Part shown: one piece after another, positions 1-64,000 of the stretch
How the letters are laid out: each line of letters starts with the position of its first letter
Numbering within the stretch: position 1 is the first letter of the stretch
Origin: Escherichia phage AV111
Sequence record: OR352941.1
Reading direction: 5' to 3' (one strand)
Length of the DNA stretch: 64,000 bases
The notes under the pieces: generated by a model
Told to the model about the DNA's origin: nothing
The model's database searches: none
What the model saw: the letters and a program-made list of their open reading frames with translations, nothing else
Translations under genes and position numbers: made by a program

Positions 1-292
1 ATTCTGAAGCACCAAATTCTGAATCATAGAACAAACAAATTGCATCTTTATATTTCTTCATATATGCTGCAACCATGGTCAGTCCAAACAACGTTTTAAA
101 GTGTTTAGAAGGAGCAGCAAAAATAGTCAAGCCTGATTGCAATCCTGCATTCAGAGCACCACCTAGTGCAATATTCAACATCGGAATACGAGTAGGGACT
201 TCATCACGATTATTAAACAGCTTAGACTTAGTCAAGTCTGCAGTCATTTTAGAAGTAGAAGCTTTAATCAGACGAGATTTTAAATCAGACAT
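1..292 (-). CDS. uvsX: UvsX recombinase (RecA-like), N-terminal part; gene continues past window start
   Basis: Reverse-complement translation from ATG at 290-292 reads MSDLKSRLIKASTSKMTADLTKSK...FYDSEFGASE, matching T4 UvsX N-terminus; absent from ORF track because truncated by window edge. Confidence 0.9.
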   Translation of the reverse strand, partial: MSDLKSRLIKASTSKMTADLTKSKLFNNRDEVPTRIPMLNIALGGALNAGLQSGLTIFAAPSKHFKTLFGLTMVAAYMKKYKDAICLFYDSEFGASE

Positions 293-390
293 TGTATTTT
301 TCCATAGGCATCATTATATTTTACTCATGTTTAAAAGATAAGATGATTATATACTAAGAGTTATACAGCATTTAAAACTTTAAATGGCTC

Positions 391-939
391 TTAACGAGCC
401 CATTTAATGATTTCTGTAATCAAATTATTACGTTCGCTTGCATTAAATCCTATAACTTTGTTAGAACCATCATGATTAAGTAATTGATACGTTTGGATTT
501 TGTTATGAATTGCAAACTCTTCAAAATGTGAAATGACTGTATTAAAACCGAATGAAGACAAAGTAATAAGGTCGTCTTCAAAACTTTCAGACATTTCGTT
601 ACGTGTTAAAATAATTGTGAACACATCATGGTTTTGGCAAAGACGAACATAATCCTGTTCATAAACGTCAAGAACCGAGTCCGCATCTTGTCGAATACGT
701 CCATAAACCCAGTTACTAATATATCCACGGTCTAACAGATAAATCTTAGTAGGGTCTAAATAATTCAACATCGTTTCGAAACAGCCAACTTCATTTCGAG
801 ACTTAACATCGAAACGTCCATCAACTGTTCGTTTAGGGAAATCAATCTTTACATATCTTTCACTAATTTCCATTATGTCATTAATGAAAGTTGTTTTACC
901 AGCATTATCTGGGCCATCTACTAAAATAATTTTAGCCAT
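391..939 (-). CDS. P-loop (Walker A GPDNAGKTT) nucleotide/nucleoside kinase-like protein, 182 aa
   Basis: ORF track; N-terminal MAKIILVDGPDNAGKTTF resembles dNMP/thymidylate-kinase-type P-loop; sits where T4 has beta-gt region genes. Confidence 0.6.
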   Translation of the reverse strand: MAKIILVDGPDNAGKTTFINDIMEISERYVKIDFPKRTVDGRFDVKSRNEVGCFETMLNYLDPTKIYLLDRGYISNWVYGRIRQDADSVLDVYEQDYVRLCQNHDVFTIILTRNEMSESFEDDLITLSSFGFNTVISHFEEFAIHNKIQTYQLLNHDGSNKVIGFNASERNNLITEIIKWAR

Positions 940-940
940 T

Positions 941-1840
941 TTATTCCTCGATTACGACATCTTCATATTTAGGTATATTATACGGCGAAGAAATTAAAGC
1001 GTTAAAGTAGATGAACTCACCAAGACCTGGATGGAATACTTCTTCAGGATTTTCGAAATATTGAATCTTCGGACGTCCTTTAAGAATTTGATAGTACTCA
1101 GTTTTAGTTGGATTAAAAATTCGAATCAGCGCTTCTTCAGGATACTTATTTCTGTCGAAACTATTATTTGGATCAGTTATATAAAGCGGTTGACCTAATT
1201 GAATTGCGCATTCAACCACTTGTTCAAAACGATAGCATGGGTCACTAATTCGAAATGGATGAAAAATACCATCTAGATGAATAGGAGCCAAATCACCTAC
1301 AAGACGCTGCATGACGGAAGGACGTATAACTTTCTGCGTTACGATAATCTTATTACCATCTGCACCTGCGTTAACCAGCACTTCTTTTTGACGTTCATTC
1401 AACACAGTAGTTTGAAGTGAACGATTAACAGACAACATGTCGGTTTTTAAGAATTCATCAATATAAAAACGTGGTTTATTAGGGTCTGCAGTGATATTGA
1501 AATTGAATTCTACATCAAAAGCGCCGTCATATCCAGTGATATCTGTGATTAGAAAATCGCAATCATAATAAGCAATTAATGAATCAACTACAAATTCATT
1601 TTCAGACCAGAAATATTTACGAGTGTTATACGCGTTATCTTTATACCATAATGGAACAAACTTAAATTCTGGAAAAAGACGTTCGCATTCTTTAATATCA
1701 GATGCATTACGTGGATATGTAATCACATCACCCGGATTAGCACGGTGCAAATGAAGTTGGAAGTTGCCATCCTTAAGGATAGCATACTGTCCAGTTTCAT
1801 AAGACCGCATACTCAAGATAGGTACGCGGAAAATAGCCAT
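941..1840 (-). CDS. hypothetical protein, 299 aa (occupies the T4 beta-gt position; function unknown, candidate transferase)
   Basis: ORF track; tightly packed between P-loop gene and 42-like gene (1-nt spacing/overlap); no recognisable motif by eye. Confidence 0.6.
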   Translation of the reverse strand: MAIFRVPILSMRSYETGQYAILKDGNFQLHLHRANPGDVITYPRNASDIKECERLFPEFKFVPLWYKDNAYNTRKYFWSENEFVVDSLIAYYDCDFLITDITGYDGAFDVEFNFNITADPNKPRFYIDEFLKTDMLSVNRSLQTTVLNERQKEVLVNAGADGNKIIVTQKVIRPSVMQRLVGDLAPIHLDGIFHPFRISDPCYRFEQVVECAIQLGQPLYITDPNNSFDRNKYPEEALIRIFNPTKTEYYQILKGRPKIQYFENPEEVFHPGLGEFIYFNALISSPYNIPKYEDVVIEE

Positions 1841-2556
1841 TAGTCAAGGAATCCTTTAACATAATCAAAATCACGTTCAAACACATGGGCACTTACCATG
1901 GTATGAGTATAATCACCAACTTCTACACCACATTCGTTAGCGATATAATGAAGTAATTTTCCTTGGAGATAAAAATCCAACTGCATAACAACAGCACAGT
2001 TCTGAGAACGCATATGACAGTGGGTATAAAGCTTACCATCACGAATATAATAAGTCACTGAGTCAGTACATGGATATTCAAGCGTTTCGTCTGAATCAAG
2101 CAAAGCCTGATCAGAACTTTCTAGAATTTGGAACACAACTCTTCGAGAGTTAGGCTTCTCTTTAAGTTCTTTTAGAAGAGCTGGTAATTGAGCCGCAATG
2201 CGAGGACCATAGAAAGTGTTGAAGTTCGCCGGCAAAACATCTGATTTTGGTTTAGAAATAAATTTAGCGACATTAGGATATGCCTTAAACGCTTCTTCTG
2301 CGTTGGTACCACCAGAAATCATAAACTTCCAGAAGTCTTCGGCATATTCATAAGAGATGCGGTTAATACGTGGGTCGGTCATTTTGAATGATGACGGAGT
2401 GTCAACAACTACTGTCATAGACCCAATTTCATTACAACGTCCAATACGAGAATCAGTTACGAATTCCGGGTTTTCTAAAATTTCACGATTGACTGCTTTA
2501 AATGCGGTTTGAAAATCTGCGGCTTTGATATATTTCATTGTGTTATGTTTTCCCAT
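1840..2556 (-). CDS. 42: thymidylate-synthase-family pyrimidine hydroxymethylase (gene 42 position, divergent dCMP hydroxymethylase homolog)
   Basis: Motifs PNSRRVVF, YPCTDSVTYYIRDGKL and HMRSQNCAVVMQLDF parallel the T4 gp42 PDSRRG / CTNTVQYLIRD / MRSNDVVFG blocks, but overall identity to T4 gp42 as I recall it is low. Confidence 0.7.
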   Translation of the reverse strand: MGKHNTMKYIKAADFQTAFKAVNREILENPEFVTDSRIGRCNEIGSMTVVVDTPSSFKMTDPRINRISYEYAEDFWKFMISGGTNAEEAFKAYPNVAKFISKPKSDVLPANFNTFYGPRIAAQLPALLKELKEKPNSRRVVFQILESSDQALLDSDETLEYPCTDSVTYYIRDGKLYTHCHMRSQNCAVVMQLDFYLQGKLLHYIANECGVEVGDYTHTMVSAHVFERDFDYVKGFLD

Positions 2557-2597
2557 GTTTACCTCAATACAATTATTATATACTCAATTCGTAAAGC

Positions 2598-2837
2598 TTA
2601 TTTGAATTTCTTGGCAGTGTTGATATAACGTAAAGCTTCAGCATCGATACTTCCAAGAACACTATGAAGAAATGCATCAGCGTAGTATTCCAATTGAACA
2701 GATTCTTTAATCACTTTAGCCGCTTTAGTTTCAAACAGGCCCATCAGGGCCTTTTTAAGAATTTGTTCATTAGTGTTCAGTTTCATAGTCAAAATCTCTT
2801 CATTAAGTTGGTGGTTAAAAGTTTTTCTAGAAATCAT
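2598..2837 (-). CDS. hypothetical protein, 79 aa
   Basis: ORF track; overlaps stop of upstream gene by 4 nt, operon-like packing. Confidence 0.45.
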   Translation of the reverse strand: MISRKTFNHQLNEEILTMKLNTNEQILKKALMGLFETKAAKVIKESVQLEYYADAFLHSVLGSIDAEALRYINTAKKFK

Positions 2838-3994
2838 TCCGGGTACCTCAAAGCGTCATCAGAGTTAGTTATATCAATAATAGATATAGAGTTTTCTGCT
2901 AACCCGTTTTTAGATAATTGACGTTTATAATATCTTTCACAATATGTACACGTCGTCCCGCAGATTTCATTAGCACAATCGAAATCTGGATGTCTGAACC
3001 ACCTTTTTTCTAAAAAGCCATCTAACAAAGAGGTTTCAATATTTACTGTATGTGAAAACTCAGTTTCGTTTTCAAGAGTGAAAATAGTCTCTAAAGGCTT
3101 CCACAGTTCTAACAAATTACCTTCAAACTTTTCAGAAGCGTATGCTTCAAGAACTTTCAAAATGTAGTCTGTGCTACCTGTACGTCCTGAAACTTTGAAT
3201 TGAGTGATACCAATATCATTATAAAGTTTCAAATCTTGAGGACGAACAAAACGAGTTCTCAACCAGTTAAATGGGTCTGTATCACGAGCTTTAATACAGT
3301 GCTGCATAGGATATCCGTTTAAGGATTTAGCATCATCAGCTGTAACATCAGTACTATGGAAAATATAGCAAGAGTCACGATAGCTACAATGTGTTGTATA
3401 CCCTTTACCAGCATTAGAACAGAACTCATTTACAAGAACTTCAAATATTATATTGTTCTTATTGCAAAACTCTGCTGCACGCTTCAGGAAAGAAACTGAA
3501 CGGTTCTTATGAATTCCACAGCAGACCTTTTTGATATTATATTGGTCATGCAAGTATTTGATTTGAGTTACAGCATCGACATGTAGAATTGTTGAAACTT
3601 CAATCTCAATGTCTTTATTGACTTCACGAACAATTTCCATAACAACAGGGTTAGCGATAGTAATACGCCATACGCCTATTGACCAAAGATACTGAACATA
3701 ATCCTGAATAGCTTTCTTCTTCCACTCAACTAGTTCTCTTTTTGAACCAGGATTTATCGTGTTGAGTGTATAGTTAAAGCAAATACCTAATTCGTTACAA
3801 CGTTTAACGTAATCTTCTAACATCTTTTTGTCAACGTCAGGAAGCCTAAAATCAGGTCTGGCTGCTACAAAAGCCATTTCTCTTGTAGAGCCGTATACTT
3901 CGTTTATCAAGCTATTAGGATAGGTTTTATTGAGCTCTACGATTTTATCAAGAAGAGCTAAATCAAAATTCGTTCCGATTTTAAAAGTATTCAT
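2834..3994 (-). CDS. cysteine-rich hypothetical protein, 386 aa (possible metal/Fe-S binding; modification-island gene)
   Basis: ORF track; C-terminal FDCANEICGTTCTYCERYY (Cx4Cx3Cx2C) plus other Cys clusters; no confident family assignment. Confidence 0.6.
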   Translation of the reverse strand: MNTFKIGTNFDLALLDKIVELNKTYPNSLINEVYGSTREMAFVAARPDFRLPDVDKKMLEDYVKRCNELGICFNYTLNTINPGSKRELVEWKKKAIQDYVQYLWSIGVWRITIANPVVMEIVREVNKDIEIEVSTILHVDAVTQIKYLHDQYNIKKVCCGIHKNRSVSFLKRAAEFCNKNNIIFEVLVNEFCSNAGKGYTTHCSYRDSCYIFHSTDVTADDAKSLNGYPMQHCIKARDTDPFNWLRTRFVRPQDLKLYNDIGITQFKVSGRTGSTDYILKVLEAYASEKFEGNLLELWKPLETIFTLENETEFSHTVNIETSLLDGFLEKRWFRHPDFDCANEICGTTCTYCERYYKRQLSKNGLAENSISIIDITNSDDALRYPE

Positions 3995-4056
3995 TTTTTT
4001 TGCATCTCGCGTTAATTGATGCGATGGTTTTTTTTTTGCAGGTCTTACTTAAATTA

Positions 4057-4458
4057 TTATAGATTCGGTTTATATGATTTAAATGTTTCGAATTCGCCTT
4101 TATTCATAAGAGCTTTGAATTCATCAGGACGCATAGCTTTGTCGTCGATAATCCAATCATATACTGGTTTATGTGTTAGCAAATTATGGTACTTCAAACC
4201 AATGTTTTCCAAGTTCTGAATAAGACTTGGGAGAATGTCAATTGCTATACGACCAGGACCTACTGACTTCATACCACGAGCAGTGTAAAGCGTTATGGTA
4301 TGCCCTGCATCATACAGGGCATTAATGGCAGACACCATTTCGACGTCTGGTTTGAAGTTCACGTAATCACGATTGTTATTCCATTCCGTGATGCAATCAT
4401 CGACATCAAAACAAAGATTAAGCATGTTTTCTACACAGTGCATTAGATTCGTTCCCAT
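4057..4458 (-). CDS. HAD-superfamily sugar-phosphate phosphatase (KdsC/GmhB-like), 133 aa
   Basis: N-terminal FDVDDCIT = HAD motif I (DxD); small size typical of HAD IIIA phosphatases; overlaps upstream gene end. Confidence 0.65.
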   Translation of the reverse strand: MGTNLMHCVENMLNLCFDVDDCITEWNNNRDYVNFKPDVEMVSAINALYDAGHTITLYTARGMKSVGPGRIAIDILPSLIQNLENIGLKYHNLLTHKPVYDWIIDDKAMRPDEFKALMNKGEFETFKSYKPNL

Positions 4459-6128
4459 TGATGAGTGATATCGCCACCGATTGGACGATAAGAAACACCA
4501 GTTTCTTTATCAGTTAGTACCCATTTACCAGGATTTTTTGTAATCAGAGTAGCCGTTACAGGTTCTGCTACGTCATAACTAATAGAGCCGTCTTGAAGTA
4601 CACGGCCCATGTTACGTAATTGCTTAGTCAGAAGTTCCATACCTTTATAATATGCTGCTACCGCTTTAAGTGGATTATTCTTGAAATAACCACCTAATGC
4701 AATCCAGATAATTGCTACAGCCAAATGATGATACTCGTTAAACGAACTCATCTTTCCATATTTGTAAACTAATGGATTGATGTTAATAGTCACATTACAA
4801 GTTGTTTCATCAATAGTAAACTGTCCCCAGGCCGGATTAGCATTGAATTCATCATAACCTGAAACAGCATAAAGCACTTTAGCTTCATCATACAATTTTG
4901 GCCCGTAAATCTTGGTTTCGCCAAAATATCCACGAGGGTCGATAAACTTGACTTCGCCGTTATCAGTAATCATAGTATTACTGAAGTTCGGGTCACCATG
5001 AATAACAGAGTACTGTCCCTGAGAACGGTTATGATAACGAATAAGGTGTTCTAAAGCTTGTTTCAGCATTGGCTTCAGACGTCCAATCTTAGTGTAGTTC
5101 ACATGTGTGATTTTACCAAATGAATCAATCAATGGTTGAATACTTTCACAACGATCAATAACTTTCGTATAGAATTCTTTAGTGAAATCACGACGAACAG
5201 TTTCAGGACTTACAAAATAAGTGTCTGTGCTGAATTTCAGTGCATCTAAAATTGCATCAACAATTTGTGGACGAGCAAGACTTGATTTGGATTTAATATA
5301 TTCAAATGCCGGCTTACCTTTAATGCGTTCCATTTCAAAGTTATTTTCATTAACAGAAACTAACTGAGGAACTGAATCTGATTTCACTTTAAGATACCAC
5401 GAAATCTCATCTTTCTGAAGAGCTCGACCCTGTTCGGTTAATGCGAATTTAGTTACAGTTTCTTCACCAATTTCAACTGCATTAAAACTACGATTAAGTT
5501 CACGAACTTCATGAGCTTTTTCAAGTTTAGGCATATCACCTAAATCAATTAGATTCATAAGCTCTGATTTATTGAATGCGCTGCCGTAAAGGAATTCTAC
5601 GAAATCACGTCCTTTGCAGTATTCATGAATTTCCTCATCGGTAGAACCCATATAGAATTCCCAGTCTTTGAACTGATAAATTCCTACAACATTACCACCT
5701 GTTGAACCTACGTTAGTGATATTTTCACCGTCGAAATTATATCGACATTCATCACCCTTAACATAGATTGCGTTAACATTCCAAGACCATGAACCAAAAT
5801 CAGGAATAATATCACACCAGTTAACAATTACGTTATGGCCGTCTAAATCTTTGTGTAATTTAGCAAGAGCATAAGCAGAACCATACGCTTCATCAACTGT
5901 ACGAATAGTCACATTGAACCCTTCTTGCTCACAATAAGCTCGAACAGTTTCAGCAAATTTTGAATGAACTACTACAATAATTTCATCTGCGCCAAGGTCA
6001 GAATAAATTGTATACAAATTGCTCAGAATAGTGTCTTGTTTATAGTTAACAAGCACCTTAGGAATATGATGCGTTATTGGATACAAACGAGTTGCCAGTC
6101 CAGCACCAAGAATAACAGCTTTTTTCAT
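4443..6128 (-). CDS. bifunctional sugar-1-phosphate nucleotidyltransferase (N-terminal) / sugar anomeric kinase (C-terminal APH/ChoK-like), 561 aa
   Basis: N-terminus MKKAVILGAGLATRLYPITHHIPKVLV = GxGxRLxPxT pyrophosphorylase signature; C-terminus VIHGDPNFSNTMITDNGEVKFIDPRGYFG = HGDxxxxN catalytic loop of APH/choline-kinase fold. Confidence 0.75.
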   Translation of the reverse strand: MKKAVILGAGLATRLYPITHHIPKVLVNYKQDTILSNLYTIYSDLGADEIIVVVHSKFAETVRAYCEQEGFNVTIRTVDEAYGSAYALAKLHKDLDGHNVIVNWCDIIPDFGSWSWNVNAIYVKGDECRYNFDGENITNVGSTGGNVVGIYQFKDWEFYMGSTDEEIHEYCKGRDFVEFLYGSAFNKSELMNLIDLGDMPKLEKAHEVRELNRSFNAVEIGEETVTKFALTEQGRALQKDEISWYLKVKSDSVPQLVSVNENNFEMERIKGKPAFEYIKSKSSLARPQIVDAILDALKFSTDTYFVSPETVRRDFTKEFYTKVIDRCESIQPLIDSFGKITHVNYTKIGRLKPMLKQALEHLIRYHNRSQGQYSVIHGDPNFSNTMITDNGEVKFIDPRGYFGETKIYGPKLYDEAKVLYAVSGYDEFNANPAWGQFTIDETTCNVTININPLVYKYGKMSSFNEYHHLAVAIIWIALGGYFKNNPLKAVAAYYKGMELLTKQLRNMGRVLQDGSISYDVAEPVTATLITKNPGKWVLTDKETGVSYRPIGGDITHQWERI

Positions 6129-6169
6129 GTTGAAGTCCTCATTGGTAAGTAGGAGTATTGTACACTATT

Positions 6170-6313
6170 CTAGTTAAAGCATTCATACTTTGCTTGTAGT
6201 CCAATCATAATCCATCCAATTACAAGTGTTGGAATCATTACCGGAGCCGTTAAGCTCCAGTAGATAGTCATGACAAGCATCAATAGTAAAAGTCCTATTG
6301 TTATTGCTTTCAT
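6170..6313 (-). CDS. small hydrophobic membrane protein, 47 aa (not in ORF track; imm-region small protein)
   Basis: Own translation MKAITIGLLLLMLVMTIYWSLTAPVMIPTLVIGWIMIGLQAKYECFN; ATG overlaps stop of SIS gene (ATGA). Confidence 0.4.
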   Translation of the reverse strand: MKAITIGLLLLMLVMTIYWSLTAPVMIPTLVIGWIMIGLQAKYECFN

Positions 6314-6945
6314 TGTTCGCCTCGTAACATGGCACCTAGTGCACCGCCTGGATGGAACTTAAGGAAATCATTAGAGGTAAATCCACGTTCAGACGAAAGG
6401 TTGATAGCAAACGTATCGATAAGCGCTAACAACAATGTAGTGGACATTGTCGGAGCTAAAGAGTTCTCGTCAACTTCTACCGCGATACCGGTACAGAACG
6501 TATAATCAAAAAGAGCTTCGTATTCTTGTGGAATGTCAGGGTTACAATGTAACAGAATCTGTTTAACCTGAGGACGAATCATACGAAGATGTTTAGCAAC
6601 ACCTATCATTTCTTCAGTCTTACCAGAACGACTGATGTGAACTAATACATCATTAGGTGCAATAAATCCTGCGTCACCATGAGAATAATGCCCAGTGTTC
6701 AAGTACATACTCGGGATACCGAGTGAAGCAAATGTCTCAGAAGCTTTAGTTGCGATATTAGCATTCTTACCAACACCTGTAATAATTACCCGGCTTTCAT
6801 AATTGCTAAGTCCGGGGCGTCGAAGAGTTTCTAGAATAGCATTATAACGAGCAGGGTTTTGACTAATTACTTTGGCCATAGCGGCCAAAGAAGAAGCTTG
6901 TTTTATGATTGCGTCAATAGCGATAGTAATAGGAGTAGTTTTCAT
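6310..6945 (-). CDS. SIS-domain sugar-phosphate isomerase (KdsD/KpsF-type arabinose-5-phosphate isomerase-like, no CBS domains), 211 aa
   Basis: RVIITGVGKNANIATKASETFASLGIPS...HGDAG resembles the KdsD GxGKSxxIxxKxAATxASTGTP...HGDLG core rather than the GmhA GNGGS motif. Confidence 0.7.
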   Translation of the reverse strand: MKTTPITIAIDAIIKQASSLAAMAKVISQNPARYNAILETLRRPGLSNYESRVIITGVGKNANIATKASETFASLGIPSMYLNTGHYSHGDAGFIAPNDVLVHISRSGKTEEMIGVAKHLRMIRPQVKQILLHCNPDIPQEYEALFDYTFCTGIAVEVDENSLAPTMSTTLLLALIDTFAINLSSERGFTSNDFLKFHPGGALGAMLRGEQ

Positions 6946-6985
6946 ATTTCTCTCATTTAATTAGTTTACCGTCCATGACATTATA

Positions 6986-9697
6986 TCAAAAATCGAACAT
7001 ATCGAACAGAGATGCTTTCTTCTCATAATCGAGTTTCGCTGCTGATGTGAATCCTTCAAGTGGTTTAATAAATGTCTTCTCAAGGAGAACAGTGTAGTCC
7101 ATCCAATGAAGTACATCGTCTTTAATTAAATCTGTGATTTCAGTACCAGAAGGCCATGCGATACATTTATCACCGAATGGGTTTCCTTCACGTAAAGGCA
7201 GAACATATACTTTTTCACCTTCTACAACTTGCGGCGCATCAATATTACCTTTGATAGCTCGGTTATATGTCAGAATTCCACGAATATGGAACGGGCATTT
7301 GGGGCCAGGGAATCCACCGACATCATATTTAGCAATGTTATTCGCAGAAGATACCGACGCGATGCTAATATAATTCAATTGACGGAATTCTTTTTCAAAC
7401 TCTTTAAAATATTCTTGTAATGATTCTTCACCTTCTTGAAGCATACGACGAATACATTCTTTAAGAGCTTTCTGTACTGCTTTAGGGGTCGAAGATTTCT
7501 GAGTCTCTAGACCCATGATTTTGAGTTTAGGCTCAGCGTAACGAGTGCCTTCCATATCCCACACGTTTAATGCATAACGTTTCTTACCAGTCCAGAATCC
7601 ACCAATACCTTTAGAACCGAGCGGAGGGCCAGCAATAGCTTCTCGGTCCATGAACATCAAATGTTGCTTATTATTCATGTATTCACACATTTCACGGAAA
7701 CCTCTATCAATAGCTGGTTCCATACGTTCACGTGCAAACTTATCTAAGAAGTCTACCCAATGGTTGGTATCACGGAATTTAGATTCACCAACCTTATCAA
7801 TAATTTTATCTGCAGATACGTAAATGGAGTCTGTATCACCATATAGAACGAAAGCTTCGCCTTCTGTACCACAAACTTCATTCAGATATTCATTAACTTT
7901 ACGTTCAATCCACTGTAAAGCCATTTGCCCAAATGTTGTGATTGCAGTTGCATTACGCAAATCGTAATAACGGAACCAAACGTTTCCAAGTGCACCATAA
8001 AGTGAGTTGATAAGCAATTTACGGTTAATCTGTGCAGTCATACCTGCAACTTCAGTACGTTGAGCTCTAAACAACATTTCATTAAGAGATTTAGCAGACA
8101 ACTTTTTAATCTTTTCTTTAATCTCATCACTGAAGTCGAAACGATAATCAACATCTAATGGTTCGTCAACAGAAAGATTAGGATTATGCAATGCCTCTTT
8201 AATTATTTCGCCATTACGTTGAGCTGCAAGCATGTAACCTTTATGTTCTTTACGTTGATTAAAGACCTTAGTGATTTCAGTTGGAACTACACCATCACGG
8301 TCTTTATAATACATCATGCCGTTAGGAGAGCAACTGTACACATCTGAAGGACGTTCAGCGATTGCGTTAATATAATCATGCAGTGGAGCTACTTTAAACG
8401 TTCCTGCTATTGTTTCAGGGCTAATATTCACTTGGCGAATAATACTTGGATACAGAGATGTAAGGTCGAAACTCATTACATATTTGTATCGATTTGGAAT
8501 AGGTTCCTTAACAAAAGCGCCAGGATAAGGTTGAACCGGGTGAGAACGACCTTGTGGAATCACCTTGTTCTGCTCTTTAAGGCTATTAAAAATAATAGCA
8601 TCCCATGTTTTAATTGGACTGAACACAGATTGAATCTGAATTTTAGCATAATAACCCATGTCCAAGCTCAAGTTAATGAACTGGCGTTTAGCATCAATTT
8701 GCAATACACGATATACGTCGATAATGTTATAAGAAATATATCGTTGGTGATTGCTTTCACGAAGCTTAGAAATAGGGCCGTCATATTTCAGTTTACCAAC
8801 GTTCAATTCAAATTCTGAAATGTAATCCAGAGAATACGACGGTTGGTTCGTGAAAGAGAACTTTTTGTAAAGGTCAATGTAATCAAGAACAGAGATACCG
8901 AACAATGTAATGATTTCACGAGAACCATACATGTTTTCGATAACTTTAACACGAGTTTTACGATGTGGTGATAAACGTTTCGCAGTAGATTCGCCAAAAA
9001 TATTCTTGATTCGGTTATACACATATGGAATATCAAATGACTCAACGTTCCATCCAGTCAAAATGACAGGAGTTTTCTGTTGCCAGAAGTTGAGATATTC
9101 CATCAACAATTCTTTTTCGTTATCGAACGGCATATAAATGATTTTATCGATAATTTCGGATGGAACTTCATCACCGCCTTGTTCTTGAAGCTTAGCAGCG
9201 ATTTCAATAGACCATTCTTCTACATTACCATATGGAGAATTCAATAGATCAAATACGTAGAACCTGTCGTCAATTGAGTCATAATGGGTGATAGCATCAA
9301 TCGGATGTTTTGCTTGTGACGGCTCAGGGAACCCATCCGGAGATGTTACTTCGATGTCGAAGTTAGCCACACGAATTTTTGTATGGTCGTATTTGATTTC
9401 ATAGTTATAAGTGTCAGACAAATACGCCAATTTGAAATCGTCCATGCCAAGTGCTTCAAGTCCGATATCTTCCATGCGTTTAATCCATTGAGACGCATCG
9501 CGCATATTAGCGAACAACTTACGAGTACACGGCTTACCGTAGATATCGAAATATTTCGTAGCCTGACTTTCTGGACAATGAGCAAACAGTGATGGTTTAT
9601 ATTCTACTTCACGAGTACGTTCACGGCCATTAGAATCGATGTAACGTTCAAAAATTGAATCACCAATCTGTTCAACCGTTAAGTAAAATTCTTTCAT
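6986..9697 (-). CDS. 43: DNA polymerase gp43 (family B, with 3'-5' exonuclease)
   Basis: 903 aa; N-terminus MKEFYLTVEQIGDSIFERYIDSNGRERTREVEY and motifs DIEVT, YGDTDS match RB69/T4 gp43. Confidence 0.97.
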   Translation of the reverse strand: MKEFYLTVEQIGDSIFERYIDSNGRERTREVEYKPSLFAHCPESQATKYFDIYGKPCTRKLFANMRDASQWIKRMEDIGLEALGMDDFKLAYLSDTYNYEIKYDHTKIRVANFDIEVTSPDGFPEPSQAKHPIDAITHYDSIDDRFYVFDLLNSPYGNVEEWSIEIAAKLQEQGGDEVPSEIIDKIIYMPFDNEKELLMEYLNFWQQKTPVILTGWNVESFDIPYVYNRIKNIFGESTAKRLSPHRKTRVKVIENMYGSREIITLFGISVLDYIDLYKKFSFTNQPSYSLDYISEFELNVGKLKYDGPISKLRESNHQRYISYNIIDVYRVLQIDAKRQFINLSLDMGYYAKIQIQSVFSPIKTWDAIIFNSLKEQNKVIPQGRSHPVQPYPGAFVKEPIPNRYKYVMSFDLTSLYPSIIRQVNISPETIAGTFKVAPLHDYINAIAERPSDVYSCSPNGMMYYKDRDGVVPTEITKVFNQRKEHKGYMLAAQRNGEIIKEALHNPNLSVDEPLDVDYRFDFSDEIKEKIKKLSAKSLNEMLFRAQRTEVAGMTAQINRKLLINSLYGALGNVWFRYYDLRNATAITTFGQMALQWIERKVNEYLNEVCGTEGEAFVLYGDTDSIYVSADKIIDKVGESKFRDTNHWVDFLDKFARERMEPAIDRGFREMCEYMNNKQHLMFMDREAIAGPPLGSKGIGGFWTGKKRYALNVWDMEGTRYAEPKLKIMGLETQKSSTPKAVQKALKECIRRMLQEGEESLQEYFKEFEKEFRQLNYISIASVSSANNIAKYDVGGFPGPKCPFHIRGILTYNRAIKGNIDAPQVVEGEKVYVLPLREGNPFGDKCIAWPSGTEITDLIKDDVLHWMDYTVLLEKTFIKPLEGFTSAAKLDYEKKASLFDMFDF

Positions 9698-9755
9698 TTA
9701 ATTTCCTTTAGACGAGTTATTGTCTTTTGTTTGTTGATGAACTTATTATACTCCA

Positions 9756-9775
9756 AATGGGACCGAAGTCCCATT
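9756..9775 (-). promoter_or_regulatory. stable stem-loop (AATGGGAC-TTCG-GTCCCATT) between regA stop and gene 43 start; candidate regulatory/operator or processing hairpin
   Basis: Perfect 8-bp inverted repeat with TTCG tetraloop; followed on the minus strand by TATAAT-like hexamer, not by a U-tract. Confidence 0.4.
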
Positions 9776-9778
9776 GCT

Positions 9779-10156
9779 TTAATTACCAATTGTATATTTT
9801 GCTTTCAAAGTCCAGTCATCTTTCTGTTTAAAAGAGATAACACGGAAGTTATTAGTCAGGCCAAACAGATCTTCACGAGCAGAGTCTTCAATAACAATCA
9901 ATCCCCAGTCTTCAAGCAACTGGGCAATCGAATCACGTCGCTGATAGTCTTCACCGTCAATATCAACCTGACGTCCATCCATACGCAACATTTCTTTAAA
10001 GTGGACGATGTAGTATTTACCTTGCTTTTGGAGGATATGACAGGACTGATAAAGAACTTTATCCTTGTTATTAGCGATGCCCATACGGGTCAAAGTCTCT
10101 TTGACTTTCAGAAAATCTTCGGGGTTCTTCAATTTAATTTCAATCATTTTTACCAT
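9779..10156 (-). CDS. regA: RegA translational repressor
   Basis: 125 aa; [30 protein letters not shown] matches T4 RegA; conserved position after 62. Confidence 0.9.
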
Positions 10157-10713
10157 TCCAATGCTAATTTTTTAAATTGTTTTTGTTCTTTCACATTTTT
10201 TGTAACTTCTTTGAGAAACTCATCAGTGACCATGGCCTTCAGTTCTTTAAGGACTATTGGCAACTTGTTATTTTTTTCAAGGAGCCGCTTATACTCGGTA
10301 GCATCATTCATGTTGATTGTGTAACGTTTCATCAACAGTTTGATAACTAGTAACTCTGAAGTGTCTTCGACTAGTTTAGCCCATTTAGAGAATCGACGAC
10401 CACGTGGAATTGCCGCCATCATATAGTTGAAGTGCGCTTCATCACTTAATTCAGAACCGACTAAGTTCATCATGTAAACGGCTGGCATACATTCCGGGAA
10501 CTGGGATAATGAGTTCTCAACCATAAATTTTGAGTAGTCGACCTGAGCAATTGACATAGATTTCTTTTCATTAATAGCATTAATGATTTTAAAGAATTCA
10601 TTCTCAGGTTTTTCTTTAAACATGTCAGCACATTTTTGAATCGCATCAGCGTCATTAGACTTCCATGCAATTTGGTGCTCGTTAAGTTGGACGTCATCAT
10701 CAAATAAGTTCAT
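10150..10713 (-). CDS. 62: clamp loader small subunit gp62
   Basis: 187 aa, same length and position as T4 gp62, immediately downstream of gp44. Confidence 0.85.
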
Positions 10714-10714
10714 A

Positions 10715-11677
10715 TTATTTCCAAGTCAGTTCGCAGGTCAGTTGAAGAAGCATATACATAACATGTAATTCAATATTACTTGCTAATCCATGAAATTTAT
10801 TATTTTCGCCTGCGATTTCATAAAGCGAAATAATACTTTTACCAGGTGCAACTTGGTCATAACATTCTGAAACTAATTTATCGATGAACCATGAATAATC
10901 TGCGGCATATTTTGGAGCTAATGCACGAAGCTGTTTGATATCTTTGTTCTTCATTGCTTCGATAACATCATCTACCGTGCCACGATCATTGGTTACAATC
11001 GACAAAATACCTGCATCAAGAACACCTTTAGACGAGTACCTGTCTAATTGACCAATTGTACGTCGAAAGTCCGGGAAGTTCTTTTTAACCAGAGCTGCAA
11101 CAACTTTCATATCAGCGATTTCGATATTTTCGTTCTTACAGATTTCAACCATGCGATGAATCATTTTCTTCATCATTGAGATTTTATCTTCTTCGGTTGG
11201 ACGTCCGAATTCGATAACTCGACAACGACTACGTAATGGTTCAATAATTCCATCGATGTTGTTGGCAGTAATAATAATAGAACAGTTACTAGAGAATTCT
11301 TCCATGAATGTACGAAGGTGACGTTGTGATTCAGCGAGGCCACTACGGTCAAATTCATCGATAACAATAACTTTAGGCTTGCCTTCCATTGAGACTGAAC
11401 GAGCAAATGCAGTTAACGGACCGCGTACAAAATCAATTTTACAATCAGAACCGTTGACGAACATCATTTCAGCGTTGATATCGTTACATAGTGCTTTTGC
11501 CACGGTTGTTTTACCGGTACCAGGAGATGGAGAGTGTAAAATAATATGAGGAAGTTTTCCTTTAGATACTAAAGACTTGAATGTTTCATGGTCATACGCA
11601 GGCAGAATACATTCGTCAATGGAAGAAGGACGATATTTCTGTTCTAGAATGTGCTCTTTGGAATTGATAGTAATCAT
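10715..11677 (-). CDS. 44: clamp loader ATPase gp44 (AAA+)
   Basis: 320 aa; Walker [11 protein letters not shown], Walker B VIVIDEFD; T4 gp44-like. Confidence 0.92.
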
Positions 11678-11752
11678 GTAATTTTCCTCATTATCATTAA
11701 ACTGGAGGATTTCTCCTCCATAATCGTACTACATTAAACGTAAAGCTTTGAC

Positions 11753-12439
11753 TTAGAAGTCGTGAGTAGAATCGGCTTCCATTGCAATAACATAACTTAC
11801 TTGAGAGCTTTCAAACTTGGCTGCAACTTTATCACCAGCTCCCCACAACATTACTTTATAGTTACCTGGCTGGATTTTCATATTAGCCATATTGATTACG
11901 AAGTTAAAGTTGTTAGAACCATCATAATCGGTAAGAGTCAAAGAATACTTAGGACGAGTTAGTCCGGAATCTTCAACTTTATTATAGCCATTGATAACAA
12001 TTTTACCATCTTTATTTGTAATAGCAATTATATCAATCTGAAGACCACGTGAAACTCGAAGCAATTGTTGAAGGTCTTCAGCTTTAATTTCAGTAATCAC
12101 AGAAGCCACTGGGAATTGAATTGGCTTATTAGGAAAAACAATGGTGCTCTTGTCAGCGGCAGGCCAATAAACTGTGGAACGTGTATCTGCAATTTTAATA
12201 TTGCCATCGGTGTGCATTGAAATTTCAGCATCATCGGACACTAGACTCAAAATGCTTAAGAAGCTATTCAAATCATAAAGTGCTACGTCAAAATCAATTT
12301 CATCAGAGATATTTGCTTCCGCATAAGTGGTGCCATTAACTGCACGAGTCATAATAAATTTACCTTGACTAAGCAGAATGCCAGAGTTAATAGAAGCGAA
12401 GTTTTTCAGAATATTTACGGTTTCACGGCTAAGTTTCAT
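11753..12439 (-). CDS. 45: sliding clamp gp45
   Basis: 228 aa, T4 gp45 length and position. Confidence 0.9.
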   Translation of the reverse strand: MKLSRETVNILKNFASINSGILLSQGKFIMTRAVNGTTYAEANISDEIDFDVALYDLNSFLSILSLVSDDAEISMHTDGNIKIADTRSTVYWPAADKSTIVFPNKPIQFPVASVITEIKAEDLQQLLRVSRGLQIDIIAITNKDGKIVINGYNKVEDSGLTRPKYSLTLTDYDGSNNFNFVINMANMKIQPGNYKVMLWGAGDKVAAKFESSQVSYVIAMEADSTHDF

Positions 12440-12711
12440 TTAGGTTTCCTATTAGCATAATAATTTGTCCAAGACCGGATAGCACCTTGGTATGATTCAT
12501 CATTAAAACCATGCTGAATTGCATGTTTTCTAAATGTAATATAACTTGGTTTTCCTAAAGCAATCCACAATTCCTTTAATTTTTGTTCATGAAATATCCA
12601 TGTACCTCTAGCTTTAGATTTTCTGAATTTATCCTTAAATTCTTTGGTTGCATTTCTTTTCGAAGCTGCGATAGAGGCCTTTGCTCTATTTTCAGGTTTA
12701 GACCAATACAA
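12436..12711 (-). CDS. possible displaced C-terminal DNA-binding segment of the adjacent homing endonuclease (NUMOD3-like WSKPENRAKASIAASKRN plus HTH-like tail), in a different frame
   Basis: 91-aa ORF overlapping the last ~45 codons of 12576..13334 in another frame; AT-rich homopolymer runs near 12712-12740. Confidence 0.4.
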   Translation of the reverse strand: MYWSKPENRAKASIAASKRNATKEFKDKFRKSKARGTWIFHEQKLKELWIALGKPSYITFRKHAIQHGFNDESYQGAIRSWTNYYANRKPK

Positions 12712-13334
12712 TGTTTTAGATATTTTATTTTATCTTTAACATTAGGAGAATTCATTATATCTTTAAATTTTAAAGCAAAATCTCTATCGCTAAACATTTT
12801 TTTAGAACGAATAGAAACTTTCTCTCTTCGTTCTTTGGTCCAATATGTTTTTTGAAATTCTCTAATTGCGTTTAAATGATTCTCCGACAATTTGCAATTT
12901 TTTCTAACACCGACGTAATCTTCATTTATTTCGTTTTTAGAAAGTTTTACTATTTTGCCTGTTTTTAAATTTTTATACGGTGCATATCCTTTAGCTGATA
13001 TTCTAGACTTCTCGTTAGCATAAGCCTTATTAAAATATTTTTCATTTGAAACGGCTTTAACATTGAGTTGGAATAGTCTTTCTATTCTTCTAGGGTCTAA
13101 TGTGGTTTCGCCTAAAATTTTTACAGAATATTCGCCTTGGTCTATTAATCTGTTATATAAAGGAGAATACGAGGAATTAACACTACCGGTATATATTTTA
13201 CCGGTAGAATCTTCAATAATATCCTTTCCATTAAAATGACACGAAACTTTAGAACCTATATAATAACACGGGTATTCATTTTTAATCTCACGATTATAAA
13301 AGGTTATAAGATATATTAAATTCATAATTATCAA
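12576..13334 (-). CDS. GIY-YIG homing endonuclease-like protein (Seg-like), possibly frameshifted near its 3' end
   Basis: N-terminus NLIYLITFYNREIKNEYPCYYIGSK (GIY...YIG spacing) and NUMOD3-like YWTKERREKVSIRSKK; inserted between 45 and rpbA-like gene. Confidence 0.7.
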   Translation of the reverse strand: MIIMNLIYLITFYNREIKNEYPCYYIGSKVSCHFNGKDIIEDSTGKIYTGSVNSSYSPLYNRLIDQGEYSVKILGETTLDPRRIERLFQLNVKAVSNEKYFNKAYANEKSRISAKGYAPYKNLKTGKIVKLSKNEINEDYVGVRKNCKLSENHLNAIREFQKTYWTKERREKVSIRSKKMFSDRDFALKFKDIMNSPNVKDKIKYLKHCIGLNLKIEQRPLSQLRKEMQPKNLRINSENLKLEVHGYFMNKN

Positions 13335-13747
13335 GCAGCAACCATCTGCTTTTTAATAGCTTCAGGCAGTGATTCAATATATTCTGGAATTTTAGAAGCA
13401 ACAATTTCGCCAGCTGCAATTAGTTGTTCGTCGGCATCAACACAGTAAAAATCTTCAAGGCGTTCAGAACCGTCTTTATCAAGAACGATTTTAGCACCTG
13501 CTTCGATAGAATCTTTATAGTGCTTACGCATCAAATGAATCCACATATCAGACACATCGTTATCAATAAAACCATAAATCATAAAACGAGTTTCTTGTGG
13601 CAAAGATTGGAGTTTTTTAGCACTTGCGTCATCACAATGCAGGACCCATGCTTTACGAACACGATTATGGTTATGCGGGTTAGCGTCAGTACGGATAGAA
13701 GTAACTTTCAGATCAGCAGCGGTAAAACCTTTAGCAGTAGTAAACAT
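13331..13747 (-). CDS. rpbA: RpbA-like protein (positional assignment)
   Basis: 138 aa ORF between 45 and 46 where T4 has rpbA; no sequence verification possible. Confidence 0.45.
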   Translation of the reverse strand: MFTTAKGFTAADLKVTSIRTDANPHNHNRVRKAWVLHCDDASAKKLQSLPQETRFMIYGFIDNDVSDMWIHLMRKHYKDSIEAGAKIVLDKDGSERLEDFYCVDADEQLIAAGEIVASKIPEYIESLPEAIKKQMVAA

Positions 13748-13759
13748 ATTATTTCTCTC

Positions 13760-13960
13760 TTATTCGTAGAAGTCGGTAACTGTCCATGCGGAATTGCGAT
13801 TAGACATTATTTTATTATACTCATCTTTAAAAGCAGATTTGAGCATTTGTTCAGTGACAATATGTTCTTCACCTGAAAACGTATTGGTCAAAACATATTT
13901 TTTAATTTCAGGGACAACGAGAAGATGTTGTCCAGTTGAATACTCCATGTTGTTCTCCAT
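13760..13960 (-). CDS. hypothetical protein, 66 aa
   Basis: ORF track; between rpbA-like gene and 46. Confidence 0.4.
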   Translation of the reverse strand: MENNMEYSTGQHLLVVPEIKKYVLTNTFSGEEHIVTEQMLKSAFKDEYNKIMSNRNSAWTVTDFYE

Positions 13961-14002
13961 TTAATTTGATGTGGTCATTATAACCACATCGTGTTAAAGC
14001 GT

Positions 14003-15691
14003 TTATGAAACAGTCATTACAGTAAATCGTCCAACTTTGCTCATTTGCAAATGTTGTCCATAACGTTGAGGGTCATGGTCCCTATGAGAAATAATGAACA
14101 CGTTAGTATTTTGTAAACTTCCAAGAATGGTATCTATAGCCTTAACAGCTTCAGAATCAACTGCCCCATCAAAAACCTCATCAAGAATCAGAGTGTTGAT
14201 TTTAACACCAGAGACCTTTTCAGCAATATCTCGCCATGTAAACAACAACGCGATATCAATGCGTGCTTTTTCACCTTGACTAAATGAAGCATAACTAAAA
14301 TCTTCACGACCACGTGATTTTATAGATTCATTGAATTCTTCATCAATAGAAAACACGTAATCAGCTTCCATAATTTTAAGATAATGGTTAATCTGCTTGT
14401 TGAACAGAGGCACATATTTTTTAATGATAGCACCTTTAATACCAGAATCTTTTAACATATCTGTGATAATACCACGATGGTATTTTTCAAGAACGATATC
14501 CGATTTTGTTTTAATGATTTTATCAAGTTCTTTTTGAAGCAAAGCTATCTCATCGGCATGGTCGATAAATTCTGCTGAGGCTTGCTCTATTGCAGCTTTA
14601 ACTTTCTTAGCTTTATCAATAGTGGCAATCATTGCTTGTTTCTTGGTACGAATATCGGATGCAAGGTCCTGCTTAGTCTTAACATTAGCTCTATATTCGT
14701 CCACTAGGACACTCAGATTATCTCTGTGACAGGTAAGTTGCTCGAATGAGTGATTACATTCATGAAGCTTATCGGTAATCTTAGAGACAATAGGGTCACC
14801 CTGGTGCAATTGTGATGCACAAGTAGGACATGTGCCACCGTCATGATACATCTTAATAACTTTGTTATATGAGTCGATTTTAGATTTAATCAAGAATGCT
14901 TCTTGTCCTATCTTGTTGAATGCCTCAGTAGGGTCTTCATCAAGAACGATATTAAGTAGTCGCTCATTAGCTTCTTCGATTTCTGCTTTTAATGAACGAG
15001 CTTCTTTGGCTAGGTCGTCATACATATTCTGTAGACGCGCTACATTATCACCAGATAATTTCTTTTGACGTTCGATATTCTCGTTATAAATCTTAATTTG
15101 TTGGATAACACCATCTTTCTTGGCATCAAGAACTTGTCCCTGAGAATTAAGTTCGCGAACTTGAGACTTATTGATTTTATCCATTTCAGCGAGTGTGCCG
15201 ACTTCTAAAAGGTCTTCGACAAGTTTTCTACGAGCAGGGGTGCTAAGAGCCATGAAAGGGGTATACCCTGCCGTCCCAAGCACAACGATCTGTTTAAAAG
15301 ACGCGTATGACATTCCGATGCTACGTTCAAATTCTTCTTGGAAGTCACGACTGCTGGCAGATTCATCAAGACGAACACCGTCAACGGAGATTTCGAAAAT
15401 ATTGGGCTTTTGGCCTCGTTTAATGAAGTATTTTTTATCATCGAATTCCATCCAAAGCTCAACTAAGAGCTCTTTCTTGTTCGTGCTATTAATGATTTGT
15501 CCTTTCTTAACATCACGAAATGGTTTACCGAAAAGTCCGAAAGTAATGGCTTCTAACATCGTAGATTTACCACCGCCATTTTTACCGGTGATTAAGGTCT
15601 TTTGGACTTTATCTAATTGGATATCGATAGGATTCCCACCTACCGACATGATGTTTTGATAACGAACACGATTTAATTTAAATGATTTCAT
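14003..15691 (-). CDS. 46: recombination endonuclease subunit gp46 (Rad50/SbcC-like ATPase)
   Basis: 562 aa; Walker A GKNGGGKST, coiled-coil middle, zinc hook CPTC, C-terminal LILDEVFDG. Confidence 0.93.
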   Translation of the reverse strand: MKSFKLNRVRYQNIMSVGGNPIDIQLDKVQKTLITGKNGGGKSTMLEAITFGLFGKPFRDVKKGQIINSTNKKELLVELWMEFDDKKYFIKRGQKPNIFEISVDGVRLDESASSRDFQEEFERSIGMSYASFKQIVVLGTAGYTPFMALSTPARRKLVEDLLEVGTLAEMDKINKSQVRELNSQGQVLDAKKDGVIQQIKIYNENIERQKKLSGDNVARLQNMYDDLAKEARSLKAEIEEANERLLNIVLDEDPTEAFNKIGQEAFLIKSKIDSYNKVIKMYHDGGTCPTCASQLHQGDPIVSKITDKLHECNHSFEQLTCHRDNLSVLVDEYRANVKTKQDLASDIRTKKQAMIATIDKAKKVKAAIEQASAEFIDHADEIALLQKELDKIIKTKSDIVLEKYHRGIITDMLKDSGIKGAIIKKYVPLFNKQINHYLKIMEADYVFSIDEEFNESIKSRGREDFSYASFSQGEKARIDIALLFTWRDIAEKVSGVKINTLILDEVFDGAVDSEAVKAIDTILGSLQNTNVFIISHRDHDPQRYGQHLQMSKVGRFTVMTVS

Positions 15692-15942
15692 ATGTATTCT
15701 CTTCGAATGAAGTCCTCTACATATTTTAACATGTCATCTCTATCAGCAAAATATTCATCTAGTTCTGCATACATAACAACACCTGGTGCATACTCACAGG
15801 TAACATACATTGTTCCAAAGAAACGAGGAGTTGATTCCTCGTAATTCTCAGTCCATTCAACGATACCAATATAACCGTCACCAATACTAAATTCATGACG
15901 ATGGATTTCATAATCAGTCTTCGTCATTATACGCATCCTCAA
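15688..15942 (-). CDS. hypothetical protein, 84 aa (46.1-like)
   Basis: ORF track; overlaps 46 start by 4 nt. Confidence 0.5.
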   Translation of the reverse strand: MRMRIMTKTDYEIHRHEFSIGDGYIGIVEWTENYEESTPRFFGTMYVTCEYAPGVVMYAELDEYFADRDDMLKYVEDFIRREYI

Positions 15943-16171
15943 TACACGCTTCAGCCATTTTAAGAATAGAGCCGGGAGTATCGTTGTCCATTATATTAAA
16001 GCTAAATTCAATAGCCCAGTCGGTGCAGACATGAACTGCTTTAACTTCATTGCCTTCAACGCGTAATGGCTCAATCCAATACTTGATAGTGTTCTCGAAT
16101 CCATCATCGTCTTTAACGTCCATTTCAACTTCAAGTCCAAGCCCAGCATTATTAAATTCATCTAAAGTCAT
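15914..16171 (-). CDS. hypothetical protein, 85 aa (46.2-like)
   Basis: ORF track; overlaps 47 stop by 4 nt. Confidence 0.5.
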   Translation of the reverse strand: MTLDEFNNAGLGLEVEMDVKDDDGFENTIKYWIEPLRVEGNEVKAVHVCTDWAIEFSFNIMDNDTPGSILKMAEACIEDAYNDED

Positions 16172-17187
16172 TGTGTTGCCTCAATATAAAGTTCGTTGGA
16201 ATATTTGACCAGCGCTTCTCTGTCTTCGTCTGAGATATCTGGAATCGCGTCAATATATTCTTTAATGATATCTTGAAGTGATTTAATCTCGATTTCCTGG
16301 TCGTCATCAGATTCAACACTGTTATCAACTTTAGAAACCATGCGAAGAGAGTGAACTACTTTTTCAAGTTCAGATTCAAACTTAGTCAACTCTGAATCAA
16401 TTTCTGATACTATAACACGTAAGGCTAGATTAGTATAATCAGAATAATTGATTTTGCCTTTAAACGGATAAGTGATTCGTCGATGCCATGTTGTTTCATT
16501 AGGAATAAATTCCATACGTTCAACATCAGTGTCAAATACCCAGAATCCGCGCGGGTCATTCTCATCACCTGCAGTAAGGGTCCATGGTGTCCCAATATAT
16601 TTGACGTTAGCAGCTTCAGAGATTGTGTGGAAGTGGCCGGACCAGACTTGTTTATAGGTCTTTAAGAAATCAGGTTCAAGCCCATGAGACTTCATTCCTT
16701 TATAGAAATAAAAGCCGTTAAGTTCCCAGTGACCAACACAATACGCAGCAGAAGAAGTCTTGATGTGCTCTAAGATTTCACCTGTATTTTCTTCACACAT
16801 CCATGGAACGATATCAATCAGACATCCGTCAAAATCTACAGTAGTCGGATGCTCGTAAATAGTAAAGTTTTCAAATTGAGTTAACAATTCAGAAACAGTG
16901 TTAGGTGTTATTGTATTCTTAAACGCCATGTCATGGTTTCCTATCGTGACATGAACGTGAATGCCTGCTTTAGAAATCATATCAACGATTTCACGATTGA
17001 ATTCCATTGTACGATGTGTTATTGCTTTACGGACGTCAAACCAATCACCGTACTGAATCCAAGTTTTAATCCCGTGTTTCTTAGAGTATTCAATTGCTTG
17101 TTGAATACCATCACGTTGAATATCTTGAACCCATGGGTCGTCTTGTTTGACTCCGATATGGAAGTCGCCTAAGTGCAAAATTTTCAT
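16168..17187 (-). CDS. 47: recombination endonuclease subunit gp47 (Mre11/SbcD-like phosphoesterase)
   Basis: 339 aa; MKILHLGDFHIG, GNHD, GHWELNGF metallophosphatase motifs. Confidence 0.93.
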   Translation of the reverse strand: MKILHLGDFHIGVKQDDPWVQDIQRDGIQQAIEYSKKHGIKTWIQYGDWFDVRKAITHRTMEFNREIVDMISKAGIHVHVTIGNHDMAFKNTITPNTVSELLTQFENFTIYEHPTTVDFDGCLIDIVPWMCEENTGEILEHIKTSSAAYCVGHWELNGFYFYKGMKSHGLEPDFLKTYKQVWSGHFHTISEAANVKYIGTPWTLTAGDENDPRGFWVFDTDVERMEFIPNETTWHRRITYPFKGKINYSDYTNLALRVIVSEIDSELTKFESELEKVVHSLRMVSKVDNSVESDDDQEIEIKSLQDIIKEYIDAIPDISDEDREALVKYSNELYIEATQ

Positions 17188-17232
17188 ATTATTTCCTCAT
17201 TAGTTAATTCATTCTATCATCCGTTTATAAAG

Positions 17233-17257
17233 CAAAAAAGGAACTCCGAAGAGTTCC
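17233..17257 (-). terminator. rho-independent terminator (GGAACTC-TTCG-GAGTTCC + T6 on minus strand)
   Basis: Hairpin immediately after stop of small ORF 17257..17430, followed by TTTTTT. Confidence 0.7.
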
Positions 17258-17430
17258 TATCCACATAGTACACCGTACAGAGGCTCATTTGAACTTTTAA
17301 ATCGAATGGGCTTGTACGTAATAGTTCCTTCGGCTTTAGCTTTATCATAAGACTCTTTAAAACGTCTCATTCTTTCTGCTTTGCCTTTACGGATTTTATC
17401 GAAATTTTCAGAAGTCGGGATGTTCGTCAT
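17257..17430 (-). CDS. small basic protein, 57 aa (not in ORF track)
   Basis: Own translation MTNIPTSENFDKIRKGKAERMRRFKESYDKAKAEGTITYKPIRFKSSNEPLYGVLCG; terminator directly downstream. Confidence 0.45.
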   Translation of the reverse strand: MTNIPTSENFDKIRKGKAERMRRFKESYDKAKAEGTITYKPIRFKSSNEPLYGVLCG

Positions 17431-17469
17431 GCATAAGCACCTCTCAGAAAATGCCTAAATCGATTTCTC

Positions 17470-17691
17470 TCATCGTTTCCACCATTTCTTAACTTGAAAT
17501 GAATCAACCCACACGAGTTGTTTTGGGTCTGCCTTTACAATAGGCGGACAAATTTCTGTAATAGAACCGTCGTGATATTCCTTTTCAGAAATTTTAACAC
17601 AAAGAGGACCACCCAATTTAACGGTGAACCCTGCGTTCAGCTTCAGACGTTTAAACTTTGTTTGAACTAGCGCCATTAATGATGTCCTCAA
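17470..17691 (-). CDS. hypothetical protein, 73 aa
   Basis: ORF track; overlaps next ORF, true start may be internal. Confidence 0.4.
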   Translation of the reverse strand: MRTSLMALVQTKFKRLKLNAGFTVKLGGPLCVKISEKEYHDGSITEICPPIVKADPKQLVWVDSFQVKKWWKR

Positions 17692-17974
17692 TAGCCTGTC
17701 GAGTAGTAACCCATTGGATTTTAATTAACTTGTCATTGTATGGTTGTCGTAGAATATCCCGAGATTTCTTAATAGCATATTCGTAAGCTTCGAAGTTGTT
17801 TTTAATTGCTGCTTCTTGAGCATGGGCATAAAGACGGTTTAGTTCAAAACGATTCTTTTTAAGAATCTTTTCGGATTTTTTACGTGCTTCAGCTTCATTT
17901 TTCTTTTGGATTTCTTGTAGCATTTTAGCTACTGCATCTTCTGCTTCTTTATTTTCAATAATCTCGGTAGTCAT
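17651..17974 (-). CDS. hypothetical protein, 107 aa, lysine-rich/coiled-coil
   Basis: ORF track; lies in the interval where T4 has alpha-gt, but is far too small to be a glucosyltransferase. Confidence 0.5.
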   Translation of the reverse strand: MTTEIIENKEAEDAVAKMLQEIQKKNEAEARKKSEKILKKNRFELNRLYAHAQEAAIKNNFEAYEYAIKKSRDILRQPYNDKLIKIQWVTTRQAIEDIINGASSNKV

Positions 17975-17975
17975 A

Positions 17976-18185
17976 TTATCTCATTAAATTAAAATAAAAA
18001 CGTCCATCCTCTTCAATACAGAACTCATATTCAACTGGAGTCCCGTTTATCGAAAATGACACGTCATGTGGGTTCAAAGGGTCGATGTCAAAATTAATTT
18101 TAAATTCACGACCCAACAGTTTTACCAAATAAGGGATTGCTTCGTCAAAAGGTTCTTCTAAGTAGTTAGAGATGTCAATTGTCAT
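17976..18185 (-). CDS. hypothetical protein (~70 aa; start moved to internal Met to avoid overlap with 55)
   Basis: ORF track 17976..18269 overlaps gp55 3' end; internal [13 protein letters not shown] start abuts gp55 stop. Confidence 0.4.
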
Positions 18186-18750
18186 CCTCATATAAAAAAT
18201 CCAAACTAGGCGAATCGCTAACAACTTCCTTCTTTTCAGCCCCAGGAGCTTTATAAGCGGATTCTTCATAATGCGTCATTTTATCGTAGATGTCTTGAAT
18301 AAATGTTTCATCTACCAACGCTACCATATCATCGTCATGACTGTCGTAGACATTATGAACGAAGTAACTATATTTCTTTGCAACTTCCTTACGTTCTTTT
18401 TTGATACGTTGGACAAAAGCATTAAAACAAGCTCGAGTTATGTATGCATGTGGGTTATTGTACTTAGTTTCGTCGAAATTATGAAGTCCCTTAATAGAGG
18501 CTTCAATCCCATCTGCAATCATCTCCTGCTTCCAAGACTGGGTATATCCTGAAAAGTTGAAACGTTTGGACAGGCCTTCGGCGATAAGCATAATTGCTAA
18601 ACCGATGGTATCATTCTGACGAATAATTTTGTTTGGGTCTTTATTATTTAAGAGCTCCTTTTTCCACTCGATTATAGCGGCGAGAAGCTCTTTATTATTC
18701 ACATAGTTATTTTTAGGTTTTTGTTCAGTCATAAGTACCTCTTGGCTCAA
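18175..18750 (-). CDS. 55: late-transcription sigma factor gp55
   Basis: 191 aa; [23 protein letters not shown]...[35 protein letters not shown] matches T4 gp55. Confidence 0.93.
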
Positions 18751-18804
18751 TTCATAGGTCTATTATATCATAATATTTAGAGACCTATCTTAAAGCACGA
18801 GATA

Positions 18805-19074
18805 CTATCGGAGCAAACAATAAGCCTGAAACACTTTTTCCATTAAACGTTTGAACTCATGGATATCGATATAAAGCTCAGTAAGACCGGCATTATAAAG
18901 AAAATCTAAAAAGTTCTCATGTGTTTCGTTATAGACGCCTTCGTTTAATTGAGATACATGAGTTTCCCAAAAACCAACACCTTTAACGAATGGAAAATAC
19001 GTGACTTTCATGTATTCGTCAACATAAAATTCGCCCAGCTTTTCTTCAGTTATACTGATTCGAGTTAATTTCAT
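18805..19074 (-). CDS. hypothetical protein, 89 aa
   Basis: ORF track; early-gene cluster packing. Confidence 0.45.
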   Translation of the reverse strand: MKLTRISITEEKLGEFYVDEYMKVTYFPFVKGVGFWETHVSQLNEGVYNETHENFLDFLYNAGLTELYIDIHEFKRLMEKVFQAYCLLR

Positions 19075-19298
19075 TCTAGTTCCTTTGCTGCTTCAAGAGC
19101 AACATCCAGCGAATCAAATTGGTCAACGAAATCAATATTCAACGCATCGTCAACCGTAGCATATAACCACCATTGTTTGAATTCGTATTCTAGAATAAAT
19201 CCAGGACCTTCAATCTGAGGAAGACCTAGACTATTTGTACCAACTTCGTAACCAGCTAGACGCAGGTCATTAATCAAAGTTTCTGTTAATACGCTCAT
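19071..19298 (-). CDS. hypothetical protein, 75 aa
   Basis: ORF track; 4-nt overlaps with neighbours. Confidence 0.45.
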   Translation of the reverse strand: MSVLTETLINDLRLAGYEVGTNSLGLPQIEGPGFILEYEFKQWWLYATVDDALNIDFVDQFDSLDVALEAAKELE

Positions 19299-19627
19299 TT
19301 TACCGCCTTAACAATTTTAAGGTCAACGAATTTTTTCTTACGTTGATTTTTCATACGACGGATAGTCTTTTCAGAGATTTCATGTTTCTGATAAGCTTTA
19401 GATTCAACACCAAATGCAGCAACGTCAAATTCAGAAAGAATATATTGTACTAGAATTTCACGAATAGAATTACGTCCAATTTTCTGGTCGTGTTTTTGCA
19501 TGATTTCATAAAGACGGAATTCCCACGCATCAAGAACTTGAGGAGTAACAATATTGCCAGATTCCAGAAGAGCAACAACTTTATCGAAAGCGAAAGAATT
19601 AACTACGTTTTTGATTTTAGTAGACAT
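19295..19627 (-). CDS. hypothetical protein (~110 aa; start at internal MSTKIKNV with GAGGAAAA RBS)
   Basis: ORF track 19295..19675; listed start lies inside the upstream promoter element, internal Met has a good SD. Confidence 0.45.
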   Translation of the reverse strand: MSTKIKNVVNSFAFDKVVALLESGNIVTPQVLDAWEFRLYEIMQKHDQKIGRNSIREILVQYILSEFDVAAFGVESKAYQKHEISEKTIRRMKNQRKKKFVDLKIVKAVK

Positions 19628-19665
19628 ATTATTTTCCTCGGTTATTTTATTATCCAACGAGAGAA

Positions 19666-19694
19666 TTATACTCATCTCTCAAGAGTTTGTATAC
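19666..19694 (-). promoter_or_regulatory. early sigma70-like promoter (-35 TATACA / -10 TATAAT) inside an inverted repeat
   Basis: rc reads TATACAAACTCTTGAGAGATGAGTATAAT; near-identical copy at 49883..49910. Confidence 0.55.
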
Positions 19695-19933
19695 TATTTT
19701 TTAAGCATGAAAAGTAAGTAATTTGTATCACGTGGAGTAATATCAACACCCATATCAAAGATGCCTTTATAGATTGGGTATTTGTTTTCGGTTGTATCGA
19801 AGCTGAAACTATTTCCATCACAACTAACAGTAATAGCATCTGTTAAAATGTCATACTCAATCCTAACAATTGAATCCCCAATTTTAACGTCGAGGTGTTT
19901 TTTGAATTTGATAAAATCTAATTCTTGGGCCAT
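19694..19933 (-). CDS. hypothetical protein, 79 aa
   Basis: ORF track. Confidence 0.45.
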   Translation of the reverse strand: MAQELDFIKFKKHLDVKIGDSIVRIEYDILTDAITVSCDGNSFSFDTTENKYPIYKGIFDMGVDITPRDTNYLLFMLKK

Positions 19934-19996
19934 GATATTTTCCTCATTTTAAGACGATAGGAAGATAATAACATGTCTTCCTATCATTGTACATTA

Positions 19997-20197
19997 TTAA
20001 CCGAACTTTTTAGCGCCTTTCCAGCCTTCGTACATAACTGCACAAGTCAGTAGTACAGCTTGCTGGCATTCTTTGTATTTGTAAATCCAGAACCAGCGTA
20101 AGAAGTCTTCATCCTCAACGCCGTTGAGTTTCATATTGGCAAAGAATTCGGCACGTTCTTCACGAAGCTTTTGCGATAACATAGATTCAGGATTCAT
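19997..20197 (-). CDS. hypothetical protein, 66 aa
   Basis: ORF track. Confidence 0.4.
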   Translation of the reverse strand: MNPESMLSQKLREERAEFFANMKLNGVEDEDFLRWFWIYKYKECQQAVLLTCAVMYEGWKGAKKFG

Positions 20198-20331
20198 TTT
20201 GTGTTCCAGGCCCCATTTTCATCGATGAACTTAATCCAGTCATTTACAGACCATTTAGTTGTATCACCCTTTGGATTAACATTTAAAGTATATAATCCCT
20301 GCTTAAAAAGCATTCGTTTGATATTCATAAT
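20194..20331 (-). CDS. hypothetical protein (~45 aa from internal MNIKRMLF start with GAGGAAA RBS)
   Basis: ORF track 20194..20421 overlaps upstream ORF; internal Met abuts it. Confidence 0.35.
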   Translation of the reverse strand: MMNIKRMLFKQGLYTLNVNPKGDTTKWSVNDWIKFIDENGAWNTK

Positions 20332-20335
20332 TTCC

Positions 20336-20656
20336 TCAACTGTAACGATAACATTCGTTAGCTTTACGTTTGGCTTCAGTATGAGAAGTATTATAATCAT
20401 ACTCTTCTTTACTGTAAACATCTTTTTTCAACTTATGAACTTCTTTGCGGAGTTGTCGATTCATTTCATTCTTGACTTCAGAATCAACGCCTTTCATACG
20501 TTTCCATTTATCTGAGCGGAAAATGTTTTCAACCATGTCTTTGTGGCTAACACCGTCAGGAGCTTTACGCTTACCAAAATAGTCATAATCGCGAACTTTC
20601 AAATCTTTACGACGATACGTTTTACCCATAAGTACCTCAGAGGTTGATTGATACAA
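20336..20656 (-). CDS. hypothetical basic protein, 106 aa
   Basis: ORF track. Confidence 0.45.
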   Translation of the reverse strand: MYQSTSEVLMGKTYRRKDLKVRDYDYFGKRKAPDGVSHKDMVENIFRSDKWKRMKGVDSEVKNEMNRQLRKEVHKLKKDVYSKEEYDYNTSHTEAKRKANECYRYS

Positions 20657-20885
20657 CGCGTTTGATAAAATTCACTTCACTTACTGAAAGGTCTTTAAGA
20701 CCGATTGATTCTAAACGCTGAGTAAGCGTCAACATCGGGATATAATCCCAATGAGTTTTAGTTGCTTGATAAGTACGAACTCCATTAGCAATTTCAACGT
20801 TCAAATCGGAAATGGTAATGAATATCGGACGTTCGTTATTTACATTAAGAGATAGAACAACTTTCTTTGAATCTAAACTAATCAT
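20637..20885 (-). CDS. hypothetical protein, 82 aa
   Basis: ORF track. Confidence 0.4.
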   Translation of the reverse strand: MISLDSKKVVLSLNVNNERPIFITISDLNVEIANGVRTYQATKTHWDYIPMLTLTQRLESIGLKDLSVSEVNFIKRVVSINL

Positions 20886-21064
20886 GGCTTAATTTCCTTC
20901 GCAATTGAACAGAAGATACCACGGTCACAAAGCATTTCACCAATTTCTGGATATTTGATTGAACGGTACCAAACATCCAGGCTTGAAACTCTGGTTATCT
21001 GTACGGCATTACCATTGACAGAATAGTACTGGTCAACCTTAATTTCTTTATCTTCAATTGTCAT
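20882..21064 (-). CDS. hypothetical protein (~60 aa from internal MTIEDKEIKV start with GAGGAAAA RBS)
   Basis: ORF track 20882..21226; upstream part lacks coding character, internal Met has SD. Confidence 0.4.
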   Translation of the reverse strand: MTIEDKEIKVDQYYSVNGNAVQITRVSSLDVWYRSIKYPEIGEMLCDRGIFCSIAKEIKP

Positions 21065-21230
21065 TTTATTTTCCTCTATAGCAGATGGTTTAATCTTAAC
21101 ACATCTATTGAGGATGTAAACTGTTTTATGAAAATATTTTTTGATTTGAGAGGGGCACAAGGAGATAGTGAAGTGAAGATTCCAATGGATTATATTAGAA
21201 ATGAGATAAAGAAGACCAGGCGGCACCTGG

Positions 21231-21554
21231 TCAATCTTCTATGATATCAGAGTCATATCCTAATGAAATCAAGGACTTTTTAAACTCTGCAATATTCTTT
21301 TGTTTCTTATCATTTAAAAATATGACAGGATAACGAATATTAAGTGAAGTGAATCCTGCACGTTTAGCAAGAGATACGATTAAAGGACGGTCATATTCAA
21401 TCTTACCATTATTAGTGAGGACTTTATAAAATGTATAAGGAGCATTGAGCTCCTTTAAAAGTTTTGTAACAGTATAACATCCTGGACAACGTCCAACTTC
21501 TTCAGGGATGCCATAAATTTCAATCTTGTTCTTTAAGTTCGAGTTTTGTTCCAC
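21231..21554 (-). CDS. nrdH: NrdH-like glutaredoxin (CPGC redox motif); probable GTG start
   Basis: KIEIYGIPEEVGRCPGCYTV...; ATG-initiated ORF would overlap upstream gene by 160 nt, whereas in-frame GTG at 21552-21554 is preceded by AAGGA. Confidence 0.6.
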   Translation of the reverse strand: MEQNSNLKNKIEIYGIPEEVGRCPGCYTVTKLLKELNAPYTFYKVLTNNGKIEYDRPLIVSLAKRAGFTSLNIRYPVIFLNDKKQKNIAEFKKSLISLGYDSDIIED

Positions 21555-21837
21555 GAGAAATAATTCCTTGGTAAGCCCAATAAGGAGGATTAACAGAATC
21601 CTCACCAGAGTTTTCTTCAGGAAAATAAACCTGGATAACGAAGCCGGATTCATCAAAGGTAAAATAAACCGTAGGCAGTTCACCTAACAAATCGGCACGA
21701 GCGTTGATTTCTTCGAGGTCTTGTTCACGTCCAGCCCAGAAGCTTGGGTTCAGACTACATTCATAGAAATAATAGTCATTACCGAACATATCAAAACCAT
21801 TCCAACTCTCTACTACATACCGCTCAAAACTAATCAT
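21520..21837 (-). CDS. hypothetical protein, 105 aa
   Basis: ORF track. Confidence 0.5.
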   Translation of the reverse strand: MISFERYVVESWNGFDMFGNDYYFYECSLNPSFWAGREQDLEEINARADLLGELPTVYFTFDESGFVIQVYFPEENSGEDSVNPPYWAYQGIISRGTKLELKEQD

Positions 21838-21839
21838 AA

Positions 21840-22055
21840 TTAAGCCTTTTTATCAAGAACAGAATTCAGTTTATTAGTAATTTTGTCCAAACGTTCATTG
21901 AATTCGCTGGAGGATAAACCCTTTTCTGGAGAAATTAAACTAATCACGAAAAATACACCAGTAAAAGGAATAAGAAAAATAGCTCCAACTGCCATAAACA
22001 AAAAGAACGTTACAGTTGTAAGAAAATCAGCTAAACCTTTACGAAATTTGTACAT
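21840..22055 (-). CDS. small membrane protein, 71 aa
   Basis: ORF track; hydrophobic core TVTFFLFMAVGAIFLIPFTGVFFVISLI. Confidence 0.5.
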   Translation of the reverse strand: MYKFRKGLADFLTTVTFFLFMAVGAIFLIPFTGVFFVISLISPEKGLSSSEFNERLDKITNKLNSVLDKKA

Positions 22056-22165
22056 ATTTACCCTTAATTAACTAAGCATTGATAATCATTAAACTATATT
22101 GCGAATAAAATTCTGGACCAAAACGAAAAATCATATCATTTATAGTATCCATAATGTAATTCAAT

Positions 22166-22636
22166 TTAATCATGTTTCCACACCCCATCGGTATTTGACC
22201 AAAGTCGCTGATTATCTGATCCTCGCCACAGCTTTTTAGTCGGAAGATTTTTCTCATACTTCCCATCAATAATAACATCAACATATTTAAGCATTTCTAG
22301 TTGTTTAATATCTTCAAACTTATATCCTGTCCACAACCAAATGCTTTTATTGGGATAAAGATTTTTTACTGTTTGAACAATGCAATGAATAACATCTCGA
22401 TTATCAGGATAGAGAGGGTCTCCTCCGGTTATAGTCAATCCTTCTATATAATCGTTATTCAAACATTCAATTAATTGTTCTAGTGTTTCACCAGTGAATG
22501 GAATACCATTTCTAGCATTCCATGTTGATTTATTATAGCACCCTTCACATTTATGCAAACAACCTGTAACGAAAAGAACGACCCTGCATCCAGGGCCATT
22601 CACAAAATCGCAAGGATAAAATCTATCATAATTCAT
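22166..22636 (-). CDS. nrdG: anaerobic ribonucleotide reductase activating protein (radical SAM)
   Basis: 156 aa; CDFVNGPGCRVVLFVTGCLHKCEGCYN. Confidence 0.92.
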   Translation of the reverse strand: MNYDRFYPCDFVNGPGCRVVLFVTGCLHKCEGCYNKSTWNARNGIPFTGETLEQLIECLNNDYIEGLTITGGDPLYPDNRDVIHCIVQTVKNLYPNKSIWLWTGYKFEDIKQLEMLKYVDVIIDGKYEKNLPTKKLWRGSDNQRLWSNTDGVWKHD

Positions 22637-24450
22637 TGGTGTTTAACCCTATGCATGATTTCTTTATTTTTGCCGAGATTAAATCCGCGTTCGTTCGGGT
22701 TTCCCAAATAACCGCATGTTCTTCTTATGGTGTTCATCTTTTTAGGATCAGTTTCTCCGCAAACTGAACAAACAAATCCGTTTTCAGTAGGAGTCATTTC
22801 ATGGGTACTTCCACATGTAAAACATTTATCTACTGGCATATTAACACCAAAATAATCTAAATGTTGTGCAGCATAATCCCACACGGCCTCAAGTCCTTTT
22901 AAGTTATTTTTCATATCAGGAAGTTCAACATAAGAAATGTGACCACCTGTCGCAATGAAATGATATGGCGCTTCACGAGAAATCTTTTCAAACGGAGTAA
23001 TATTTTCTTCTACTGAAACGTGGAAACTGTTAGTGTACCAGCCTTTATCGGTAACATCTTTTACACTTCCATATTTTTCTGTATCGAGTTTACAGAAGCG
23101 ATAACAAAGGTTTTCAGCAGGAGTAGAATACAAACTAAAAGCAAAACCAGTTCTTTCAGTCCACTGCTTAAGATGAGCATTCATTTTAGTTAAAATTTCT
23201 TGCCCAATATCACGGCCGACAAGAATATTCAATTCGTGAATACCAATGTATCCTAAAGACACTGAACTTCTACCGTTTTTAAATAACTCAATTATGTCGT
23301 CATCAGGTTTAAGACGAACCCCGAATGCACCTTCTTGGTAAAGAATAGGAGCTACAGTTGCTTTAACTCCTTTTAAGGAACTAATTCTACACATCAAAGC
23401 TTCAAAACACAGGTCCATTCGTTCGTTAAATAGCTCAACAAATTTCTGTTCATTGAACTGTGTTCCAATATAAGAATCTAACGCAATACGAGGAAGATTC
23501 AGTGTTACAACACCAAGATTATTACGTCCATCAAGAATTTCATTACCAGTCGAATCTTTCCATACGCTCAAGAAACTACGGCAACCCATTGGAGAAACTG
23601 GAACTGAAGAACCGGTAATAGCTTTATTATTCTTAACCGAAATAATGTCAGGATACATTCTTTTGCTTGCACATTCTAACGCAAGTTGTTTAATATCATA
23701 GTTTGGATCATCTTTATAAAGATTAACACCTTCTTCAACAAACATAACAAGTTTAGGAAAAATAGGAGTTATTCCATCACGACCAAGACCTTTAATGCGG
23801 TTTTTAAGAATTGCCTTCTGAATCATTCGTTCAGTCCAATCGGTTCCCGTACCAAATGTAATTGTTACAAAAGGAGTTTGTCCGTTTGAACTAAAGAGAG
23901 TGTTTACTTCATATTCATAAGCTTGGAATGCATCGTATACGTCTTTTTCTGTTTTAGATTGAGCATAATTCAACGCGTCAGCGATTTGCCATTTTTCTGC
24001 ATCTTCAACATGTTTAGCGTATGTACGTTTAACATAAGGAGAAAGAACTTTATCGACATTCGCAAAAGTCGTTCCGCCGTATTGGTGTGAAGCAACTTGT
24101 GCAGTAATTTGTGCCATAATTGCAGTAGCAACACCAATCGATTTAGGCGTTTCAATTTGAGCATTGCCTAATTTAAATCCGTTCTCAAGCATCCCTTTTA
24201 AATCTACTAAACAACAATTAGTAAAAGGCAATGATATACTGTAATCTAAATCATGAAAATGAATTAACCCGGCATTATGAGCATTTACAATATGGCTTGG
24301 AAGAATACTGCAAGCGATATGTTTAGAAACAATACCGGCCATTAAATCTCTTTTTGTTGGAAAGACACGAGAATCTTTGTTGGCGTTTTCGGTATTTAAT
24401 TCTTTATCTTTATTTGAAATAAAATTTAAAACATCTTTCTCTAAAGACAT
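22633..24450 (-). CDS. nrdD: anaerobic ribonucleotide reductase large subunit (glycyl radical enzyme), uninterrupted (no intron)
   Basis: 605 aa continuous ORF; C-terminal CFTCGSTHE...CSVCG zinc site and RRTCGYLG glycyl-radical motif. Confidence 0.95.
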   Translation of the reverse strand: MSLEKDVLNFISNKDKELNTENANKDSRVFPTKRDLMAGIVSKHIACSILPSHIVNAHNAGLIHFHDLDYSISLPFTNCCLVDLKGMLENGFKLGNAQIETPKSIGVATAIMAQITAQVASHQYGGTTFANVDKVLSPYVKRTYAKHVEDAEKWQIADALNYAQSKTEKDVYDAFQAYEYEVNTLFSSNGQTPFVTITFGTGTDWTERMIQKAILKNRIKGLGRDGITPIFPKLVMFVEEGVNLYKDDPNYDIKQLALECASKRMYPDIISVKNNKAITGSSVPVSPMGCRSFLSVWKDSTGNEILDGRNNLGVVTLNLPRIALDSYIGTQFNEQKFVELFNERMDLCFEALMCRISSLKGVKATVAPILYQEGAFGVRLKPDDDIIELFKNGRSSVSLGYIGIHELNILVGRDIGQEILTKMNAHLKQWTERTGFAFSLYSTPAENLCYRFCKLDTEKYGSVKDVTDKGWYTNSFHVSVEENITPFEKISREAPYHFIATGGHISYVELPDMKNNLKGLEAVWDYAAQHLDYFGVNMPVDKCFTCGSTHEMTPTENGFVCSVCGETDPKKMNTIRRTCGYLGNPNERGFNLGKNKEIMHRVKHQ

Positions 24451-25262
24451 AATTCTAATTTATCCTTTTGAAATTCTTCGTCTAAATATGGGTTCCAACC
24501 CATTTTAAACCTTTTGATGAAATTATCAATTCTAAATTTCGGTAAGTTTAAATCCGCAAAAATAGATGATTTACTTTTAAAATCTGGACCTAAATAATCA
24601 TATAAAATTTCTGCGTATTTTAACCATAATATATAAGTACCAGATTTAATTGCTCTCGGAGTTTTCCAAGGTTTTACACCATACATCGGATTTCCACTTC
24701 CTTTATGCCTGATAGAAGATGAAATTCCAATTTTAATTTTAGCTTCCTCTGTATGCGAAAATCCATGATGTGGATTTTCTTTCCAGTATTTTTTAGAAGC
24801 TTCTGATATTTTCTTTCTGGCTAAATTAGTATGATGCTTTCCATAAAATCCATGATTTTTACCTTTATTACGATTTCTTTTAATCATGGTTATTGATTGC
24901 TTTTTTCTAGTTTCTTTAGAAGGAGAAACACCATACGTTGTAAATTGACCATTAGCATATGCTAAATTAAAATACTCTTTATTCCATATATCTTTTTCTA
25001 TATTCTTTTGAAATTCAGCTTCAATGCTAGTTATTTGCTCATCTCCGACTAATTGAAAATATAATATTTCAACTTTCGGCGTTTCTTTCAACAGGGCTTT
25101 TTGAAATTCGGAAGATGACGAAGACGAATAATAAAATTTACCATTTTTATCAATAATATTCGTTCCGTCAAAAGTGCAATTAGTTTTACTTCCAATGTAA
25201 TAATATGGCGGGGTTTTAGCATTAATTCTATTAATAAATGATAGTTTATATACTACATTCAT
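24441..25262 (-). CDS. GIY-YIG homing endonuclease-like protein (Seg-like), free-standing between 49 and nrdD
   Basis: N-terminus VVYKLSFINRINAKTPPYYYIGSK; NUMOD3-like ISEASKKYWKENPHHGFSHTEEAKIKIG; overlaps nrdD start by 10 nt and 49 stop by 4 nt. Confidence 0.75.
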   Translation of the reverse strand: MNVVYKLSFINRINAKTPPYYYIGSKTNCTFDGTNIIDKNGKFYYSSSSSSEFQKALLKETPKVEILYFQLVGDEQITSIEAEFQKNIEKDIWNKEYFNLAYANGQFTTYGVSPSKETRKKQSITMIKRNRNKGKNHGFYGKHHTNLARKKISEASKKYWKENPHHGFSHTEEAKIKIGISSSIRHKGSGNPMYGVKPWKTPRAIKSGTYILWLKYAEILYDYLGPDFKSKSSIFADLNLPKFRIDNFIKRFKMGWNPYLDEEFQKDKLELCL

Positions 25263-25732
25263 TTTAAACTCTTTCTAAGCTGCTTTTTGAATGAAGCTAT
25301 TAATTGTGTTTTAGTATCAGATTCATTATATTCAAATCCTCTTTGAAGCATCTCAGCCATCATTTCCTCTTTGCCTAGTCTTGAGAACTCTTTAGTTTTG
25401 TCTGGAACAAAATTAGGATGGATATTATTATCAGAATAATCTTGTTTCAAATAAGCAAGAAGAGCTTCAAGCCATTCGAGGTAGTCAACATCACGTCCTT
25501 TAAGACCGGAACGATTGAACTTATGCTTCATTTGGCCTTCTGCTGCGTTGCACAGAGAACAGAGTAACCCACGAACTCTACCGGCTTTTGGCCCGTTTAA
25601 TTCGTGGTCGTGGTCAAGATGGTTACCTTGAACATCAGGGTCTAATTCACGGTGGCAAATAGGACACTTACCATTCTGTGCATCATAAAATTTTTGTTTT
25701 TCTTCTTTGTATAATTTGCCAGATAATAACAT
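25259..25732 (-). CDS. 49: endonuclease VII (Holliday junction resolvase) gp49
   Basis: 157 aa; CPICHRELDPDVQGNHLDHDHELNGPKAGRVRGLLCSLCNAAEG matches T4 gp49. Confidence 0.93.
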   Translation of the reverse strand: MLLSGKLYKEEKQKFYDAQNGKCPICHRELDPDVQGNHLDHDHELNGPKAGRVRGLLCSLCNAAEGQMKHKFNRSGLKGRDVDYLEWLEALLAYLKQDYSDNNIHPNFVPDKTKEFSRLGKEEMMAEMLQRGFEYNESDTKTQLIASFKKQLRKSLK

Positions 25733-25762
25733 AATAAACCCTTACCATATATAAGATAAGGG

Positions 25763-25770
25763 TATTTATA
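25763..25770 (-). promoter_or_regulatory. T4-type late promoter TATAAATA upstream of gene 49
   Basis: rc of tatttata at 25763-25770 gives TATAAATA about 30 nt upstream of the gene 49 start codon. Confidence 0.55.
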
Positions 25771-25961
25771 ATTTAGTAAACGTTATAAAAGTCTCGATGA
25801 AAACGTTTATACTGTCGAATCATTCTTTTAGTAGGACGTGTTACCGAAATGATTGAAGTCCTCATGTTCGGATTGTTTGGAGCCCCAATCATAATAAATT
25901 TCCAGGATTTTTGGCCGTTTGTTCTTTCGCCATAAAATAGTTCAGTTTTCATAATAAACCT

Positions 25962-26513
25962 TTAACTTAAACGTCTTTCTAAATATTCAATGTATTCCGC
26001 TGCGGCTTGCATCAGATTACCTTCATAACCGTCATTATTTTCTTGGGCGGCTAATTTAGCTAAAGCATAAGAAATACGTTCACCTTCGAATTCGCCAAGT
26101 CCACCATCACAAACTACTTGGTCAATTTCTTCGAGTTCATCTATTGAATGGGATTCCCAGAAGCACCAAAGAGAAGTATCACGGTCATAGATGCAAAGTT
26201 TCTCACCTGTGTTCAACATCACTTCAATAATGCCATGGTCGCCATAACCATCTTCGGTAGTAGTGCCAATTACCTTGATGATTGTTCCTTTCTTTAATTC
26301 AGGAAACTTATCTTGGAGTTCTTCGTCATCTTTAACAATCTTGAACCACTTACCACGTGTGTCAGAAATATTCATATCAATATCCTCTATAAAAGTTGCG
26401 ATGCGTGCGTTTCGCTTTGCGAAGCTGACGTTTAGTTGGTCGAACCGTAAATGGTCGTCCGGAGAAAAAATTCGGATCGGTTTTAATAAGCAAATACCAA
26501 TCATGCTTGCCAT
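25962..26513 (-). CDS. hypothetical protein, up to 183 aa (pin/49.x region)
   Basis: ORF track; true start may be an internal Met. Confidence 0.45.
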   Translation of the reverse strand: MASMIGICLLKPIRIFSPDDHLRFDQLNVSFAKRNARIATFIEDIDMNISDTRGKWFKIVKDDEELQDKFPELKKGTIIKVIGTTTEDGYGDHGIIEVMLNTGEKLCIYDRDTSLWCFWESHSIDELEEIDQVVCDGGLGEFEGERISYALAKLAAQENNDGYEGNLMQAAAEYIEYLERRLS

Positions 26514-26675
26514 TTTTTAATAAACGGTACAATAATTTAACTTGCATAATAATCTCTTCCCATCTCCATATCAATTAATTCATTTATTGAAGGTTCATCA
26601 TAACACGTTTCTTCGTCGTTGTAAACTGTTTCGACGTCTGGCTCGACTGTCTCCCATCGAGCCGAATACCATGGC

Positions 26676-27032
26676 TTAACCCCGGAGTTTATTGAGCTCT
26701 TCATAATCAATCCAGGATTCTAGCCCTGACGGCAGGTCACATTCAATGTTCCACAGAAGCTCTTCAATGGCTTGCAGGCGATTATATTCTTCAACGGTAA
26801 TGGTAACCATTGGTGCAACCGGTTCTGCCTTTTTAACCATCATGTCGTTCATCAGGACGTAAAGGTCATCACGAACGACAGTGTCGTTCCATCCCCATGA
26901 TTTGGCTTCGTAAGCTAATGATGAAGGGAGCACATTTAAAACTTCAATAATAGTTGGAGCATCAGGACCAAGTTCATTGGCACAAACTTCGTATACATCT
27001 TGGAAATCTTTAAGATTTAATGAATATGTCAT
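26676..27032 (-). CDS. hypothetical protein, 118 aa
   Basis: ORF track. Confidence 0.5.
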   Translation of the reverse strand: MTYSLNLKDFQDVYEVCANELGPDAPTIIEVLNVLPSSLAYEAKSWGWNDTVVRDDLYVLMNDMMVKKAEPVAPMVTITVEEYNRLQAIEELLWNIECDLPSGLESWIDYEELNKLRG

Positions 27033-27050
27033 TTAAAATTTTCTCGCAGG

Positions 27051-27347
27051 TTATTGTTCTACCCATGAACAAGAGACTTCAAAATCAGGACCACCGTATT
27101 CCCAGTGATATTCACCAACAGGAATCCAGTCACCGTGCTCGTTTTCTTCATAGTCCTCAGGCTCAAGGCCAACGAATCGCCATTGGACACCGATGATTCG
27201 ATTACCCATCATTACTCGAAATTCGCCCCATGGATTATCGATAGCATACTGAATATCGTTCTTGGCACGAGAGCACATTTCTTGATATAATAAAGCTTCT
27301 AATTCACCCTGGTCATAAGGGCCAGGGAAAGTTAAATCAATACTCAT
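27051..27347 (-). CDS. hypothetical protein, 98 aa
   Basis: ORF track. Confidence 0.5.
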   Translation of the reverse strand: MSIDLTFPGPYDQGELEALLYQEMCSRAKNDIQYAIDNPWGEFRVMMGNRIIGVQWRFVGLEPEDYEENEHGDWIPVGEYHWEYGGPDFEVSCSWVEQ

Positions 27348-27622
27348 TTAAAATATTCTCGCAGTTGATCAAATCCGCCAATGTGACTTCCGTCAGGAGC
27401 AAACACTTGAGGCATAGTCAATCCAACTTGTGATTCACGTCCAAGCTTAACCAGAAGCTCAGTAATTTTCTCATCATCGAACACACCTTTTTCTGGCATA
27501 ACATTAATGAATTCGAATGGCTGTTTCTTAACAGTCAGCAATCGTTTCGCATTATCACAATAAATGCATTTATGAATAGTAGAGTCATAACCGTACACTT
27601 TAAACATTATTTTTCCTTTCAT
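27344..27622 (-). CDS. nrdC: thioredoxin/glutaredoxin NrdC
   Basis: 92 aa; KVYGYDSTIHKCIYCDNAKRLL...MPQVFAPDGSHIGGFDQLREYFK matches T4 NrdC. Confidence 0.92.
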   Translation of the reverse strand: MKGKIMFKVYGYDSTIHKCIYCDNAKRLLTVKKQPFEFINVMPEKGVFDDEKITELLVKLGRESQVGLTMPQVFAPDGSHIGGFDQLREYFK

Positions 27623-28013
27623 CGATTAAATATGCAACACCAAATACAATACATGTAATAAAACCTGTGATACCGATAGAGAACATCAACACTGTACCAA
27701 AGAACCAAATCAAGTTATCTTTGGTAGTTTGTTTGATATCCATCTCACGAATTTCTATAGCTATCGTATCACCTTTATTCAGAAGCGTATAAAACGATGG
27801 CGATACACGCCTGTCAAAAACTCGTCCTTGTTCATCTTTATAAACTGCAATAAATTCCAGTTTAGAATATTTTCCTGTAGATTGGCCTGAGATTAATTCT
27901 ACTACCTCCACAGGAATTACTTTAGTTTCCATGTAAGTATTCTGGCTGTTCCAAATGAATGGAATGATGGCAAAAACTAAAGCTGCAATAAAACAACGAA
28001 GGCTATATCTCAT
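27600..28013 (-). CDS. membrane protein, 137 aa (two TM segments)
   Basis: ORF track; hydrophobic N- and C-terminal segments. Confidence 0.5.
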   Translation of the reverse strand: MRYSLRCFIAALVFAIIPFIWNSQNTYMETKVIPVEVVELISGQSTGKYSKLEFIAVYKDEQGRVFDRRVSPSFYTLLNKGDTIAIEIREMDIKQTTKDNLIWFFGTVLMFSIGITGFITCIVFGVAYLIDERKNNV

Positions 28014-28318
28014 TATAATGTTCTCTCAAATTTGTGGAAGCATTTACGGCATTTCAATTTCAAGTTATCAGTGGTCCAGTTAACCAGTTGGACTTGGATA
28101 GTTCCACATTCCGGGCATGGATGTTTTGCTGCCGATTTGGCAGCATTTTCACGTCGTTCAACCATTTTCATTATTTCGTTCCATGCCGGAGGAACGAACT
28201 CTTCTTCACCGTGGATTTTATCTCGCTGAACAAATTCAATCTTTGAACTATCGTCAATAAACTTAACCAAGCCATGATTAGTGCTCATATCAATATCCTC
28301 TAAAAGACGTAGTTTCAT
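28013..28318 (-). CDS. zinc-ribbon protein, 101 aa
   Basis: ORF track; CPECG...CRKC pair. Confidence 0.5.
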   Translation of the reverse strand: MKLRLLEDIDMSTNHGLVKFIDDSSKIEFVQRDKIHGEEEFVPPAWNEIMKMVERRENAAKSAAKHPCPECGTIQVQLVNWTTDNLKLKCRKCFHKFERTL

Positions 28319-29268
28319 TATAACACCTCAATGGCATTTCGTAAACCGTCCGCTTTCGCATTCAGAGCTTTTAACGATTTAGTTTGTTCTGCAATCTGGG
28401 CTTCGACTTCTTTCAGACGAGATTTGAGGTACTCACGTTCTTCGCTCAAGTTGTCAACTTTTTCTACTTTAGGTTCTTTAATAGTCTTAAGTTTATACTC
28501 GTTAGGGTTCTTCAACTTAATTCGGGTACGAGAACTATATAACATTGAACCGTTATCTTCGGATTCGTCGAACGTTTCAACAACATCCATAGTCTCTAAC
28601 AATGTAATAAGTTTATAAGACAACGAACGAATAGTTTTGTTGTGCTTATTAATTTCTTCGGCTTTCATAGTACCGAGATTACGTGAGTAGTAATAAGGAA
28701 CCTGGATATCAATTGACAATGATGCGTTACCATTACCAGTTGGTTTGAATACTGCAGTAACCCAATCTTTAACATGAACTTTATTTGTACGGCCATCACC
28801 GCCAGTGAATAATTTACGAGAATGTTTAAAAAGCATATTCACTTGTTTATTGAATTCACAAGCAAATTTATCAGCAAATTTAGTTTCAGGAATGGTAGAT
28901 AACCAATCAGCCAAATGAGTCTTTTTAACATCATTAACAATAGTGAATTCAACCAAATCGGTTTTAGATGTCACAGATTTAATAAAGCTCGGTTTCATAA
29001 AGTTTTTAATGTTATCGCGAGCTACAGTAGAAGATAATAAACGAGAACGTTTGAACCATTGAAGCAGCGTCCCTAGTGAATGAGAATATGCATTTTGAGT
29101 ATCTTTACAGATATGATTTTCTTGGCCTGTGTATGTACCAAAATCGCGAAGAATACCACTTACTACATCTCGGTGTGGAACATCAAATCCTAGTGCACCA
29201 ACAGCGCGCTGGGCACGAACGTTAGCGATAAGACCGGCAAAGTATTCAATGTAATGTGAACGTGTCAT
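28318..29268 (-). CDS. hypothetical protein with C-terminal coiled coil, 316 aa
   Basis: ORF track; own early promoter upstream. Confidence 0.55.
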   Translation of the reverse strand: MTRSHYIEYFAGLIANVRAQRAVGALGFDVPHRDVVSGILRDFGTYTGQENHICKDTQNAYSHSLGTLLQWFKRSRLLSSTVARDNIKNFMKPSFIKSVTSKTDLVEFTIVNDVKKTHLADWLSTIPETKFADKFACEFNKQVNMLFKHSRKLFTGGDGRTNKVHVKDWVTAVFKPTGNGNASLSIDIQVPYYYSRNLGTMKAEEINKHNKTIRSLSYKLITLLETMDVVETFDESEDNGSMLYSSRTRIKLKNPNEYKLKTIKEPKVEKVDNLSEEREYLKSRLKEVEAQIAEQTKSLKALNAKADGLRNAIEVL

Positions 29269-29296
29269 AATATTTTCCTCTCGTTAAGATAGATTC

Positions 29297-29326
29297 ATTA
29301 TACTCCAACCATCCTTGGTTGTAAAC
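29297..29326 (-). promoter_or_regulatory. early sigma70-like promoter (-35 GTTTAC, -10 TATAAT)
   Basis: rc GTTTACAACCAAGGATGGTTGGAGTATAAT; near-identical element at 30314..30343. Confidence 0.6.
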
Positions 29327-29330
29327 CGTT

Positions 29331-30287
29331 TTATGATTTTAATGCATTCATTGCGTTAAAAAGTTTAGAATACTGCAACTGGAGATTCGTTACAACACTT
29401 TGAGCATCACGAAGCTTAGCTTGTGCTTTGTCAAGTTCAACGGACAGTTGGTCTACAGTAGCCTTGATTTGGTTGTAATAATAATCTTCGGCCGGAAGAA
29501 GGTCATTAGAAACATTTAGTTTTACTGCCGACAGTTTGCACACATTTGGCAAACCTTTAAACATATCGGGTTGTGCCGGAGAATATGCGCTTAGAACCTC
29601 TGCATTACCGACTGGTGTTGCTGTGATATTGCCTTCGAACGTTGCATTTTCCTTTTTAAGATTTTGATAGTATTCAGAGTCTTTGTGCCACCATGGCGCA
29701 GGAACCTTTTTACCAATAGATACACGAGCCTGGATAGCGATATGGCCCTTATTCTTGATAATGTCGATAATATTAAGCTCACGAGAATAAATCGCTTTAA
29801 TCTGGTGGATATTATCACCTAAAACTTCCAACGCTTGGTGGAATACACGAGCAACGTTATCATTCTTAGGTTTATACGTAAGAGTGAACTCATTCTCACT
29901 GATAACCATGATTTCCAACTTATCGTAAGTATATTTCAAATGTTTCATGTTAATTGCTTGAGGACGAATACGAGAAGCAATGGCCATCAAATTGTTAAGG
30001 TTATTTCTGAACTGTTTAGCAAAATATTGTCCGGTGCCGCCGATACAAAAATTACGAAGTTTCTGTTTGGCTAATAAACGGCTGAACTCACCATTTTTAA
30101 TGAACTCTTTAACGGGTGTGTTGGTAACGCATTCAAATTGAGTAAACTTACGAGAAGTAATCCCATAATATGAACAGATTTCCTCAATCTCTTCAGGAGT
30201 CTTTACAGGCATACGGATAGGATTAGGTCCTGGAGTATATGCGTTCGAGGTAAATTCTTTAATAAGTTCTCTACGTGTAATAGCCAT
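29331..30287 (-). CDS. hypothetical protein with C-terminal coiled coil, 318 aa
   Basis: ORF track; own early promoter upstream. Confidence 0.55.
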   Translation of the reverse strand: MAITRRELIKEFTSNAYTPGPNPIRMPVKTPEEIEEICSYYGITSRKFTQFECVTNTPVKEFIKNGEFSRLLAKQKLRNFCIGGTGQYFAKQFRNNLNNLMAIASRIRPQAINMKHLKYTYDKLEIMVISENEFTLTYKPKNDNVARVFHQALEVLGDNIHQIKAIYSRELNIIDIIKNKGHIAIQARVSIGKKVPAPWWHKDSEYYQNLKKENATFEGNITATPVGNAEVLSAYSPAQPDMFKGLPNVCKLSAVKLNVSNDLLPAEDYYYNQIKATVDQLSVELDKAQAKLRDAQSVVTNLQLQYSKLFNAMNALKS

Positions 30288-30313
30288 TTTATATTCCTCA
30301 TGTTGAAAAATTT

Positions 30314-30343
30314 ATTATACTCCAACCATCCTTGGTTGTACAT
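30314..30343 (-). promoter_or_regulatory. early sigma70-like promoter (-35 TGTACA, -10 TATAAT)
   Basis: Duplicate of the 29297..29326 element (ttattatactccaaccatccttggttgta). Confidence 0.55.
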
Positions 30344-31338
30344 CATTCCTTAAGAAGTTTTACTACCTGAATAAGATTAGCTCGTTCTGTTTTATTTTTA
30401 CCGTTTAAGCCTGCTAATCGTGAGATTTCATCGTCAGTCTGCTGAATAGTTACATTAAGTTCGTTAATCAAAGCTTCAAAGTATTTGATTTGCTCAGCAT
30501 GTTTTGATTCAAATTTCTGAACCGGAATAACGTCTTGGTTTAGTTCATCAATAAGGTCTTTAAGAGCATCTTCTTGGTTGATATCATATTCAACTTCTTT
30601 TATTTCTTCAACGAGCTCGTCTTTATATCTAACGTCTTTTAGTCCTGGTGCGGGTCCCGAAATCTCTTCTTTAAGAGTACAAACATATCCAATACGATAT
30701 CCAATGCCATCTCGCTTGATATCAACTTCGTCGATAAATCCACAATGTTTAAGTCCAGAGCCGATTATGTCAAAATATCCTTGACGTCGCCCTTCAAACG
30801 TTACACGAACTACTAAGACGGTTTTACCTGCAACCTTTTGAAGCTCACATTTATAAAAGTCAGTTGAACCTGAATAACGTGGATGAGTTTTAAAGTTCAT
30901 CTGACGATCTAGGCCCATTTGTAAACGTGCTGATACAGCCAGAAAACGTGTTTGGTTCTCGTTAAGATGAGCAACAATCTGTTTCAAAGGCATTTTACCC
31001 TGTTCACGACCGAACAAATCGGTACGTCCTAAATTACGCAGGATATTGTTAGAGTTAATCATCGACAGAACGTTAAGTTTATTCAGCGCGCTGAAGATTC
31101 CATCAGCCATTGATTTTCCATAACCTTTACACGCTTTAATAAGTGCTCGCGGCAGATTAGTATAAATTTCAGACGGCATATGAAAATCAAATTTTCTAAC
31201 CAATAATTGATGAACTTGGATAGCAATTTGCTCATAATTAAGTGCTCTGCGATCGTTATGGTCTTTAAACCACACTTTAATCTGTGAAGCACATAAACCG
31301 TTAATTTCATGTTTTACCGCATCAGATGTAATGCTCAT
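30343..31338 (-). CDS. hypothetical protein with C-terminal coiled coil, 331 aa
   Basis: ORF track. Confidence 0.55.
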   Translation of the reverse strand: MSITSDAVKHEINGLCASQIKVWFKDHNDRRALNYEQIAIQVHQLLVRKFDFHMPSEIYTNLPRALIKACKGYGKSMADGIFSALNKLNVLSMINSNNILRNLGRTDLFGREQGKMPLKQIVAHLNENQTRFLAVSARLQMGLDRQMNFKTHPRYSGSTDFYKCELQKVAGKTVLVVRVTFEGRRQGYFDIIGSGLKHCGFIDEVDIKRDGIGYRIGYVCTLKEEISGPAPGLKDVRYKDELVEEIKEVEYDINQEDALKDLIDELNQDVIPVQKFESKHAEQIKYFEALINELNVTIQQTDDEISRLAGLNGKNKTERANLIQVVKLLKE

Positions 31339-31400
31339 AACTATTTCCTCAGATTGAATTGGAACTCAAAACCATTATAACCCGTCCTTGGGTAAAGCGT

Positions 31401-31928
31401 TTATGCGTGAACCGTCTTTAAACGTTCTTCAAATTTCCGAAGAGTACTAATACGTTCTGCTTTCTGTTTTGTATAGTTTGCAATACGTTCTGAAGTGAGA
31501 GCGTATCGTTCGTTTACTGTTTCTTTCATGAAGTCAGGGATTTCACGAGAAGCTTTAATTTCATCAAACTTATCGAGTACCGCCTGGTCTTCAGCGATTA
31601 AATTTTCGTACATCTCGATATCTTTCTTGATAAACTCGATATCTTCCTGGGTTACTTTGGATAAACGAGATGCTTTATCCTTTTTGTACTGATCGTTAGT
31701 TTCACGAGACCAGAATAATGTACGTTTTTTGTTAGTGTTTTTGTAGACTTCCACAATTCCAACTGAATCGATGATAGCAATCCAATTCCAGCGAGATTTG
31801 AAAATCTGACCTCCGTCCACGGTAATCTCGTTACCATAAGCAATGTCATTAAAGAACTTACTTTGTGCTTCAGATTTAAATTTACCGTCGTTATAATTTA
31901 CCAGGTTGAAAATATCTTTAGCGTTCAT
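31401..31928 (-). CDS. hypothetical protein, 175 aa
   Basis: ORF track; early promoter 31956..31984 upstream. Confidence 0.55.
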   Translation of the reverse strand: MNAKDIFNLVNYNDGKFKSEAQSKFFNDIAYGNEITVDGGQIFKSRWNWIAIIDSVGIVEVYKNTNKKRTLFWSRETNDQYKKDKASRLSKVTQEDIEFIKKDIEMYENLIAEDQAVLDKFDEIKASREIPDFMKETVNERYALTSERIANYTKQKAERISTLRKFEERLKTVHA

Positions 31929-31955
31929 GTTTTACCTCCAGTAGTTGATAGGTCT

Positions 31956-31984
31956 ATAATAACATAACCATAGACCTTGTAAAC
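31956..31984 (-). promoter_or_regulatory. early promoter (-35 GTTTAC, -10 TATTAT) within inverted repeat ATAGGTCTAT/ATAGACCT
   Basis: rc GTTTACAAGGTCTATGGTTATGTTATTATAGACC. Confidence 0.55.
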
Positions 31985-31986
31985 AA

Positions 31987-32274
31987 CTAAAAGAAACTTT
32001 TTTCGGTATTTTTTCCACTGAACCAAACAGACTTCGGGATTTTTTGTAATTTTTCAGATTTAAGTTTCTCTTCCTGTTCTTTCTTATATACACCCTTGTC
32101 GTACTGGAGCATCTCTATGGCATTCTTTTGCAAACGATCTAAGGTAATTAAGGCTTTAGTTTTTCCTTTCAAGGAAGAGTCCTGGCGAACCTCCTCGCTA
32201 TATTGCATTGTAGAACTAACCATACGATGAGCATAGAGTTCGACTGCGGCTTTAATTTTTTGCATAAAATCCAT
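31987..32274 (-). CDS. hypothetical protein, 95 aa
   Basis: ORF track. Confidence 0.4.
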   Translation of the reverse strand: MDFMQKIKAAVELYAHRMVSSTMQYSEEVRQDSSLKGKTKALITLDRLQKNAIEMLQYDKGVYKKEQEEKLKSEKLQKIPKSVWFSGKNTEKSFF

Positions 32275-32412
32275 AACATATCCTCTTTGATTTGTACATC
32301 ATTATTTTTAAATATTTCTATGCCCTCAGTAGGTTCCTGGTGTCCTTCTTTGAGGTAAGCCATATGATTATTCATCTTTATGGCTTTTGTTACCTCAGAA
32401 CTTCCTATAAGC

Positions 32413-33414
32413 TTATTTCAGTAAAGTTACTTCAGAGATTTCCTCCCAACCATCTTTATCAGTTGAAATAAAATCTGCTACATAAAGAGCCGTACGTAAT
32501 GATACATTGCGAAGACGAGATACGTTAGCCTTCATCCAGGACAATGCTTTATACGTTTCTGCATCCGTCAGACCACGTTTCTGCATCATGTCAGTAGATA
32601 ATATTACATCTTCAACTCGAACCATAATCTCTTCATTAGAGTGTACTCCAAGGTCGAGATACACTGAACGAGATACTAAAGCTTGAAGGTGTGGAGCAAG
32701 TTTCGAACCCCGTTCTAACTCTTTATCGATATCAACGTTTGTAATGAAAACGATAGTACCTTCAAACTCAAATTCTTTATCAATACCCTTATCCTCGAGA
32801 TAAGATGACGCAGTGCTCCAACAAACTTTGCGTTTATCTCCGGTATCTAATGCTGCTTTAAGAAGGTTCAGGATGTCCATATCTGAGAATACGTCAACGT
32901 CATCGATTAAGAGAACGCTGTCTGCATCACGGTTGAGCCAAAGTTGTTCGTAAAGGCCAATACCAGAGATTTTACCATTAATGCTTTTGTATTTGATGAA
33001 ACCATTATCATTAGCATTATTAAGTGCTTTATCCAGAGAATACGTCTTACCAATACCAGCTGCACCTGAAATAATGAGTGAACGAATTTTGCCATCGATA
33101 ATGCCATTCGTCATCATGTTCATTACTTTAAAGCGTTTGTTGATACGAGTTTTCATATCTTCAGTGCTTTCAACAACTGCAACTGGTGATGTCTCAACTC
33201 CTTCCATTACGATGTCTGATTTGAAGACCCATACTCCACGTTCAGAACCATCAATCATAACGAAAATTTTACCATCACCTAAGTGTGAACATTCAGGATT
33301 AAGCTTTGCCGGGAACCATGTCTTTGTGGCAACATAAGAACCAGAGATTTCGTTATTACGATAGATACCTTTTTTGATTTGAACGTTGAACATTTTATTC
33401 TCCAATTTACTCAT
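32413..33414 (-). CDS. P-loop NTPase with N-terminal extra domain, 333 aa
   Basis: Walker A SGAAGIGKTYS and Walker B VLLIDDVD. Confidence 0.6.
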   Translation of the reverse strand: MSKLENKMFNVQIKKGIYRNNEISGSYVATKTWFPAKLNPECSHLGDGKIFVMIDGSERGVWVFKSDIVMEGVETSPVAVVESTEDMKTRINKRFKVMNMMTNGIIDGKIRSLIISGAAGIGKTYSLDKALNNANDNGFIKYKSINGKISGIGLYEQLWLNRDADSVLLIDDVDVFSDMDILNLLKAALDTGDKRKVCWSTASSYLEDKGIDKEFEFEGTIVFITNVDIDKELERGSKLAPHLQALVSRSVYLDLGVHSNEEIMVRVEDVILSTDMMQKRGLTDAETYKALSWMKANVSRLRNVSLRTALYVADFISTDKDGWEEISEVTLLK

Positions 33415-33431
33415 TTCGTTTCGATAGGTCT

Positions 33432-33459
33432 ATAATAACATATCCTAAAAGCATGTACA
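33432..33459 (-). promoter_or_regulatory. early promoter (-35 TGTACA, -10 TATTAT)
   Basis: rc GTGTACATGCTTTTAGGATATGTTATTATAGACC. Confidence 0.45.
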
Positions 33460-33507
33460 CCACTTTTTAAAAATATTTTATCCCCCTAAAGGGCCTTCAG
33501 GCCCTTA

Positions 33508-34497
33508 TCATTTATAGTACGAATTGTGGTTTTCTAAGTAAACTTGCTCAAGGAAATCATCCCAGAAACTCATATCTACTTTTTGTTGCATACCGTTCTT
33601 AGCGGCTTGTTCTGATGCTTGTTCTACCTGGTCAACGATATCTTCTAGGAATTCTTGCACAGTTTTAAACGTATGTTTACCAAGCTTAACATCGAGAATA
33701 AATGGAGCATCCTGAAGTGGGTAAACCAGGTCACCGGTTTTGTAAATTTCCAATAGTTGAAGTCCACCACGACATGCATGACTCAATGCTTTCCAGTCAA
33801 TACCTTCGTTGGCTTCTGCCTTACGAGCACGTTCACCATAGTTCTCTTCCAGTTTAACCAGGATGGCATTGAACTCTTTATTGGTTAACGTGTCTTGGAA
33901 TTTACGGTCTAACAGATTATAGAATGTTTGCTTACCTGTTTTCTCGTTTTCGGTTTCAACCCACGAAGCAAATTCACCTACGGGCAGAACATTCTTCATA
34001 TGTGATAAACGAATTACTGCACCATTATCAAAGTATTGTCCCCATTCATTAGAACGTTTAAGGGCTTGACGAAGAACGGCCAGTCGAGAACCCTTGACAC
34101 CATATTTAGAAGCTTGCTTACGGACATACCCTAAATAAGATTTCATGTTAGTGGTATAGAAACGAGACCTGTTATCTTGAATATACTTCCATACATCAGG
34201 CAAATCAGATTTAACTACTAGACTTGGTGGAGTGTGAAGCATATCTAATGCGACGGTTTCACCATCCGCAGCCAGTTTAAAGAAATATTTGAGACTATAT
34301 AACTCATGGTCCACGTCGTCTTTTGTGTTCTTAGAAGATGTGTTATTCGTGTTCTTGCTCATGTGTTCTTTAACGTTACCGGTCAAGATATCACGAGCAT
34401 GAGGGACATAAATTTCTTTAAAATCGACGTCAGATTCAGGAGTAGACGTTCCATAAAGGTGGCTACCAAAGTAGCCTTTCATAATTGTTTTCATCAT
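33508..34497 (-). CDS. Pol-beta-superfamily nucleotidyltransferase, 329 aa
   Basis: N-terminal GYFGSHLYGTSTPESDVDF = hG[GS]x9-13[DE]h[DE]h minimal nucleotidyltransferase signature. Confidence 0.6.
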   Translation of the reverse strand: MMKTIMKGYFGSHLYGTSTPESDVDFKEIYVPHARDILTGNVKEHMSKNTNNTSSKNTKDDVDHELYSLKYFFKLAADGETVALDMLHTPPSLVVKSDLPDVWKYIQDNRSRFYTTNMKSYLGYVRKQASKYGVKGSRLAVLRQALKRSNEWGQYFDNGAVIRLSHMKNVLPVGEFASWVETENEKTGKQTFYNLLDRKFQDTLTNKEFNAILVKLEENYGERARKAEANEGIDWKALSHACRGGLQLLEIYKTGDLVYPLQDAPFILDVKLGKHTFKTVQEFLEDIVDQVEQASEQAAKNGMQQKVDMSFWDDFLEQVYLENHNSYYK

Positions 34498-34967
34498 TTA
34501 GCCTTATATTCAAGAGTAGGACAGACTTTTTCTTTACGAGCTTTAAGGTATTCGCCTATTAATGATTTCTTACGTTCAATAGGCTCAAGTCCATTTTTAA
34601 TTCGTTCTTGGTTTTGCGCAATGAGCTCAATTTCTTTATAATATTTTCTGTCGTTATATTTGTCTAACAACCAAGACGGAACAATTACCAACCCGGTAGA
34701 AATAAAAGCCATGACTGCTACCATTGAAATGCCTACGCCAATTGAGGCTGGAACTAATGTCCATAGACTGCTAAAAACAAAGAATTTAGTTAAAATTTCA
34801 TGGCCAACGATTGTGACTGCTGCTAAAATCGCAAATCCAATAATTGAAACAGACAATACCGGAATTAACGTTTTCCAAAAATAAGCACACAACGTTTTCG
34901 GGCGATTCCATGTACTATTGAACGCGGCATAAATTTTAAAGTGCCAAGAGTTTTCATTGATAATCAT
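34494..34967 (-). CDS. membrane protein, 157 aa
   Basis: ORF track; several hydrophobic helices. Confidence 0.5.
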   Translation of the reverse strand: MIINENSWHFKIYAAFNSTWNRPKTLCAYFWKTLIPVLSVSIIGFAILAAVTIVGHEILTKFFVFSSLWTLVPASIGVGISMVAVMAFISTGLVIVPSWLLDKYNDRKYYKEIELIAQNQERIKNGLEPIERKKSLIGEYLKARKEKVCPTLEYKAK

Positions 34968-34976
34968 AATAATTCC

Positions 34977-35519
34977 TTATTTCAAAGTCGGGATAATAGA
35001 ATCAAGATAAGCTTTAAGAGCAACTGCTTCATCTTTGTCTAATGTAACGATATGTTGACGAAGGTCATCAATTTGGCGAATAACTACGACATCACCATCT
35101 TCATAAGAAGGATTAACGCCTAGGACTGTTGTATAGTCAGGGCGGTCCTGATTTGTAATAAAAGCATTACGGCATTTAGCCCATTGAAGTTTGGCCTTTT
35201 TGGCTGTTTCAGATTCCATTAATTCTTTCACCTTATTGACAAATGTTTTCCAATTATTAATAGAAAAACATTCGTCTTCAGTTTCGATATTAACCCCACT
35301 ATAAAGTCCGTGATAAAAACGAACTTGAAGGTCTTCATCAATGTTAATTACAGATGCATGGCCGGGTGGATTGAGTTTCAAAATCTTGTCCAGTTCCATA
35401 GGAAGAATAGTAGCAGCATCATCTTCTTGTGTCAGAACATACACATAACCACGTTTTTCGATACATAAATCACCAAACAACTCGGTTGTTTCAATTACAG
35501 TTTTCATATTATTCACCAA
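34977..35519 (-). CDS. hypothetical protein, 180 aa
   Basis: ORF track. Confidence 0.55.
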   Translation of the reverse strand: MVNNMKTVIETTELFGDLCIEKRGYVYVLTQEDDAATILPMELDKILKLNPPGHASVINIDEDLQVRFYHGLYSGVNIETEDECFSINNWKTFVNKVKELMESETAKKAKLQWAKCRNAFITNQDRPDYTTVLGVNPSYEDGDVVVIRQIDDLRQHIVTLDKDEAVALKAYLDSIIPTLK

Positions 35520-35823
35520 TTAAAGTTTCAACAAAATTCACCAAATCATTCAGACAAGCATCAACCTGTTTTTCATAAAAGTCTTCGTTATCATTTACTG
35601 CATGATAAGCTACATCATTCAAATCTGAATCGGCTTCACGTAAGTCACGGATAAGGTCCATCAATTTATTAGCTTGTTCACGGGTCATTTTACCATACTC
35701 GTTTCAATAAGATTCATTATGCCGTTTACCATGTTATAAGTAAACATTGGATAATTGTATTGTACCACAACATAAGCGATAAGCAAAAGTTTCATTTTGT
35801 TCTCCGTTTGTTTTGATAGGACT

Positions 35824-35853
35824 ACTATAACATAGTCCTACCAAGATGTAAAC
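35824..35853 (-). promoter_or_regulatory. early promoter (-35 GTTTAC, 18 nt, -10 TATAGT) inside palindrome GATAGGACTA...TAGTCCTA
   Basis: One of four near-identical copies (also 45790, 47085, 54505). Confidence 0.6.
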
Positions 35854-36113
35854 TACCGATTGTGTTTTAAATGTTGATAAAGTTCTTCAACTTGTTTTGG
35901 GTCCAAAACAATTAGGTCATTTTCTTGACGAAGATAAATCCATCCCTTATCCCCAGGACCATTTTTACAAAACATCACCGTCGTCATATCATCATCTTCA
36001 GCGCTTTCAGGTAAAAGTTCAAGTACACCGTCTTCAGATTTTCCAGTATAATCGTAAAGCATAATATCCTCACATAATCTCGTTAACATACATTTGCAAT
36101 TCGGTGTGGGCAT
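35853..36113 (-). CDS. hypothetical protein, 86 aa
   Basis: ORF track. Confidence 0.45.
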   Translation of the reverse strand: MPTPNCKCMLTRLCEDIMLYDYTGKSEDGVLELLPESAEDDDMTTVMFCKNGPGDKGWIYLRQENDLIVLDPKQVEELYQHLKHNR

Positions 36114-36249
36114 CGGCCATCTTTTTCATAGCTCTGTTAATGTCGATGTCTCCATCTTCGCAACCATGAGCATTTTCCCAATCAGATACCGCATTAGCGT
36201 ACTCTTCAATCAAAAACATTAACTTAGAAATTTTTTCTTTACGTGACAT
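36070..36249 (-). CDS. hypothetical protein (~59 aa from internal MSRKEKISKL start)
   Basis: ORF track 36070..36318; listed start lies upstream of the predicted promoter 36268..36295, so internal Met used. Confidence 0.4.
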   Translation of the reverse strand: MSRKEKISKLMFLIEEYANAVSDWENAHGCEDGDIDINRAMKKMADAHTELQMYVNEIM

Positions 36250-36267
36250 AACGTTCTCCTCTAGTAA

Positions 36268-36295
36268 GTAAGGTTTACTATAACACAACCTGAGG
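36268..36295 (-). promoter_or_regulatory. early promoter (-35 GTTTAC, -10 TATAGT) inside inverted repeat CTCCTCAGG/CTAGAGGAG
   Basis: rc GTTTACTTCTCCTCAGGTTGTGTTATAGT. Confidence 0.55.
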
Positions 36296-36314
36296 AGAAG
36301 TAAACTGATAGATG

Positions 36315-36344
36315 CCAAAAAGCCCCAACCATAAGGAAGGGGCT
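36315..36344 (-). terminator. rho-independent terminator (AGCCCC-ttccttatggtt-GGGGCT + U-tract), repeat family member
   Basis: Hairpin then TTTTTGG on minus strand just after stop of 36351..36653; related copies at 50829 and 51373. Confidence 0.6.
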
Positions 36345-36350
36345 AGTAAA

Positions 36351-36653
36351 TTAGATAGATGTAGGCTCTAATTTTATTTTCATGAACTCGGCAAATTGTC
36401 TGGCAGTTTTTATGCCTTGTTCATGACATTCAAATGCATCATCACAGGGACTATTTTTGTAATGCTTTGCCATATACTTATAGAATTTTTCAGAATTCTC
36501 GACATTTTGAATTTCAAACAAAGTATATACGTTTTTAATCCCTGATTCCATAAAGTTATCAAAATATGGGTCGATATGTGCAATACCAACGATAGGAGTT
36601 GTTGCTGCAAAAAACCCCAGCATCGCTATGACAGCTATCGCTCTTAAGGCCAT
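36351..36653 (-). CDS. secreted/periplasmic protein with signal peptide, 100 aa
   Basis: N-terminus MALRAIAVIAMLGFFAATTPIVGIAH. Confidence 0.55.
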   Translation of the reverse strand: MALRAIAVIAMLGFFAATTPIVGIAHIDPYFDNFMESGIKNVYTLFEIQNVENSEKFYKYMAKHYKNSPCDDAFECHEQGIKTARQFAEFMKIKLEPTSI

Positions 36654-36665
36654 ATAGGCCTCCTG

Positions 36666-36878
36666 TTAATTTTGGCCAGTATTTATTTTTCGCCTTTGGA
36701 CGGCCTTAACATCTGCGAGGTATTTTTCCAGCTTGCGCTTGCGTGTATAATCAGCTTTAGAACCAGTTTGACGGATATCCTCGTTTAAATGAGAAATAGA
36801 ATGTCCTAATTCTCTTCGGATTTCATCCAATTGGGTTACAGTAAGATTACGAAGTTGTCTTTCGTTTAATTGCTGCAT
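36666..36878 (-). CDS. hypothetical protein, 70 aa
   Basis: ORF track. Confidence 0.45.
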
Positions 36879-36905
36879 ATATACCTCTTGGTTAGATATT
36901 AGTAT

Positions 36906-37487
36906 TTATAACAACCCTGTCAAATCGTTCCAATGCTTCCGGCATAATGACACATATCTATCGGTATCACCAATTTCAATTTGACTGCCATCTGTAATTG
37001 GAAGTCCGTCTTCCGTGACTCTAGCTACCATTGTGGCCTTTTTACCACAATGACAGACACCTTTAAGTTCAACAAGCTTATCGGCAATAGCCATTAATGC
37101 TTGAGAACCTTCAAATAGATTACCTTTAAAATCTGTTCGTAGTCCATATGCCATTACCGGCACATTGTATACGTCAACAATACGACTAAGTTGATACACC
37201 TTTTCAGTAGTTAAGAACTGAGCTTCGTCAACAAATACGCAGTGAATATCCTTTTGTGCTGCAGCCCATTTATAGAATTCAAAGATATCCATGTCTTTTG
37301 TAATTATATTGGCGTCCTGACGAATACCAATACGAGAGACTATTTCACCTTTTGAATCGCGAGTATCAATAGCCGGTTTAAGAACTAATACACCCATGCC
37401 ACGTTCTTTATAGTTATGTGCGGCAGTAAGTAATGAAGCAGACTTACCAGCGTTCATAGCGGCATAGGTAAAAATTAAACTAGCCAT
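36906..37487 (-). CDS. tk: thymidine kinase
   Basis: 193 aa; AAMNAGKSASLL P-loop, CHCGKKATMVARV...CRKH zinc site; T4 Tk-like. Confidence 0.93.
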   Translation of the reverse strand: MASLIFTYAAMNAGKSASLLTAAHNYKERGMGVLVLKPAIDTRDSKGEIVSRIGIRQDANIITKDMDIFEFYKWAAAQKDIHCVFVDEAQFLTTEKVYQLSRIVDVYNVPVMAYGLRTDFKGNLFEGSQALMAIADKLVELKGVCHCGKKATMVARVTEDGLPITDGSQIEIGDTDRYVSLCRKHWNDLTGLL

Positions 37488-37496
37488 AAGAGTCCC

Positions 37497-37679
37497 TTAT
37501 AGTGAATTCACGTAGTCAATGAGTTCTTGTTCTTTCCTGTCAAATGATTCCAACAATGCTTGATATTCTTCGTCCGTCAAAGGAGCATATTCATCATACG
37601 CATTGGTGGCTGCTTGCTCATCCAATAGGTCATGGATAAGTTCAAACAGTTTAGTTTTCTCTTCTTTAGTCAATTTCAT
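37497..37679 (-). CDS. hypothetical protein, 60 aa
   Basis: ORF track. Confidence 0.4.
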   Translation of the reverse strand: MKLTKEEKTKLFELIHDLLDEQAATNAYDEYAPLTDEEYQALLESFDRKEQELIDYVNSL

Positions 37680-37903
37680 TTAGGTTCACCTTCTTTAACG
37701 AAATCTGGGTAAGGGTAAAATCCTGAGTAAAACCCTTCACCTTTATGATTGCTACAACCTTTGTTCGAACAGTAACACCAATAATCAAAATCACAAGCCA
37801 TTTCGTCATTGCATAAAGCAAAAACTACAGGCCATTCGCATTTTTCGCATTTAGCACCTGTAAGAATTTTTGTTTGACTCATAGCCATGTCACCTTTAAG
37901 CAA
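37676..37903 (-). CDS. cysteine-rich small protein, 75 aa
   Basis: ORF track; CEKCEW...CYCSNKGC. Confidence 0.45.
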   Translation of the reverse strand: MLKGDMAMSQTKILTGAKCEKCEWPVVFALCNDEMACDFDYWCYCSNKGCSNHKGEGFYSGFYPYPDFVKEGEPK

Positions 37904-38106
37904 TATTCTTCTACATGTTGTTTACGGCCTTTCTTATCAATAAAGGTATATTCAACGAATGTTCCGATGTAGTCTTTATCTACATCATGTGGACTATTAA
38001 TTGGACATTTAGTACGACAAATGCGTTCCCATTGACGAATAATTACTGCCTTATTCTTTGGATCATATGGATGTGGATAATGTATATTCATAATAACGGT
38101 TCCCAA
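37879..38106 (-). CDS. hypothetical protein, 75 aa
   Basis: ORF track. Confidence 0.4.
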   Translation of the reverse strand: MGTVIMNIHYPHPYDPKNKAVIIRQWERICRTKCPINSPHDVDKDYIGTFVEYTFIDKKGRKQHVEEYCLKVTWL

Positions 38107-38585
38107 TCAACAATCACAATTTCTAGTTTAGTGGAATACGTATCTAAAATCTCTTCGATGACATCCCAGTTTCCACCGCCAATACCTGCACCAATTCTTG
38201 GCATATAAATTACAGGCTTTGTTATCTTATTCTTTCCAAATTCATTTAATTCTATTATACAATTCATTAAAGCAGAGTACTCAAAATTAGGTCCCGGCTC
38301 AAACTGTGTATAAAGATTAAAGCAATAAGCTTTATGGGTCTTAAAATATTTTTCATAAACCGAATAAGTCCCGAGTTTAGACTTGTCTCCGAATTCGGTT
38401 TGAAGTTTATCGGCTTCTAAAATTTTTGGATAAGCCTTTGCTAATTGGCCTGCTACACCGGCGCCCATTGTATGAAAACAATTACACCCATGAGCAATAT
38501 TATTACCTTTAGAAAACAGGGCGACAATATCGCCCTTGATATAGTTTTTAATCACTTGCTGCAAGTCCTCTATTATAAGAGTCAA
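38088..38585 (-). CDS. macro-domain-like protein (ADP-ribose binding/processing fold), 165 aa
   Basis: GNNIAHGCNCFHTMGAGVAGQLAKAYP and IGAGIGGGNWDVI resemble macro-domain glycine-rich loops; by-eye call. Confidence 0.45.
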   Translation of the reverse strand: MTLIIEDLQQVIKNYIKGDIVALFSKGNNIAHGCNCFHTMGAGVAGQLAKAYPKILEADKLQTEFGDKSKLGTYSVYEKYFKTHKAYCFNLYTQFEPGPNFEYSALMNCIIELNEFGKNKITKPVIYMPRIGAGIGGGNWDVIEEILDTYSTKLEIVIVDWEPLL

Positions 38586-38895
38586 CTAGACGGTCCACCA
38601 TAGAATTGCATGCTGCCTTATCTTTAGGTTCCGCCACCGAGCATTCTAATATTTGCCATTTTTTATAGTATCTTTTAATTAAGGTAGACGCCTTGAACCT
38701 ACTAGACGCCCCATCTTTTTCTCCGTCTTTATACGCGTATAACAATTTTTGTGAAAAATCTACTTTACACTCTTGACTTTTACCACAATAATCAGACGCC
38801 GTTCTGTTTGTATACTCCGTTACATCAGTATATGTAGTATTAGCAAGAGCGTTAAATGAAACCAAGCTAACTATTAAAGCCAACATTTTGGTCAT
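38548..38895 (-). CDS. secreted protein with signal peptide, ~112 aa
   Basis: MLALIVSLVSFNALANT signal-like N-terminus, several Cys. Confidence 0.5.
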   Translation of the reverse strand: MTKMLALIVSLVSFNALANTTYTDVTEYTNRTASDYCGKSQECKVDFSQKLLYAYKDGEKDGASSRFKASTLIKRYYKKWQILECSVAEPKDKAACNSMVDRLVDSYNRGLAASD

Positions 38896-39434
38896 TCTTT
38901 TATTTCCAGTAGTTTATTTGATTTAAGGTAATTAGCCTTTTCTAGGACTTCAGAAGCATATTTACTTCCGGCACTTGTCTTCCATCCCGCATTATATGAG
39001 GATATAGCTTTTCTTATATCCCCGTTATGTATATTTAACCAATAAGAAAATTCGATATAAGCCCATCTGGCTGAATTAGACCGCTTAGATAGCATTTTCT
39101 TAATTTGGGCATCAGTCATATTATAACCAAGCTGGTTAATTCTTGCCCTCATTGTCGGTAGATAATTTTGGAACATTCCATACGCATGGTGACCTTTCTT
39201 ATCTTTAAGATTAATACCGGCAGATGATTCCTGCCATAGTATTGCGGCCATTATGTATCCAAGTCCTTTCTTATGCATATTTTCATGCGTTTTAAATTTT
39301 CCATCCTTAGAAAACTGTTCCCCAAACTGATAAGCATAATTCAAGTTATCGAGTTGGACATTACTAAAAGTATGCTCGGAGCTATGTGCTGATAATGAAA
39401 GAGCAAATAGACCAGCGAGTAGTGCTTTTCTCAT
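38892..39434 (-). CDS. secreted soluble lytic transglycosylase-like protein (SLT domain) with signal peptide, 180 aa
   Basis: Signal MRKALLAGLFALSLSAHS; AILWQESSAG ... GMFQ ... YNAG resemble SLT catalytic-Glu, GLMQ and YNAG motifs. Confidence 0.55.
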   Translation of the reverse strand: MRKALLAGLFALSLSAHSSEHTFSNVQLDNLNYAYQFGEQFSKDGKFKTHENMHKKGLGYIMAAILWQESSAGINLKDKKGHHAYGMFQNYLPTMRARINQLGYNMTDAQIKKMLSKRSNSARWAYIEFSYWLNIHNGDIRKAISSYNAGWKTSAGSKYASEVLEKANYLKSNKLLEIKE

Positions 39435-39442
39435 GTTTACCT

Positions 39443-39901
39443 CTAGATTTTAATCACTGCTTTAGAAGCTTTTCCTGGTAGTCGTTTACTGTTAATAATA
39501 GCCATTCTGCATTGAAGAGTCTTCATTTTGAATGCTGGATTTTCGCGACAAACTGTAAGTCCTAACCAAAGATTTCCGTCAGTTATTTCTAAACGGCCTG
39601 GGCGATATTCGACACCTTCGACAAAATCTTCATCAACATCTGGACGGGCCGGCATTGATAAAAATTCTGCAACTTCTTTAACATGATTTTTTACTTTACG
39701 AAATAATTCAAAAACGTAATTCTCATCTATTTCTCTCTGGATGGCACGATCTAAGAGATGTTGAGAATACTTGATATGAAAGCCCGGTAGTCCAAGAGAC
39801 TTTGCAGCATCTTTTATACCGGCATTTATTTTGCGGAACTCCGTTTCAAAGATTCGACGGAGTTTATTACGGCGGATAAAAACGTCTGAATTGATAGTCA
39901 T
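39443..39901 (-). CDS. regB: RegB site-specific endoribonuclease
   Basis: 152 aa; MTINSDVFIRRNKLRR...YSQHLLDRAIQREIDE...RLPGKASKAVIK matches T4 RegB. Confidence 0.93.
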   Translation of the reverse strand: MTINSDVFIRRNKLRRIFETEFRKINAGIKDAAKSLGLPGFHIKYSQHLLDRAIQREIDENYVFELFRKVKNHVKEVAEFLSMPARPDVDEDFVEGVEYRPGRLEITDGNLWLGLTVCRENPAFKMKTLQCRMAIINSKRLPGKASKAVIKI

Positions 39902-39929
39902 TTTGATTTCTCCTCTAGTTGACAGGTCT

Positions 39930-39958
39930 ATAGTAACACAACTAGAGGAGAAGTAAAC
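39930..39958 (-). promoter_or_regulatory. early promoter (-35 GTTTAC, -10 TACTAT) inside inverted repeat
   Basis: rc GTTTACTTCTCCTCTAGTTGTGTTACTAT upstream of regB. Confidence 0.55.
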
Positions 39959-39962
39959 TACT

Positions 39963-40178
39963 TTATTGATAAAATGGAGTTAAAGCCCAAGATTCTTTAG
40001 ATACCATATTGGCGAAATGCCTCATCTCTTCGATTTGGCGTCGACGCTGGTCAGCATAGTCTTCTTCGCCTTCTTCCTTACAATCTTCAAGGTCTTCTTC
40101 AAGATACTTTAAGTATTCACTACAAATTTTGTTGACCTTTTCTTGAAAGTCCAATAACCCAGTAATAGTAGAAGCCAT
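39963..40178 (-). CDS. hypothetical acidic protein, 71 aa
   Basis: ORF track. Confidence 0.45.
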   Translation of the reverse strand: MASTITGLLDFQEKVNKICSEYLKYLEEDLEDCKEEGEEDYADQRRRQIEEMRHFANMVSKESWALTPFYQ

Positions 40179-40441
40179 TAGTATTTTTCCTCAGGTCGAA
40201 ATACTGCACGACATGCCCACATGCTGGCTTCTTTTAGATGTTGCTTAGCATACTTAAGAGCCTGCACTGCATCCATATCTTCTTTGGTTTGTTGCTCTGT
40301 TTCATTTTCTTTCAAGATATATGCTTCTTCAATCAGAGCATCAAACATCAATCCAAGACGGACTTCTGCATCTTTAATAGCGTTCACTTTACCGATTTTA
40401 TCGTCGGTATGTGGCTTGTAGCCTTTGATGTCTTCAATCAT
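40178..40441 (-). CDS. hypothetical protein, 87 aa
   Basis: ORF track. Confidence 0.45.
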   Translation of the reverse strand: MIEDIKGYKPHTDDKIGKVNAIKDAEVRLGLMFDALIEEAYILKENETEQQTKEDMDAVQALKYAKQHLKEASMWACRAVFRPEEKY

Positions 40442-40671
40442 TTCACTTCCTCGCCGGTTGCGATATCATATTCTACCAAACTAAGTCCGTCGGTCCAACC
40501 CTGAACGGAGATATAAGTGCTAGGATAAACCAGTTCTTTACCGTTCCACTGACCACCGTCCCAACATTCCATAAAGTCCTGTTCGCCTTGACCGTGGAAC
40601 CAGTCAACAAACATCTTCAGAGCTTCTTCAGAACCTTCAATAGTCAATTTAGACATATTTTTTCCAGTCAC
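40438..40671 (-). CDS. hypothetical protein, 77 aa
   Basis: ORF track. Confidence 0.45.
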   Translation of the reverse strand: MTGKNMSKLTIEGSEEALKMFVDWFHGQGEQDFMECWDGGQWNGKELVYPSTYISVQGWTDGLSLVEYDIATGEEVK

Positions 40672-40945
40672 TAATTAATCGCACATCCTGGTCATATGTC
40701 AGGAGGCTACGAGTTATAATACCCTTACATGGTCCAGAAATAAATTCCAAAGTAAAGTAAGGAACCAACTTCATCAAGCGAATACTCGGAGCAGTGCAAC
40801 GAAATCTGGACCCAATAAAAGGTCCAGACAAAAACACGTACTCAAAGAAATTTGCTTTATTAAAGATTTCAAAATTCTTTACGAAATCTTCAGACCTAAC
40901 CTTTGGAATAAAATAGATTTGGTCAAAAAGCTCTTCATGAGTCAT
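40649..40945 (-). CDS. hypothetical protein, 98 aa
   Basis: ORF track. Confidence 0.45.
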   Translation of the reverse strand: MTHEELFDQIYFIPKVRSEDFVKNFEIFNKANFFEYVFLSGPFIGSRFRCTAPSIRLMKLVPYFTLEFISGPCKGIITRSLLTYDQDVRLISDWKKYV

Positions 40946-41526
40946 TATTGCATTCCAATCACAAAAAATTGAGGACGAACTGTTCCACCCGTTTTAAAAC
41001 AATGAGCATGACAGCAGTGTTGTACAGTTTTCATATGGATATCGTAAATCTTGTCCATATCAGGAGCTTTAATAGGTTCATCAATTATATACAATACGCG
41101 TGAAAGCGCAAGGCCACGGAATTTAGAACCTTCATTACCGATAAAGCTACGTAATGAATCATGGAAAAGCTGGTAACGAATATCTTCCGCGCTAAAACGA
41201 ATAAAATCATTTTTGATAGAATCGGATGAAATTCTTGCATAAGCAGAGGTATTAGACAGGACAATTACTGTACCTCCGTCATAAATCCAGTTAGCGGCAA
41301 AATTAGTTACTGCAGTAGATTTACCTGATTGTCGCCCGCCATCCATACGGAGTGTGCAGTATTCTTTGAGCAAGACTTCCATTGGAGGAATATAACAATC
41401 GGTCTTACAAAGTTCTTCTATTCGAGCATCAGAATGGTGGGTAAAAGCATTCATCAGGGATAGATAAGGTCCAGTTAAAAATGTTCTCATATTATTTCTC
41501 TTAAGGTTTGGGCCATTCCGTGGCAC
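40945..41526 (-). CDS. P-loop-containing hypothetical protein, 193 aa
   Basis: GGRQSGKST Walker-A-like motif. Confidence 0.5.
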   Translation of the reverse strand: MPRNGPNLKRNNMRTFLTGPYLSLMNAFTHHSDARIEELCKTDCYIPPMEVLLKEYCTLRMDGGRQSGKSTAVTNFAANWIYDGGTVIVLSNTSAYARISSDSIKNDFIRFSAEDIRYQLFHDSLRSFIGNEGSKFRGLALSRVLYIIDEPIKAPDMDKIYDIHMKTVQHCCHAHCFKTGGTVRPQFFVIGMQ

Positions 41527-41662
41527 ATGTTAGGTCCTTCGACTCGCTATGTAAACCCATTACCGCATTGCGCTCGACCTTATTACAGGTTGGAAAAGGT
41601 ACATCACTCAGAGGACTCGACGTTCATAAGGAGAGGTTGCGTTTCCCTTTATTAGGCAAGAA

Positions 41663-41992
41663 TTATACTCGAGGCTTTTGAGCTTGTTTGGTATTGGATT
41701 CCCATGCAGCTTTGGTAATTTTGTTAGCGGCATAACCAAAGGCATTAGATAGAACACCTTTAGAGTTGAATACATCCAATCCAATAAGTACACCGGCTGC
41801 GTTAAATTTAGGAGCAAAGTATGCATTAGTTTTAGAAAGAGCTTTTTTCAATTCAGGGTCTTGAACCAAACCATCAAAAACGCCTTTACTATTTACTTTA
41901 TATGTTACTTTGGGATTTTTACCTTCTTCGATAGCAGCTTTCTGTTCCGCAGATAATGTAACTTCAGTGATAAACTCTTGATACGTTTTCAT
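41663..41992 (-). CDS. internal head protein with capsid-targeting leader (MKTYQEFITEV)
   Basis: N-terminal CTS consensus shared with T4 IPI/IPII/IPIII. Confidence 0.7.
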   Translation of the reverse strand: MKTYQEFITEVTLSAEQKAAIEEGKNPKVTYKVNSKGVFDGLVQDPELKKALSKTNAYFAPKFNAAGVLIGLDVFNSKGVLSNAFGYAANKITKAAWESNTKQAQKPRV

Positions 41993-42055
41993 TTTTGTTT
42001 CCTTGTTTATTTTGATAGAGTAATTATACCATATTAATACTTAAGCGTAAACAAT

Positions 42056-42316
42056 TTAAGCTTTACCGCCAGAAATAATTCCGAAGTTGTTAAAATCGTA
42101 TCCAATATCGTCAACATCTACTTTAGGGCTTGCTACAACATAAGCAATTTCACTACGTTTTGCATAGGTGTTGATTTCTTTACCATCGCCACCTAAGAAA
42201 GAATACCCATTACGTTTTAATGAGCCAAAGTCTTCCGCATCACCAATGAAAGCTTTAACTTTAAATTTAGGACCTTTGGCATCTGCTTCAATGATAAATT
42301 CTTGATACATTTTCAT
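42056..42316 (-). CDS. internal head protein with capsid-targeting leader (MKMYQEFIIEA)
   Basis: CTS-like N-terminus. Confidence 0.7.
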   Translation of the reverse strand: MKMYQEFIIEADAKGPKFKVKAFIGDAEDFGSLKRNGYSFLGGDGKEINTYAKRSEIAYVVASPKVDVDDIGYDFNNFGIISGGKA

Positions 42317-42322
42317 TTTTCC

Positions 42323-42736
42323 TTAGTAAATTGATTTGCCATAATATTTATACCAAGACGGCCGTTGAGCAATTTTTTCATCTAAGCGTGCTTGACTTAT
42401 CGCAATGGACGCTTCGGACGGGTCATAATTATTACGAAATTCGGCAGGGATGTCGGAAATATCCTGGACTGTCGTGTCCTTGATTTTGAAACCACGTTTC
42501 AAGCATTCAGCGATTAGCTCGATTTGACGTAAACGTAAAAATTCGAGTTTGTCGTAAAAGAATGTTACGTGACCTGTGCCTAAGATAAATGTTGGAGAGA
42601 TTTTAAAATCCTTTACACGTTTACCGTTTTGAACATGTTTACGGACTGCACCAAATACGCGTGGTAATTCACGATACTCAGCCATAAGATGTTGGTCGGA
42701 CAGTTCAGAAACAAGTGTTAAATTGATACGAGTCAT
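42323..42736 (-). CDS. denV: endonuclease V (pyrimidine-dimer DNA glycosylase) DenV
   Basis: [35 protein letters not shown]... matches T4 DenV; start taken at MTRINL. Confidence 0.93.
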
Positions 42737-42763
42737 AATTTCCTCCAAGTAGTTGATGAATGT

Positions 42764-42793
42764 ATAGTATCAAAACCCTTGGAGGAAGTAAAC
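42764..42793 (-). promoter_or_regulatory. early promoter (-35 GTTTAC, -10 TACTAT) inside inverted repeat
   Basis: rc GTTTACTTCCTCCAAGGGTTTTGATACTAT upstream of denV. Confidence 0.55.
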
Positions 42794-42794
42794 A

Positions 42795-43076
42795 CTATTT
42801 TTCTGAAGCGCCTGAAATATATTTTTCAAGACGTTGTTTCATTAGCGAGCCGTTCTTAGCGATTTCTTCCGGTTTATCGCACATACGTAACAAGGCTTCA
42901 AGCTTAGCGATATCGCTGGTACGTTCAAATTTGCGAGTATCTATCTTACTAGCAAGTTCAGAAATACGTGCTAATAGACTTTCGGCTTCAACCAAAGCTG
43001 CACCTAGCTTAGTTGCAAATGTGTCAGTAGCTTCGTTAAGAATAGATTCTGATAAAAATTCACTATATGTTTTCAT
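42795..43076 (-). CDS. internal head protein with capsid-targeting leader ([10 protein letters not shown])
   Basis: CTS-like N-terminus from internal Met; abuts lysozyme stop. Confidence 0.65.
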
Positions 43077-43561
43077 ATATACGCTTTCCAAGTTCCTGTT
43101 TTAAATGTTGAGATTACGCGTTTCGCGCGATTAGGTGTCTGACGATACCATTTAGATTGGGCTAGATTTACTGCCGCTTCATCCCAACGTTTCTGTTGAA
43201 GCATACGAAGAGAATTAGTAAAACCGGCGACGCCTGATATACCCATTTGGAAGACCATATTGACCAATGCACACCGACGAACCGCATCTAAAGAATCATA
43301 TACCGGTTTAAGTTTAGCATTACCCAAGATTCCGCGAACGGCTTTATCAACGTCTTCATTAAATAGCTTTTCAGCCTCATCAAGGGTAATTGTACCGTTG
43401 CATTTACGTCCGATCATTCTGTCAAGTTCAGCTTTAGCTACGGCTAAAGACGGATTCTTTGTTACTAAATGGCCAATGCCAATAGTCCAAAAGCCTTCGG
43501 TGTCTTTGTATAAAATCAGTCTAAGACCTTCGTCATTACGAAGCATTTCAAATATATTCAT
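43073..43561 (-). CDS. e: lysozyme (endolysin) e
   Basis: [31 protein letters not shown]... roughly 80% identical to T4 lysozyme; catalytic E11/D20/T26 present. Confidence 0.95.
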
Positions 43562-43595
43562 AATACCTCCCACGTTTATAGGAGGTATTTATTAC

Positions 43596-44054
43596 TTATA
43601 GGAGTGTAGTGAGCACCTTATATAATGATTTGCCCATTACATATTCCCATTGAGAAGGTTTAATTAAAGCGAATGCATCAAATTCAGGAATCTGTCGTCC
43701 GTCTGGGAATGTATGATAGGAATTACAAACACTGTTTCTGAATTGCTCGTGCTCTACAGGGATGGTATATAGGAACAGATGAATATTCTTATTGTCTGAG
43801 TAATGATGTTCACCTAGGTCTTTCAGGAAGGCAGGGTCATATTGTGTAAACCCGGTTTCTTCTTCGCATTCACGAATAGCGGCTTCAATAGGAGATTCGC
43901 CAGGTTCGACACGGCCTTTAGGAATATCCCACCGATGAGCTAAAGAACCTTTAGGACGAGAACCAGTTACACGCCCCATGAATAATTCTTTATCTTCGGT
44001 AAGGAAAATAATACCGGCTGATAGTTCTTTCACTTTATTTTTCTTACTCATCAT
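43596..44054 (-). CDS. nudE: Nudix hydrolase NudE
   Basis: Nudix box GRVEPGESPIEAAIRECEEETG. Confidence 0.85.
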   Translation of the reverse strand: MMSKKNKVKELSAGIIFLTEDKELFMGRVTGSRPKGSLAHRWDIPKGRVEPGESPIEAAIRECEEETGFTQYDPAFLKDLGEHHYSDNKNIHLFLYTIPVEHEQFRNSVCNSYHTFPDGRQIPEFDAFALIKPSQWEYVMGKSLYKVLTTLL

Positions 44055-44280
44055 CTCGGTCCCATGATTTGGCCATTAATTCGGACATAAATTCTTCAAT
44101 GCGCGTTTCTTTAGATGGACTTTCACTATTAGAGACCGCAAGTTTGTAATCTGCAATAGGACAGAACATATCAAGGTCCATATTAAGGTCGTCTTTGATT
44201 TTTTCTTCTGACACATCTTTATCGTATGTGTACAGATAACTATCACATGATTCTGATTTAATGTAAATTGCTATACTCAT
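44044..44280 (-). CDS. hypothetical acidic protein (~78 aa)
   Basis: ORF track 44044..44295; internal Met start avoids overlap. Confidence 0.4.
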   Translation of the reverse strand: MSIAIYIKSESCDSYLYTYDKDVSEEKIKDDLNMDLDMFCPIADYKLAVSNSESPSKETRIEEFMSELMAKSWDRDDE

Positions 44281-44768
44281 CTCAAATTCCTGCATTCGGT
44301 AATAAAACGTTCAACTTCATTATTCTTGGCCTTTATCTTGTCTTTACGTTCCTGTAAACTACTTTTAACAAGATTAATAATGATGCCTACAGTACCGCCG
44401 CCAATGATGCCACCAACAACACTTATGATAATAGATGCTAATAAGATAGCAATAATATCAACAAAACCGAAAGAACTCACCTTAGTACTAAAAAACCATA
44501 CCGATGGTACAAATATAATCCATCCTGCTATCCATTGGCACTTATTGAAAAACTTTTCAAGATCAGCTTGAGTTGTTCGTATTACTTCATCGATAGGTTG
44601 ATAACCGTTAATGTATCTGTTCACGATAATACCTGCTGGCTGGTCGATTTTAAATTCTTGGCAAATACGTTTAACTAAGTAGGATGGACATCCTGTCCAA
44701 TCTACTGAATAGTATGAAATACCTTCGTTGCCATCGTCTATATTAGACCAATATGTTTTGTTAATCAT
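44277..44768 (-). CDS. membrane protein, 163 aa
   Basis: ORF track; two TM helices and glycine-zipper region. Confidence 0.5.
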   Translation of the reverse strand: MINKTYWSNIDDGNEGISYYSVDWTGCPSYLVKRICQEFKIDQPAGIIVNRYINGYQPIDEVIRTTQADLEKFFNKCQWIAGWIIFVPSVWFFSTKVSSFGFVDIIAILLASIIISVVGGIIGGGTVGIIINLVKSSLQERKDKIKAKNNEVERFITECRNLR

Positions 44769-45454
44769 TACCAGCCTTCCATAGGGAATTCCAGATAAAC
44801 TTGAGCGTTGACACGAATTTCATTGGTAATCTTTTTAACTCGGTCTGTATTACGAGATACACGTCCGAACCAACGCCATCCATTACTAATTGCACGAGAA
44901 CCAGTGTGCCATGTTTGCCAATCAAACTGAAGAAGAGTACGGTCTGGAGCTTCCCATTTCTCTAGTTCACCTTTTTCAATTTTTTCGAGGACTTCTTTGT
45001 GCCACTGGCGATAGATAAGTTCACCATCAGGAATCTGACTGAACTCTGCAGTTCCTGTTGCAAAATGAGTAGGACACACATCAGCGTTAACAAGACCAAG
45101 AATATGTTCAGATAAATAGCGAGGATTGTCATAATCAGGTTGTCCTGCAGTAATAAAGTGTTGACCAACTGGAATATCAGGGCGTGGTACGTCATCATGG
45201 TGATAACCTGGGATAGCAGGGTACCAACCGGGCATCAGCATATGAACCCGAGAATCAAATACAACATGTTGATTAGTCCAATCAATTGGGAGATTGGCAA
45301 TAAAGCTACGAGTGATTGAGCCACCATTATCCCAAGCAAAACCCAAATCACAATTAAAGAACATTGGTTCATTTTTGATTCGGTCATTTTGTACGTTATG
45401 TGCAAAACTACCAACTGCACGAGCTTGACTATTAAACACTTTAGAACTATTCAT
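44768..45454 (-). CDS. hypothetical protein, 228 aa
   Basis: ORF track. Confidence 0.55.
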   Translation of the reverse strand: MNSSKVFNSQARAVGSFAHNVQNDRIKNEPMFFNCDLGFAWDNGGSITRSFIANLPIDWTNQHVVFDSRVHMLMPGWYPAIPGYHHDDVPRPDIPVGQHFITAGQPDYDNPRYLSEHILGLVNADVCPTHFATGTAEFSQIPDGELIYRQWHKEVLEKIEKGELEKWEAPDRTLLQFDWQTWHTGSRAISNGWRWFGRVSRNTDRVKKITNEIRVNAQVYLEFPMEGW

Positions 45455-45455
45455 A

Positions 45456-45761
45456 TTATTTTCCTCGACATTCTTTAATGAAATTTTCTAGATTGGTAGA
45501 TTCAATAGCTTTTTTACGAGCTTCTGCGTGTTCTTCTTCAGACAATTTACATTTATAATTGACCCAGACGTTATGGTCGAAACTAGTCGTGGCATATAAT
45601 AACAATGCTCCAACGAATAGCAAAAACGGCGATAAGAATACAAAACCAGGAACACCATCCATACTGTAAGCCTTTTGTAATACTGCAACAGAAAGAGTTG
45701 CGTAAAAAGGTGATGCAAGTATTGTTAAAAGACCAATTCGATTGGTTTCTGTTAATTTCAT
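45456..45761 (-). CDS. membrane protein, 101 aa
   Basis: ORF track. Confidence 0.5.
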   Translation of the reverse strand: MKLTETNRIGLLTILASPFYATLSVAVLQKAYSMDGVPGFVFLSPFLLFVGALLLYATTSFDHNVWVNYKCKLSEEEHAEARKKAIESTNLENFIKECRGK

Positions 45762-45789
45762 AATATTCTCCTCATGTTTTAATAGGACT

Positions 45790-45819
45790 ACTATAACATA
45801 GTCCTATAATTGTGTAAAC
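45790..45819 (-). promoter_or_regulatory. early promoter copy (GTTTAC-18-TATAGT) in palindrome ATAGGACTA...TAGTCCTAT
   Basis: Repeat family with 35824, 47085, 54505. Confidence 0.6.
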
Positions 45820-45831
45820 AGTTTTGTGAAG

Positions 45832-46788
45832 TTATTTGAAAGGTTTTACCATATGGAAATTTTGTTTGAAACGTTTGACGTAATCGTCATGTCCTAAGCT
45901 TTGGTACATACTTACTACTTTGCTGTAGTTTTCCCAGGCGTATTCACGGAACCAACCGGAGGTGATGCTTGTGCAGACTTTTTCCAATGCCATTATGAAA
46001 CTGGCTTCAGGGTTAATTTCAAAGTTATTAGGAATCTGAGAACGTTCTAATGCTAGTACACATGATTCTTCATATACACCGGCCAATTTGACCATTTCTG
46101 GTAATGATTCGAACTTCTCGCGTGAGGTCATGACTTCAGAACCATCTTTCATGTAAAATGTATACGCTGGACGGTCAGTTAGTGCAATGGCTTCATGGAT
46201 AGTATCATGGTCATATGTATAGATGTCATCTTTAAAGAACGCACTTTTAGAAGTGTCAAGAACTGGGTGAGCATAATTCAAGGTTTCTTTCTGGCGTTTC
46301 AGCATAATTTCAGTAAGTTCATCGTTCAGTGTAACACCTTTACCACGAAGATACTGAATATGGTTCATAGTCTTTAAAAAGAATGGATTATTTTTCTTGA
46401 AACGATGAGACATCTTAATTGCAAGACATATCTCAGGAGTTGCCCAGTAAAACCCGTTCAAACGGTCTTTAGTCAAATTTTTCTTGGCGTATTTTAAAAG
46501 GTCATAAGAAGACGTGAAATCTTCAGGAGTGAGTTCACCGACTAATTCACGGACATTAGTGATTGCCGGAACAATATATGCTTCAAAATGAGTTTCGCGT
46601 CCATTATGGAAGCATTTGAAAACTTGGACATCAGGGTTATCTTGGTGAACATATACACCCATCATTTGATTTTTGAATGCATTCCAAGAACATTGGTCCG
46701 CAATAAAGTCCCAATCACTATTTTTAATAGCGCTAGAATCAATAAGACCGTGATAGTGAAGTGCACGAGAACCAATAACTAACATCAT
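45832..46788 (-). CDS. hypothetical protein, 318 aa
   Basis: ORF track. Confidence 0.55.
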   Translation of the reverse strand: MMLVIGSRALHYHGLIDSSAIKNSDWDFIADQCSWNAFKNQMMGVYVHQDNPDVQVFKCFHNGRETHFEAYIVPAITNVRELVGELTPEDFTSSYDLLKYAKKNLTKDRLNGFYWATPEICLAIKMSHRFKKNNPFFLKTMNHIQYLRGKGVTLNDELTEIMLKRQKETLNYAHPVLDTSKSAFFKDDIYTYDHDTIHEAIALTDRPAYTFYMKDGSEVMTSREKFESLPEMVKLAGVYEESCVLALERSQIPNNFEINPEASFIMALEKVCTSITSGWFREYAWENYSKVVSMYQSLGHDDYVKRFKQNFHMVKPFK

Positions 46789-46816
46789 AATATTTTCCTC
46801 GGATTAATTCATTAAC

Positions 46817-47068
46817 TTAAATTTCACGACATGCGATATTATATTCATCCCAGAGGTCATCATGTGAAGCCTCTACCAATGGAACGATTGTACCGTTTAT
46901 GTCTTCATTATAAGGGCAAATTGTACAGTGCGCATCTTCGAATCGGATGCCTTTGTGTTCAGATTTTTTATAACGCATATCGAATATCTTTGCAAACTTT
47001 TCACGAGTAATGGTTTTAGCAACTACTTTGGTTCCGATACTTTCGTAATAAATCATTGTGGACTCCAT
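46817..47068 (-). CDS. hypothetical protein, 83 aa
   Basis: ORF track; start codon immediately downstream of promoter copy. Confidence 0.5.
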   Translation of the reverse strand: MESTMIYYESIGTKVVAKTITREKFAKIFDMRYKKSEHKGIRFEDAHCTICPYNEDINGTIVPLVEASHDDLWDEYNIACREI

Positions 47069-47084
47069 TTGTTTTGATAGGACT

Positions 47085-47114
47085 ACTATAACATAGCCCT
47101 ATCTTGTTGTAAAC
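47085..47114 (-). promoter_or_regulatory. early promoter copy (GTTTAC-18-TATAGT) in palindrome
   Basis: rc GTTTACAACAAGATAGGGCTATGTTATAGTAGTCCTATC. Confidence 0.6.
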
Positions 47115-47118
47115 TGTT

Positions 47119-47316
47119 TTAGCAAGAATAACTAGATGATACCCAGCCTTGAACAGTGATACTATTGTGGGATAATGAGATCGCGTCCTGGAGATTCAGA
47201 CCTGCGTTATCTTCAATCCATAATGTAACTTCTTCGCGTTCTTCTGTTGCAATTTGGAACAGGTTTTCCAGAGCAGCTACTGCCGTACGTACAGCACAAT
47301 CTAATTCACGAGACAT
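47119..47316 (-). CDS. small protein, paralog family member (C-terminal GWVSSSYSC)
   Basis: Shares C-terminal GWV[AS]SS..C with the next two ORFs. Confidence 0.5.
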   Translation of the reverse strand: MSRELDCAVRTAVAALENLFQIATEEREEVTLWIEDNAGLNLQDAISLSHNSITVQGWVSSSYSC

Positions 47317-47325
47317 ATGGTTTCC

Positions 47326-47598
47326 TTAGCAAGTGTGAGAAGATGCGACCCAGCCGCCATCTTCAAGGCTCAGGTTGTAGTCGTATTGGTAAACGTCAGC
47401 CCATTCAGCCTGGCCGTTTTTTGTACAACGTTCAAGATCGGCTTTAAGATGTCCGGGTGAATGATAGGTTCCACCCATACCATAAGCTGGATACAAGTTG
47501 AACGTTGTGTTTTGTTTATCAGCAATTTCTTTGGCAGCCTCAATAGCTGCATAGATTTTTGCTACAGCTTCAGCCAGTTCGGTTTGTTCTTTAGACAT
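47326..47598 (-). CDS. small protein, paralog family member (C-terminal GGWVASSHTC)
   Basis: Tandem paralog. Confidence 0.55.
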   Translation of the reverse strand: MSKEQTELAEAVAKIYAAIEAAKEIADKQNTTFNLYPAYGMGGTYHSPGHLKADLERCTKNGQAEWADVYQYDYNLSLEDGGWVASSHTC

Positions 47599-47607
47599 AA
47601 TGATTCC

Positions 47608-47913
47608 TTAGCACAACGCAGAAGACGAAACCCAAGCACCTTCAGTAATAACGTAACCATTACCTTCACGCTTAACATCGCCACCATTATTTTCAATTTC
47701 ATCTTTCATCCACTGGGATACGATTTCACCCTTAGGATAATAAGTACGGCCGCTACCATAATCACCTACAGAAAATGATACGGCATATTGGTCTGCGATC
47801 TTTGTTGCTTCTTCTTCGATACGTTCAGCTTGATTCAGAAGTTTATAAATTGCATCTGAAGCGGATTTGGCATCATTAAACTCTGGTACTTTAATTTCAA
47901 TAATCTTACTCAT
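47608..47913 (-). CDS. small protein, paralog family member (C-terminal GAWVSSSALC)
   Basis: Tandem paralog. Confidence 0.55.
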   Translation of the reverse strand: MSKIIEIKVPEFNDAKSASDAIYKLLNQAERIEEEATKIADQYAVSFSVGDYGSGRTYYPKGEIVSQWMKDEIENNGGDVKREGNGYVITEGAWVSSSALC

Positions 47914-48269
47914 TTTCTACATTCCTTAATAAAGTTTTCGATTGTTTCATTTTCACGTTTAGCTAGAAGTTCATTATAACTAATCATTTGAGAAGCGTAA
48001 ATATTTTTATTTTTCTTGTTATGGTTTATAAAATCGTAGTAAAAATAGACTACGGTACAAAAGGATGCGATGGATGCAAAGGCTTGGGTATACCGTAAGT
48101 CCTGCCATTGGTCTGTGAATCCACCAGTGTTCCCTATAAATCCTAACACAACGCCGTCAATAAGAAATCCAACTAATCCAAAGGCAAATCCCATGCCAAT
48201 ACTCATAATAAAAATTAGAATGTTCTCACCAAGAGAAGGCCATACGGTTAAGAGTTGAGGCTTTTGCAT
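47910..48269 (-). CDS. membrane protein, 119 aa
   Basis: ORF track. Confidence 0.5.
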   Translation of the reverse strand: MQKPQLLTVWPSLGENILIFIMSIGMGFAFGLVGFLIDGVVLGFIGNTGGFTDQWQDLRYTQAFASIASFCTVVYFYYDFINHNKKNKNIYASQMISYNELLAKRENETIENFIKECRK

Positions 48270-48673
48270 CTTATTTCCTTAACGAATTCCATAGCTTCTT
48301 CATATTCATACTTTTTAACAGCTTCATCATACTGAGCTTTGGCTTTTGCGCACTGAACTTTCCATTCACGAACTCGAGCTCTGTGATGACGGCCTTGGTA
48401 CCAATATCCCACCCAGTTAATAGGCATTAATAAAAATGGCACAATAAACGGCCCGGCTATAACAAGTAAAAACACTGCATCAGACGATATAACTTCACTA
48501 GAATCTAAAACAGCTCCTATAATCATAAAGATTAAAAATGCTAAAGCTAAAATAGGGCCAAATAGTACTTCGTTTGGGATTAATTTACGTTTGTATTCGT
48601 ATGCCCAGGGCTTACTTGGCATGTATAGGGTTGGCTTTGACATATTCTCTACATTCCATAATAAATTGCTCAA
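48248..48673 (-). CDS. membrane protein, 141 aa
   Basis: ORF track. Confidence 0.5.
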   Translation of the reverse strand: MSNLLWNVENMSKPTLYMPSKPWAYEYKRKLIPNEVLFGPILALAFLIFMIIGAVLDSSEVISSDAVFLLVIAGPFIVPFLLMPINWVGYWYQGRHHRARVREWKVQCAKAKAQYDEAVKKYEYEEAMEFVKEIRCKSLNS

Positions 48674-49214
48674 GGATTAAATTGTTAGTGAAATTAGGAC
48701 TAACAACCATAGTTTCATAAAGCGCGTCAATAGCACTTAAAGCATCAACTCTTTTAAGCAAAGGCTTGCCTTCATACATAGTTTCAGAATCGATGATTAA
48801 CGTAAAGTAATATTTTTTATTATCGACTAGAACTTCTGTATCGATATAAAACATATTAGACCTCAGAAGCTTATCTCTAAAACCATAATAATCTTCTGAA
48901 CGTTCACTGATATATTCCAATTCGGTGTTTAAACAACAAACAGACCACGTAGGAGCAACGAAATCAGTGAATCTAATATCATGGTCTGCAACTAGTTTAG
49001 CAATAGCTCCGATATCATGAATCATAATACCTGGGGCTAATAAAGATTTTCTGCTATGGCTAGCCGTTTTCTCGGTGGTCTCATAAGAAGACGACCAGTA
49101 CCATTTACGTCCGGTTGCAACATATCGTAATGAATCAACTAAAGACGTAGGTGGATTTACCTTATCTCGGAACTCTTCGAACATTGAGTCAATATCATTA
49201 TTTTGGTTTCGCAT
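48612..49214 (-). CDS. hypothetical protein (~200 aa)
   Basis: ORF track 48612..49235; internal MRNQNNDID start after terminator. Confidence 0.5.
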   Translation of the reverse strand: MRNQNNDIDSMFEEFRDKVNPPTSLVDSLRYVATGRKWYWSSSYETTEKTASHSRKSLLAPGIMIHDIGAIAKLVADHDIRFTDFVAPTWSVCCLNTELEYISERSEDYYGFRDKLLRSNMFYIDTEVLVDNKKYYFTLIIDSETMYEGKPLLKRVDALSAIDALYETMVVSPNFTNNLILEQFIMECREYVKANPIHAK

Positions 49215-49231
49215 GTTAACTCCTTTATTAT

Positions 49232-49255
49232 CCAAAAGGAGGACCGGAGTCCTCC
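49232..49255 (-). terminator. rho-independent terminator (GGAGGAC-TCCG-GTCCTCC + TTTTGG)
   Basis: Hairpin just downstream of the stop of 49264..49872. Confidence 0.6.
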
Positions 49256-49263
49256 GTATTATT

Positions 49264-49872
49264 TTATTTCAAAGAGTTAATATATTCTTGTACATCAGCA
49301 GAAGTGGTTTCAACACCAGCTGGAGTGCCATTGAACGTTTCAACACGAGTCAGAGTATCTTCGATATCAACCTTAGTCAGTGCAGCGATTTCAATTACAT
49401 CATCGGCCGTAGAGATACCAAGGGCATTAGCTGCTCGAGTTTCACGAATGTATTCGAGTTTGATTGCCAGATTCTGACGAGCATCATCAAGTTCAACCAC
49501 CTTACGAGCAATTTCAATTCGCATAGCGGCATACCCATCAGCTTTTGTATTAAGTTGTTCGGCAGTTCGACGATACAGAAGACCAAGCTTAGCATGCATA
49601 GTAACATCTTGTCCTTCAGCCAGGAGCTTACGAATTTCACGTTCCTTAGAAGCGGCTTGCTTGTTCTTTTCATTAACAAGTTCGCGAATACGTTTTTCTT
49701 CATTAATAGATTTAACAGAAGCCGTTTTTAGTTCTTTGATTTGGGTAATCAACTTATCTGCAGCTGCGTTATACTGTTCTTCGACAGTCAGATTTTTAGC
49801 CATAGCAGTACCCAGTTTAGTGCGGATGAATTCAACAAGTTTCTTCAGTGTGTTCATATTATTACCTTTCAA
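49264..49872 (-). CDS. coiled-coil protein, 202 aa
   Basis: ORF track. Confidence 0.55.
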
Positions 49873-49882
49873 TTGGTGGTTT

Positions 49883-49910
49883 ATTATCCAACGAGAGCAT
49901 TATACTCTGC
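49883..49910 (-). promoter_or_regulatory. early promoter (-35 TTTACA, -10 TATAAT) inside inverted repeat
   Basis: Duplicate of the 19666..19694 element. Confidence 0.55.
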
Positions 49911-49927
49911 TCTCAAGAGTTTGTAAA

Positions 49928-50155
49928 TTATTTTTTAATCAAATTGACATAAAACTTGGCGTCTTCGGGGTGCATGCCTTCGCAGTATTCTTCAACCATG
50001 AACTTCTTAACAGCTTCATAAGGACCACTCAGATTAAGCTCAGTTGTCCAGAACTTGGAATCTTGGGCTGAATCGATACGAACTTCAGGGTGTCGGTTGC
50101 GAATAACTTCTTCGGTGTATTCATAATCAACGACATCAATACTAACTTTAGCCAT
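49928..50155 (-). CDS. hypothetical protein, 75 aa
   Basis: ORF track. Confidence 0.45.
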   Translation of the reverse strand: MAKVSIDVVDYEYTEEVIRNRHPEVRIDSAQDSKFWTTELNLSGPYEAVKKFMVEEYCEGMHPEDAKFYVNLIKK

Positions 50156-50202
50156 TTTGTTTCTCCTCTTGATTTGATGTGATTACTATAACATAAACGT
50201 AC

Positions 50203-50367
50203 TTAGATGTAAATTATTTCAACGTCACCTTTAGCTGCTTTATAACCTTCAGCCCAAGATACAACAGAGTTTTTATCTGAGGATTCAAATTCAGGCATTG
50301 GACTTTCACCAATATTCACACAGTATGTTTCTTCATTTTCATCAAACCAAATAATTAAAGTAGTCAT
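50203..50367 (-). CDS. small protein, 54 aa (not in ORF track)
   Basis: Own translation MTTLIIWFDENEETYCVNIGESPMPEFESS...; GGAG RBS; promoter 50398..50425 upstream. Confidence 0.35.
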   Translation of the reverse strand: MTTLIIWFDENEETYCVNIGESPMPEFESSDKNSVVSWAEGYKAAKGDVEIIYI

Positions 50368-50434
50368 TTTGTTTACTCCTCTGTAGTTGATAAGTCTATA
50401 GTATCACCATCCTTGGGGCTTGTACATCATTATT

Positions 50435-50740
50435 TTATTTTTTCCAACTCAACAACTTGTAGTGCCCTTCATTCGTACGAGGTTTATCCCAAGAAATACT
50501 AATATATGATTCGCTGTCAATAGAAGTCGCCGGGTTTTTCTCTACCGTAAGACCTTCACTTTCCAGCCACTCAATAGTATTTGCGCATAAATCTGAAGAA
50601 CACCTAATCGGAAACCGGCAAGATTTTTCACCTTTAGCTGCAGCGTTATACATCTTTTCTAAAATACGCTTTTGCACGTTTTTAAAAATAGTTTCAGCAG
50701 ATTCTTCAGATTTTTTATTCAGTTCAGTGTAAAGACTCAT
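50435..50740 (-). CDS. hypothetical protein, 101 aa
   Basis: ORF track; promoter 50769..50797 upstream. Confidence 0.5.
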   Translation of the reverse strand: MSLYTELNKKSEESAETIFKNVQKRILEKMYNAAAKGEKSCRFPIRCSSDLCANTIEWLESEGLTVEKNPATSIDSESYISISWDKPRTNEGHYKLLSWKK

Positions 50741-50768
50741 AACATTTTCCTCTGTGGTTGATAAGTCT

Positions 50769-50797
50769 ATAGTATCATGTCCTTAGAAGAAGTAAAC
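50769..50797 (-). promoter_or_regulatory. early promoter (-35 GTTTAC, -10 TACTAT)
   Basis: rc GTTTACTTCTTCTAAGGACATGATACTAT, directly downstream of terminator 50829..50857. Confidence 0.55.
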
Positions 50798-50828
50798 ATC
50801 TTTATGAAATATTTTTATGCCCTAGATA

Positions 50829-50857
50829 CCAAAAAGCCCCAACCTTTCGGAAGGGGC
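50829..50857 (-). terminator. rho-independent terminator (GCCCC-ttccgaaaggtt-GGGGC + U-tract), repeat family
   Basis: Nearly identical to 51373..51402. Confidence 0.6.
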
Positions 50858-50863
50858 ATTCTA

Positions 50864-51127
50864 TTATTTAATTTGTTTAGCAGACCAGATACGGTCTTTA
50901 ATAAGTTTTTGGATATCTTCAACATACTCAAGGCTATGAGCGTGAGGATTATCTTTGAAGCTATGTGCTCGTGCCAGTTTCTGGCCTTCTGTTTTGATTA
51001 CTAAAAGCTCTTTAAGAATTGCTTCATACTTAGAAATAATTCCTTTGGCGATATTTTTTTTCTTGAGCTGCTTTAGGGTCCGCTTTTGGCGCAGGTGCTT
51101 TACCTGTAGCTTTCTGGAACAATTCAC
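50864..51127 (-). CDS. hypothetical lysine-rich protein, 87 aa (overlaps 3' end of next gene)
   Basis: ORF track; 98-nt out-of-frame overlap with 51030..51329 makes one of the two starts doubtful. Confidence 0.35.
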   Translation of the reverse strand: MNCSRKLQVKHLRQKRTLKQLKKKNIAKGIISKYEAILKELLVIKTEGQKLARAHSFKDNPHAHSLEYVEDIQKLIKDRIWSAKQIK

Positions 51128-51329
51128 CTGATGCAGCTAGGCTTTTAAAAACTCGGCTAACAGTATTAGCATTAGTAAAACCTTCGGCTTTAAAATCTCT
51201 AATAAAACGGAAACGTTCTTCATCAGAGGCGTCTTTGTAAGAATATTTACCTGCTTGAATTGCTGCAATCGCAGCGGCTTTTACATCTGAACTAGATTGT
51301 TCAGTCAAAAATTCAGCGTATGATTTCAT
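51030..51329 (-). CDS. internal head protein with capsid-targeting leader (MKSYAEFLTEQ)
   Basis: CTS-like N-terminus. Confidence 0.6.
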   Translation of the reverse strand: MKSYAEFLTEQSSSDVKAAAIAAIQAGKYSYKDASDEERFRFIRDFKAEGFTNANTVSRVFKSLAASGELFQKATGKAPAPKADPKAAQEKKYRQRNYF

Positions 51330-51372
51330 GTTGCTTTTCCTAAGTTAATTAACTTATCTATTTATTATTATG

Positions 51373-51402
51373 CCAAAAAGCCCCGACCTTTCGGAAGGGG
51401 CT
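51373..51402 (-). terminator. rho-independent terminator (AGCCCC-ttccgaaaggtc-GGGGCT + TTTTTGG)
   Basis: Hairpin plus U-tract at the downstream end of the structured RNA region. Confidence 0.6.
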
Positions 51403-51712
51403 AAGCCTTGCGGCAACCTTGTCGGGGTTCCACCTGCTAAGGCAAGTGTTTGTACGAAACGCCGGGATTCGAACCCGGTTATTAAGTAGTTGACGCTACT
51501 CAATATTTTTAAAAGGCCATATCTCGACCATATCCGAACGTTCCGTCAAAAACGCTACTCGGCTTACGGCAAAGATATTTCCTCGAATCGATAATTCGGT
51601 GCGCCGTTTCTGCTGTGATGTAAGGGGATATTAACGAATCATAAAGATTTATTAAGACCAGTCCTTACTCAGGGAACATCAGTCCGACGACTTACCGGTA
51701 GCGACCCGGCTT
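51403..51712 (-). ncRNA. non-coding structured RNA region with a canonical tRNA-like T-arm (CCGGGTTCGAATCCCGG at 51461-51477); possible small stable RNAs or degenerate tRNA
   Basis: No ORF of 60 aa or more; T-arm consensus on minus strand; I could not fold a complete cloverleaf by hand. Confidence 0.3.
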
Positions 51713-51713
51713 C

Positions 51714-52058
51714 TTATTTTGGCATATCATCAATTTGCTCTCGACGCCGACGCCATAGATTAATCGCTTCATTGGCACATTCTGCGTTTGGTATATGACG
51801 GCAATAATATAATGATTCGCGTTTCTGGAACCGATGTTGTAATGGGATTTCGTTTAAAAGGTCTTTACGGTCAAAGTATTCAAAACTAGTTAACCCGGAA
51901 CGGTTTTTAATGAACTTCCAATGTCCAAATTCATTTTGAACATAGATGTAATCGGCATGTTGGTATAACAAATTAATCAATCGGTCTGAAATAACTGTAT
52001 CATGTTCGTTAAAATAAAACGTTAAATCATGAACTACCAGATAAATATTGCCTTTCAT
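51714..52058 (-). CDS. hypothetical protein (~114 aa; start at internal MKGNIYLVV)
   Basis: ORF track 51714..52109; the listed N-terminus overlaps tRNA-Arg, so the internal Met is used. Confidence 0.5.
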   Translation of the reverse strand: MKGNIYLVVHDLTFYFNEHDTVISDRLINLLYQHADYIYVQNEFGHWKFIKNRSGLTSFEYFDRKDLLNEIPLQHRFQKRESLYYCRHIPNAECANEAINLWRRRREQIDDMPK

Positions 52059-52076
52059 ATTTTCCTCACTTAAAGT

Positions 52077-52152
52077 TGGTGCCTCTAGAAAGATTTGAAC
52101 TCTCACCATTAACCTTAGAATGATTATATGCTATCCATTACACTATAGAGGC
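52077..52152 (-). tRNA. tRNA-Arg (anticodon UCU), 76 nt with encoded CCA
   Basis: Hand-folded cloverleaf: acceptor GCCTCTA/TAGAGGC, D-arm with GG, anticodon loop ATTCTAA, T-arm GAGAG-TTCAAAT-CTTTC, ACCA end. Confidence 0.75.
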
Positions 52153-52809
52153 AATTAAATTATTTACAATATCTTCTTTATAAACTTCAGCATAATGAAG
52201 TTCATATATTTCCCATCCTAATGATTTTATAATATCATGGCGTTCTTTATAATAAGGGGCCAAAATCTTTTTCTTAGGATTGGAGTAATGTTGGTTTCCA
52301 TTAACTTCAATAATAATCTTTTTATCTATTAAAGCAATATCCGTGCAATACGCTCGGTTTTTAACCGGTTGGTATTCTTCAATAAATGAAATTCCATTTT
52401 CTATTAATTTAGATTTCAAAAATTCACAAGGCACAGATTTAAATTTTGTATTTTTCTTCCAAGGATGTTTATCGGGGTTTTCATTCAACCATTTTTTCCG
52501 AGCATTAGATATTTTTATTCTAGCTTCCTCAGAGTGTTCTCTACCTAATGAAGCGGCTGACAATTTTTGTCTAGTCTCTTCCGAAATTACTACAGGAACA
52601 CCAGTCTTTTTAGATACAACATACTGGTTTAAATTACCTGAAGCTATACGTGCTTTATTCATTGCTGCAATGGCTGATTTAGAACTTTCTTTATACAATT
52701 CCAATTTAGGGTTGGATTTACACCATCTAGTGTGGTTAGCCATCCATCCTTTAGGTTTATTAGAAATATCAAATTCCATATTACAATGTTTACAAATGCT
52801 CATTACCAA
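52138..52809 (-). CDS. homing endonuclease-like protein: N-terminal zinc finger, NUMOD3-like motif, C-terminal Vsr/DUF559-like PD-(D/E)xK nuclease domain
   Basis: CKHCN...WCKSNPK; SEETRQKLSAASLGREHSEEARIKIS; YCTDIALIDKKIIIEVNGNQHYS; last 5 codons overlap tRNA-Arg 5' end. Confidence 0.65.
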   Translation of the reverse strand: MVMSICKHCNMEFDISNKPKGWMANHTRWCKSNPKLELYKESSKSAIAAMNKARIASGNLNQYVVSKKTGVPVVISEETRQKLSAASLGREHSEEARIKISNARKKWLNENPDKHPWKKNTKFKSVPCEFLKSKLIENGISFIEEYQPVKNRAYCTDIALIDKKIIIEVNGNQHYSNPKKKILAPYYKERHDIIKSLGWEIYELHYAEVYKEDIVNNLIASIV

Positions 52810-52877
52810 TTATCTCCTATAAAATATAGGAGTATTTATTATTTGGATAGAGCACTTAATTTACTTCGTTTAAATTA

Positions 52878-52949
52878 CTGGCGCACTTTGACTCGAACCA
52901 AGATAAAGGAGTTAACAGCTCCCCGTAATAACCTTTATACGATGCACCA
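52878..52949 (-). tRNA. tRNA-Asn (anticodon GUU), CCA not encoded
   Basis: Acceptor TGGTGCA/TGCGCCA, anticodon loop CTGTTAA, T-loop TTCGAGT; T-stem has one mismatch. Confidence 0.6.
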
Positions 52950-52955
52950 TTTGTT

Positions 52956-53030
52956 TGGTGACCCTGGCTGGTTTCGATCCAGCTACCTATCAGTTATGAG
53001 CTGACAGCTCTCCCATTGAGCTACAGGGCC
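52956..53030 (-). tRNA. tRNA with CAU anticodon (Ile2/lysidine-type or elongator Met), 75 nt with encoded CCA
   Basis: Acceptor GGCCCTG/CAGGGTC with C4-G69 and C5-G68, D-stem GCTC/GAGC, anticodon loop CTCATAA, T-arm GCTGG-ATCGAAA-CCAGC. Confidence 0.75.
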
Positions 53031-53109
53031 TAAATAACTTTCTATTATGAAAGGCACTTTAGAGCACCTTTGGTAATAGAGGGTATTAATTAATAATAAC
53101 ACATAATTC

Positions 53110-53625
53110 TTAAAGCAAATCAATCATTTTAACAGTTGGCAAAACGATTTCTTCTTCAATATAAGCAAATTCAACACATTCAACTACACGCAAGAAATCA
53201 TAATCATAATATTCAGAAGCATGACCAAGAATATCAATGAGACCTTCTGATACCAAATATCCATTCTCACGGAACAGGTCGAATACACGCGATTCGTCTT
53301 CTTCAGATTTATTACCAAGGTCGACTTCAATATCAAAGACCTTTTTAATGAATTCTGGATAAAGCTGGTCCGAGAACAGTCCTTCAACTAAGTATTCATA
53401 GATTAAAAGTGAGCAATCACTGAATGGTGTATTACCACAGTAACGTTCAGCTTTAGTGCTGGAATGACGACTCTTAAATTTCTTCAAAAGATATTTAAAC
53501 TGTTGGAGCTCATGCTCTTCCACACCAAATAACGTTTTGGTTTTATAGTTGTCGCCGTCATTTTCCCAAGTAGTGACATCAATTACGTAACCCTTAGGAA
53601 TTGTACTGCCTAAACAAATATTCAT
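53110..53625 (-). CDS. hypothetical acidic protein, 171 aa
   Basis: ORF track. Confidence 0.55.
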   Translation of the reverse strand: MNICLGSTIPKGYVIDVTTWENDGDNYKTKTLFGVEEHELQQFKYLLKKFKSRHSSTKAERYCGNTPFSDCSLLIYEYLVEGLFSDQLYPEFIKKVFDIEVDLGNKSEEDESRVFDLFRENGYLVSEGLIDILGHASEYYDYDFLRVVECVEFAYIEEEIVLPTVKMIDLL

Positions 53626-53629
53626 TTAC

Positions 53630-53920
53630 TCACCGTACCATATTAATGTAATTATATTCAATGCAACGTAATTTCAAAGGATTCTTGAAAATATCATATT
53701 CAAGAGGACCTTTTTCTGTTTCAATAAAGAAATCAAAGTTCACACTATTAAATTTGCGGTCTTCCCAAAGTAATTTAACCTGTGAAGATGAACGGTCGAC
53801 GTAAACCTTTTCAACTTCAAAGTGGGTCAAAATACCATAGTAATCGACTAGTGCTTTAGCTGCACGTTGATCGCTCTCATATCCGTTCTCGACAGATTTT
53901 ACTTTAGCATAAAGAATCAT
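53630..53920 (-). CDS. hypothetical protein, 96 aa
   Basis: ORF track. Confidence 0.5.
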   Translation of the reverse strand: MILYAKVKSVENGYESDQRAAKALVDYYGILTHFEVEKVYVDRSSSQVKLLWEDRKFNSVNFDFFIETEKGPLEYDIFKNPLKLRCIEYNYINMVR

Positions 53921-54288
53921 GAATGTTCCACCATTTCAAAGGTATGAGCATCAACAATATGATACCAGTCAAAATTTTCTTCCGCGTTTTTATAAATTTC
54001 GCGAAGAGCCTCAACAGTTTTTCCTGTAGCAACAAGGTCGTCAATACCACCAAGAGGATAACAGTCATAACCAGCAAACAGAAGGAAATTAATAGTTTCT
54101 GTAGGTTCTGGATGCAGTGTACCGTTGTCATCGACTACTTCAAAGAAAGTGTAAGAAGGAGTACAAGTTTTAATCCAAGCCCATGCTTGAGCTGCCGAAT
54201 CAAATGGTCTGCGTATTAAACGACAATCAGGGTCTTTAGAAGGATTTGCTTCAAAATCCGCATATACGTGATATTTCATTTTACTCAC
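53917..54288 (-). CDS. hypothetical protein, 123 aa
   Basis: ORF track. Confidence 0.5.
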   Translation of the reverse strand: MSKMKYHVYADFEANPSKDPDCRLIRRPFDSAAQAWAWIKTCTPSYTFFEVVDDNGTLHPEPTETINFLLFAGYDCYPLGGIDDLVATGKTVEALREIYKNAEENFDWYHIVDAHTFEMVEHS

Positions 54289-54488
54289 CTTTTTGCAATT
54301 TTATCCATAACGATAGCGATTAAACCGATTAGAAATGCTACTACCAATGAGATAGAATTTTCAGTTGTTGTCAGTAGTCCGCAAATGAATCCTACAAACA
54401 TCGAAAAACTAAAAGCCATTGAAGCAATTACTACAGCAACATTACGAATCAGTTCAGCGCGTTTCATTTTATTTCTCCATTTACTCAT
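54285..54488 (-). CDS. small membrane protein, 67 aa
   Basis: ORF track; hydrophobic. Confidence 0.5.
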   Translation of the reverse strand: MSKWRNKMKRAELIRNVAVVIASMAFSFSMFVGFICGLLTTTENSISLVVAFLIGLIAIVMDKIAKR

Positions 54489-54504
54489 TTGTTTTGATAG
54501 GACT

Positions 54505-54534
54505 ACTATAACATAATCCTATCAGCATGTAAAC
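54505..54534 (-). promoter_or_regulatory. early promoter copy (GTTTAC-18-TATAGT) in palindrome
   Basis: Repeat family; further related element with duplicated TGTAAACTGTTTTGTG at 54850..54905. Confidence 0.6.
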
Positions 54535-54537
54535 TAC

Positions 54538-54825
54538 TTACAGAAGAGTTTTTGCAATAATTTTAAGCTGAGCTACAGAAATATGCTTAGCTTTAAACAG
54601 TGCAGTCTCTTCAGCCGGAGAGATAACAATAGTAGCGCCGTCTTTCTTAGCAGACCATCCATCCCCTAAGTAAACAGTACCTTTTACTTCTTCGCCGTCA
54701 ACCAGACTAATCATTGGTTTACCCTCACGTCCTTTATTTGTTTTAATAACTTCGGAAGTAAGGGTTGCTTCGGTCAGAGTAGAAACGTTAGCATCAGGTG
54801 ATATAAATTCTTTATAGGTTTTCAT
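54538..54825 (-). CDS. internal head protein with capsid-targeting leader (MKTYKEFISP); ipI-like position next to 57B
   Basis: CTS-like N-terminus; location matches T4 ipI. Confidence 0.65.
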   Translation of the reverse strand: MKTYKEFISPDANVSTLTEATLTSEVIKTNKGREGKPMISLVDGEEVKGTVYLGDGWSAKKDGATIVISPAEETALFKAKHISVAQLKIIAKTLL

Positions 54826-54844
54826 TTTATTTCCTTGAGGTCGT

Positions 54845-55587
<743 letters not shown>

Positions 55588-55591
55588 TTTA

Positions 55592-56326
55592 TTACCTTAA
55601 GATTTTTTCAATTTTAGAATAAAGCTCTTCTAAAGAGCCGTCGTTTGTAATAACTAAATCGCCTTCTTCAATAGGCAACCCAGCTTCTGTAATATGTTTA
55701 TCAGTGGATTCCGTACCAGAGCGAACCACATGAATAACTGTAGCACCCATCGCTCTAGCGGTTTCCATTTCATGGACTTGGCGTGTATCGGTCACAACGT
55801 AGTAATCGAAATCACTTCCAATATAATCCATATAGTTTAATGCAAAAAGCTTAACCCAATACATACGGTCAAATAAATTAACGACAACATCCGTACCGAG
55901 GGCTTGCATAAGACGGCGGATCGACCACGTGTCGTTGATATTATTTATAGCTTCACGCAGGGCTTCGTACGGTTTAATATCTAGATATGAGTATCCACCT
56001 TCTAAGGATGATAATACTTTAACATTATTAATTGGTAAATATTGACTTTGTAAATAAATTAGCGCTTCTTCCATTAATTCAATAACATCCAACTTATTGA
56101 TATTTAATGGTGTTTCACGGTCATATCCGACACCTTCAAAGTATTCGTATTTCAACTCCGTGAATACATCAGGGTTTTCAGCATGTTTACGCCCCCAGGC
56201 TATTGCTAGAGCGTCTTTAATCGGATATGCCAATTGATATTTTACGGATTTAAAGTTTGAATTGATGTAATCAGCAGTAGTGTCTTTACCACTACGTTTG
56301 ATGCCGCTTAAAAAGATTAGCTCCAT
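55592..56326 (-). CDS. 1: deoxynucleoside monophosphate kinase gp1
   Basis: 244 aa; LSGIKRSGKDTTADY P-loop; matches T4 gp1. Confidence 0.92.
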   Translation of the reverse strand: MELIFLSGIKRSGKDTTADYINSNFKSVKYQLAYPIKDALAIAWGRKHAENPDVFTELKYEYFEGVGYDRETPLNINKLDVIELMEEALIYLQSQYLPINNVKVLSSLEGGYSYLDIKPYEALREAINNINDTWSIRRLMQALGTDVVVNLFDRMYWVKLFALNYMDYIGSDFDYYVVTDTRQVHEMETARAMGATVIHVVRSGTESTDKHITEAGLPIEEGDLVITNDGSLEELYSKIEKILR

Positions 56327-56379
56327 AGGTTTTCCTCATATAATTTATGAATGATTATAACATACGGAGCTAGAAGCGA

Positions 56380-56970
56380 TTAACGCAAGGAAGGGTGTCT
56401 AGAAATGGATTTAGATTCGACCGCTTGACGTGGTTGTTGAGATACAATGACTTCACCATCCTTTTCTATCGTCATATACGCGTAGTGAATAGTTGCTACG
56501 CACGTAACGGCAGGGTCAGAGTCTTCAGTGTAACTAAATTCAATTTCACTCAAATCAGAAATCCATGGTTTATAGAAATTTGCCGTCAAAACTACTTCGG
56601 TCTTATTGTTGTTTAAAATGTGCAAAGTAACAAACTCAGGACCATCAGAGTGGGCCGTATTATGTCCTGTTATATAGTTATTAGTGCTGAGCATCCATTT
56701 ATACATGTTCATCCAGGACGTCATGTCTTCATCAACTATAAATCGTACAACAAAAGGGTCGTATTCAAATGTGGTGCCTGCACGCATTGCACGTCCTAAC
56801 CCCATTGTGCCTGTCACAGTTTCAACAACAGGAATTCTCACACCTGGTAATGGTGCCGTCTGGGCATTGAGCACAAAACCTGAAGTTCGTGTACTATCCG
56901 GGATATCCACAACAAAGTTTGTTATATTTGTTTGGTTAAAAATCTGTCTCGTTGGACGAGTCATAAGCAC
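56380..56970 (-). CDS. 3: tail completion / sheath stabiliser gp3
   Basis: Position between 1 and 2 as in T4; length similar. Confidence 0.75.
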   Translation of the reverse strand: MLMTRPTRQIFNQTNITNFVVDIPDSTRTSGFVLNAQTAPLPGVRIPVVETVTGTMGLGRAMRAGTTFEYDPFVVRFIVDEDMTSWMNMYKWMLSTNNYITGHNTAHSDGPEFVTLHILNNNKTEVVLTANFYKPWISDLSEIEFSYTEDSDPAVTCVATIHYAYMTIEKDGEVIVSQQPRQAVESKSISRHPSLR

Positions 56971-57066
56971 CTCAAAAACGCTTTAATAAAAATGCAGTAT
57001 AATGGTTTTAGGTCTCTTCCATTAATCCGGTTCAACAGAATATCAGAAGAACGGAAGAGAATAGAA

Positions 57067-57888
57067 TTAAGATTTCCAAACAGTATTCGCAGAGAAACGT
57101 TTTCCTTTTGACATAAACTGCTGAGTAGGTAACATGATTATGTTAGCCCAGTCTTTAGGAGCTATTTCTGTTATTGTTCCTCTAATGTGGCCTGGCAGGT
57201 ATGCTTTAATCATTTTGTCAGCACCTTGAAATCCTTTCACCTTGCTCCAGTCTATCTTCAACTTTGTGTTATTAGTAATAGTAGTTGTGCTAGCATATTG
57301 CTTCAGCAATTCTTCAAGAAACTGTTGACGTGCTTTAGGTGGGATATAGTGCAAGTTTAACCCGTACATCAAATTATGTTTACCTAATCCCAAATAAATA
57401 ATTAAAGGATATCGGTCCCAGTATGGCAGAGTATCTTTATGTTTAGCATCATACACGTAAGTATAAATTTTGCCTGGCGTAGGCTTGACTACTTTATGGC
57501 CTTTTACACTTTTCTTAATTGTTTCAACGAACCACTTAGATGATTTGTTGTTTACTGCTGCGCCTTCATTTCTAATCTTTTCTCGTATTGAACTGCGAAA
57601 CGAGTTTATCATCAGAAGTTGACGTTCTTGCTTATTGAGTTTATTTTTAGGTTTAGATTCAAGCGTTTCAATTTTCTGTGCAGTCTTAATAGATGATGCA
57701 TATCTAGACATTGCAGATGTAAACGACGAGTATTTTATTCCTTTTGATTCTGCAAATGCTTTTGCAGTGATTCCTTTCTCTTTAGCTTTCTTGTATTCTA
57801 ATCCTATCTCAATCCATTTTCTTTCATTCATAGACTGAGCAATCTTAGGGGCTTGTACGCCTTCAGATATAATTTGGAATATGCTCAT
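57067..57888 (-). CDS. 2: DNA end-protector protein gp2
   Basis: 273 aa, T4 gp2 length and position. Confidence 0.8.
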
Positions 57889-57890
57889 AA

Positions 57891-58340
57891 TTACCCCTTG
57901 TATCCGAGTTTCCTAAGTCCGTCTTCGGTTAGAACTCGAAATTTTATATTTCTCTTTTCAGCAACAGCTGAAGCAGCTTTCCATTTGTCACAGTTCACAG
58001 ACCAGGTGTATATTTCATTCATATAACGTTTCTTTGCTGCGGTAGTAAGATTTGCAGGCTTAATAGGTGGCTGAGTTTCTTTCTTTGGTTTTATTTCTAC
58101 AAAGAACTCTTGGCCTGATGCATCTTTCATCCATATGTCCATATAGTATCGACGTTTCTTGCCTTCAGCATTACAAAAATATGGAATTACTGCTGTTTCA
58201 CTACCCCATGCAATAATTTCTGGATTTTTATCCAACCATTCGAAAAAGAATTTTTCCCAGTTTGAACGATACGTTATTTTGGTATGGTCTCCACGGTATT
58301 TTTTTAAATTTTTCGGGACCCATTTACCAGAGTAGGCCAT
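57891..58340 (-). CDS. 4: head completion protein gp4
   Basis: From internal [37 protein letters not shown] matching T4 gp4 (150 aa). Confidence 0.88.
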
Positions 58341-58351
58341 GTTGTCCTCCT

Positions 58352-58359
58352 TATAAATA
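58352..58359 (+). promoter_or_regulatory. late promoter TATAAATA for gene 53
   Basis: Exact TATAAATA about 43 nt upstream of the 53 start codon. Confidence 0.6.
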
Positions 58360-58366
58360 GTATTAT

Positions 58367-58374
58367 TATTTATA
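58367..58374 (-). promoter_or_regulatory. late promoter TATAAATA (minus strand) for gene 4, divergent from the gene 53 promoter
   Basis: rc of tatttata gives TATAAATA about 27 nt upstream of gp4 start. Confidence 0.55.
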
Positions 58375-58401
58375 CCAATTTCATATTGGAAGGAGACTAT
58401 C

Positions 58402-58977
58402 TTGTTATTTACATTCTTCGACCCAATAGGATATAGTGCTAAAACAGTTAATAAGAATGCACCTACTATTCCTATGACAGACATATTTCGTAACTATAAA
58501 GAGTACTTTAAGCGTGTGGCTGCCAATTATAGATTACGTTCTTATTACATTAAAGGCTCTCCACGTCCTGAAGAACTAGCGAATATCATTTATGGCAACC
58601 CGCAATTATACTGGGTTCTTTTGATGTGCAACGATAACTACGACCCGTATTACGGTTGGATTACATCTCAGGAAGCAGCGTATCAAGCTTCTATTCAGAA
58701 ATATGCTAATGCAGGCGGCGACCAAGTTCTTTATCATATTAATGAAAATCGTGAGAAATTTTACAATTTGGTTTCATATCCTGACGAGCCTTTAGTGTGG
58801 TACGATAAAGGTGATGAAGCTCGTAAGTATCCGCAATATAAAGGACCTTTAGCTGCAGTAGATACTTATGAAGCGGCAGTATTAGATAATGAAAAACTTC
58901 GTAAAATAAAAATTGTTGCAAAAGAAGATATAAACTCGTTTATCACAGATTTGATTCGTGAGATGGAGATTGCATAA
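58402..58977 (+). CDS. 53: baseplate wedge protein gp53
   Basis: 191 aa; MLFTFFDPIGYSAKTVNKNAPTIPMTDIFRNYK matches T4 gp53. Confidence 0.92.
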   Translation: MLFTFFDPIGYSAKTVNKNAPTIPMTDIFRNYKEYFKRVAANYRLRSYYIKGSPRPEELANIIYGNPQLYWVLLMCNDNYDPYYGWITSQEAAYQASIQKYANAGGDQVLYHINENREKFYNLVSYPDEPLVWYDKGDEARKYPQYKGPLAAVDTYEAAVLDNEKLRKIKIVAKEDINSFITDLIREMEIA

Positions 58978-60710
58978 TGGAAATGATTAGCAGTAGCCTT
59001 AATTGGTTCGTTGGTGTTGTTGAAGACAGAATGGACCCATTAAAACAAGGGCGAGTTCGAGTTCGAGTCGTTGGCCTTCATCCGGCTCAGAGAACACAAG
59101 GTGATGTACAAGGTATTCCTACAGAAAAACTTCCATGGATGACTGTTATTCAACCTATTACGTCTGCATCAATGTCAGGTATCGGTGGTTCTGTTACAGG
59201 TCCTGTTGAAGGAACTCGAGTATATGGTCATTTCTTAGACAAATGGAAAACAAACGGGATTGTACTTGGTACATATGGCGGAATCGTACGTGAAAAGCCT
59301 AATAGACTTGAAGGTTTTTCAGACCCGACAGGCCAGTATCCGCGACGTTTAGGTAATGATACGAACGTATTAAACCAAGGTGGTGAAGCTGGTTATTATT
59401 CAAACTCTAACGTAATTCAAGATAACAACTTAGATTATGGTATAAACCCAGACGATACAGATTTAGCAAATATTCCAGAAGATGATGACCCTAATTTTAC
59501 AATAACAGAAATGTTACGTCGTGACGAAGGTCTTCGTGATAAAGTGTATTGGGACCATCTCGGATATCCTACCGTAGGTATTGGACACCTTATCGTAATG
59601 GAAAAGACCCGAGATATGTCTCGAATTAATAAATTGCTATCTGATCAAGTAGGGCGTGAAGTAACAGGAAATCCGGGAACTATTACATTAGAAGAAGCAA
59701 CAGCGTTATTTGAGAAAGACCTTGCTAAGATGCAGAAAGACATTCGTTCTAATTCTAAAGTAGGTCCTGTTTATGCTAAAATGAACAGATCTCGTCAAAT
59801 GGCATTAGAAAACATGTGCTTCCAAATGGGCGTTGGTGGTGTAGCAAAATTCAATACTATGCTTAAAGCAATGGCCGAAGGTGATTGGAAAACTGCATAC
59901 AAATCTGGGCGCGATTCATTATGGTTCCAACAGACTAAAGGACGCGCTTCACGTGTAACAACAATTATTTTAACCGGTAACATGGAATCATACGGTGTTC
60001 CTGTTAAAACACCGCCTTCACCAGGAGTTGGTGCCGATTTAGTTACTAGAAATACCGATTCAGAAGACCCGGCTGGTCCTCCTGTTCCATTAGATTCACG
60101 CATCCTTTTTAAAGAACCGGAATCAAGTTATCGTGGTGAGTACCCATATGTTCATGCTATGGAAACAGAAAGTGGTCATATCCAAGAATTTGACGATACT
60201 CCAGGTAATGAACGTTATCGCTTAGTTCATCCAACAGGTTCATATGAGGAAGTTTCTCCGTCTGGGCGTCGTACTCGTAAAACTGTAGAAGACCTTTTTG
60301 ACATCACTAATGGCGATGGGAACTTCTTGATTTCTGGCGATAAGCTTGTTAACGTTGGTGCTAATGAAATATATTATAACATGGCAGACCGCCTCCATCA
60401 AATAGACGGCAATGACACAATCTTTATTCGTGGTAACCAATCTAAAACTGTTGAAGGCGATGGAACTCTTTACGTTAAGGGTAATATCAAAATAGTTGTT
60501 GACGGAAATGCAGATATTCTTGTTAAAGGCGATGCTAAAACTCAGGTCGAAGGGAATCATGATTACACCGTCAACGGAAACGTTAAATGGACCGTTAATG
60601 GTAATGTTGATATGACTGTTGCCGGGGATTGGGCAGAAACAATGTCTACAATGAGCTCAGTAGCTTCAGGACAATACACTGTTGACGGATCTCGTATCGA
60701 TATTGGGTAA
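58977..60710 (+). CDS. 5: baseplate hub / tail lysozyme gp5
   Basis: 577 aa; MEMISSSLNWFVGVVEDRMDPLKQGRVRVRVVGLH N-terminus, central lysozyme domain (DEGLRDKVYWD...GIGHL), C-terminal VxGxxxxx beta-helix repeats. Confidence 0.95.
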   Translation: MEMISSSLNWFVGVVEDRMDPLKQGRVRVRVVGLHPAQRTQGDVQGIPTEKLPWMTVIQPITSASMSGIGGSVTGPVEGTRVYGHFLDKWKTNGIVLGTYGGIVREKPNRLEGFSDPTGQYPRRLGNDTNVLNQGGEAGYYSNSNVIQDNNLDYGINPDDTDLANIPEDDDPNFTITEMLRRDEGLRDKVYWDHLGYPTVGIGHLIVMEKTRDMSRINKLLSDQVGREVTGNPGTITLEEATALFEKDLAKMQKDIRSNSKVGPVYAKMNRSRQMALENMCFQMGVGGVAKFNTMLKAMAEGDWKTAYKSGRDSLWFQQTKGRASRVTTIILTGNMESYGVPVKTPPSPGVGADLVTRNTDSEDPAGPPVPLDSRILFKEPESSYRGEYPYVHAMETESGHIQEFDDTPGNERYRLVHPTGSYEEVSPSGRRTRKTVEDLFDITNGDGNFLISGDKLVNVGANEIYYNMADRLHQIDGNDTIFIRGNQSKTVEGDGTLYVKGNIKIVVDGNADILVKGDAKTQVEGNHDYTVNGNVKWTVNGNVDMTVAGDWAETMSTMSSVASGQYTVDGSRIDIG

Positions 60711-60713
60711 TAT

Positions 60714-61229
60714 ATGGCACAAATACTTCCTTTAAATACCGACTTAGGAGAAGACATGGAAGGGGCGTCTATTGACGTCCTTTTTACTCCACAGTTAGAA
60801 ACAACCGAAACTTTAGTGTCAATAAATATAACAGATTATGAACCGACACAAGGCATTACGGTAGATGGTAATCGTTTATATGGAACATATGAAAGTGTGT
60901 TTAGCTTTTCTTCGGACGCATTGAAATACCGATTAAATGATGATTTTGAAACCGCATCTTCATGGGATGATTTACCAAAAGATGAGTCCACACAGTTATA
61001 TTTGTGGAGAGCTCCTCAGAATCTTCGTAAAGTGTTTAGTTATACGGTTGAAATGATTTATAACTACCAAGAAGAAAGTTCATCAGGAGGTTCTAGAAGT
61101 GACTCTGGTACAGAACCTCCACCAGCTCCAGTACAAAAAACTCTTACTAAGGTTTATACAAAAACTATAGTAGGAAATTGGAGCAAATGGGCTCATCAAT
61201 TACGAAACTATGTTTATGTGAGGCCGTGA
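60714..61229 (+). CDS. 5.1: gp5.1-like baseplate-region protein
   Basis: 171 aa ORF directly after gene 5. Confidence 0.65.
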
Positions 61230-61231
61230 AA

Positions 61232-61525
61232 ATGTCTGGCTTAAGTTACGACAAGTGCGTTACAGCAGGTCATGAAGCATGGCCTCCTACTGTAATAAAT
61301 GCTTCCCAATCTAAAGTATTCACCGGCGGTATTCCTGTTCTTGTAGCAGGAGACCAAATAACACCTCATACAGAAATTAAAAAACCGTACGAGACTCATG
61401 GTGGTGTTACTGAACCTCGTACATCTAAAGTATACGTCACCGGTAAAAAGGCTGTTCAAATGGCTGACCCAATTTCATGCGGGGATACTGTTTCTCAGGC
61501 CTCGTCAAAAGTCTTTATAAAATAG
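61232..61525 (+). CDS. 5.4: gp5.4 PAAR-repeat spike-tip protein
   Basis: 97 aa from internal MSGLSYDKC; PAAR-like ITPH/GDT repeats; T4 gp5.4 size. Confidence 0.75.
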
Positions 61526-61530
61526 GAATT

Positions 61531-63504
61531 AAAATGGCAAACACTCCTGTAAATTATCAATTAACCCGAACAGCGAATGCTATTCCCGAGATTTTTATCG
61601 GGGGCACATTTGCCGAAATCAAACAGAACATTATCGAATGGCTCAACGGGCAGAATGAATTTCTTGATTATGATTTTGAAGGTTCACGTTTAAACGTATT
61701 GTGTGACCTTTTAGCATATAACACTCTTTACATCCAACAGTTCAGTAATAGTGCAGTGTATGAAAGTTTTATGCGTACTGCAAACTTGCGTAGTTCTGTT
61801 GTACAAGCGGCTCAAGATAACGGATATCTGCCTTCATCTAAATCAGCAGCACAAACAGAAATTATGCTCACGTGTACGGATGCATTAAATAGAAACTATA
61901 TCACCATTCCACGCGGCACTCGTTTCTTAGCATACGCTAAAGATACTTCTGTTAACCCGTATAACTTTGTTTCTACTGAAGATGTCATTGTAGTTAAAGA
62001 CAAAAATAACCAATATTTTCCACGTCTTCGATTAGCTCAAGGACGCATTGTTCGCACTGAATTAACATTTGATAGATTAAAACCTATCATTATTCGTGAT
62101 AAGAATATTGACCGTAATTTGGTTAAGTTGTATGTTGACGGAGCAGAATGGATTAACTGGACTCGTAAGTCGATGGTTCACGCTGGTTCTACGTCAACAA
62201 TCTATTATATGCGTGAAACAGTTGATGGGAACACCGAATTTTATTTTGGTGAAGGCGAAATCTCTATTAACACATCAGAAGGTGCGTTAACATCTAACTA
62301 TATTGGTGGCCTTAAACCTGTTCAGGGTTCTAAAATCGTAATTGAGTATATTTCTACTAATGGCGCAGATGCTAATGGTGCTGTAGGATTCTCTTATGCT
62401 GATACATTAGCTAATATCACAGTTATTGGAATTAATGAAAACCCAAGTAATAACCCTGACTTCGTTGGTGCGGATGGCGGTGGCGACCCTGAAGATATTG
62501 AACGTATCCGTGAATTAGGTACAATTAAACGCGAAACTCAACAACGATGTGTGACTGCGACTGATTACGACACATTCGTCTCTGAACGATTTGGTTCTAT
62601 TATTCAAGCGGTTCAGACATTTACGGATTCATCTAAGCCTGGGTACGCATTTATTGCTGCCAAACCTAAGTCTGGGTTATATTTGACTTCTGTCCAACGA
62701 GACGATATTAAAAATTATCTTAATGAGTATAACTTAGGGACGATAACTCCTGTTGTTATTTCTCCTGATTATTTGTTTATTAAAATGAATATTCGCGTTA
62801 CGTATGCATTGAACAAATTACAGGAATCTGAACAATGGTTAGAAGGCCAAATTATTAATAAAATCGACCGTTATTATATTGAAGACGTGGAAATTTTTAA
62901 CTCGTCATTCGCAAAATCTAAAATGTTAACGTATGTCGATGACGCAGATATTTCTATCATTGGTTCGTCTGCGACTATTCAAATGGTTCGCGAGGTACAG
63001 AACTTCTACAAAACACCTGAAACAGGTATTAAATACAATAACCAGATTAAAGATAGAACATTAGAATCTAACGTGTTTTCATTTGATAGTTTACGCGTTG
63101 ACCCTGAAACGGAAGCTACTATTAAATACGACGTTCGCATTGTAGGTTCAGATAGAAATGACCGCGGCATTGGACAAGTTATTATTGGCCCGTTTGCAGA
63201 TGGCGACGTTATAGAAAACGCTTATATTCAACCATATACTGGTGACGATTTTAATAAACTTCATGTTACGGACGGAAGAAACAAATATTACTCTATAGGT
63301 GAAGTAAATTATCCGGCTGATTCAATTTATTGGAATATAGCTAAAATTGATTTAACTTCTGATAGGTTTGAAGTTCAAACTATTGAACTCTATTCAGACC
63401 CAGCTGATGATGTTATCTTTACTAAAGACGGGTCGTTAATTGTATTTGAAAATGACTTACGTCCGCAATATTTAACCATAGATTTGGAGCCTATTTCACA
63501 ATGA
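61531..63504 (+). CDS. 6: baseplate wedge protein gp6
   Basis: Start at MANTPVNYQLTRTANAIPEIFIGGTF matching T4 gp6 N-terminus. Confidence 0.92.
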   Translation, partial: KMANTPVNYQLTRTANAIPEIFIGGTFAEIKQNIIEWLNGQNEFLDYDFEGSRLNVLCDLLAYNTLYIQQFSNSAVYESFMRTANLRSSVVQAAQDNGYLPSSKSAAQTEIMLTCTDALNRNYITIPRGTRFLAYAKDTSVNPYNFVSTEDVIVVKDKNNQYFPRLRLAQGRIVRTELTFDRLKPIIIRDKNIDRNLVKLYVDGAEWINWTRKSMVHAGSTSTIYYMRETVDGNTEFYFGEGEISINTSEGALTSNYIGGLKPVQGSKIVIEYISTNGADANGAVGFSYADTLANITVIGINENPSNNPDFVGADGGGDPEDIERIRELGTIKRETQQRCVTATDYDTFVSERFGSIIQAVQTFTDSSKPGYAFIAAKPKSGLYLTSVQRDDIKNYLNEYNLGTITPVVISPDYLFIKMNIRVTYALNKLQESEQWLEGQIINKIDRYYIEDVEIFNSSFAKSKMLTYVDDADISIIGSSATIQMVREVQNFYKTPETGIKYNNQIKDRTLESNVFSFDSLRVDPETEATIKYDVRIVGSDRNDRGIGQVIIGPFADGDVIENAYIQPYTGDDFNKLHVTDGRNKYYSIGEVNYPADSIYWNIAKIDLTSDRFEVQTIELYSDPADDVIFTKDGSLIVFENDLRPQYLTIDLEPISQ

Positions 63505-64000
63505 CAGTAAAAGCGCCAGCAGTCACGAGTCTCAGATTATCTAAATTGTCCGCAAACCAAGTTCAAATTCGCTGGGATGAGGTTGGCGCTAATTTCTACT
63601 ATTTTGTGGAAATAGCTGAGACCAAAACAGCTAATGGGGAAGAAATTCCCCGTAATAGTTATAGATGGACTAATTTAGGATATACCGCTGATAACAATTT
63701 CTTTGAGTCTGGTTTAAATTCATTAACAACATATATGATGCGTGTGGCTACAGCAGCGGAGGGATTTGAGCAGTCTGATTGGAGATACACCGAAGAGTTT
63801 GAAACATTTGAAATAAACGCTTACACATTCCAACATATGATTGAAATGCAATTAGCTAACGAGTTTATTTCTGAAAAATTTACAAAAAATAATACAAACT
63901 ACGTTGATTTTAATAATGACACGATCATGGCAGCACTGATGAGCGAGTCGTTCCAATTTAGTCCTGCATACACCGATGTGTCATCGATTAGAAATTTTAT
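63501..64000 (+). CDS. 7: baseplate wedge protein gp7, N-terminal part (runs off window end)
   Basis: ATGA overlap with gp6 stop; MTVKAPAVTSLRLSKLSANQVQIRWDEVGANFYY; position after gene 6. Confidence 0.85.
   Translation, partial: MTVKAPAVTSLRLSKLSANQVQIRWDEVGANFYYFVEIAETKTANGEEIPRNSYRWTNLGYTADNNFFESGLNSLTTYMMRVATAAEGFEQSDWRYTEEFETFEINAYTFQHMIEMQLANEFISEKFTKNNTNYVDFNNDTIMAALMSESFQFSPAYTDVSSIRNF

Follow-up and report, generated by a model that had tools for sequence, protein, structure and literature searches.

An intact nucleotidyltransferase–kinase gene in Escherichia phage AV111 and its probable role as the AfhE ortholog of a phage UDP-D-arabinofuranose pathway

Results

The DNA-modification cluster of AV111

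We analysed a 64,000-nucleotide stretch of DNA (the window) from Escherichia phage AV111 (OR352941.1), which is a Mosigvirus, an RB69-like T-even phage. The gene of interest belongs to an arabinosyl-5-hydroxycytosine DNA-modification cluster, in keeping with the link to a DNA-glycosylation island drawn in the original prediction. The genes of the cluster are as follows, in their order on the minus strand.

6310-6945, minus strand: SIS-domain D-arabinose-5-phosphate isomerase (RB69 gp55), the putative substrate supplier (ribulose 5-phosphate to arabinose 5-phosphate)
4443-6128, minus strand: whole AfhE / RB69 gp52:53 ortholog gene (561 aa), predicted bifunctional arabinose-5-phosphate 1-kinase and UDP-arabinose pyrophosphorylase
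4057-4458, minus strand: HAD-type phosphatase, ortholog of AfhF / RB69 gp51, reported to strip the 5-phosphate from arabinofuranose-1,5-bisphosphate
2834-3994, minus strand: Peptidase_U32-family protein (RB69 gp50; Pfam PF01136, E 7.3e-11)
1840-2556, minus strand: thymidylate-synthase homolog, 5-hydroxy-dCMP synthase (RB69 gp48), which makes the base receiving arabinose
941-1840, minus strand: putative DNA arabinosyltransferase 1 (RB69 gp46:47), a single 299-aa ORF and the likely consumer of NDP-arabinose
391-939, minus strand: thymidylate-kinase-like nucleotide kinase (RB69 gp45) at the end of the module, with a weak dTMP-kinase P-loop match

This order agrees with RB69 and Bas46, and the order around the AfhE ortholog also agrees with that in a Kanagawavirus. 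The isomerase matches Pfam SIS (E 9.6e-10) and the NCBIfam models KpsF/GutQ (E 8.9e-32) and KdsD (E 3.9e-30), and has PDB matches to 3etn, 5uqi and 2xhz. The phosphatase matches the NCBIfam capsule biosynthesis phosphatase TIGR01689 (E 1.9e-13) and is identical to PDB 9iqw at 127 of 129 aligned residues. Its true start is probably the ATG at 4443-4441, the internal codon at which the RB69p051 annotation begins; this ATG overlaps the upstream TAA of the AfhE ortholog as TAATG, an arrangement of translational coupling.

The 5-hydroxy-dCMP synthase matches Pfam Thymidylat_synt (E 2.3e-15) and is ~98% identical to PDB 9iqc, 9ir2 and 9iqu, and its function is supported by experiments described in Lee et al. 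(NAR 2026; PMC13326640). The arabinosyltransferase, which gave no Pfam match and no PDB sequence match, was assigned structurally in Table 1 of the same paper; RB69p046 and RB69p047 together span the same 900 nt, the gene being split in the RB69 reference. The nucleotide kinase at 391-939 is supported by the RB69p045 and bas46_0140 annotations and again by Table 1 of PMC13326640. At ≥80% identity the U32 protein turns up in 221 phage records; its sole description in that table is 'sugar or heterocycle reductase'.

In other phages the U32 protein is paired with a chorismate mutase. The 79-aa ORF at 2598-2837, which has the same position, was considered for this role and rejected, having no BLASTP similarity and no Pfam match. 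A scan of 300-10000 for promoters and terminators found sites no more numerous than in shuffled sequence.

Domains and catalytic residues of the 561-aa protein

The ORF at 4443-6128 is a genuine gene. Its product divides into two enzymatic domains and a short tail, all encoded on the minus strand.

5499-6128, minus strand: N-terminal sugar-1-phosphate nucleotidyltransferase domain, RmlA/LicC/MurU-like (aa 1-210)
4608-5489, minus strand: APH/choline-kinase-fold small-molecule kinase domain (aa 214-507)
4446-4607, minus strand: C-terminal 54-aa tail with short beta strands (aa 508-561; from secondary structure, pLDDT 82-90)

Both domains and their order, a nucleotidyltransferase followed by an APH/ChoK-like kinase, had been predicted correctly, as an AlphaFold2 model of very high confidence (pLDDT 94-95) and the sequence motifs indicate. 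Pfam detects an NTP_transferase domain in the N-terminal half, which carries an intact nucleotidyltransferase signature (G8-x-G10-x-x-T13-R14-L15 ... P23-K24, at nt 6057-6107) and the conserved acidic residues D106, D195 and D198 (metal/sugar ligands). The expected HGDxxxxN catalytic loop of the kinase half is also present and intact (H377-G-D379-x4-N384; HGDPNFSN at residues 377-384, nt 4977-5000), together with the ATP-binding K227, the helix-C E241 and the metal-binding D397-P-R-G. Across 54 homologs, G10, R14, K24, D106, D195, D198, K227, E241, G378, D379, N384 and D397 are invariant.

The kinase half matched no NCBIfam kinase model. When PDB sequences were searched with a profile of the 54 aligned sequences, only nucleotidyltransferases were among the 60 matches listed, indicating that the kinase half is too divergent to be assigned from sequence alone. 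The tail is kept in homologs down to ~34% identity and is missing in distant ones of ~510-540 aa, according to a per-region identity table; the relatives that bear it are only the closer ones, mostly from T4-like phages. It might serve to dock the phosphatase.

Relationship to AfhE and RB69 gp52:53

The protein is 100% identical to a cluster of 230 member sequences (P0001) and shows 99.4-99.5% identity to the two pieces into which the RB69 gene is split (ORF053c + ORF052c; ORF53_52c). In the RB69 reference record the gene is cut in two by a one-base error at aa 218/219, whereas the ORF is intact in AV111; apart from this, we found no difference of substance from AfhE / RB69 gp52:53. More distant homologs occur in DLP1-type Acinetobacter phages (~56-57% identity) and in Shewanella phage Thanatos (54%).

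Lee et al. equate RB69 gp52:53 with AfhE of Escherichia phage HY126, a nucleotidyltransferase-kinase bifunctional enzyme. AfhE, RB69 gp52:53 and gp82 of Acinetobacter phage DLP3 share a common architecture, nucleotidyltransferase then APH-like kinase, and the neighbors of the AfhE family are those seen here: an A5P isomerase, the HAD phosphatase AfhF and a 5hodCMP synthase. The AV111 gene belongs to one gene family with these three and almost certainly has the same function. A search of PDB sequences found no AfhE-like protein with a solved structure. The products of both flanking genes, however, are 98-99% identical to PDB entries (9iqc/9iqu/9ir2 for the synthase and 9iqw for the phosphatase), which suggests that the crystallised phage proteins came from a near-identical Mosigvirus. 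Judged indirectly from these entries for two neighboring enzymes, the AV111 protein is presumably also close to HY126 AfhE, and we infer that it would behave in the same way.

With a probability of roughly 90%, we regard the gene as the counterpart in this Mosigvirus of AfhE (RB69 gp52:53), an ortholog encoding a bifunctional enzyme that serves the phage UDP-D-arabinofuranose pathway. The fusion had been thought unusual and perhaps new, but the RB69 gene was recognised in 2018 as encoding one 561-aa protein, a candidate UDP-arabinose enzyme, the Bas46 gene was annotated for UDP-arabinose synthesis in 2021, and the enzyme was described as bifunctional in 2026; the kinase clade, moreover, is mostly fused. 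Published work thus already covers the gene with its architecture and role in the pathway, as well as the biochemistry of a near-identical phage, and the gene is not a new discovery.

Discussion

Proposed pathway and its alternatives

The proposed pathway would begin with the neighboring SIS isomerase, which would turn host ribulose 5-phosphate into D-arabinose 5-phosphate. The C-terminal APH/choline-kinase-fold domain of the AfhE ortholog would then transfer a phosphate from ATP to the anomeric C1 hydroxyl and so form arabinofuranose 1,5-bisphosphate. The 5-phosphate of this product would be taken off by the HAD phosphatase, whose gene comes next and is translationally coupled. The N-terminal RmlA/MurU-like domain would join the resulting arabinofuranose 1-phosphate to UTP to give UDP-arabinofuranose, and phage arabinosyltransferases would finally attach the sugar to 5-hydroxycytosine in phage DNA, thereby blocking host restriction enzymes.

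The activities and the order of steps in this scheme rest on HY126 AfhE and AfhF as cited through PMC13326640, while the ORF, folds, conservation, neighborhood and near-identity to RB69 were computed here. As cited there, He et al. (Nat Chem Biol 2026) report that AfhE combines a D-arabinose-5-phosphate 1-kinase with a UDP-D-arabinose pyrophosphorylase, and that AfhF acts between its two steps. The C1-kinase activity reported for the HY126 ortholog bears out the proposal of an anomeric sugar kinase. A two-step activation enzyme had also been envisaged, and indeed both activities reside in one protein, but the steps are not consecutive because the HAD phosphatase comes between them; nor is a free sugar the substrate, which in the cited account is D-arabinose 5-phosphate. 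The suggested biocatalytic interest holds insofar as a compact route from pentose phosphate to UDP-furanose is real, but it has already been recognised.

Alternatively, the steps might run in the order of a salvage pathway, with the phosphatase acting first to yield free arabinose, the kinase phosphorylating it at C1 and the nucleotidyltransferase following directly, as two consecutive steps. Table 1 of PMC13326640 lists putative functions of just this kind ('Dephosphorylates Araf5p to Ara', 'Phosphorylates Ara to Araf1p'). The MupP/AmgK/MurU pathway, which has homologous folds, runs in that order, and the best structural matches include MurU and APH-type sugar kinases. In its text, however, PMC13326640 cites the HY126 work and has AfhE making Araf1,5P from Araf5P before AfhF dephosphorylates the bisphosphate, and it reports that DLP3 phosphatase gp81, a homolog of the HAD protein at 4057-4458, has as its Foldseek match a heptose-1,7-bisphosphate 7-phosphatase. 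We therefore consider the salvage order unlikely.

It is more improbable still that the chemistry is the same but the carrier or the sugar different, as with CDP-, dTDP- or GDP-arabinose or another pentose. The best matches of the N-terminal domain in structure and sequence include cytidylyl-, thymidylyl- and guanylyl- as well as uridylyltransferases, and for RB69 Lee et al. write of 'NDP-arabinose ... potentially UDP-arabinose'. The pentose associated with the Thanatos homolog may be a different one, so that members of the family can differ in their sugar specificity. Arabinose, however, has been chemically identified in the DNA of RB69 and of Mosigvirus NP, AV111 is a near-identical Mosigvirus, and HY126 AfhE is reported, in the account cited by PMC13326640, as a UDP-D-arabinose pyrophosphorylase.

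There is a negligible chance that the C-terminal half is inactive as a kinase (a pseudokinase) or acts on a substrate other than a sugar (choline/ethanolamine, LicCA-type), leaving only the nucleotidyltransferase to matter for DNA modification. One metagenomic homolog is labelled 'choline kinase' by its source, but identity to choline kinases is just 11-16%, the gene always lies between an arabinose-5-phosphate isomerase and a sugar-phosphate phosphatase (RB69, Bas46, Kanagawavirus), giant viruses fuse the kinase to SIS and HAD domains, and arabinose 5-phosphate kinase activity is reported for AfhE in the cited account. The pseudokinase, an outcome the original prediction had itself raised against its reading, is ruled out by the invariance of all catalytic residues, K227, E241, D379, N384 and D397 among them, in the 54 homologs.

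Comparison with other kinase-pyrophosphorylase systems

The AV111 protein works like HldE but is an analog of it, not a family member. In the HldE/GmhA/GmhB pathway of Gram-negative bacteria, a sugar phosphate produced by an SIS isomerase is phosphorylated at C1 by a bifunctional enzyme, a separate HAD phosphatase takes the distal phosphate off the resulting bisphosphate, and the other domain of the bifunctional enzyme then forms the NDP-sugar, ADP-heptose. The logic of this pathway, with GmhB as its phosphatase, is identical to that of the AfhE scheme. HldE consists of a PfkB-type kinase followed by a cytidylyltransferase-like adenylyltransferase; its folds are non-homologous to the APH/ChoK kinase and RmlA/GT-A-like transferase found here, and the order is reversed, the transferase preceding the kinase in AV111. 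Neither Pfam nor NCBIfam gave a PfkB or PF01467 match in the 561-aa protein. FKP (fucokinase/GDP-fucose pyrophosphorylase), with a GHMP kinase, is a free-sugar salvage enzyme whose two steps are truly consecutive; like AfhE, it is a bifunctional kinase and pyrophosphorylase that yields an NDP-sugar.

The view that the kinases of known bifunctional kinase/pyrophosphorylases are all of the GHMP or PfkB type overlooked the LicCA fusion and the AmgK/MurU pair. LicCA of Treponema denticola, from the CDP-choline pathway, combines both folds found in the AfhE ortholog, but the LicC/LicA substrate is choline rather than a sugar phosphate and no phosphatase intervenes. Sequence similarity to LicC/LicA is marginal (E 2e-5) and confined to the N-terminal 95 residues; Pfam and NCBIfam gave no Choline_kinase match, and the likeness to LicA/LicC is at the level of the fold, at 12-20% identity. 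We rejected membership of the LicCA type, the genomic context being one of sugar-phosphate and DNA-modification genes.

In the anabolic MurNAc recycling of Pseudomonas, MupP, AmgK and MurU are encoded by separate genes, the phosphatase comes first, the kinase takes a free sugar and that sugar is a hexosamine acid, whereas the sugar of AfhE is a pentose. Membership of the AmgK or MurU families was likewise rejected, the MurU models scoring 24.8 and 19.9 bits against NCBIfam cut-offs of 250 and 370. Other APH-fold enzymes (5-methylthioribose kinase MtnK, NahK, maltokinase and glucosamine kinase) stand alone, have other substrates and share 8-18% identity.

The wider family

The assignment is of value for getting the annotation right, since 'hypothetical protein', 'GlmU' or 'mannose-1-phosphate guanyltransferase' is what many GenBank records continue to say. 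A survey of the family adds context. At E≤1e-10 the kinase clade comprises at least 451 representatives, one per 50%-identity cluster, and fusion to a nucleotidyltransferase is the commonest arrangement among them. Giant-virus-like genomes encode four-domain HAD-SIS-nucleotidyltransferase-kinase proteins that hold the entire pathway in one chain, which independently supports the four activities forming one pathway. Beyond the T4-like phages, the clade could conceivably point to numerous pentose-activation modules that lack characterisation, some with other NDP-pentoses or non-cytosine DNA targets, although we offer this only tentatively; it corresponds to the use as a marker gene suggested in the original prediction. 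In Tenacibaculum phage PTm5 and Enterococcus phage 9183, the homolog adjoins thymidylate-synthase homologs and phosphatases.

Gene context, domains and conservation

The window derives from an RB69-like T-even phage (genus Mosigvirus), and its first 9.7 kb are collinear with Mosigvirus genomes at ~98% identity. The nucleotidyltransferase-kinase gene examined here is 99.1% identical at the DNA level to that of phage vB_EcoM_TU01 and is present in ~150 Mosigvirus records. In minus-strand order, from the DNA polymerase to the thymidylate-kinase-like gene, its neighborhood comprises:

6986-9697 (-), DNA polymerase gp43
6310-6945 (-), SIS-domain arabinose-5-phosphate isomerase (KpsF/GutQ, E 8.9e-32)
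4443-6128 (-), nucleotidyltransferase-kinase
4057-4458 (-), small HAD-type phosphatase (TIGR01689, E 1.9e-13)
2834-3994 (-), Peptidase_U32 protein (RB69 gp50)
2598-2837 (-), 79-aa ORF
1840-2556 (-), thymidylate-synthase homolog
941-1840 (-), 299-aa protein
391-939 (-), thymidylate-kinase-like protein

The nucleotidyltransferase-kinase ORF is genuine, running on the minus strand from an ATG at 6128 to a TAA at 4445-4443 and encoding 561 aa. Pfam NTP_transferase matches aa 3-99 (E 8.5e-10), a stretch that includes the nucleotidyltransferase signature LGAGLATRL...PK (aa 7-24). Kinase-like Pfam matches at aa 344-409 are all sub-threshold; the catalytic loop quoted in the original prediction is HGDPNFSN (aa 377-384), followed by IDPRG (aa 396-400). 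The TAA and an in-frame start codon of the phosphatase gene share bases in the sequence TAATG (4441-4445). Because RB69 gp51 is annotated from this same ATG, translational coupling of the two genes is probable, and since the alignment of the PDB 9iqw chain also begins at approximately this residue, the longer phosphatase start at 4458 is probably not used.

AlphaFold2 modeled the full-length protein with a pLDDT of 94.3 and a pTM of 0.91 (54-sequence alignment), and aa 211-561 alone with a pLDDT of 95.1. Structural matches of the C-terminal domain are choline kinases (scores 15.1 and 15.0), glucosamine kinase (14.7), maltokinase (14.6), fructosamine-3-kinase (14.5) and LicA (13.8), and it also matches APH enzymes, 5-methylthioribose kinase (13.1 and 13.0) and NahK (12.1); protein kinases score no higher than 10. 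A short tail (aa 508-561) is present in closer relatives only. Across 54 homologs with identities down to ~26%, the transferase residues G10, R14, K24, D106, D195 and D198 and the kinase residues K227, E241, G378, D379, N384 and D397 are invariant, indicating that both halves are conserved as active enzymes. The original prediction of a sugar nucleotidyltransferase followed by an APH/choline-kinase-like sugar kinase was essentially right in domains and function, and a pseudokinase, named there as the refuting outcome, is excluded at the sequence level by the invariant kinase residues.

Relation to RB69 and to the characterized pathway

The gene has been described before. On resequencing the RB69 region, Thomas et al. 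(2018, PMC6024577) found ORF053c and ORF052c to be a single 561-residue gene (ORF53_52c), expressed it and proposed it, along with ORF055c, as an enzyme of UDP-arabinose synthesis. The RB69 reference record NC_004928 still splits the gene into 052 and 053 (6095-7781 of the reference locus), two pieces that the window protein matches at 99.5% and 99.4% identity, with the frame change at aa 218/219, exactly at the domain boundary. RB69 046/047, also split there (2598-3498), corresponds to one intact ORF in the window (941-1840). The intact ORFs of the window agree with the published view that both splits are sequencing errors. In phage Bas46 (2021), the gene is annotated 'putative enzyme involved in UDP-arabinose biosynthesis'. 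Its names in GenBank are inconsistent (hypothetical protein, bifunctional protein GlmU, mannose-1-phosphate guanyltransferase, nucleoside-diphosphate-sugar pyrophosphorylase), and the neighboring phosphatase is often labeled 'phosphoheptose isomerase' or 'polynucleotide kinase'.

Lee et al. (2026, PMC13326640) showed that the 5-hydroxycytosine of RB69 DNA is mono- and di-arabosylated and originates from 5hodCMP made by the thymidylate-synthase homolog. The same authors modeled the RB69 protein (gp52:53) as an N-terminal nucleotidyltransferase and a C-terminal kinase, with matches to the APH 3ham, choline kinase B1 and glucosamine kinase 6hwl, and equated it with AfhE of phage HY126. According to their account of He et al. 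(Nat Chem Biol 2026), AfhE phosphorylates arabinofuranose 5-phosphate, yielding the 1,5-bisphosphate; one phosphate is next taken off by AfhF, the HAD phosphatase, which leaves Araf-1-P, and in the final step AfhE makes UDP-arabinose. PDB structures are 98-99% identical to the window synthase (9iqc, 9ir2, 9iqu) and phosphatase (9iqw). This is consistent with the crystal structure attributed by Lee et al. to He et al. and implies that the characterized phage is probably a near-identical Mosigvirus.

The best-supported order of reactions is isomerase, kinase, phosphatase, uridylyltransferase and arabinosyltransferase. The SIS isomerase would convert ribulose 5-P to arabinose 5-P, the C-terminal domain of the fusion would place a phosphate on C1, the neighboring HAD enzyme would remove the 5-phosphate, the N-terminal domain would uridylylate the dephosphorylated product, and arabinosyltransferases would attach the sugar to the 5-hydroxycytosine of DNA. 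This logic is shared with the ADP-heptose pathway (GmhA, HldE, GmhB), although the folds are unrelated. Table 1 of Lee et al. still lists another order, in which, as in MupP-AmgK-MurU, the phosphatase acts first and the kinase then phosphorylates free arabinose. Their main text contradicts this order where it cites the HY126 experiments (PMC13326640), and we consider it very improbable.

Distribution of the fusion

The original prediction also presented the fusion as unusual. This is unsupported given the precedent of LicCA from Treponema denticola, a fusion of the same two folds, and the wide occurrence of fused homologs; AmgK and MurU, which act on sugar substrates, are counterparts encoded by separate genes. 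The protein was found by tblastn in 373 phage records (363 at full length), with hosts including Escherichia, Acinetobacter, Klebsiella, Vibrio, Serratia, Proteus and Shewanella. When the kinase part was searched exhaustively with HMMER, 1254 representatives of 50%-identity clusters passed E<=1e-3, and 451 passed E<=1e-10. Among 256 collected kinase-bearing proteins, a nucleotidyltransferase is detectable upstream of the kinase, on its N-terminal side, in 189, and 33 start with the kinase, many of the latter being fragments.

The U32 protein and chorismate mutase

TrhP, RlhA and UbiU/V are U32 enzymes that catalyze hydroxylations dependent on prephenate but independent of O2. Given these relatives, the U32 protein, together with a chorismate mutase, may provide an anaerobic route to 5-hydroxycytosine. 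Proteins with at least 80% identity to the window's U32 protein occur in 221 phages, whose hosts, among those listed, are all Enterobacterales or Shewanella, which are facultative anaerobes. No Acinetobacter phage is among the organisms listed for these 221; the AfhE homolog occurs in 57 Acinetobacter phage records, along with the rest of the pathway. A chorismate-mutase homolog is present in 48 phages and, where inspected (Klebsiella phage KLB31; L012, 4983-6394), is flanked by the genes for U32 and 5hodCMP synthase; the KLB31 protein is a genuine AroQ enzyme (PF01817, 38.5 bits). The window carries the unrelated 79-aa ORF at this position. We found no open literature linking U32 or chorismate mutase to anaerobic 5-hydroxycytosine; He et al. 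2026 and Mahler et al. 2025 may do so.

Distant homologs

Some distant homologs of 890-955 aa combine HAD phosphatase, SIS isomerase, nucleotidyltransferase and APH-like kinase in a single chain:

P0084, locus L002, 8001-10781, four-domain fusion
P0118, locus L005, 8001-10679, four-domain fusion
P0088, P0089, P0091, P0092, P0095 and P0109, further four-domain fusions

Their contigs carry giant-virus hallmarks (MutS with an HNH domain, RNA polymerase Rpb2, RNA_pol_N, dUTPase) as well as sugar-modifying genes, and one fusion comes from a eukaryote transcriptome set. In these proteins the whole predicted pathway from ribulose-5-P to NDP-pentose appears to be one polypeptide, which provides independent 'Rosetta stone' support for the putative four-activity pathway.

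Outside T4-like phages, distant homologs (25-28% identity) occur in Tenacibaculum phage PTm5 (L009, 6001-8939), adjoining a thymidylate-synthase homolog and a histidine phosphatase, and in Enterococcus phage 9183 (L010, 3866-7593), adjoining a thymidylate-synthase homolog and a small HAD-like phosphatase, with thymidylate kinase and dUTPase also there. Both loci are possible unexplored DNA-pentosylation modules. Five other homologs of 786-790 aa (P0106, P0107, P0111, P0112 and P0116) have an extra C-terminal region after the nucleotidyltransferase-kinase, which two sources name a cupin or mannose-6-phosphate-isomerase-like protein.

Follow-up and report, generated by a model that had tools for sequence, protein, structure and literature searches.

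Between rpbA and gene 45, two replication/transcription genes of which the latter encodes the sliding clamp, the genome of Escherichia phage AV111 carries two overlapping open reading frames (ORFs), and it may be asked whether these are two separate genes, one gene read through a programmed shift of frame, an artefact of sequencing, or the remains of a single homing-endonuclease gene. The window, i.e., the whole analysed stretch of 64,000 nucleotides (OR352941.1), comes from a Mosigvirus (Tevenvirinae, T4-like); by megablast its identity to the nearest records is ~97–98%, and no record matches it exactly. In our opinion, the locus very probably contains one Seg-type GIY-YIG homing-endonuclease gene, inactivated by the loss of one base from a run of five adenines (A5 to A4). 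The features on which this reading is based are collected in Table 1.

Table 1. Features of the rpbA/45 region in the window, with the evidence for each where it was given
Feature	Position	Strand	Evidence
Gene 44	10715-11677	-	
Gene 45, sliding clamp, 228 aa, intact; downstream neighbour	11753-12439	-	
Diverged patch, nt 9-26 of gene 45	12414-12431	-	Mismatch clustering versus NBG1
Whole disrupted homing-endonuclease gene, 890 nt (intact allele 891 nt, 296 aa)	12436-13325	-	Alignment to intact copies; two-frame tblastn
Downstream ORF, 91 aa	12436-12711	-	
Stranded C-terminal coding part, residues 201-296: last NUMOD3-like helices and three-helix putative DNA-binding domain	12439-12726	-	tblastn, PHROG, family conservation
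AGGAAA, Shine-Dalgarno-like, for gene 45; within the endonuclease 3' end, 5 nt upstream of the 45 ATG	12445-12450	-	Sequence; function inferred
Three-helix putative DNA-binding domain, residues 241-290	about 12457-12606	-	
Out-of-frame tail: 48 missense codons (YLKHCIGLNL...MNKN) and stop at 12576-12578	12576-12722	-	Translation
Upstream ORF, 252 aa from a mechanical TTG at 13334	12576-13334	-	
Native-frame N-terminal part, residues 1-201: nuclease domain, small beta region, first NUMOD3-like helices	12723-13325	-	
Frameshift site: A4 in the window, A5 in intact alleles (GATAAAATAAAAATATC); 1-nt deletion	12723-12726	-	Alignment
A7 run, intact in the window; mutation hot spot in sisters (A6 in G2285, A11 in AV115)	12797-12803	-	Alignment
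A6 run, intact in the window; A7 in JM17 and FL18	12848-12853	-	Alignment
SegG-like GIY-YIG nuclease domain, about residues 1-105	13011-13325	-	
rpbA, 138 aa; upstream neighbour; stop 5 nt before the endonuclease ATG	13331-13747	-	
45.2 homologue	13760-13960	-	
Gene 46	14003-15691	-	

The gene order on the minus strand of the window is 44, 45, the two overlapping ORFs, rpbA, 45.2 and 46. The 890-nt insert between rpbA and 45 is absent from most relatives and was found in only 9 of the 197 phage records that match the 1.2-kb region; in the others, rpbA is adjacent to 45. Empty sites have an rpbA–45 spacer of ~42 nt, e.g., in NBG1 and JK42, and the site is also empty in T4, where the spacer is 55 nt. 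The insert is consequently seen as a free-standing gene that some close relatives have and others lack, with conserved genes on either side. Its TGA stop (12438–12436) overlaps the ATG of gene 45 (ATGA). Scans of the region for T4 late promoters (TATAAATA), sigma-70 promoters and terminators gave nothing exceeding chance.

The first-pass annotation, made from the sequence of the window, had described ORFs of 252 and 91 aa between 45 and rpbA, and both the flanking genes and the ORFs are as it stated, the latter sharing 136 nt (45 codons) that each reads in its own frame. Translation of the upstream ORF probably begins at the ATG at 13325–13323 (MNLIY...), chosen by all GenBank annotators of sister phages, and the TTG at 13334 is unlikely; from this ATG, the N-terminal ORF has 249 codons. 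An alignment with nine carrier phages, giving ten near-identical copies in total, showed that the window differs in length from the intact 891-nt ORF by exactly one missing A at 12723–12726, which falls among the A/T runs of 12712–12740, near which an indel had been suspected. When the intact protein was compared with the window by tblastn, residues 1–201 were found at 13325–12723 in frame −3 with 98.5% identity, and residues 201–296 at 12726–12439 in frame −2 with 100% identity; the two parts stand in separate frames because one A has been lost from A5. Inspection of the sequence for a start serving the stranded last 95 codons revealed no credible one, only a TTG lacking an upstream Shine-Dalgarno-like sequence. 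An exact look-up of the 249-aa truncated product in public assemblies gave no match.

Intact copies of this gene are available for comparison. AV116, FL31, AV109, AV114 and AV118 contain it as a single ORF of 891 nt (296 aa), and the same intact ORF in the same context occurs on three metagenome contigs from different samples. The proposal that one ancestral endonuclease gene was broken by a single indel is, therefore, borne out by these eight sequences, which all have one ORF. The remaining copies, from three further sister lineages, are broken in other ways, by frameshifts in A-runs close by: A7 has become A6 in G2285 and A11 in AV115, and A6 has become A7 in JM17 and FL18, frameshifting both. 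Across the ten copies, 6 substitutions (4 of them non-synonymous) stand against 4 independent indels, and every indel is located in an A-run (A5, A6 and, twice, A7), so that the broken copies involve three different runs and changes of −1, −1, +1 and +4. At the same loci, the flanking ~1.3 kb of essential genes has no indels in the ten-copy alignment. The window and G2285 have a common haplotype, yet their lesions differ. The coding strand of the gene contains 41% A, with ten A-runs of at least five bases. A-runs are classic frameshift hot spots in T4 replication, known from Streisinger slippage and the rII hot spots.

More distant relatives lead to the same picture. Full-length homologues of 292–296 aa, with 63, 60 and 49% identity, span both halves of the broken gene and are encoded at the same rpbA/45 site by Gaprivervirus VR26, by many Tequatroviruses (e.g., SHBML-50-1 and GiZh) and by a T4-like metagenomic phage that is more distant; their start abuts rpbA and their stop overlaps the gene 45 ATG. 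Together with the Mosigvirus of the window, the site is occupied in four T4-like lineages. It had been noted beforehand that intact homologues ending with the 252-aa ORF would speak against a single gene, and the opposite was seen, as these proteins run through both halves. In the family alignment, the best-conserved segment of the protein is just the part matching the 91-aa ORF. Values of dN/dS between genera (Nei–Gojobori) were ~0.19–0.25 overall and 0.19–0.24 for the C-terminal third, which, because dS is near saturation, is only a rough sign of purifying selection. Judging from these sequences, the single-frame 296-aa form is the functional, conserved state. A reading of the 91-aa ORF as a gene in its own right, of the 45.1/45.2 type, was rejected: the ORF corresponds to the conserved endonuclease C-terminus, and a 45.2 homologue exists elsewhere, upstream of rpbA (Table 1).

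The nature of the protein was established by family-based rather than single-sequence comparisons. Neither the two ORFs nor the intact protein matched any Pfam model, even at E up to 10, and the curated GIY-YIG models PF01541 and PF19835 likewise failed to match the window protein; PF19835 (SegE_GIY-YIG) was reached by only 4 of 67 relatives, with a best E of 3e-4. Searches of PDB sequences with the single protein or a 5-sequence profile found nothing. In PHROGs, the N-terminal half belongs to phrog_7504 and the 91-aa ORF to phrog_655 (E 1e-7), both labelled homing endonuclease. An exhaustive profile search yielded 228 relatives. In the 67-member alignment, Y5, Y22, G24, K26, Y45, S51, E82 and N99 are invariant. 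The GIY and YIG motifs are present as L3-I4-Y5 and Y21-Y22-I23-G24, located on strands 2–8 and 21–26 of the structural model, and the first-pass claim of a GIY-YIG motif agrees with the invariance of Y5, Y22 and G24. From their order and spacing, E82 and N99 would be equivalent to the catalytic E75 and N90 of I-TevI. The canonical arginine after YIG (R27 in I-TevI) has no clear equivalent in this alignment, and K26 is the invariant basic residue.

An AlphaFold model calculated from the 67-sequence alignment (pLDDT 89; a 4-sequence run with pLDDT 58 was unused) contains an alpha/beta domain at residues 1–105, a small beta region at 114–139, six helices at 148–236 and a three-helix bundle at 241–290. 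Its first domain has the GIY-YIG alpha/beta fold, with a beta-hairpin insertion after the YIG motif, and the catalytic domain of I-TevI is the structure that it matches best. The NUMOD3-like motifs reported earlier are confirmed in part. The window protein itself has no match to Pfam NUMOD3 (PF07460), but 51 of the 67 relatives carry this domain and the family profile matches the NUMOD3 helix of the I-TevI DNA-binding domain (PDB 1i3j, E 1e-3), and for these reasons residues ~148–236 are regarded as a homologous but degenerate NUMOD3 region. The suggested helix-turn-helix tail is supported by the three confidently modelled helices at 241–290 and by likeness to the C-termini of SegA and SegF; the Seg and I-Tev proteins of T4 used for comparison were extracted from NC_000866. 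On these grounds, the protein is predicted to be a free-standing Seg-type GIY-YIG homing endonuclease with a SegG-type nuclease and a SegA/SegF-type tail. A search of the literature found neither a paper on an endonuclease at the rpbA/45 site nor a biochemical test of that family.

The disruption could have arisen in the database rather than in the phage. If AV111 truly has A5 and an intact gene, the consensus sequence would have dropped one homopolymer base, and this is the commonest type of consensus error; moreover, the phage collection contains no identical record, and the exact truncated protein is not matched elsewhere. A5 is, however, short for such an artefact, and the window has many other A/T runs of at least five bases, yet none of the 129 ORFs compared with JK42 is frame-split in it. 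The few isolated homopolymer differences from JK42 are apparently intergenic or in divergent stretches. In sister phages from three other studies, this gene carries frameshifts unlike that of the window, and at least one of these comes from Illumina data: the AV phages, including AV115 with its A7 to A11 change, were sequenced by Illumina MiSeq 2x250 (PMC10844046). Real frameshifts are therefore common in this gene, and, since no other window gene is split relative to JK42, a real mutation is favoured over an error, which we consider unlikely. The first-pass annotation had left decay and sequencing error side by side; the evidence leans to the former: the selfish gene is best read as decaying through a genuine slippage mutation, and sequencing error is less likely.

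Other explanations accept the lesion and assign a function to it. At the A-run, a −1 shift of the ribosome or slippage during transcription could yield a low level of full-length toxic nuclease. Lysyl-tRNA slips on A-runs, e.g., in dnaX, the site is A-rich (ATA AAA T), and the A11 run of AV115 is long enough for transcriptional slippage. The low expression usual for homing endonucleases (PMC2988022) would also agree with such recoding. Against it, the frame is single and open in five sisters, three metagenome contigs and all more distant homologues, the broken copies differ both in the run affected and in the sign of the change, and the window site is only A4, lacks a heptamer of the canonical X XXY YYZ form, and has no stimulatory structure that was seen nearby. 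Neither a two-frame arrangement nor a slippery site is conserved across the homologues. A programmed frameshift, already ranked low in the first-pass annotation, is thus unsupported, as a single frame is conserved and the break sites vary, and we regard it as extremely improbable. Hardly more credible is a two-piece endonuclease whose nuclease and DNA-binding fragments are made separately and act in trans. Both halves are indeed open and jointly leave just four residues of the intact protein uncovered, but the C-terminal frame opens only at the TTG mentioned above, the split points vary between phages, the 48 missense residues overlap the second ORF, and in every other lineage the protein is a single chain. 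It is also conceivable, although quite improbable, that the A-runs are a reversible on/off switch resembling a contingency locus, or a substrate for transcriptional slippage, by which a costly or toxic endonuclease is silenced and later regained; the four independent A-run indels in ten copies would then be snapshots of switching, an interpretation to which we give the same low credence.

The comparison of carriers with empty-site phages also bears on the target of the intact enzyme. Against NBG1, a Mosigvirus with an empty site, gene 45 of the window has 28 mismatches, and 13 of them are concentrated in nt 9–26, with ~1.2 expected per 30 nt, and the encoded start changes from MKLSKDTIA in the empty-site phage to MKLSRETVN in the window. 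This patch is common to all Mosigvirus carriers. The clustering recurs independently within Tequatrovirus, where the comparison of T4 (empty) with SHBML-50-1 (carrier) places 13 of 22 gene 45 mismatches in nt 7–33 and 9 of 11 rpbA mismatches in the last 55 nt, so a diverged, possibly co-converted flank stands beside the insertion in carriers of both genera. T4 and NBG1, both with an empty site, do not differ in the first 22 nt of gene 45, and related variant patches, e.g., AGCCGTGAAAC and AGTCGTGAAAC, occur in carriers of four lineages. Such clustering of mismatches and such related patches would be expected of an enzyme that recognises or cuts gene 45 at its start in empty-site genomes, and of an element that carries a resistant flank. 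The patch is probably a target site resistant to cleavage, a co-conversion tract, or both.

If SegF and SegG are taken as models, the intact enzyme would, in mixed infection, cut genomes that lack the endonuclease gene, probably within or close to the initial ~30 nt of gene 45, and repair off the carrier genome would copy the gene into the cut one. Translation of the window allele would give residues 1–201 followed by 48 missense residues. The break falls within the helix 194–209, with the loss of two linker helices and the entire C-terminal domain. As the nuclease domain is thereby severed from the DNA-binding domain, the product should be unable to home. In I-TevI, nearly all of the binding affinity comes from the DNA-binding domain, and for this reason the window product should not be a site-specific endonuclease. 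The truncated protein keeps a complete nuclease domain and may have residual or non-specific activity.

The lesion is of the type expected of replication slippage in A-runs. It may persist because the carrier gains nothing from the enzyme without meeting empty-site phages. Promoter-less Seg cassettes have been described as embedding signals for downstream essential genes (PMC2988022), and the DNA of the dead gene may similarly be retained because the putative ribosome-binding region of gene 45 (AGGAAA) lies inside it.

Several consequences follow for the interpretation of T4-like genomes. Two "hypothetical proteins" in several GenBank records would represent one frameshifted homing-endonuclease pseudogene. 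The family, recognisably Seg-type in its sequence but previously uncharacterised, would be a group of Seg-type endonucleases with a fixed rpbA/45 home in at least four T4-like lineages, for which the diverged patch gives a concrete prediction of the target site at the start of gene 45. The ten near-identical copies with four independent A-run frameshifts provide a natural example of homing-endonuclease decay, with a slippage spectrum of the T4 type. As a whole, it is a case of ordinary selfish-gene decay in a T4-like phage, and current understanding is unchanged by it.

Among known systems, T4 SegG, a free-standing GIY-YIG homing endonuclease situated between genes 32 and 59 (Liu et al. 2003, cited in PMC2988022 and PMC10448857), is the closest in its nuclease. 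The N-terminal domains are homologous (BLASTP, 38% identity over 138 aa) and have the common pattern MN(I/L)(V/I)Y...PxYYIGSK...FNK; in a 10-protein target set, SegG was matched by the family HMMs with E 1.7e-19 (4 sequences) and 8.4e-41 (67 sequences). The genes are also alike as free-standing cassettes beside an essential replication gene which embed signals for the gene downstream, and in both a presence/absence polymorphism is accompanied by a diverged flank suggesting co-conversion. Unlike segG, the gene in the window is frameshifted and lies at rpbA/45, and therefore presumably has a different target; its intact product is 296 aa long, while SegG has 210 aa. Past residue ~140, the window protein has no relationship to SegG and is similar instead to SegA and SegF in their NUMOD3 and C-terminal tails.

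Particularly, residues 248–279 match SegA 176–207 with 44% identity, and residues 185–261 match SegF 112–193. The plan of a nuclease, a NUMOD3-like linker and a C-terminal DNA-binding domain is common to these proteins, but the nuclease domain of the window protein belongs to another Seg subgroup, the SegA/B/C/D/E type aligning only weakly to the family profile. In comparison with I-TevI (PDB 1ln0 for the catalytic and 1i3j for the DNA-binding domain), which is intron-encoded, the window protein is free-standing, has an identity of ~20%, and shows neither a zinc finger nor the R27 equivalent discussed above.

As regards the breakage itself, ICP1 gp115–gp116, T4 mobA and I-TevIII offer parallels in which ORFs for the nuclease and the DNA-binding part stand side by side through a frameshift, and which are variably present and unstable among near-identical isolates (PMC10448857; T4 annotation). 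For ICP1, it was described as typical that a frameshift separates the nuclease half of a homing-endonuclease gene from its DNA-binding half (PMC10448857). The nuclease families of these systems are HNH or T5orf172, whereas the gene in the window belongs to the GIY-YIG group.

Homologues of the frameshifted GIY-YIG endonuclease gene lying between rpbA and gene 45 were found in phages of other genera. In the Gaprivervirus VR26, the apparent start of the homologue is a GTG codon abutting rpbA, and the gene is annotated from an internal ATG, which leaves it 85 codons short. The homologue in the Tequatrovirus Shigella phage ESh24 (ON528734.1; match H74) was matched in two pieces and is therefore probably another frameshifted copy.

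Coordinates of the features considered here (L011 and L013, the loci of VR26 and of Shigella phage JK42)
Feature	Position (strand)	Remark
T-runs	3994-4032	
Gene 43	6986-9697	intact, 903 aa
Inverted repeat	13183-13207 (-)	within rpbA/45 endonuclease gene
End of rpbA	13323-13345 (-)	
nrdD	22633-24450	flank of second SegG-like gene
Second SegG-like GIY-YIG homing-endonuclease gene	24441-25262 (-)	intact, 273 aa
Gene 49 (endonuclease VII)	25259-25732	other flank
VR26 homologue	KP007362.1; L011 1201-2088	
JK42 tandem duplication	MK962756.1 ~29740-30427; L013 7035-7722	

A perfect 9-bp inverted repeat, CTACCGGTAAAATATATACCGGTAG, is internal to the rpbA/45 endonuclease gene and codes for the conserved GKIYTGS segment of the protein. 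It was picked up by a terminator scan, is not followed by a T-tract and may be due to chance.

The comparison with JK42 revealed a perfect tandem duplication in the record of that phage, consisting of two 300-nt copies spaced by 388 bp at the 3' end of the DNA polymerase gene. This duplication may have arisen in assembly; gene 43 of the window contains a single copy of the stretch. The two genomes also differ in the lengths of two T-runs (T8 in the window versus T7 in JK42, and T10 versus T5). Going by the JK42 annotation, both runs seem to fall within a spacer between genes and to represent non-coding homopolymer length variation.

At the end of rpbA, the sequence GTTGCTGCTTGATAATTATG includes TGCTTGA, which is similar to the T4 MotA box (TGCTTtA) and has TAATAT about 12 nt after it. 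In T4, where the site is empty, the rpbA-45 spacer contains TTGCTTTA...TATAAA. The insert may retain a putative middle promoter for gene 45 at its 5' edge.

The product of the second SegG-like gene, whose JK42 counterpart is annotated as 'SegG homing endonuclease', shares 30% identity with the rpbA/45 endonuclease and 40% identity over 128 aa with SegG of T4.

Follow-up and report, generated by a model that had tools for sequence, protein, structure and literature searches.

The 64,000-nucleotide stretch of Escherichia phage AV111 DNA analysed here (record OR352941.1; hereafter the window) appears to encode the arabinosyl-5-hydroxycytosine system of Mosigvirus (RB69-like) phages and to do so without the T4-type glucosyltransferase genes alpha-gt and beta-gt. 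We place the probability of this reading at about 0.92. Three lines of evidence bear on it: the layout of the interval between genes 47 and 55, where T4 carries alpha-gt; the outcome of searches for both glucosyltransferases; and a cluster of modification and sugar-donor genes near the start of the window (Table 1).

Table 1. Features of the 47-55 interval and of the modification cluster (window coordinates)
Feature	Coordinates	Strand	Evidence or remarks
Thymidylate-kinase-like nucleotide kinase, RB69p045 orthologue	391..939	-	phrog_761 E 3e-45; 97.8% identity to RB69p045
GT-B-fold glycosyltransferase, 299 aa, RB69 gp46:47 orthologue	941..1840	-	T4 beta-gt syntenic position
Thymidylate-synthase-family 5-hydroxy-dCMP synthase (predicted), RB69 gp48 orthologue	1840..2556	-	gene-42 position; Pfam Thymidylat_synt E 2e-15
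Peptidase-U32-like protein, RB69p050 orthologue	2834..3994	-	Pfam Peptidase_U32 E 7e-11; 99.5% identity to RB69p050
Small HAD-type phosphatase, RB69p051/AfhF-like	4057..4458	-	98.5% identity to RB69p051; Bas47 "putative phosphatase"
Bifunctional sugar-1-phosphate nucleotidyltransferase (N-terminal) and kinase (C-terminal), 561 aa	4443..6128	-	RB69 ORF53_52c/AfhE-like
SIS-domain arabinose-5-phosphate isomerase, RB69p055 orthologue	6310..6945	-	Pfam SIS E 1e-9; 97.6% identity to RB69p055
Gene 47, SbcD/Mre11-like recombination nuclease subunit, 339 aa	16168..17187	-	lower interval boundary
T4 middle-promoter-like element	17211..17237	-	upstream of gene 47; pattern analysis and alignment
Intrinsic terminator, 8-bp stem, UUCG loop, T6 run	17239..17258	-	just past the a-gt.2 homologue, overlapping its stop codon
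a-gt.2 orthologue, 57 aa, DUF5486	17257..17430	-	Pfam DUF5486; phrog_2140
a-gt.3 orthologue, 68 aa	17470..17676	-	phrog_1648
a-gt.4 orthologue, 107 aa, DUF2654	17651..17974	-	Pfam DUF2654
a-gt.5 orthologue, 71 aa, DUF5491	17976..18191	-	Pfam DUF5491
Gene 55, late sigma factor, 185 aa	18175..18732	-	upper boundary; same-position annotation in Bas47, RB69 and mar005P1

The interval between genes 47 and 55

The span singled out in a preliminary description of this DNA (17188-18175) runs from the base after the gene 47 start codon to the first base of the gene 55 stop codon. It had been described as holding, in place of alpha-gt, only four small ORFs (57 to 107 aa) and a strong terminator. This description holds: there is no ORF of about 400 aa in the span, the largest having 107 codons' worth of protein, all four small ORFs are found, and the terminator is confirmed by its fold and by annotation of the same element in the record of the Mosigvirus vB_EcoM_G53. 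The idea that the four ORFs are novel fillers was rejected, as they are orthologues of T4 a-gt.2 (76% identity, E 1e-29), a-gt.3 (71%, E 3e-35), a-gt.4 (61%, E 3e-38) and a-gt.5 (47%, E 9e-19); the RB69 reference record already names them a-gt.2 to a-gt.5. Two of the start sites allow a longer product. The a-gt.3 orthologue is 68 aa long when counted from its ATG and 73 aa with an upstream TTG, and the a-gt.5 orthologue, whose first codons overlap the 3′ end of gene 55, reaches 97 aa if an upstream ATG within gene 55 is used.

The gene 47 protein is 100% identical to its G53 counterpart, 99.4% to RB69 gp47 and 76-78% to Tequatrovirus gp47, and the gene 55 protein is 99.5% identical to RB69 gp55. 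Over positions 14000-21000 the DNA is 99.4% identical to G53, and this architecture is common to 151 records, which places AV111 among the Mosigviruses. As judged by sequence comparison, the interval is the T4 arrangement minus the mobB/a-gt/47.1 cassette. It represents the conserved T-even backbone (55, a-gt.5, a-gt.4, a-gt.3, a-gt.2, terminator with middle-type promoter, 47), the cassette being an optional element carried at this point by Tequatroviruses.

The terminator reads, on the minus strand from 17258 to 17239, AGGAACTC-TTCG-GAGTTCCT, followed by TTTTTT. Its predicted folding energy is -13.9 kcal/mol (z = -3.4 relative to shuffled sequences), and RB69, T4 and a Jiaodavirus each have a hairpin in the corresponding position. 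Immediately beyond it lies a MotA-box-like sequence, TTTTGCTTTA (17237-17228), separated by an 11-nt spacer from a -10-like hexamer, TAGAAT (17216-17211); a GAGG ribosome-binding site (17198-17195) precedes gene 47. A generic sigma-70 scan made no call on the 17211-17237 element; comparison with the published T4 consensus marks it as a putative MotA-dependent promoter. In RB69, T4, a Jiaodavirus and the window alike, a pattern search picked out the module (hairpin, TTGCTTTA, TAnAAT) 3′ of a-gt.2. JS98 gave matches to the MotA-box and -10 parts, the extracted stretch taking in only part of the hairpin. T4 has a second copy of the hairpin and promoter 3′ of a-gt.

Search for alpha-gt and beta-gt

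The preliminary description had further proposed that both canonical glucosyltransferases are missing, beta-gt from its own locus included. Tblastn with the T4 proteins found no homologue of either one in the window or in the complete G53 genome (167,834 bp), the latter standing as a proxy for the remainder of the AV111 genome, about 38% of which is covered by the window. With T4 alpha-gt, the best E value was 1.4 in the 47-55 interval and 0.012-0.017 in the whole 64-kb window, where the matches were short (69-85 aa) and fell in unrelated ORFs; in G53 the best hit (E 0.04) was a 69-aa chance-level match. With T4 beta-gt, the best E value in the window was 2.5 and nothing was found in G53 at E<0.1. 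Searches for T4 mobB, segA and 47.1 gave nothing at E<0.1 in either the window or complete G53, and the same T4 queries had no match in RB69 1-45 kb. The beta-gt slot lacks a beta-gt homologue as claimed and is not vacant, being filled by a sequence-unrelated 299-aa ORF of GT-B fold.

The two weak alpha-gt matches in the window were examined individually and set aside as chance. One (E 0.012, 33267-33028) falls within a 333-aa ORF that weakly matches AAA/STAND-type proteins and belongs to phrog_1250, the other (E 0.017, 49127-48948) within a 207-aa ORF (phrog_2607); neither ORF has glycosyltransferase signatures. Also discarded were the ORFs of about 320 aa at 28.3-34.5 kb and 45.8-46.8 kb as candidate paralogous glycosyltransferases: they show no mutual similarity and match DUF7235, an RlaP-like nucleotidyltransferase and DUF7275/7277.

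As the window represents only some 38% of the genome, alpha-gt and/or beta-gt might have been relocated outside it, and the DNA would then carry glucosylated hmC like that of T4. Genes have changed place in this clade: both G53 and RB69 have imm and imm.1 at 18.9-19.6 kb and not beside gene 43. We nonetheless consider this possibility extremely unlikely. Complete G53 yielded no match to either gene at E<0.1 beyond the 69-aa segment mentioned above, RB69 lacks alpha-, beta- and beta-alpha-gt by BlastP (Thomas 2018, PMC6024577), and the gene-42 homologue in the window is an orthologue of a 5-hydroxy-dCMP synthase (99.2% identity to RB69 gp48), so that the hmC substrate should not be made.

The modification and sugar-donor gene cluster

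The gene-42 homologue (1840-2556) is only 24.8% identical to T4 gp42 and matches PDB entries 9iqc/9ir2 with an E value of 8e-161. On the strength of these sequence matches it is identified as a 5-hydroxy-dCMP synthase, not a dCMP hydroxymethylase; RB69 gp48 itself was shown to be active as a 5hodCMP synthase (PMC13326640). Directly downstream lies the glycosyltransferase ORF (941-1840), for which sequence searches of Pfam and PDB returned no match and whose GT-B fold was revealed by structure prediction alone. It is the proposed first arabinosyltransferase (arabinosyltransferase 1). Single glycosyltransferases were found inactive on 5-hydroxycytosine (5hoC) DNA, and the first arabinosyltransferase activity of RB69/DLP3 is unreconstituted in vitro (PMC13326640). 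The ORF shows no similarity to T4 alpha-gt (PDB 1y6f/1xv5) or beta-gt by tblastn, Pfam or PDB phmmer, and it is shorter (299 aa versus 400 and 351 aa, respectively). According to the published assignment, it differs from them in substrates too: the donor is UDP-arabinofuranose and the acceptor the 5-hydroxyl of 5hoC, whereas the T4 enzymes act on the hydroxymethyl group of hmC. The counterpart of the second RB69 glycosyltransferase, ORF003c, was not found in the window (E 0.1), its locus lying outside; in G53 the homologue is at 2523-3620 (99.5% identity).

The claim that the phage carries its own sugar-donor pathway is borne out by the genes at about 2834-6945. The 561-aa ORF (4443-6128) has a Pfam NTP_transferase match (E 8.5e-10) along with weak matches to kinase families, and is 99.4-99.5% identical to RB69p053 and p052; the corresponding RB69 enzyme (ORF53_52c, AfhE-like) makes UDP-arabinofuranose (PMC6024577, PMC13326640). 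The phosphatase ORF (4057-4458) has no Pfam match, and a role in converting arabinofuranose-1,5-bisphosphate to the 1-phosphate was proposed for phosphatases of its type (PMC13326640). RB69p055 is annotated as arabinose 5-phosphate isomerase in the RB69 RefSeq record, and the corresponding Bas47 genes already bear the label "UDP-arabinose biosynthesis". The RB69p045-type kinase likewise has a proposed role in the cytosine-modification cluster (PMC13326640 Table 1). The glycosyltransferase and the kinase/uridylyltransferase are single ORFs here, and each is split in the RB69 GenBank record; the frameshifts that divide gp46:47 and gp52:53 there are absent from the window, consistent with the RB69 splits being sequencing errors (PMC6024577, PMC13326640).

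The DNA of several relatives has been characterized chemically. RB69 DNA contains arabinose (Thomas 2018, PMC6024577), in the form of mono- and di-arabinosylated 5-hydroxycytosine, for which gene assignments have been given (PMC13326640). DNA of the Mosigvirus NP carries 5-ara-dC and 5-ara-ara-dC at a 1:4 ratio (PMC13390438). Bas46/47 likewise have mono- and di-arabinosyl-5-hydroxycytosine (2025-2026 papers), as does HY126, as far as it is described in PMC13326640. The modification enzymes of the window are near-identical to those of RB69 and HY126 (97.6-99.5% to RB69). We infer that AV111 DNA shares the RB69-type chemistry, in agreement with the non-glucose glycosylation initially suggested. 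We infer, too, the assignment of each arabinose to a particular glycosyltransferase. The preliminary description was right about the absence of the hmC glucosyltransferases, with the refinement that the precursor base in this clade is 5-hydroxycytosine. With this precursor in place of hmC, glucosyltransferases of the T4 type would find nothing to act on.

In the proposed scheme, cytosine would be replaced by 5-hydroxycytosine, made at the dCMP level by the thymidylate-synthase-like flavoenzyme (1840-2556), and one or two arabinose units would then be added to the hydroxyl, with UDP-arabinofuranose as donor. The phage would make this donor through the isomerase (6310-6945), the kinase/uridylyltransferase (4443-6128) and the phosphatase (4057-4458), and two phage-specific GT-B enzymes would transfer it, one encoded at 941-1840 and the other at a locus between rIIA and gene 39 that lies beyond the window. 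Alpha-gt and beta-gt would be absent because there is neither hmC nor glucosylation. Alternatively, the pathway might be inactive in AV111, leaving bare 5-hydroxycytosine or plain cytosine with no glycosylation at all. This is very unlikely, given that every ORF of the cluster is intact, within the range of identity to RB69 stated above, and free of both frameshifts of the RB69 record.

Absence of glucosyltransferases and arabinose chemistry are both already known and published for RB69 and its close relatives; the 2018 work that discovered DNA arabinosylation (PMC6024577) set out from the former in RB69, and the pathway was elucidated in 2025-2026. The main value of the present analysis lies in correct annotation: where such gene content is found, arabinosyl-5-hydroxycytosine DNA should be assumed. 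DNA of this type resists most restriction enzymes and some CRISPR nucleases and is sensitive to type IV enzymes of the GmrSD/BrxU type. Phages that have it do not recombine productively with glucosyl-hmC T-even phages, and the chemistry also determines sequencing and engineering behaviour.

The a-gt.2/47 junction and comparison with known systems

RB69 has the same gene order in the interval (47, terminator, a-gt.2, a-gt.3, a-gt.4, a-gt.5, 55), with proteins 94.7-100% identical to those of the window (97.6-99.5% in the modification cluster), and like the window it is devoid of alpha-gt and beta-gt. Two homing-endonuclease-like insertions set the window apart from RB69, and the window is a mosaic relative to every database record, all deposited Mosigvirus genomes included: identity to G53 is 94-99% where the two align, and over 25 kb the best records reach 97.6-98.2% identity, indels being present as well.

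In T4 the order is 55, a-gt.5, a-gt.4, a-gt.3, a-gt.2, mobB, a-gt, 47.1, 47. The flanking genes and the four a-gt.N ORFs are orthologous to those of the window (47-76% identity), and in both phages a UUCG hairpin and then a MotA-box-like and -10 element come directly after a-gt.2. Only T4 has a further segment of about 2.3 kb, made up of mobB (an HNH homing endonuclease), alpha-gt (400 aa), the second hairpin/promoter copy and 47.1; mobB, alpha-gt and 47.1 have no detectable counterpart in the window.

This arrangement raises the question of how the empty junction arose. Alpha-gt occupies exactly this site in two genera, Tequatrovirus and Jiaodavirus, and the T4 cassette is bracketed by two modules of UUCG hairpin and GCTTTATA-type sequence (less perfectly so in Jiaodavirus), between which recombination could delete the cassette and leave a single copy as in the window. 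That the junction results from a recent deletion of this sort in a glucosylating ancestor, making it a derived loss in Mosigvirus and not an ancestral empty site, nevertheless seems unlikely to us: alpha-gt is likewise missing from this site in JS98 (Dhakavirus) and KARL-1 (Lazarusvirus), the window interval keeps no remnant of alpha-gt sequence, and the same repeats would serve insertion equally well. Present-day function would be the same in either case. A possible, still tentative, view is that T4-type alpha-gt forms a self-contained, exchangeable transcription unit of which the Mosigvirus junction is the empty site. The module of about 45 bp, in which a UUCG hairpin terminator precedes a MotA-box middle promoter, would be present in two copies around the T4 cassette and in one copy between a-gt.2 and 47 in Mosigviruses, and recombination between modules would switch alpha-gt in or out as T-even lineages change between hmC-glucose and 5hoC-arabinose chemistry.

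The module recalls the PeSLs, composite terminator/promoter cassettes described in T4-like phages (Arbiol 2010, PMC2839356; Comeau 2014, PMC4122927). As a possible parallel, a short stem-loop and a putative promoter coincide precisely with the edge of an indel between related T4-like genomes, and in T4 two copies flank the optional cassette. The likeness does not extend to promoter type: the definition of PeSLs was based on early-promoter sequences of RB49/phi1-type phages, whereas the promoter in the window resembles the MotA-dependent middle type.

Gene content between genes 47 and 55

The minus strand of the window carries early and middle genes of a T-even phage segment (see table). The exact gap between genes 47 and 55 (17188-18175) is occupied by orthologues of T4 a-gt.2 to a-gt.5. 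This bears out in every detail the preliminary description, which had reported four small open reading frames (57-107 aa), a strong terminator and no alpha-glucosyltransferase gene (a-gt). The T4 order being 55, a-gt.5, a-gt.4, a-gt.3, a-gt.2, mobB, a-gt, 47.1, 47, the interval differs from that of T4 only by lacking a segment of about 2.3 kb (mobB, a-gt, 47.1). Pfam families DUF5486, DUF2654 and DUF5491 cover three of the four ORFs, the Pfam search giving no match for the a-gt.3 orthologue; all four are assigned to PHROGs of unknown function. In the RB69 reference record and in that of mar005P1, genes annotated a-gt.2 to a-gt.5 already fill the space from 47 to 55. Since these genes are kept with or without a glucosyltransferase, they are not accessories of one; their names are positional and they are conserved backbone genes.

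Features of the window
Feature	Coordinates	Strand	Remarks
Thymidylate-kinase-like protein	391-939		RB69p045 counterpart
299-aa protein	941-1840		RB69p047+p046 counterpart
Thymidylate-synthase-family protein	1840-2556		RB69p048 counterpart
Peptidase-U32-like protein	2834-3994		RB69p050 counterpart
Small phosphatase	4057-4458		RB69p051 counterpart
Nucleotidyltransferase + kinase	4443-6128		561 aa; RB69p053+p052 counterpart
SIS-domain isomerase	6310-6945		RB69p055 counterpart
Gene 46	14003-15691	minus	
Gene 47	16168-17187	minus	ATG at 17187
TAGAAT	17216-17211	minus	11-nt spacer after TTTTGCTTTA
TTTTGCTTTA	17237-17228	minus	
Strong intrinsic terminator	17258-17239	minus	UUCG hairpin, AGGAACTC-TTCG-GAGTTCCT then T6
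a-gt.2 orthologue	17257-17430	minus	57 aa; 76% identity to T4, E 1e-29
a-gt.3 orthologue	17470-17676	minus	68 aa; 71% identity to T4
a-gt.4 orthologue	17651-17974	minus	107 aa; 61% identity to T4
a-gt.5 orthologue	17976-18191	minus	71 aa; 47% identity to T4
Gene 55	18175-18732	minus	
tRNA Arg-tct	52077-52152	minus	
tRNA Asn-gtt	52878-52949	minus	
tRNA Met-cat	52956-53030	minus	

As had been proposed, no homologue of either canonical glucosyltransferase was found, in the window or in the closest complete genome. In the 64-kb window, tblastn with T4 alpha-gt gave only short chance-level matches (best E 0.012 and 0.017), and likewise with beta-gt (best E 2.5). The whole-genome search suggested earlier was run on the closest complete genome, that of phage vB_EcoM_G53 (167,834 bp, assembled for this purpose), with alpha-gt, beta-gt, mobB, segA and 47.1 as queries; its only match below E 0.1 was the 69-aa alpha-gt one already seen in the window (E 0.04), positive controls behaving as expected (uvsX 68%, imm 64%). 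The glucosyltransferase search was also negative in RB69 1-45 kb, and RB69 is reported to have no homologue of alpha-gt, beta-gt or the T2 beta-alpha-gt (Thomas et al. 2018, PMC6024577). The best chance-level alpha-gt match in the window falls in a 333-aa ORF of unknown function (32413-33414, minus strand; phrog_1250), to which AAA/STAND-NTPase and HTH_37 matched only below threshold.

Around the interval, 7 kb align at 99.4% identity to G53 and at 98-99% to numerous other members of Mosigvirus (RB69-like phages), the architecture being common to 151 records (at least 80% of the query covered). For the proteins examined (modification cluster, gene 43, 47-55 interval), identity to RB69 is 95-100%. 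The first 25 kb find best database matches of only 97.6-98.2% identity, with indels, and the window is therefore a mosaic Mosigvirus member. An insertion of about 0.9 kb between gene 45 and rpbA (12414-13327), absent from G53, RB69 and Bas47, holds a homing-endonuclease-like ORF (12576-13334, minus strand; phrog_7504, E 9e-17; no Pfam match). For a 3.4-kb stretch (21860-25256), blastn finds no counterpart in G53, and nrdG and nrdD are missing from the G53 annotation there; the stretch includes both genes (22166-22636 and 22633-24450), which are present in Bas47 and RB69. Just downstream of nrdD, where Bas47 has endonuclease VII directly, lies a 273-aa homing-endonuclease-like ORF (24441-25262; phrog_7504 E 6e-34, phrog_314, phrog_655). 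The tRNA cluster also differs between close relatives, the corresponding G53 region having Arg and Met tRNAs only.

Modification cluster and DNA chemistry

From gene 43 to uvsX, the window's left end carries a different module from that of T4, which there has imm, gene 42, beta-gt and segA. The seven cluster proteins are 97.6-99.5% identical to their RB69 counterparts, and the Bas47 annotation (BASEL) labels the cluster "UDP-arabinose biosynthesis". Genes for a sugar-donor pathway of the phage's own are present, as had been suggested, and comprise those of the isomerase, nucleotidyltransferase/kinase and phosphatase. The claim that beta-gt is missing from its locus stands in that no homologue is found there; the locus is not vacant, however, as it holds a candidate first arabinosyltransferase, the 299-aa protein. 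With no sequence match in Pfam or PDB, this protein is predicted from its modelled fold to be distantly related in structure to the T4 enzymes, without detectable sequence similarity to them. The "gene 42" homologue (1840-2556) shows only 24.8% identity to the T4 dCMP hydroxymethylase gp42, against 60-78% for neighbouring core proteins, and is near-identical to solved structures 9iqc/9ir2/9iqu (E 8e-161); at the sequence level, this marks the switch from hydroxymethylation to hydroxylation.

At 941-1840 and at 4443-6128 the window has a single intact ORF where the RB69 record (24597-25497, 28094-29780) has the gene split in two; this is independent support for the published explanation of the RB69 splits as frameshift errors of the Sanger era. 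In Mosigviruses the arabinose cluster adjoins gene 43 in the former place of imm and imm.1, which flank gene 43 in T4 and have moved to the 61-41 region (G53 18884-19553; RB69 19011-19689; both beyond the window).

The same observation, RB69 without a glucosyltransferase homologue, was the starting point for Thomas et al. (2018, PMC6024577), who found arabinose in RB69 DNA; their proposed transferase was ORF003c, and their proposed UDP-arabinose genes were ORF53_52c and ORF055c. In the paper on the BASEL collection (PMC8594841), Mosigvirus is regarded as arabinosylated. In RB69 DNA, Lee et al. (2026, PMC13326640) identified mono- and di-arabinosyl-5-hydroxycytosine, ether-linked; they showed gp48 to be a flavin-dependent 5-hydroxy-dCMP synthase, and assigned arabinosyltransferase 1 to gp46:47, arabinosyltransferase 2 to gp3, and the UDP-arabinofuranose pathway to gp51, gp52:53 and gp55. 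For HY126, Bas46 and Bas47 that paper refers to He et al. (Nat Chem Biol 2026, HY126) and Mahler et al. (Cell Host Microbe 2025), cited there for this chemistry too. In Mosigvirus NP, 5-ara-dC and 5-ara-ara-dC occur at 1:4 (PMC13390438). The reading of non-glucose glycosylation is therefore correct and already established, the sugar being arabinose in RB69 and other Mosigviruses. One refinement concerns the acceptor base: this clade has 5-hydroxycytosine in place of hmC, so that T4-type hmC glucosyltransferases would be without substrate. In sum, the observation is confirmed and its interpretation supported with refinements, both being already known.

The junction between a-gt.2 and gene 47

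After the a-gt.2 stop codon, the minus strand carries in turn the UUCG hairpin (folding -13.9 kcal/mol, z = -3.4 against shuffles), a T run, TTTTGCTTTA, a spacer, TAGAAT, a GAGG ribosome-binding site and the gene 47 ATG. The arrangement of TGCTTTA and TAnnnT fits the T4 MotA-dependent middle-promoter consensus and marks a putative promoter of that type. By pattern match, RB69, T4 and a Klebsiella Jiaodavirus also have the module after a-gt.2; JS98 gave matches to the MotA-box and -10 parts, the extracted stretch covering the hairpin only partly. T4 has a second copy (AGGGCTTCGGCCCT, TTTAGCTTTA, TATAAT) after a-gt.

The a-gt.2/47 junction holds mobB, a-gt and 47.1 in Tequatrovirus, a-gt only in Jiaodavirus, 47.1 only in Dhakavirus JS98, and nothing in Mosigvirus and Acinetobacter phage KARL-1. 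In Klebsiella phage 15882-1 (Jiaodavirus) an annotated alpha-glucosyltransferase (1734-2930), flanked by UUCG hairpins, sits exactly at this junction without mobB or 47.1; junction content therefore varies among genera. Repeated hairpin/middle-promoter modules bracketing the alpha-gt cassette are the only mildly new angle here, of modest interest; that they are the actual exchange mechanism, whether by gain or by loss of the cassette, is a tentative idea that we rate as somewhat less likely than not. The junction module resembles PeSLs, composite terminator/promoter cassettes put forward as mediators of indels in T4-like genomes (PMC2839356, PMC4122927), from which it differs in promoter type.

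Follow-up and report, generated by a model that had tools for sequence, protein, structure and literature searches.

A free-standing SegG-like endonuclease gene between gene 49 and nrdD of Escherichia phage AV111, and a probable case of intron-less homing with a linked nrdD allele

In Escherichia phage AV111 (OR352941.1), gene 49 and nrdD are separated by a 273-codon open reading frame (ORF273). Sequence comparison suggests that it is probably a functional, mobile and free-standing GIY-YIG homing endonuclease gene (HEG) of the SegG/I-TevII subfamily, spreading by intron-less homing. T-even phages serve as the model for studying intron-less homing, mobile elements are known to cluster at the anaerobic reductase locus, and free-standing HEGs are commonplace in such phages. 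The 49/nrdD junction represents a fourth kind of occupant at this locus, beside the nrdD intron, the nrdD/nrdG site and the intein, and a literature search turned up no paper on a gene inserted at this junction. Coordinates refer to the window, which is the whole stretch of 64,000 nt analysed. The locus is laid out as follows.

25763-25770, minus strand: match to the T4 late-promoter consensus, TATAAATA, just upstream of gene 49 (consensus match only)
25738-25763, minus strand: hairpin just upstream of gene 49
25259-25732, minus strand: gene 49 (endonuclease VII), 157 aa, whose TGA overlaps the ATG of ORF273 (ATGA at 25259-25262)
24441-25262, minus strand: ORF273, 273 codons, free-standing SegG-like GIY-YIG HEG
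22633-24450, minus strand: nrdD, an uninterrupted ORF of 605 codons without intron, intein or split
22166-22636, minus strand: nrdG, with a 4-nt overlap with the nrdD stop
nrdD/nrdG junction: mobC/segH site, empty in the window because nrdD and nrdG overlap

The sequence-only reading had described an intron-less nrdD and a Seg-like GIY-YIG gene inserted between gene 49 and nrdD so as to overlap both, and this description holds: nrdD is continuous and has no Rfam intron match, and ORF273 shares the ATGA with the gene 49 stop and 10 nt with the nrdD start. The ATG of ORF273 is the same ATG that begins nrdD in phages without ORF273, and ORF273 took over both the ribosome-binding site of nrdD and its ATGA coupling to gene 49. 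The new ribosome-binding region of nrdD (AAGGA) is located inside the last codons of ORF273, which has a GC content of 0.26-0.30 versus 0.34-0.41 in the flanks. The late-promoter consensus upstream of gene 49 is the closest transcription signal upstream of ORF273, and no terminator-like site was found between it and ORF273/nrdD; ORF273 therefore looks like a promoter-less cassette. A candidate sigma-70-like promoter for nrdD inside ORF273 (24529-24502) was rejected and no internal promoter is claimed, since the matches (20) did not exceed those in shuffled sequence (19.8).

Judged by its alignments, ORF273 is a full-length relative of T4 SegG, with I-TevII being more distant. Three parts of the protein can be distinguished.

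24948-25262, minus strand: N-terminal catalytic domain of GIY-YIG type, aa 1-105
24678-24926, minus strand: NUMOD3 repeat region, a DNA-binding module, aa ~113-195
24444-24677, minus strand: SegG-like C-terminal tail (PWKTPRA...GWNPYLDEEF...ELCL), overlapping the nrdD start

The family-conserved residues are Y5 (VVY), R12, Y22-I-G24 (YIG), Y44, S47, E81 and N99; the VVY (Y5) and YIG (Y22, G24) motifs are invariant or nearly so among 20-24 homologues, E81 is nearly invariant and N99 invariant. The structure model (pLDDT ~88-96 over the catalytic domain, except for 78 at aa 71-80) has strands at residues 2-8 and 21-26, so that GIY and YIG fall on neighbouring beta-strands, as in the GIY-YIG fold. 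The best match of the ORF273 profile in the PDB was 1ln0 (E 0.027); YIG aligned with the YVG of I-TevI, and in the profile alignment to 1ln0 E81 and N99 fell on its catalytic Glu (E75) and structural Asn (N90). The same alignment revealed no Arg at the position of catalytic R27 in the helix after YIG. That position is likewise without Arg in SegG and I-TevII, and R12 is invariant across the subfamily, including these two proteins. ORF273 gave no match to Pfam GIY-YIG (PF01541) even at E up to 10, none to the PDB with phmmer, and nothing significant with Foldseek. NUMOD3 was matched at 1.2e-8, with three stretches at a relaxed threshold, and the protein follows the Seg-type modular plan of a catalytic domain joined to small DNA-binding modules. 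The C-terminal tail presumably helps DNA recognition.

Close relatives differ in whether they carry ORF273, and purifying selection acts on it: all eight copies examined are intact, with a pN/pS of 0.13. Counts were taken from the INPHARED collection (~1041 records with the locus) because IMG/VR contained just two HEG+ loci. The HEG was found in 48-49 of ~1040 phage records, covering both Mosigvirus and Tequatrovirus: 49 records carry ORF273 orthologues with at least 90% aa identity, 48 have the HEG 3' end contiguous with the linked nrdD 5' allele, and 49 contain this allele at 95% identity or more, the next best being 74.5%. Most close Mosigvirus relatives lack the HEG and have the T4-like 49/nrdD overlap. 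The empty 49 stop/nrdD start reads ...GAGTTTAAAATGA(A/C)AATTG... in WFbE185, JK36, AlbertHofmann and eight IMG/VR or T4 loci, and the same place in HEG+ loci reads ...GAGTTTAAAATGAATGTAG..., so that presence and absence alternate at one precise site among close relatives. The insertion at the ATGA junction is precise to the base in 8/8 HEG+ loci compared.

The DNA around the HEG carries further marks of its spread, which can be placed as follows.

24173-25372, minus strand: low-diversity island common to HEG+ phages of two genera (pi 0.000-0.044)
24226-24450, minus strand: nrdD nt 1-225 of the HEG-linked allele, seen nowhere but beside the HEG
24280-24292, minus strand: counterpart of nrdD nt ~160-170, the cassette insertion point in contig L058
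23911-23916, minus strand: unoccupied counterpart of the group I intron site of T4 and G8, after nrdD codon 179

The island of ~1.2 kb runs from ~110 nt before the end of gene 49, through the HEG, to a point between nt 225 and ~280 of nrdD. Outside its edges pi climbs to ~0.09-0.14, in HEG+ and HEG- groups alike. It is nearly identical across Mosigvirus and Tequatrovirus while the neighbouring sequence differs by 20-30%, indicating that recent horizontal transfer is needed. For instance, the window and the Tequatrovirus PD112 are 99.6% identical at the HEG/nrdD junction and only 68-78% identical over gene 49 nt 61-360. Thus, the element and its immediate flanks are more alike than the surrounding DNA, and flanking markers are co-inherited. 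On the left, HEG+ and HEG- loci do not differ at the 3' end of gene 49, whose last ~110 nt are conserved at 95% or more in most loci compared, with the exception of two IMG_795xxx loci (~68% over gene 49 nt 361-420). On the right, direct positional comparison of nrdD in 8 HEG+ and 12 HEG- loci revealed 73 fixed differences within nt 4-225 and none in nt 226-400; over the 225-nt tract the two alleles are ~33% divergent (pS 0.73, pN 0.285). The HEG- alleles are unusually uniform over nt ~40-160 (pi 0.004-0.024). A HEG-less donor lineage of the linked allele was sought and none was identified, the closest being Citrobacter phage Merlin (74.5% identical). The earlier proposal that the arrangement fits free-standing intron-less homing is supported by the one-site polymorphism, the island common to two genera and the strictly linked flanking allele, from which we infer homing itself.

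Homing of ORF273 would start in a mixed infection, when the enzyme would cut the naive nrdD allele somewhere within the ~225 nt at its 5' end, a point near nt 165 being the most probable. The cut ends would be resected and the HEG+ genome would serve as repair template, with homology arms provided on the left by the conserved gene 49 3' end and on the other side by the conserved stretch of nrdD beyond nt 226. Repair would then copy in the HEG along with the divergent nrdD 5' segment, which would protect the new host because the target is no longer in it; the nrdD nt 1-225 allele would accordingly represent a co-converted, cleavage-resistant copy of the target region. Strict linkage is no proof that the target is inside the tract, since the divergence of the alleles alone would suppress recombination there. 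A review counts both SegG and I-TevII among the active homing enzymes of GIY-YIG type, and describes cleavage hundreds of bp away from the gene as characteristic of free-standing T-even enzymes (PMC2988022).

Two natural variants bear on the mobile unit. OLB35, whose GenBank record is flagged UNVERIFIED, retains codons 1-7 of the HEG, which read directly into the HEG-linked nrdD allele, the footprint of an in-frame deletion. L058, a single metagenomic contig of 4.7 kb with a frameshifted HEG copy (real or an assembly error), has in order a 55-codon remnant of the resident nrdD, the ORF273 orthologue and a complete nrdD that begins with ~170 nt of HEG-linked type. Its cassette sits inside the resident nrdD at about nt 165, with the resident 49/nrdD junction intact upstream; none of the isolated phages was found to have this arrangement. 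The insertion point in this one contig leads to the prediction of a break near nt 165 of naive alleles, i.e., near window 24280-24292. More tentatively, and with rather less than even confidence, the mobile unit may be regarded as a two-part cassette, consisting of the nuclease gene and a portable cleavage-resistant nrdD 5' end, that invades even distant phages and is later tidied. Such invasion would need no left-arm homology, the break being mended by one-sided or illegitimate repair, and would be possible because the cassette by itself restores a complete nrdD. The resident nrdD 5' end would stay as a dead remnant, as in L058, and later deletion would give the compact 49/HEG/nrdD form of the window.

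It had also been proposed that the endonuclease targets the locus occupied by the intron in T4. This part is not supported: ORF273 and the T4 intron have a target gene in common, not a target site. The intron point of T4 and G8 is at nt 536/537, the linked tract ends ~310 nt short of it, and L058 points to ~165. Moreover, G8 and F26 contain both the HEG and the nrdD intron, so the two are not mutually exclusive and do not compete for a single site. Most HEG+ records, the window included, are without the intron. Rfam gave no group I intron match in window 20000-28000 and matched the G8 positive control; it missed the intron in JK45 (L050), although nrdD there is split around an annotated I-TevII. 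An intein was also observed in the nrdD locus of a Proteus-phage-like relative.

Other explanations should be weighed against homing into the nrdD 5' tract. The base-precise insertion at ATGA would be expected if the recognition site spanned the 49 stop/nrdD start junction and were destroyed by insertion, as for intron-encoded enzymes. The nrdD tract would then be a passive passenger from the original donor, too divergent (pS 0.73) for internal recombination and linked for that reason alone, and the lack of any difference between HEG+ and HEG- loci at the 3' end of gene 49 agrees with this. Nevertheless, the L058 cassette left the resident junction whole, uniformity among HEG- alleles peaks at nt ~40-160 and not at the junction, and cleavage at a distance is typical of free-standing T-even enzymes (PMC2988022), which makes a junction target unlikely.

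It is considerably more improbable that ORF273 is immobile or domesticated, being inherited vertically with ordinary recombination and kept for the nrdD start signals or for competitor exclusion or regulation. Its supply of the nrdD start region and co-transcription with essential genes would favour retention (an argument made in PMC2988022), and the missing Arg27 equivalent would fit as well, whereas the active SegG and I-TevII also lack Arg at that position. Near-identity in two genera amid divergent neighbouring sequence and purifying selection over the whole ORF273 speak against domestication, and OLB35 indicates that loss of the HEG need not deprive nrdD of functional signals. Finally, trans homing has a described precedent (PMC2988022), and the joint presence in G8 and F26 would suit an ORF273 that is mainly a helper mobilising the nrdD intron in trans, like MobE for the nrdB intron. 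This role is hardly credible given the scarcity of the intron among HEG+ records, the distance of the linked tract from the intron site, and the intact I-TevII of the intron itself, which in G8 is 99.6% identical to the T4 protein.

Homing of ORF273 into the nrdD 5' end would explain the sharp mosaic boundary in nrdD, which otherwise seems to be unexplained recombination and is relevant wherever nrdD or gene 49 is used as a phylogenetic marker in Straboviridae. The predicted target window is naive nrdD nt 1-225, with the best guess near nt 165. Matched isolates exist in JK42 (HEG+) versus JK36 and WFbE185 (HEG-), and OLB35 provides a natural deletion derivative. If the two-part cassette is real, natural remnants would map the cut sites of homing endonucleases by sequence alone.

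Among known systems, I-TevII has the same host gene, the same GIY-YIG subfamily and the invariant R12, Y22, G24, Y44, S47, E81 and N99; it is only 23% identical to ORF273 and is intron-encoded after nrdD codon 179, whereas ORF273 is free-standing and upstream of codon 1. SegH and MobC are occupants of the nrdD/nrdG site, SegH being seg-like, with a GIY-YIG motif, and sitting in place of mobC (Sandegren et al., 2005, cited in PMC2988022). The review also names nrdD and nrdG as targets of seg and mob enzymes (PMC2988022). Like ORF273 they are encoded by free-standing genes flanking nrdD, but on its other side; identity of ORF273 with SegH was rejected by position, as the T4 annotation puts mobC between nrdD and nrdG. 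The F26 occupant of that site has just NUMOD3-level similarity to ORF273. SegF is cited as the paradigm of intron-less homing (Belle et al., 2002, cited in PMC2988022), and its gene adjoining the target, distant cut, localised marker exclusion and resistant donor allele would all have counterparts in ORF273, as read from natural variation.

The closest counterpart is T4 SegG, a GIY-YIG homing endonuclease whose free-standing gene sits between 59 and 32 (Liu et al., 2003, cited in PMC2988022). ORF273 differs from it in locus (49/nrdD versus 59/32) and in an extra NUMOD3 repeat block of ~70 aa, and the GenBank label 'SegG homing endonuclease' in JK42 reflects homology, not orthology. Nevertheless, the two proteins can be aligned along their full length with 36% identity, rising to 39.8% in residues 1-126, and they share the N-terminal motif set MN.VY...R...PPYYYIGSK...Y.SS...E...YFN and the C-terminal tail PWKT.RA...GW.P..D.E...ELC.L. 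Both genes are promoter-less cassettes set against an essential gene in their neighbours' orientation, and for both co-conversion of markers from a distant cut is expected.

The gene 49–nrdD region of the window is organized on the minus strand as follows:

22166-22636, minus strand: nrdG (Pfam Fer4_12 and radical-SAM)
22633-24450, minus strand: nrdD, 605 codons (Pfam NRDD, 2.5e-171, residues 21-604 of the product)
24441-25262, minus strand: ORF273, a 273-codon ORF between gene 49 and nrdD
25259-25732, minus strand: gene 49 (Pfam Endonuclease_7 and its dimerisation domain)
25738-25770, minus strand: T4 late-promoter consensus TATAAATA, followed at once by a hairpin with a 9-bp stem, just upstream of the gene 49 start

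The three flanking assignments, nrdD, gene 49 and nrdG, are secure by Pfam. The gene 49 stop and the ORF273 ATG share an ATGA, ORF273 ends 10 nt into nrdD, and GC across ORF273 is 0.26-0.30 versus 0.34-0.41 in both flanks. No Rfam family reached gathering score in window 20000-28000, whereas the same search on nrdD of phage G8 returned a group I intron with 105 bits. In the T4 reference record, nrdD is split by the I-TevII-encoding intron, gene 49 and nrdD overlap directly, and mobC separates nrdD from nrdG. Judged by gene layout, overlaps, Rfam result and the T4 contrast, the sequence-only reading had correctly described an uninterrupted nrdD and an ORF overlapping both the gene 49 stop and the nrdD start. 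The promoter and hairpin appear to resemble the known layout at T4 gene 49. Downstream of them no terminator-like site was found, and ORF273 would be co-transcribed with gene 49 and nrdD, and probably translated by coupling to gene 49. Further upstream are two small minus-strand ORFs, 25773-25952 (59 aa) and 26377-26574 (65 aa). They resemble each other in their basic C-termini (...RPTKRMIRQYKRFHRDFYNVY and ...RPTKRQLRKAKRTHRNFYRGY) and look like paralogues of unassigned function; at the equivalent position just upstream of gene 49, JK36 and JK45 have a 59-aa ORF annotated as the hypothetical protein 'gp91'.

Over the flanks, the window shares 96-99% identity with Mosigvirus phages, including JK42, WFbE185, JK36, moha and APCEc01. 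Loci lacking an ORF273 orthologue (HEG-, for homing endonuclease gene) were compared in the close Mosigvirus relatives WFbE185, JK36 and AlbertHofmann, in T4 and in seven IMG/VR loci; all read ...GAGTTTAAAATGA(A/C)AATTGAAAA..., with the nrdD ATG within the ATGA overlap. Loci carrying the gene (HEG+) read ...GAGTTTAAAATGAATGTAGTA... at this junction, indicating that ORF273 starts at the ATG that begins nrdD elsewhere. ORF273 has thereby inherited nrdD's Shine-Dalgarno sequence and the coupling to gene 49, and the nrdD start signals now lie within the ORF273 3' end. In the phage collection (INPHARED), the locus is matched by 1041 records, with an orthologue of at least 90% identity in 49 and an ORF273 3' end contiguous with the nrdD 5' end of the window in 48. 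Carriers include Mosigvirus (JK42, AV118) and Tequatrovirus (PD112, fPS-90, F26). Compared in 60-nt windows with the Tequatrovirus carriers, the AV111 sequence is 68-80% identical over gene 49 nt 61-360. Identity rises to 93-100% at gene 49 nt 361, stays at this level across ORF273 and up to about nrdD nt 280, and then tracks the background of each genome. Nucleotide diversity among eight HEG+ loci is 0.000-0.044 in this island and 0.09-0.14 just outside it, equal to that among HEG- loci. ORF273 is intact in all eight (pS 0.059, pN 0.008, ratio 0.13).

The first 75 nrdD codons form a distinct allele, MSLEKDVLNFISNKDKELNTENANKDSRVFPTKRD..., in every HEG+ locus, while HEG- nrdD begins M(K/T)IEKEIEGLI(Y/H)KTNKDLLNENANKDSRVFPTQRD.... 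Position-by-position comparison of 8 HEG+ with 12 HEG- loci gave 73 fixed differences within nrdD nt 4-225 and none in nt 226-400, with pS 0.73 and pN 0.285 between the alleles. Across the whole collection, 49 records match the 281-nt nrdD 5' segment at 95% identity or more and the next best match is 74.5%, indicating that the linked allele is essentially confined to the neighbourhood of ORF273; no HEG-less donor lineage was visible there. The linked tract stops where nrdD encodes the very conserved PFTNCCLVDLKGMLENGFKLGNAQIETPKS, and this segment, paired with the conserved 110 nt at the 3' end of gene 49, would supply the homology arms. Over nrdD nt ~40-160, HEG- alleles show unusually little variation (pi 0.004-0.024), which fits a target in constrained sequence.

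Two natural relics were found at this locus. The Mosigvirus OLB35 (MH992122, flagged UNVERIFIED) has the HEG-linked nrdD allele but no ORF273. The opening of this nrdD, ATGAATGTAGTATATAAACTAT, corresponds to ORF273 codons 1-7 (MNVVYKL), fused in frame at about nrdD codon 9 (L057 2480-2560, homologous to window 24420-25262). Read from this fusion, OLB35 is a deletion footprint in which ORF273 was once present and then lost, leaving a presumably resistant allele behind. The other relic is a 4.7-kb metagenomic contig, L058 (Logan SRR27536177), from a Proteus-phage-like T4 relative with gp49 65% and NrdD 68% identical to those of the window. Its order over 1718-3400 is gene 49, a 55-codon resident-type nrdD 5' end with FPTQRD, an ORF273 orthologue and a complete nrdD. 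The remnant TGA overlaps the orthologue ATG in an ATGA. The complete nrdD is of the HEG-linked type over its first ~170 nt (ELNTENANKD..FPTKRD) and from AAAGCCCATGATGA on matches the resident type of the IMG/VR locus L042. A cassette comprising the gene and its own nrdD 5' end thus sits in nrdD at about nt 165. On the simplest reading, a naive nrdD would have been broken near nt 165, the right side repaired by homology and the left side joined without it, since the gene 49 of this phage type has diverged too far. The orthologue is frameshifted (66% and 55% identical in its two frames), which may reflect either genuine decay or misassembly, and the arrangement was found in no isolated phage of the collection.

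The target of ORF273 might alternatively reach across the 49/nrdD junction, in which case the nrdD tract would be a mere passenger; strict linkage of the tract is compatible with this, since at 33% divergence internal crossovers would be blocked regardless, but the L058 insertion counts against it. A domesticated or immobile ORF273 is unlikely given the cross-genus island and purifying selection, and a role as trans-helper for the nrdD intron found no support.

The sequence-only reading had also proposed that ORF273 targets the locus occupied by the T4 intron, which is not borne out. The group I intron site, after nrdD codon 179 (nt 536/537), lies ~310 nt past the end of the linked tract and ~370 nt past the L058 junction. 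Both ORF273 and the I-TevII intron are present in G8, where Rfam Intron_gpI reaches gathering score (L004 6315-6546), and in F26 (L056 2034-6531), which has a third endonuclease gene in the nrdD/nrdG interval; JK45 has the intron without ORF273. They are therefore independent occupants of one gene rather than alternatives at one site. In JK45 (L050 1001-3863), an annotated I-TevII interrupts nrdD but Intron_gpI scores below gathering. The F26 occupant of the nrdD/nrdG (mobC/segH) site is a 244-aa ORF with NUMOD3 and I-TevI_DNA-bd matches; in PD112 (L053) this site measures ~310 nt and nrdG is annotated in shortened form. Replacement of mobC by SegH is described at this site (PMC2988022); identity of ORF273 with SegH was rejected by position, ORF273 being at 49/nrdD. 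Another mobile element was noted in L042 (5468-8245, UViG 2706796082), whose 925-aa nrdD ORF is interrupted immediately after PFTNC (codon ~78) by ~320 aa that look like an intein, and resumes at CCLVDLK; the insert lies in the conserved stretch where the HEG-linked tract ends.

At the protein level, Pfam matched ORF273 only to NUMOD3 (1.2e-8), with no GIY-YIG match, and phmmer against PDB found nothing; PHROG 7504 'homing endonuclease' matched at 5.7e-34. T4 SegG is 39.8% identical to residues 1-126 (tblastn). R12, Y22, G24, Y44, S47, E81 and N99 are invariant in a direct alignment of ORF273, SegG, I-TevII and two metagenomic relatives, and they vary little or not at all when 20-24 homologues are aligned. 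The best PDB match of the N-terminal-domain profile was the I-TevI catalytic domain (E 0.027), placing YIG on YVG, E81 on E75 and N99 on N90. No ORF273 residue aligned with I-TevI Arg27; what the subfamily has instead is Arg12, which is invariant and lies between the two strands bearing the motifs. The same holds for SegG and I-TevII, both listed as active (PMC2988022), which suggests a subfamily trait rather than decay. The closest N-terminal relatives occupy other classic seg sites (L059 4001-4639, L061 4001-4822): P0004, between gp59 and gp32 (the segG site), has the GWNP.LD.EFQK tail seen in ORF273, and P0003 is flanked by gp5 and a 5.1-like gene. The subfamily retains one catalytic domain while the remainder varies from locus to locus, P0004 still having the extreme C-terminal tail of ORF273.

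ORF273 orthologues are already labelled 'homing endonuclease' in GenBank, the JK42 copy as 'SegG homing endonuclease'. T-even phages are rich in homing endonuclease genes, and ORF273 is an uncharacterised member of a well-known kind; the literature search, mostly outside subscription papers, found no paper on an element at the 49/nrdD site. The locus offers an unusually complete natural record of spread, loss and ectopic insertion with a duplicated target-gene 5' end, by which the target site becomes a specific, testable prediction. Building on the established anatomy, polymorphism, island, linkage, purifying selection and family relationship, it is proposed that during mixed infection the ORF273 enzyme would cut naive nrdD somewhere in nt 1-225, most likely at about nt 165. 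The HEG+ genome would then template repair of the resected break, bringing in ORF273 and a divergent, uncuttable nrdD 5' end. The proposed scheme is the same as the intron-less homing described for SegF and SegG, which includes a cut at some distance from the gene (PMC2988022). The likeness to SegG extends end to end (36% identity by direct alignment), down to the C-terminal tail PWKT.RA...GW.P..D.E...ELC.L; ORF273 differs chiefly in an additional NUMOD3 block of ~70 residues. I-TevII is also alignable, at 23% identity.
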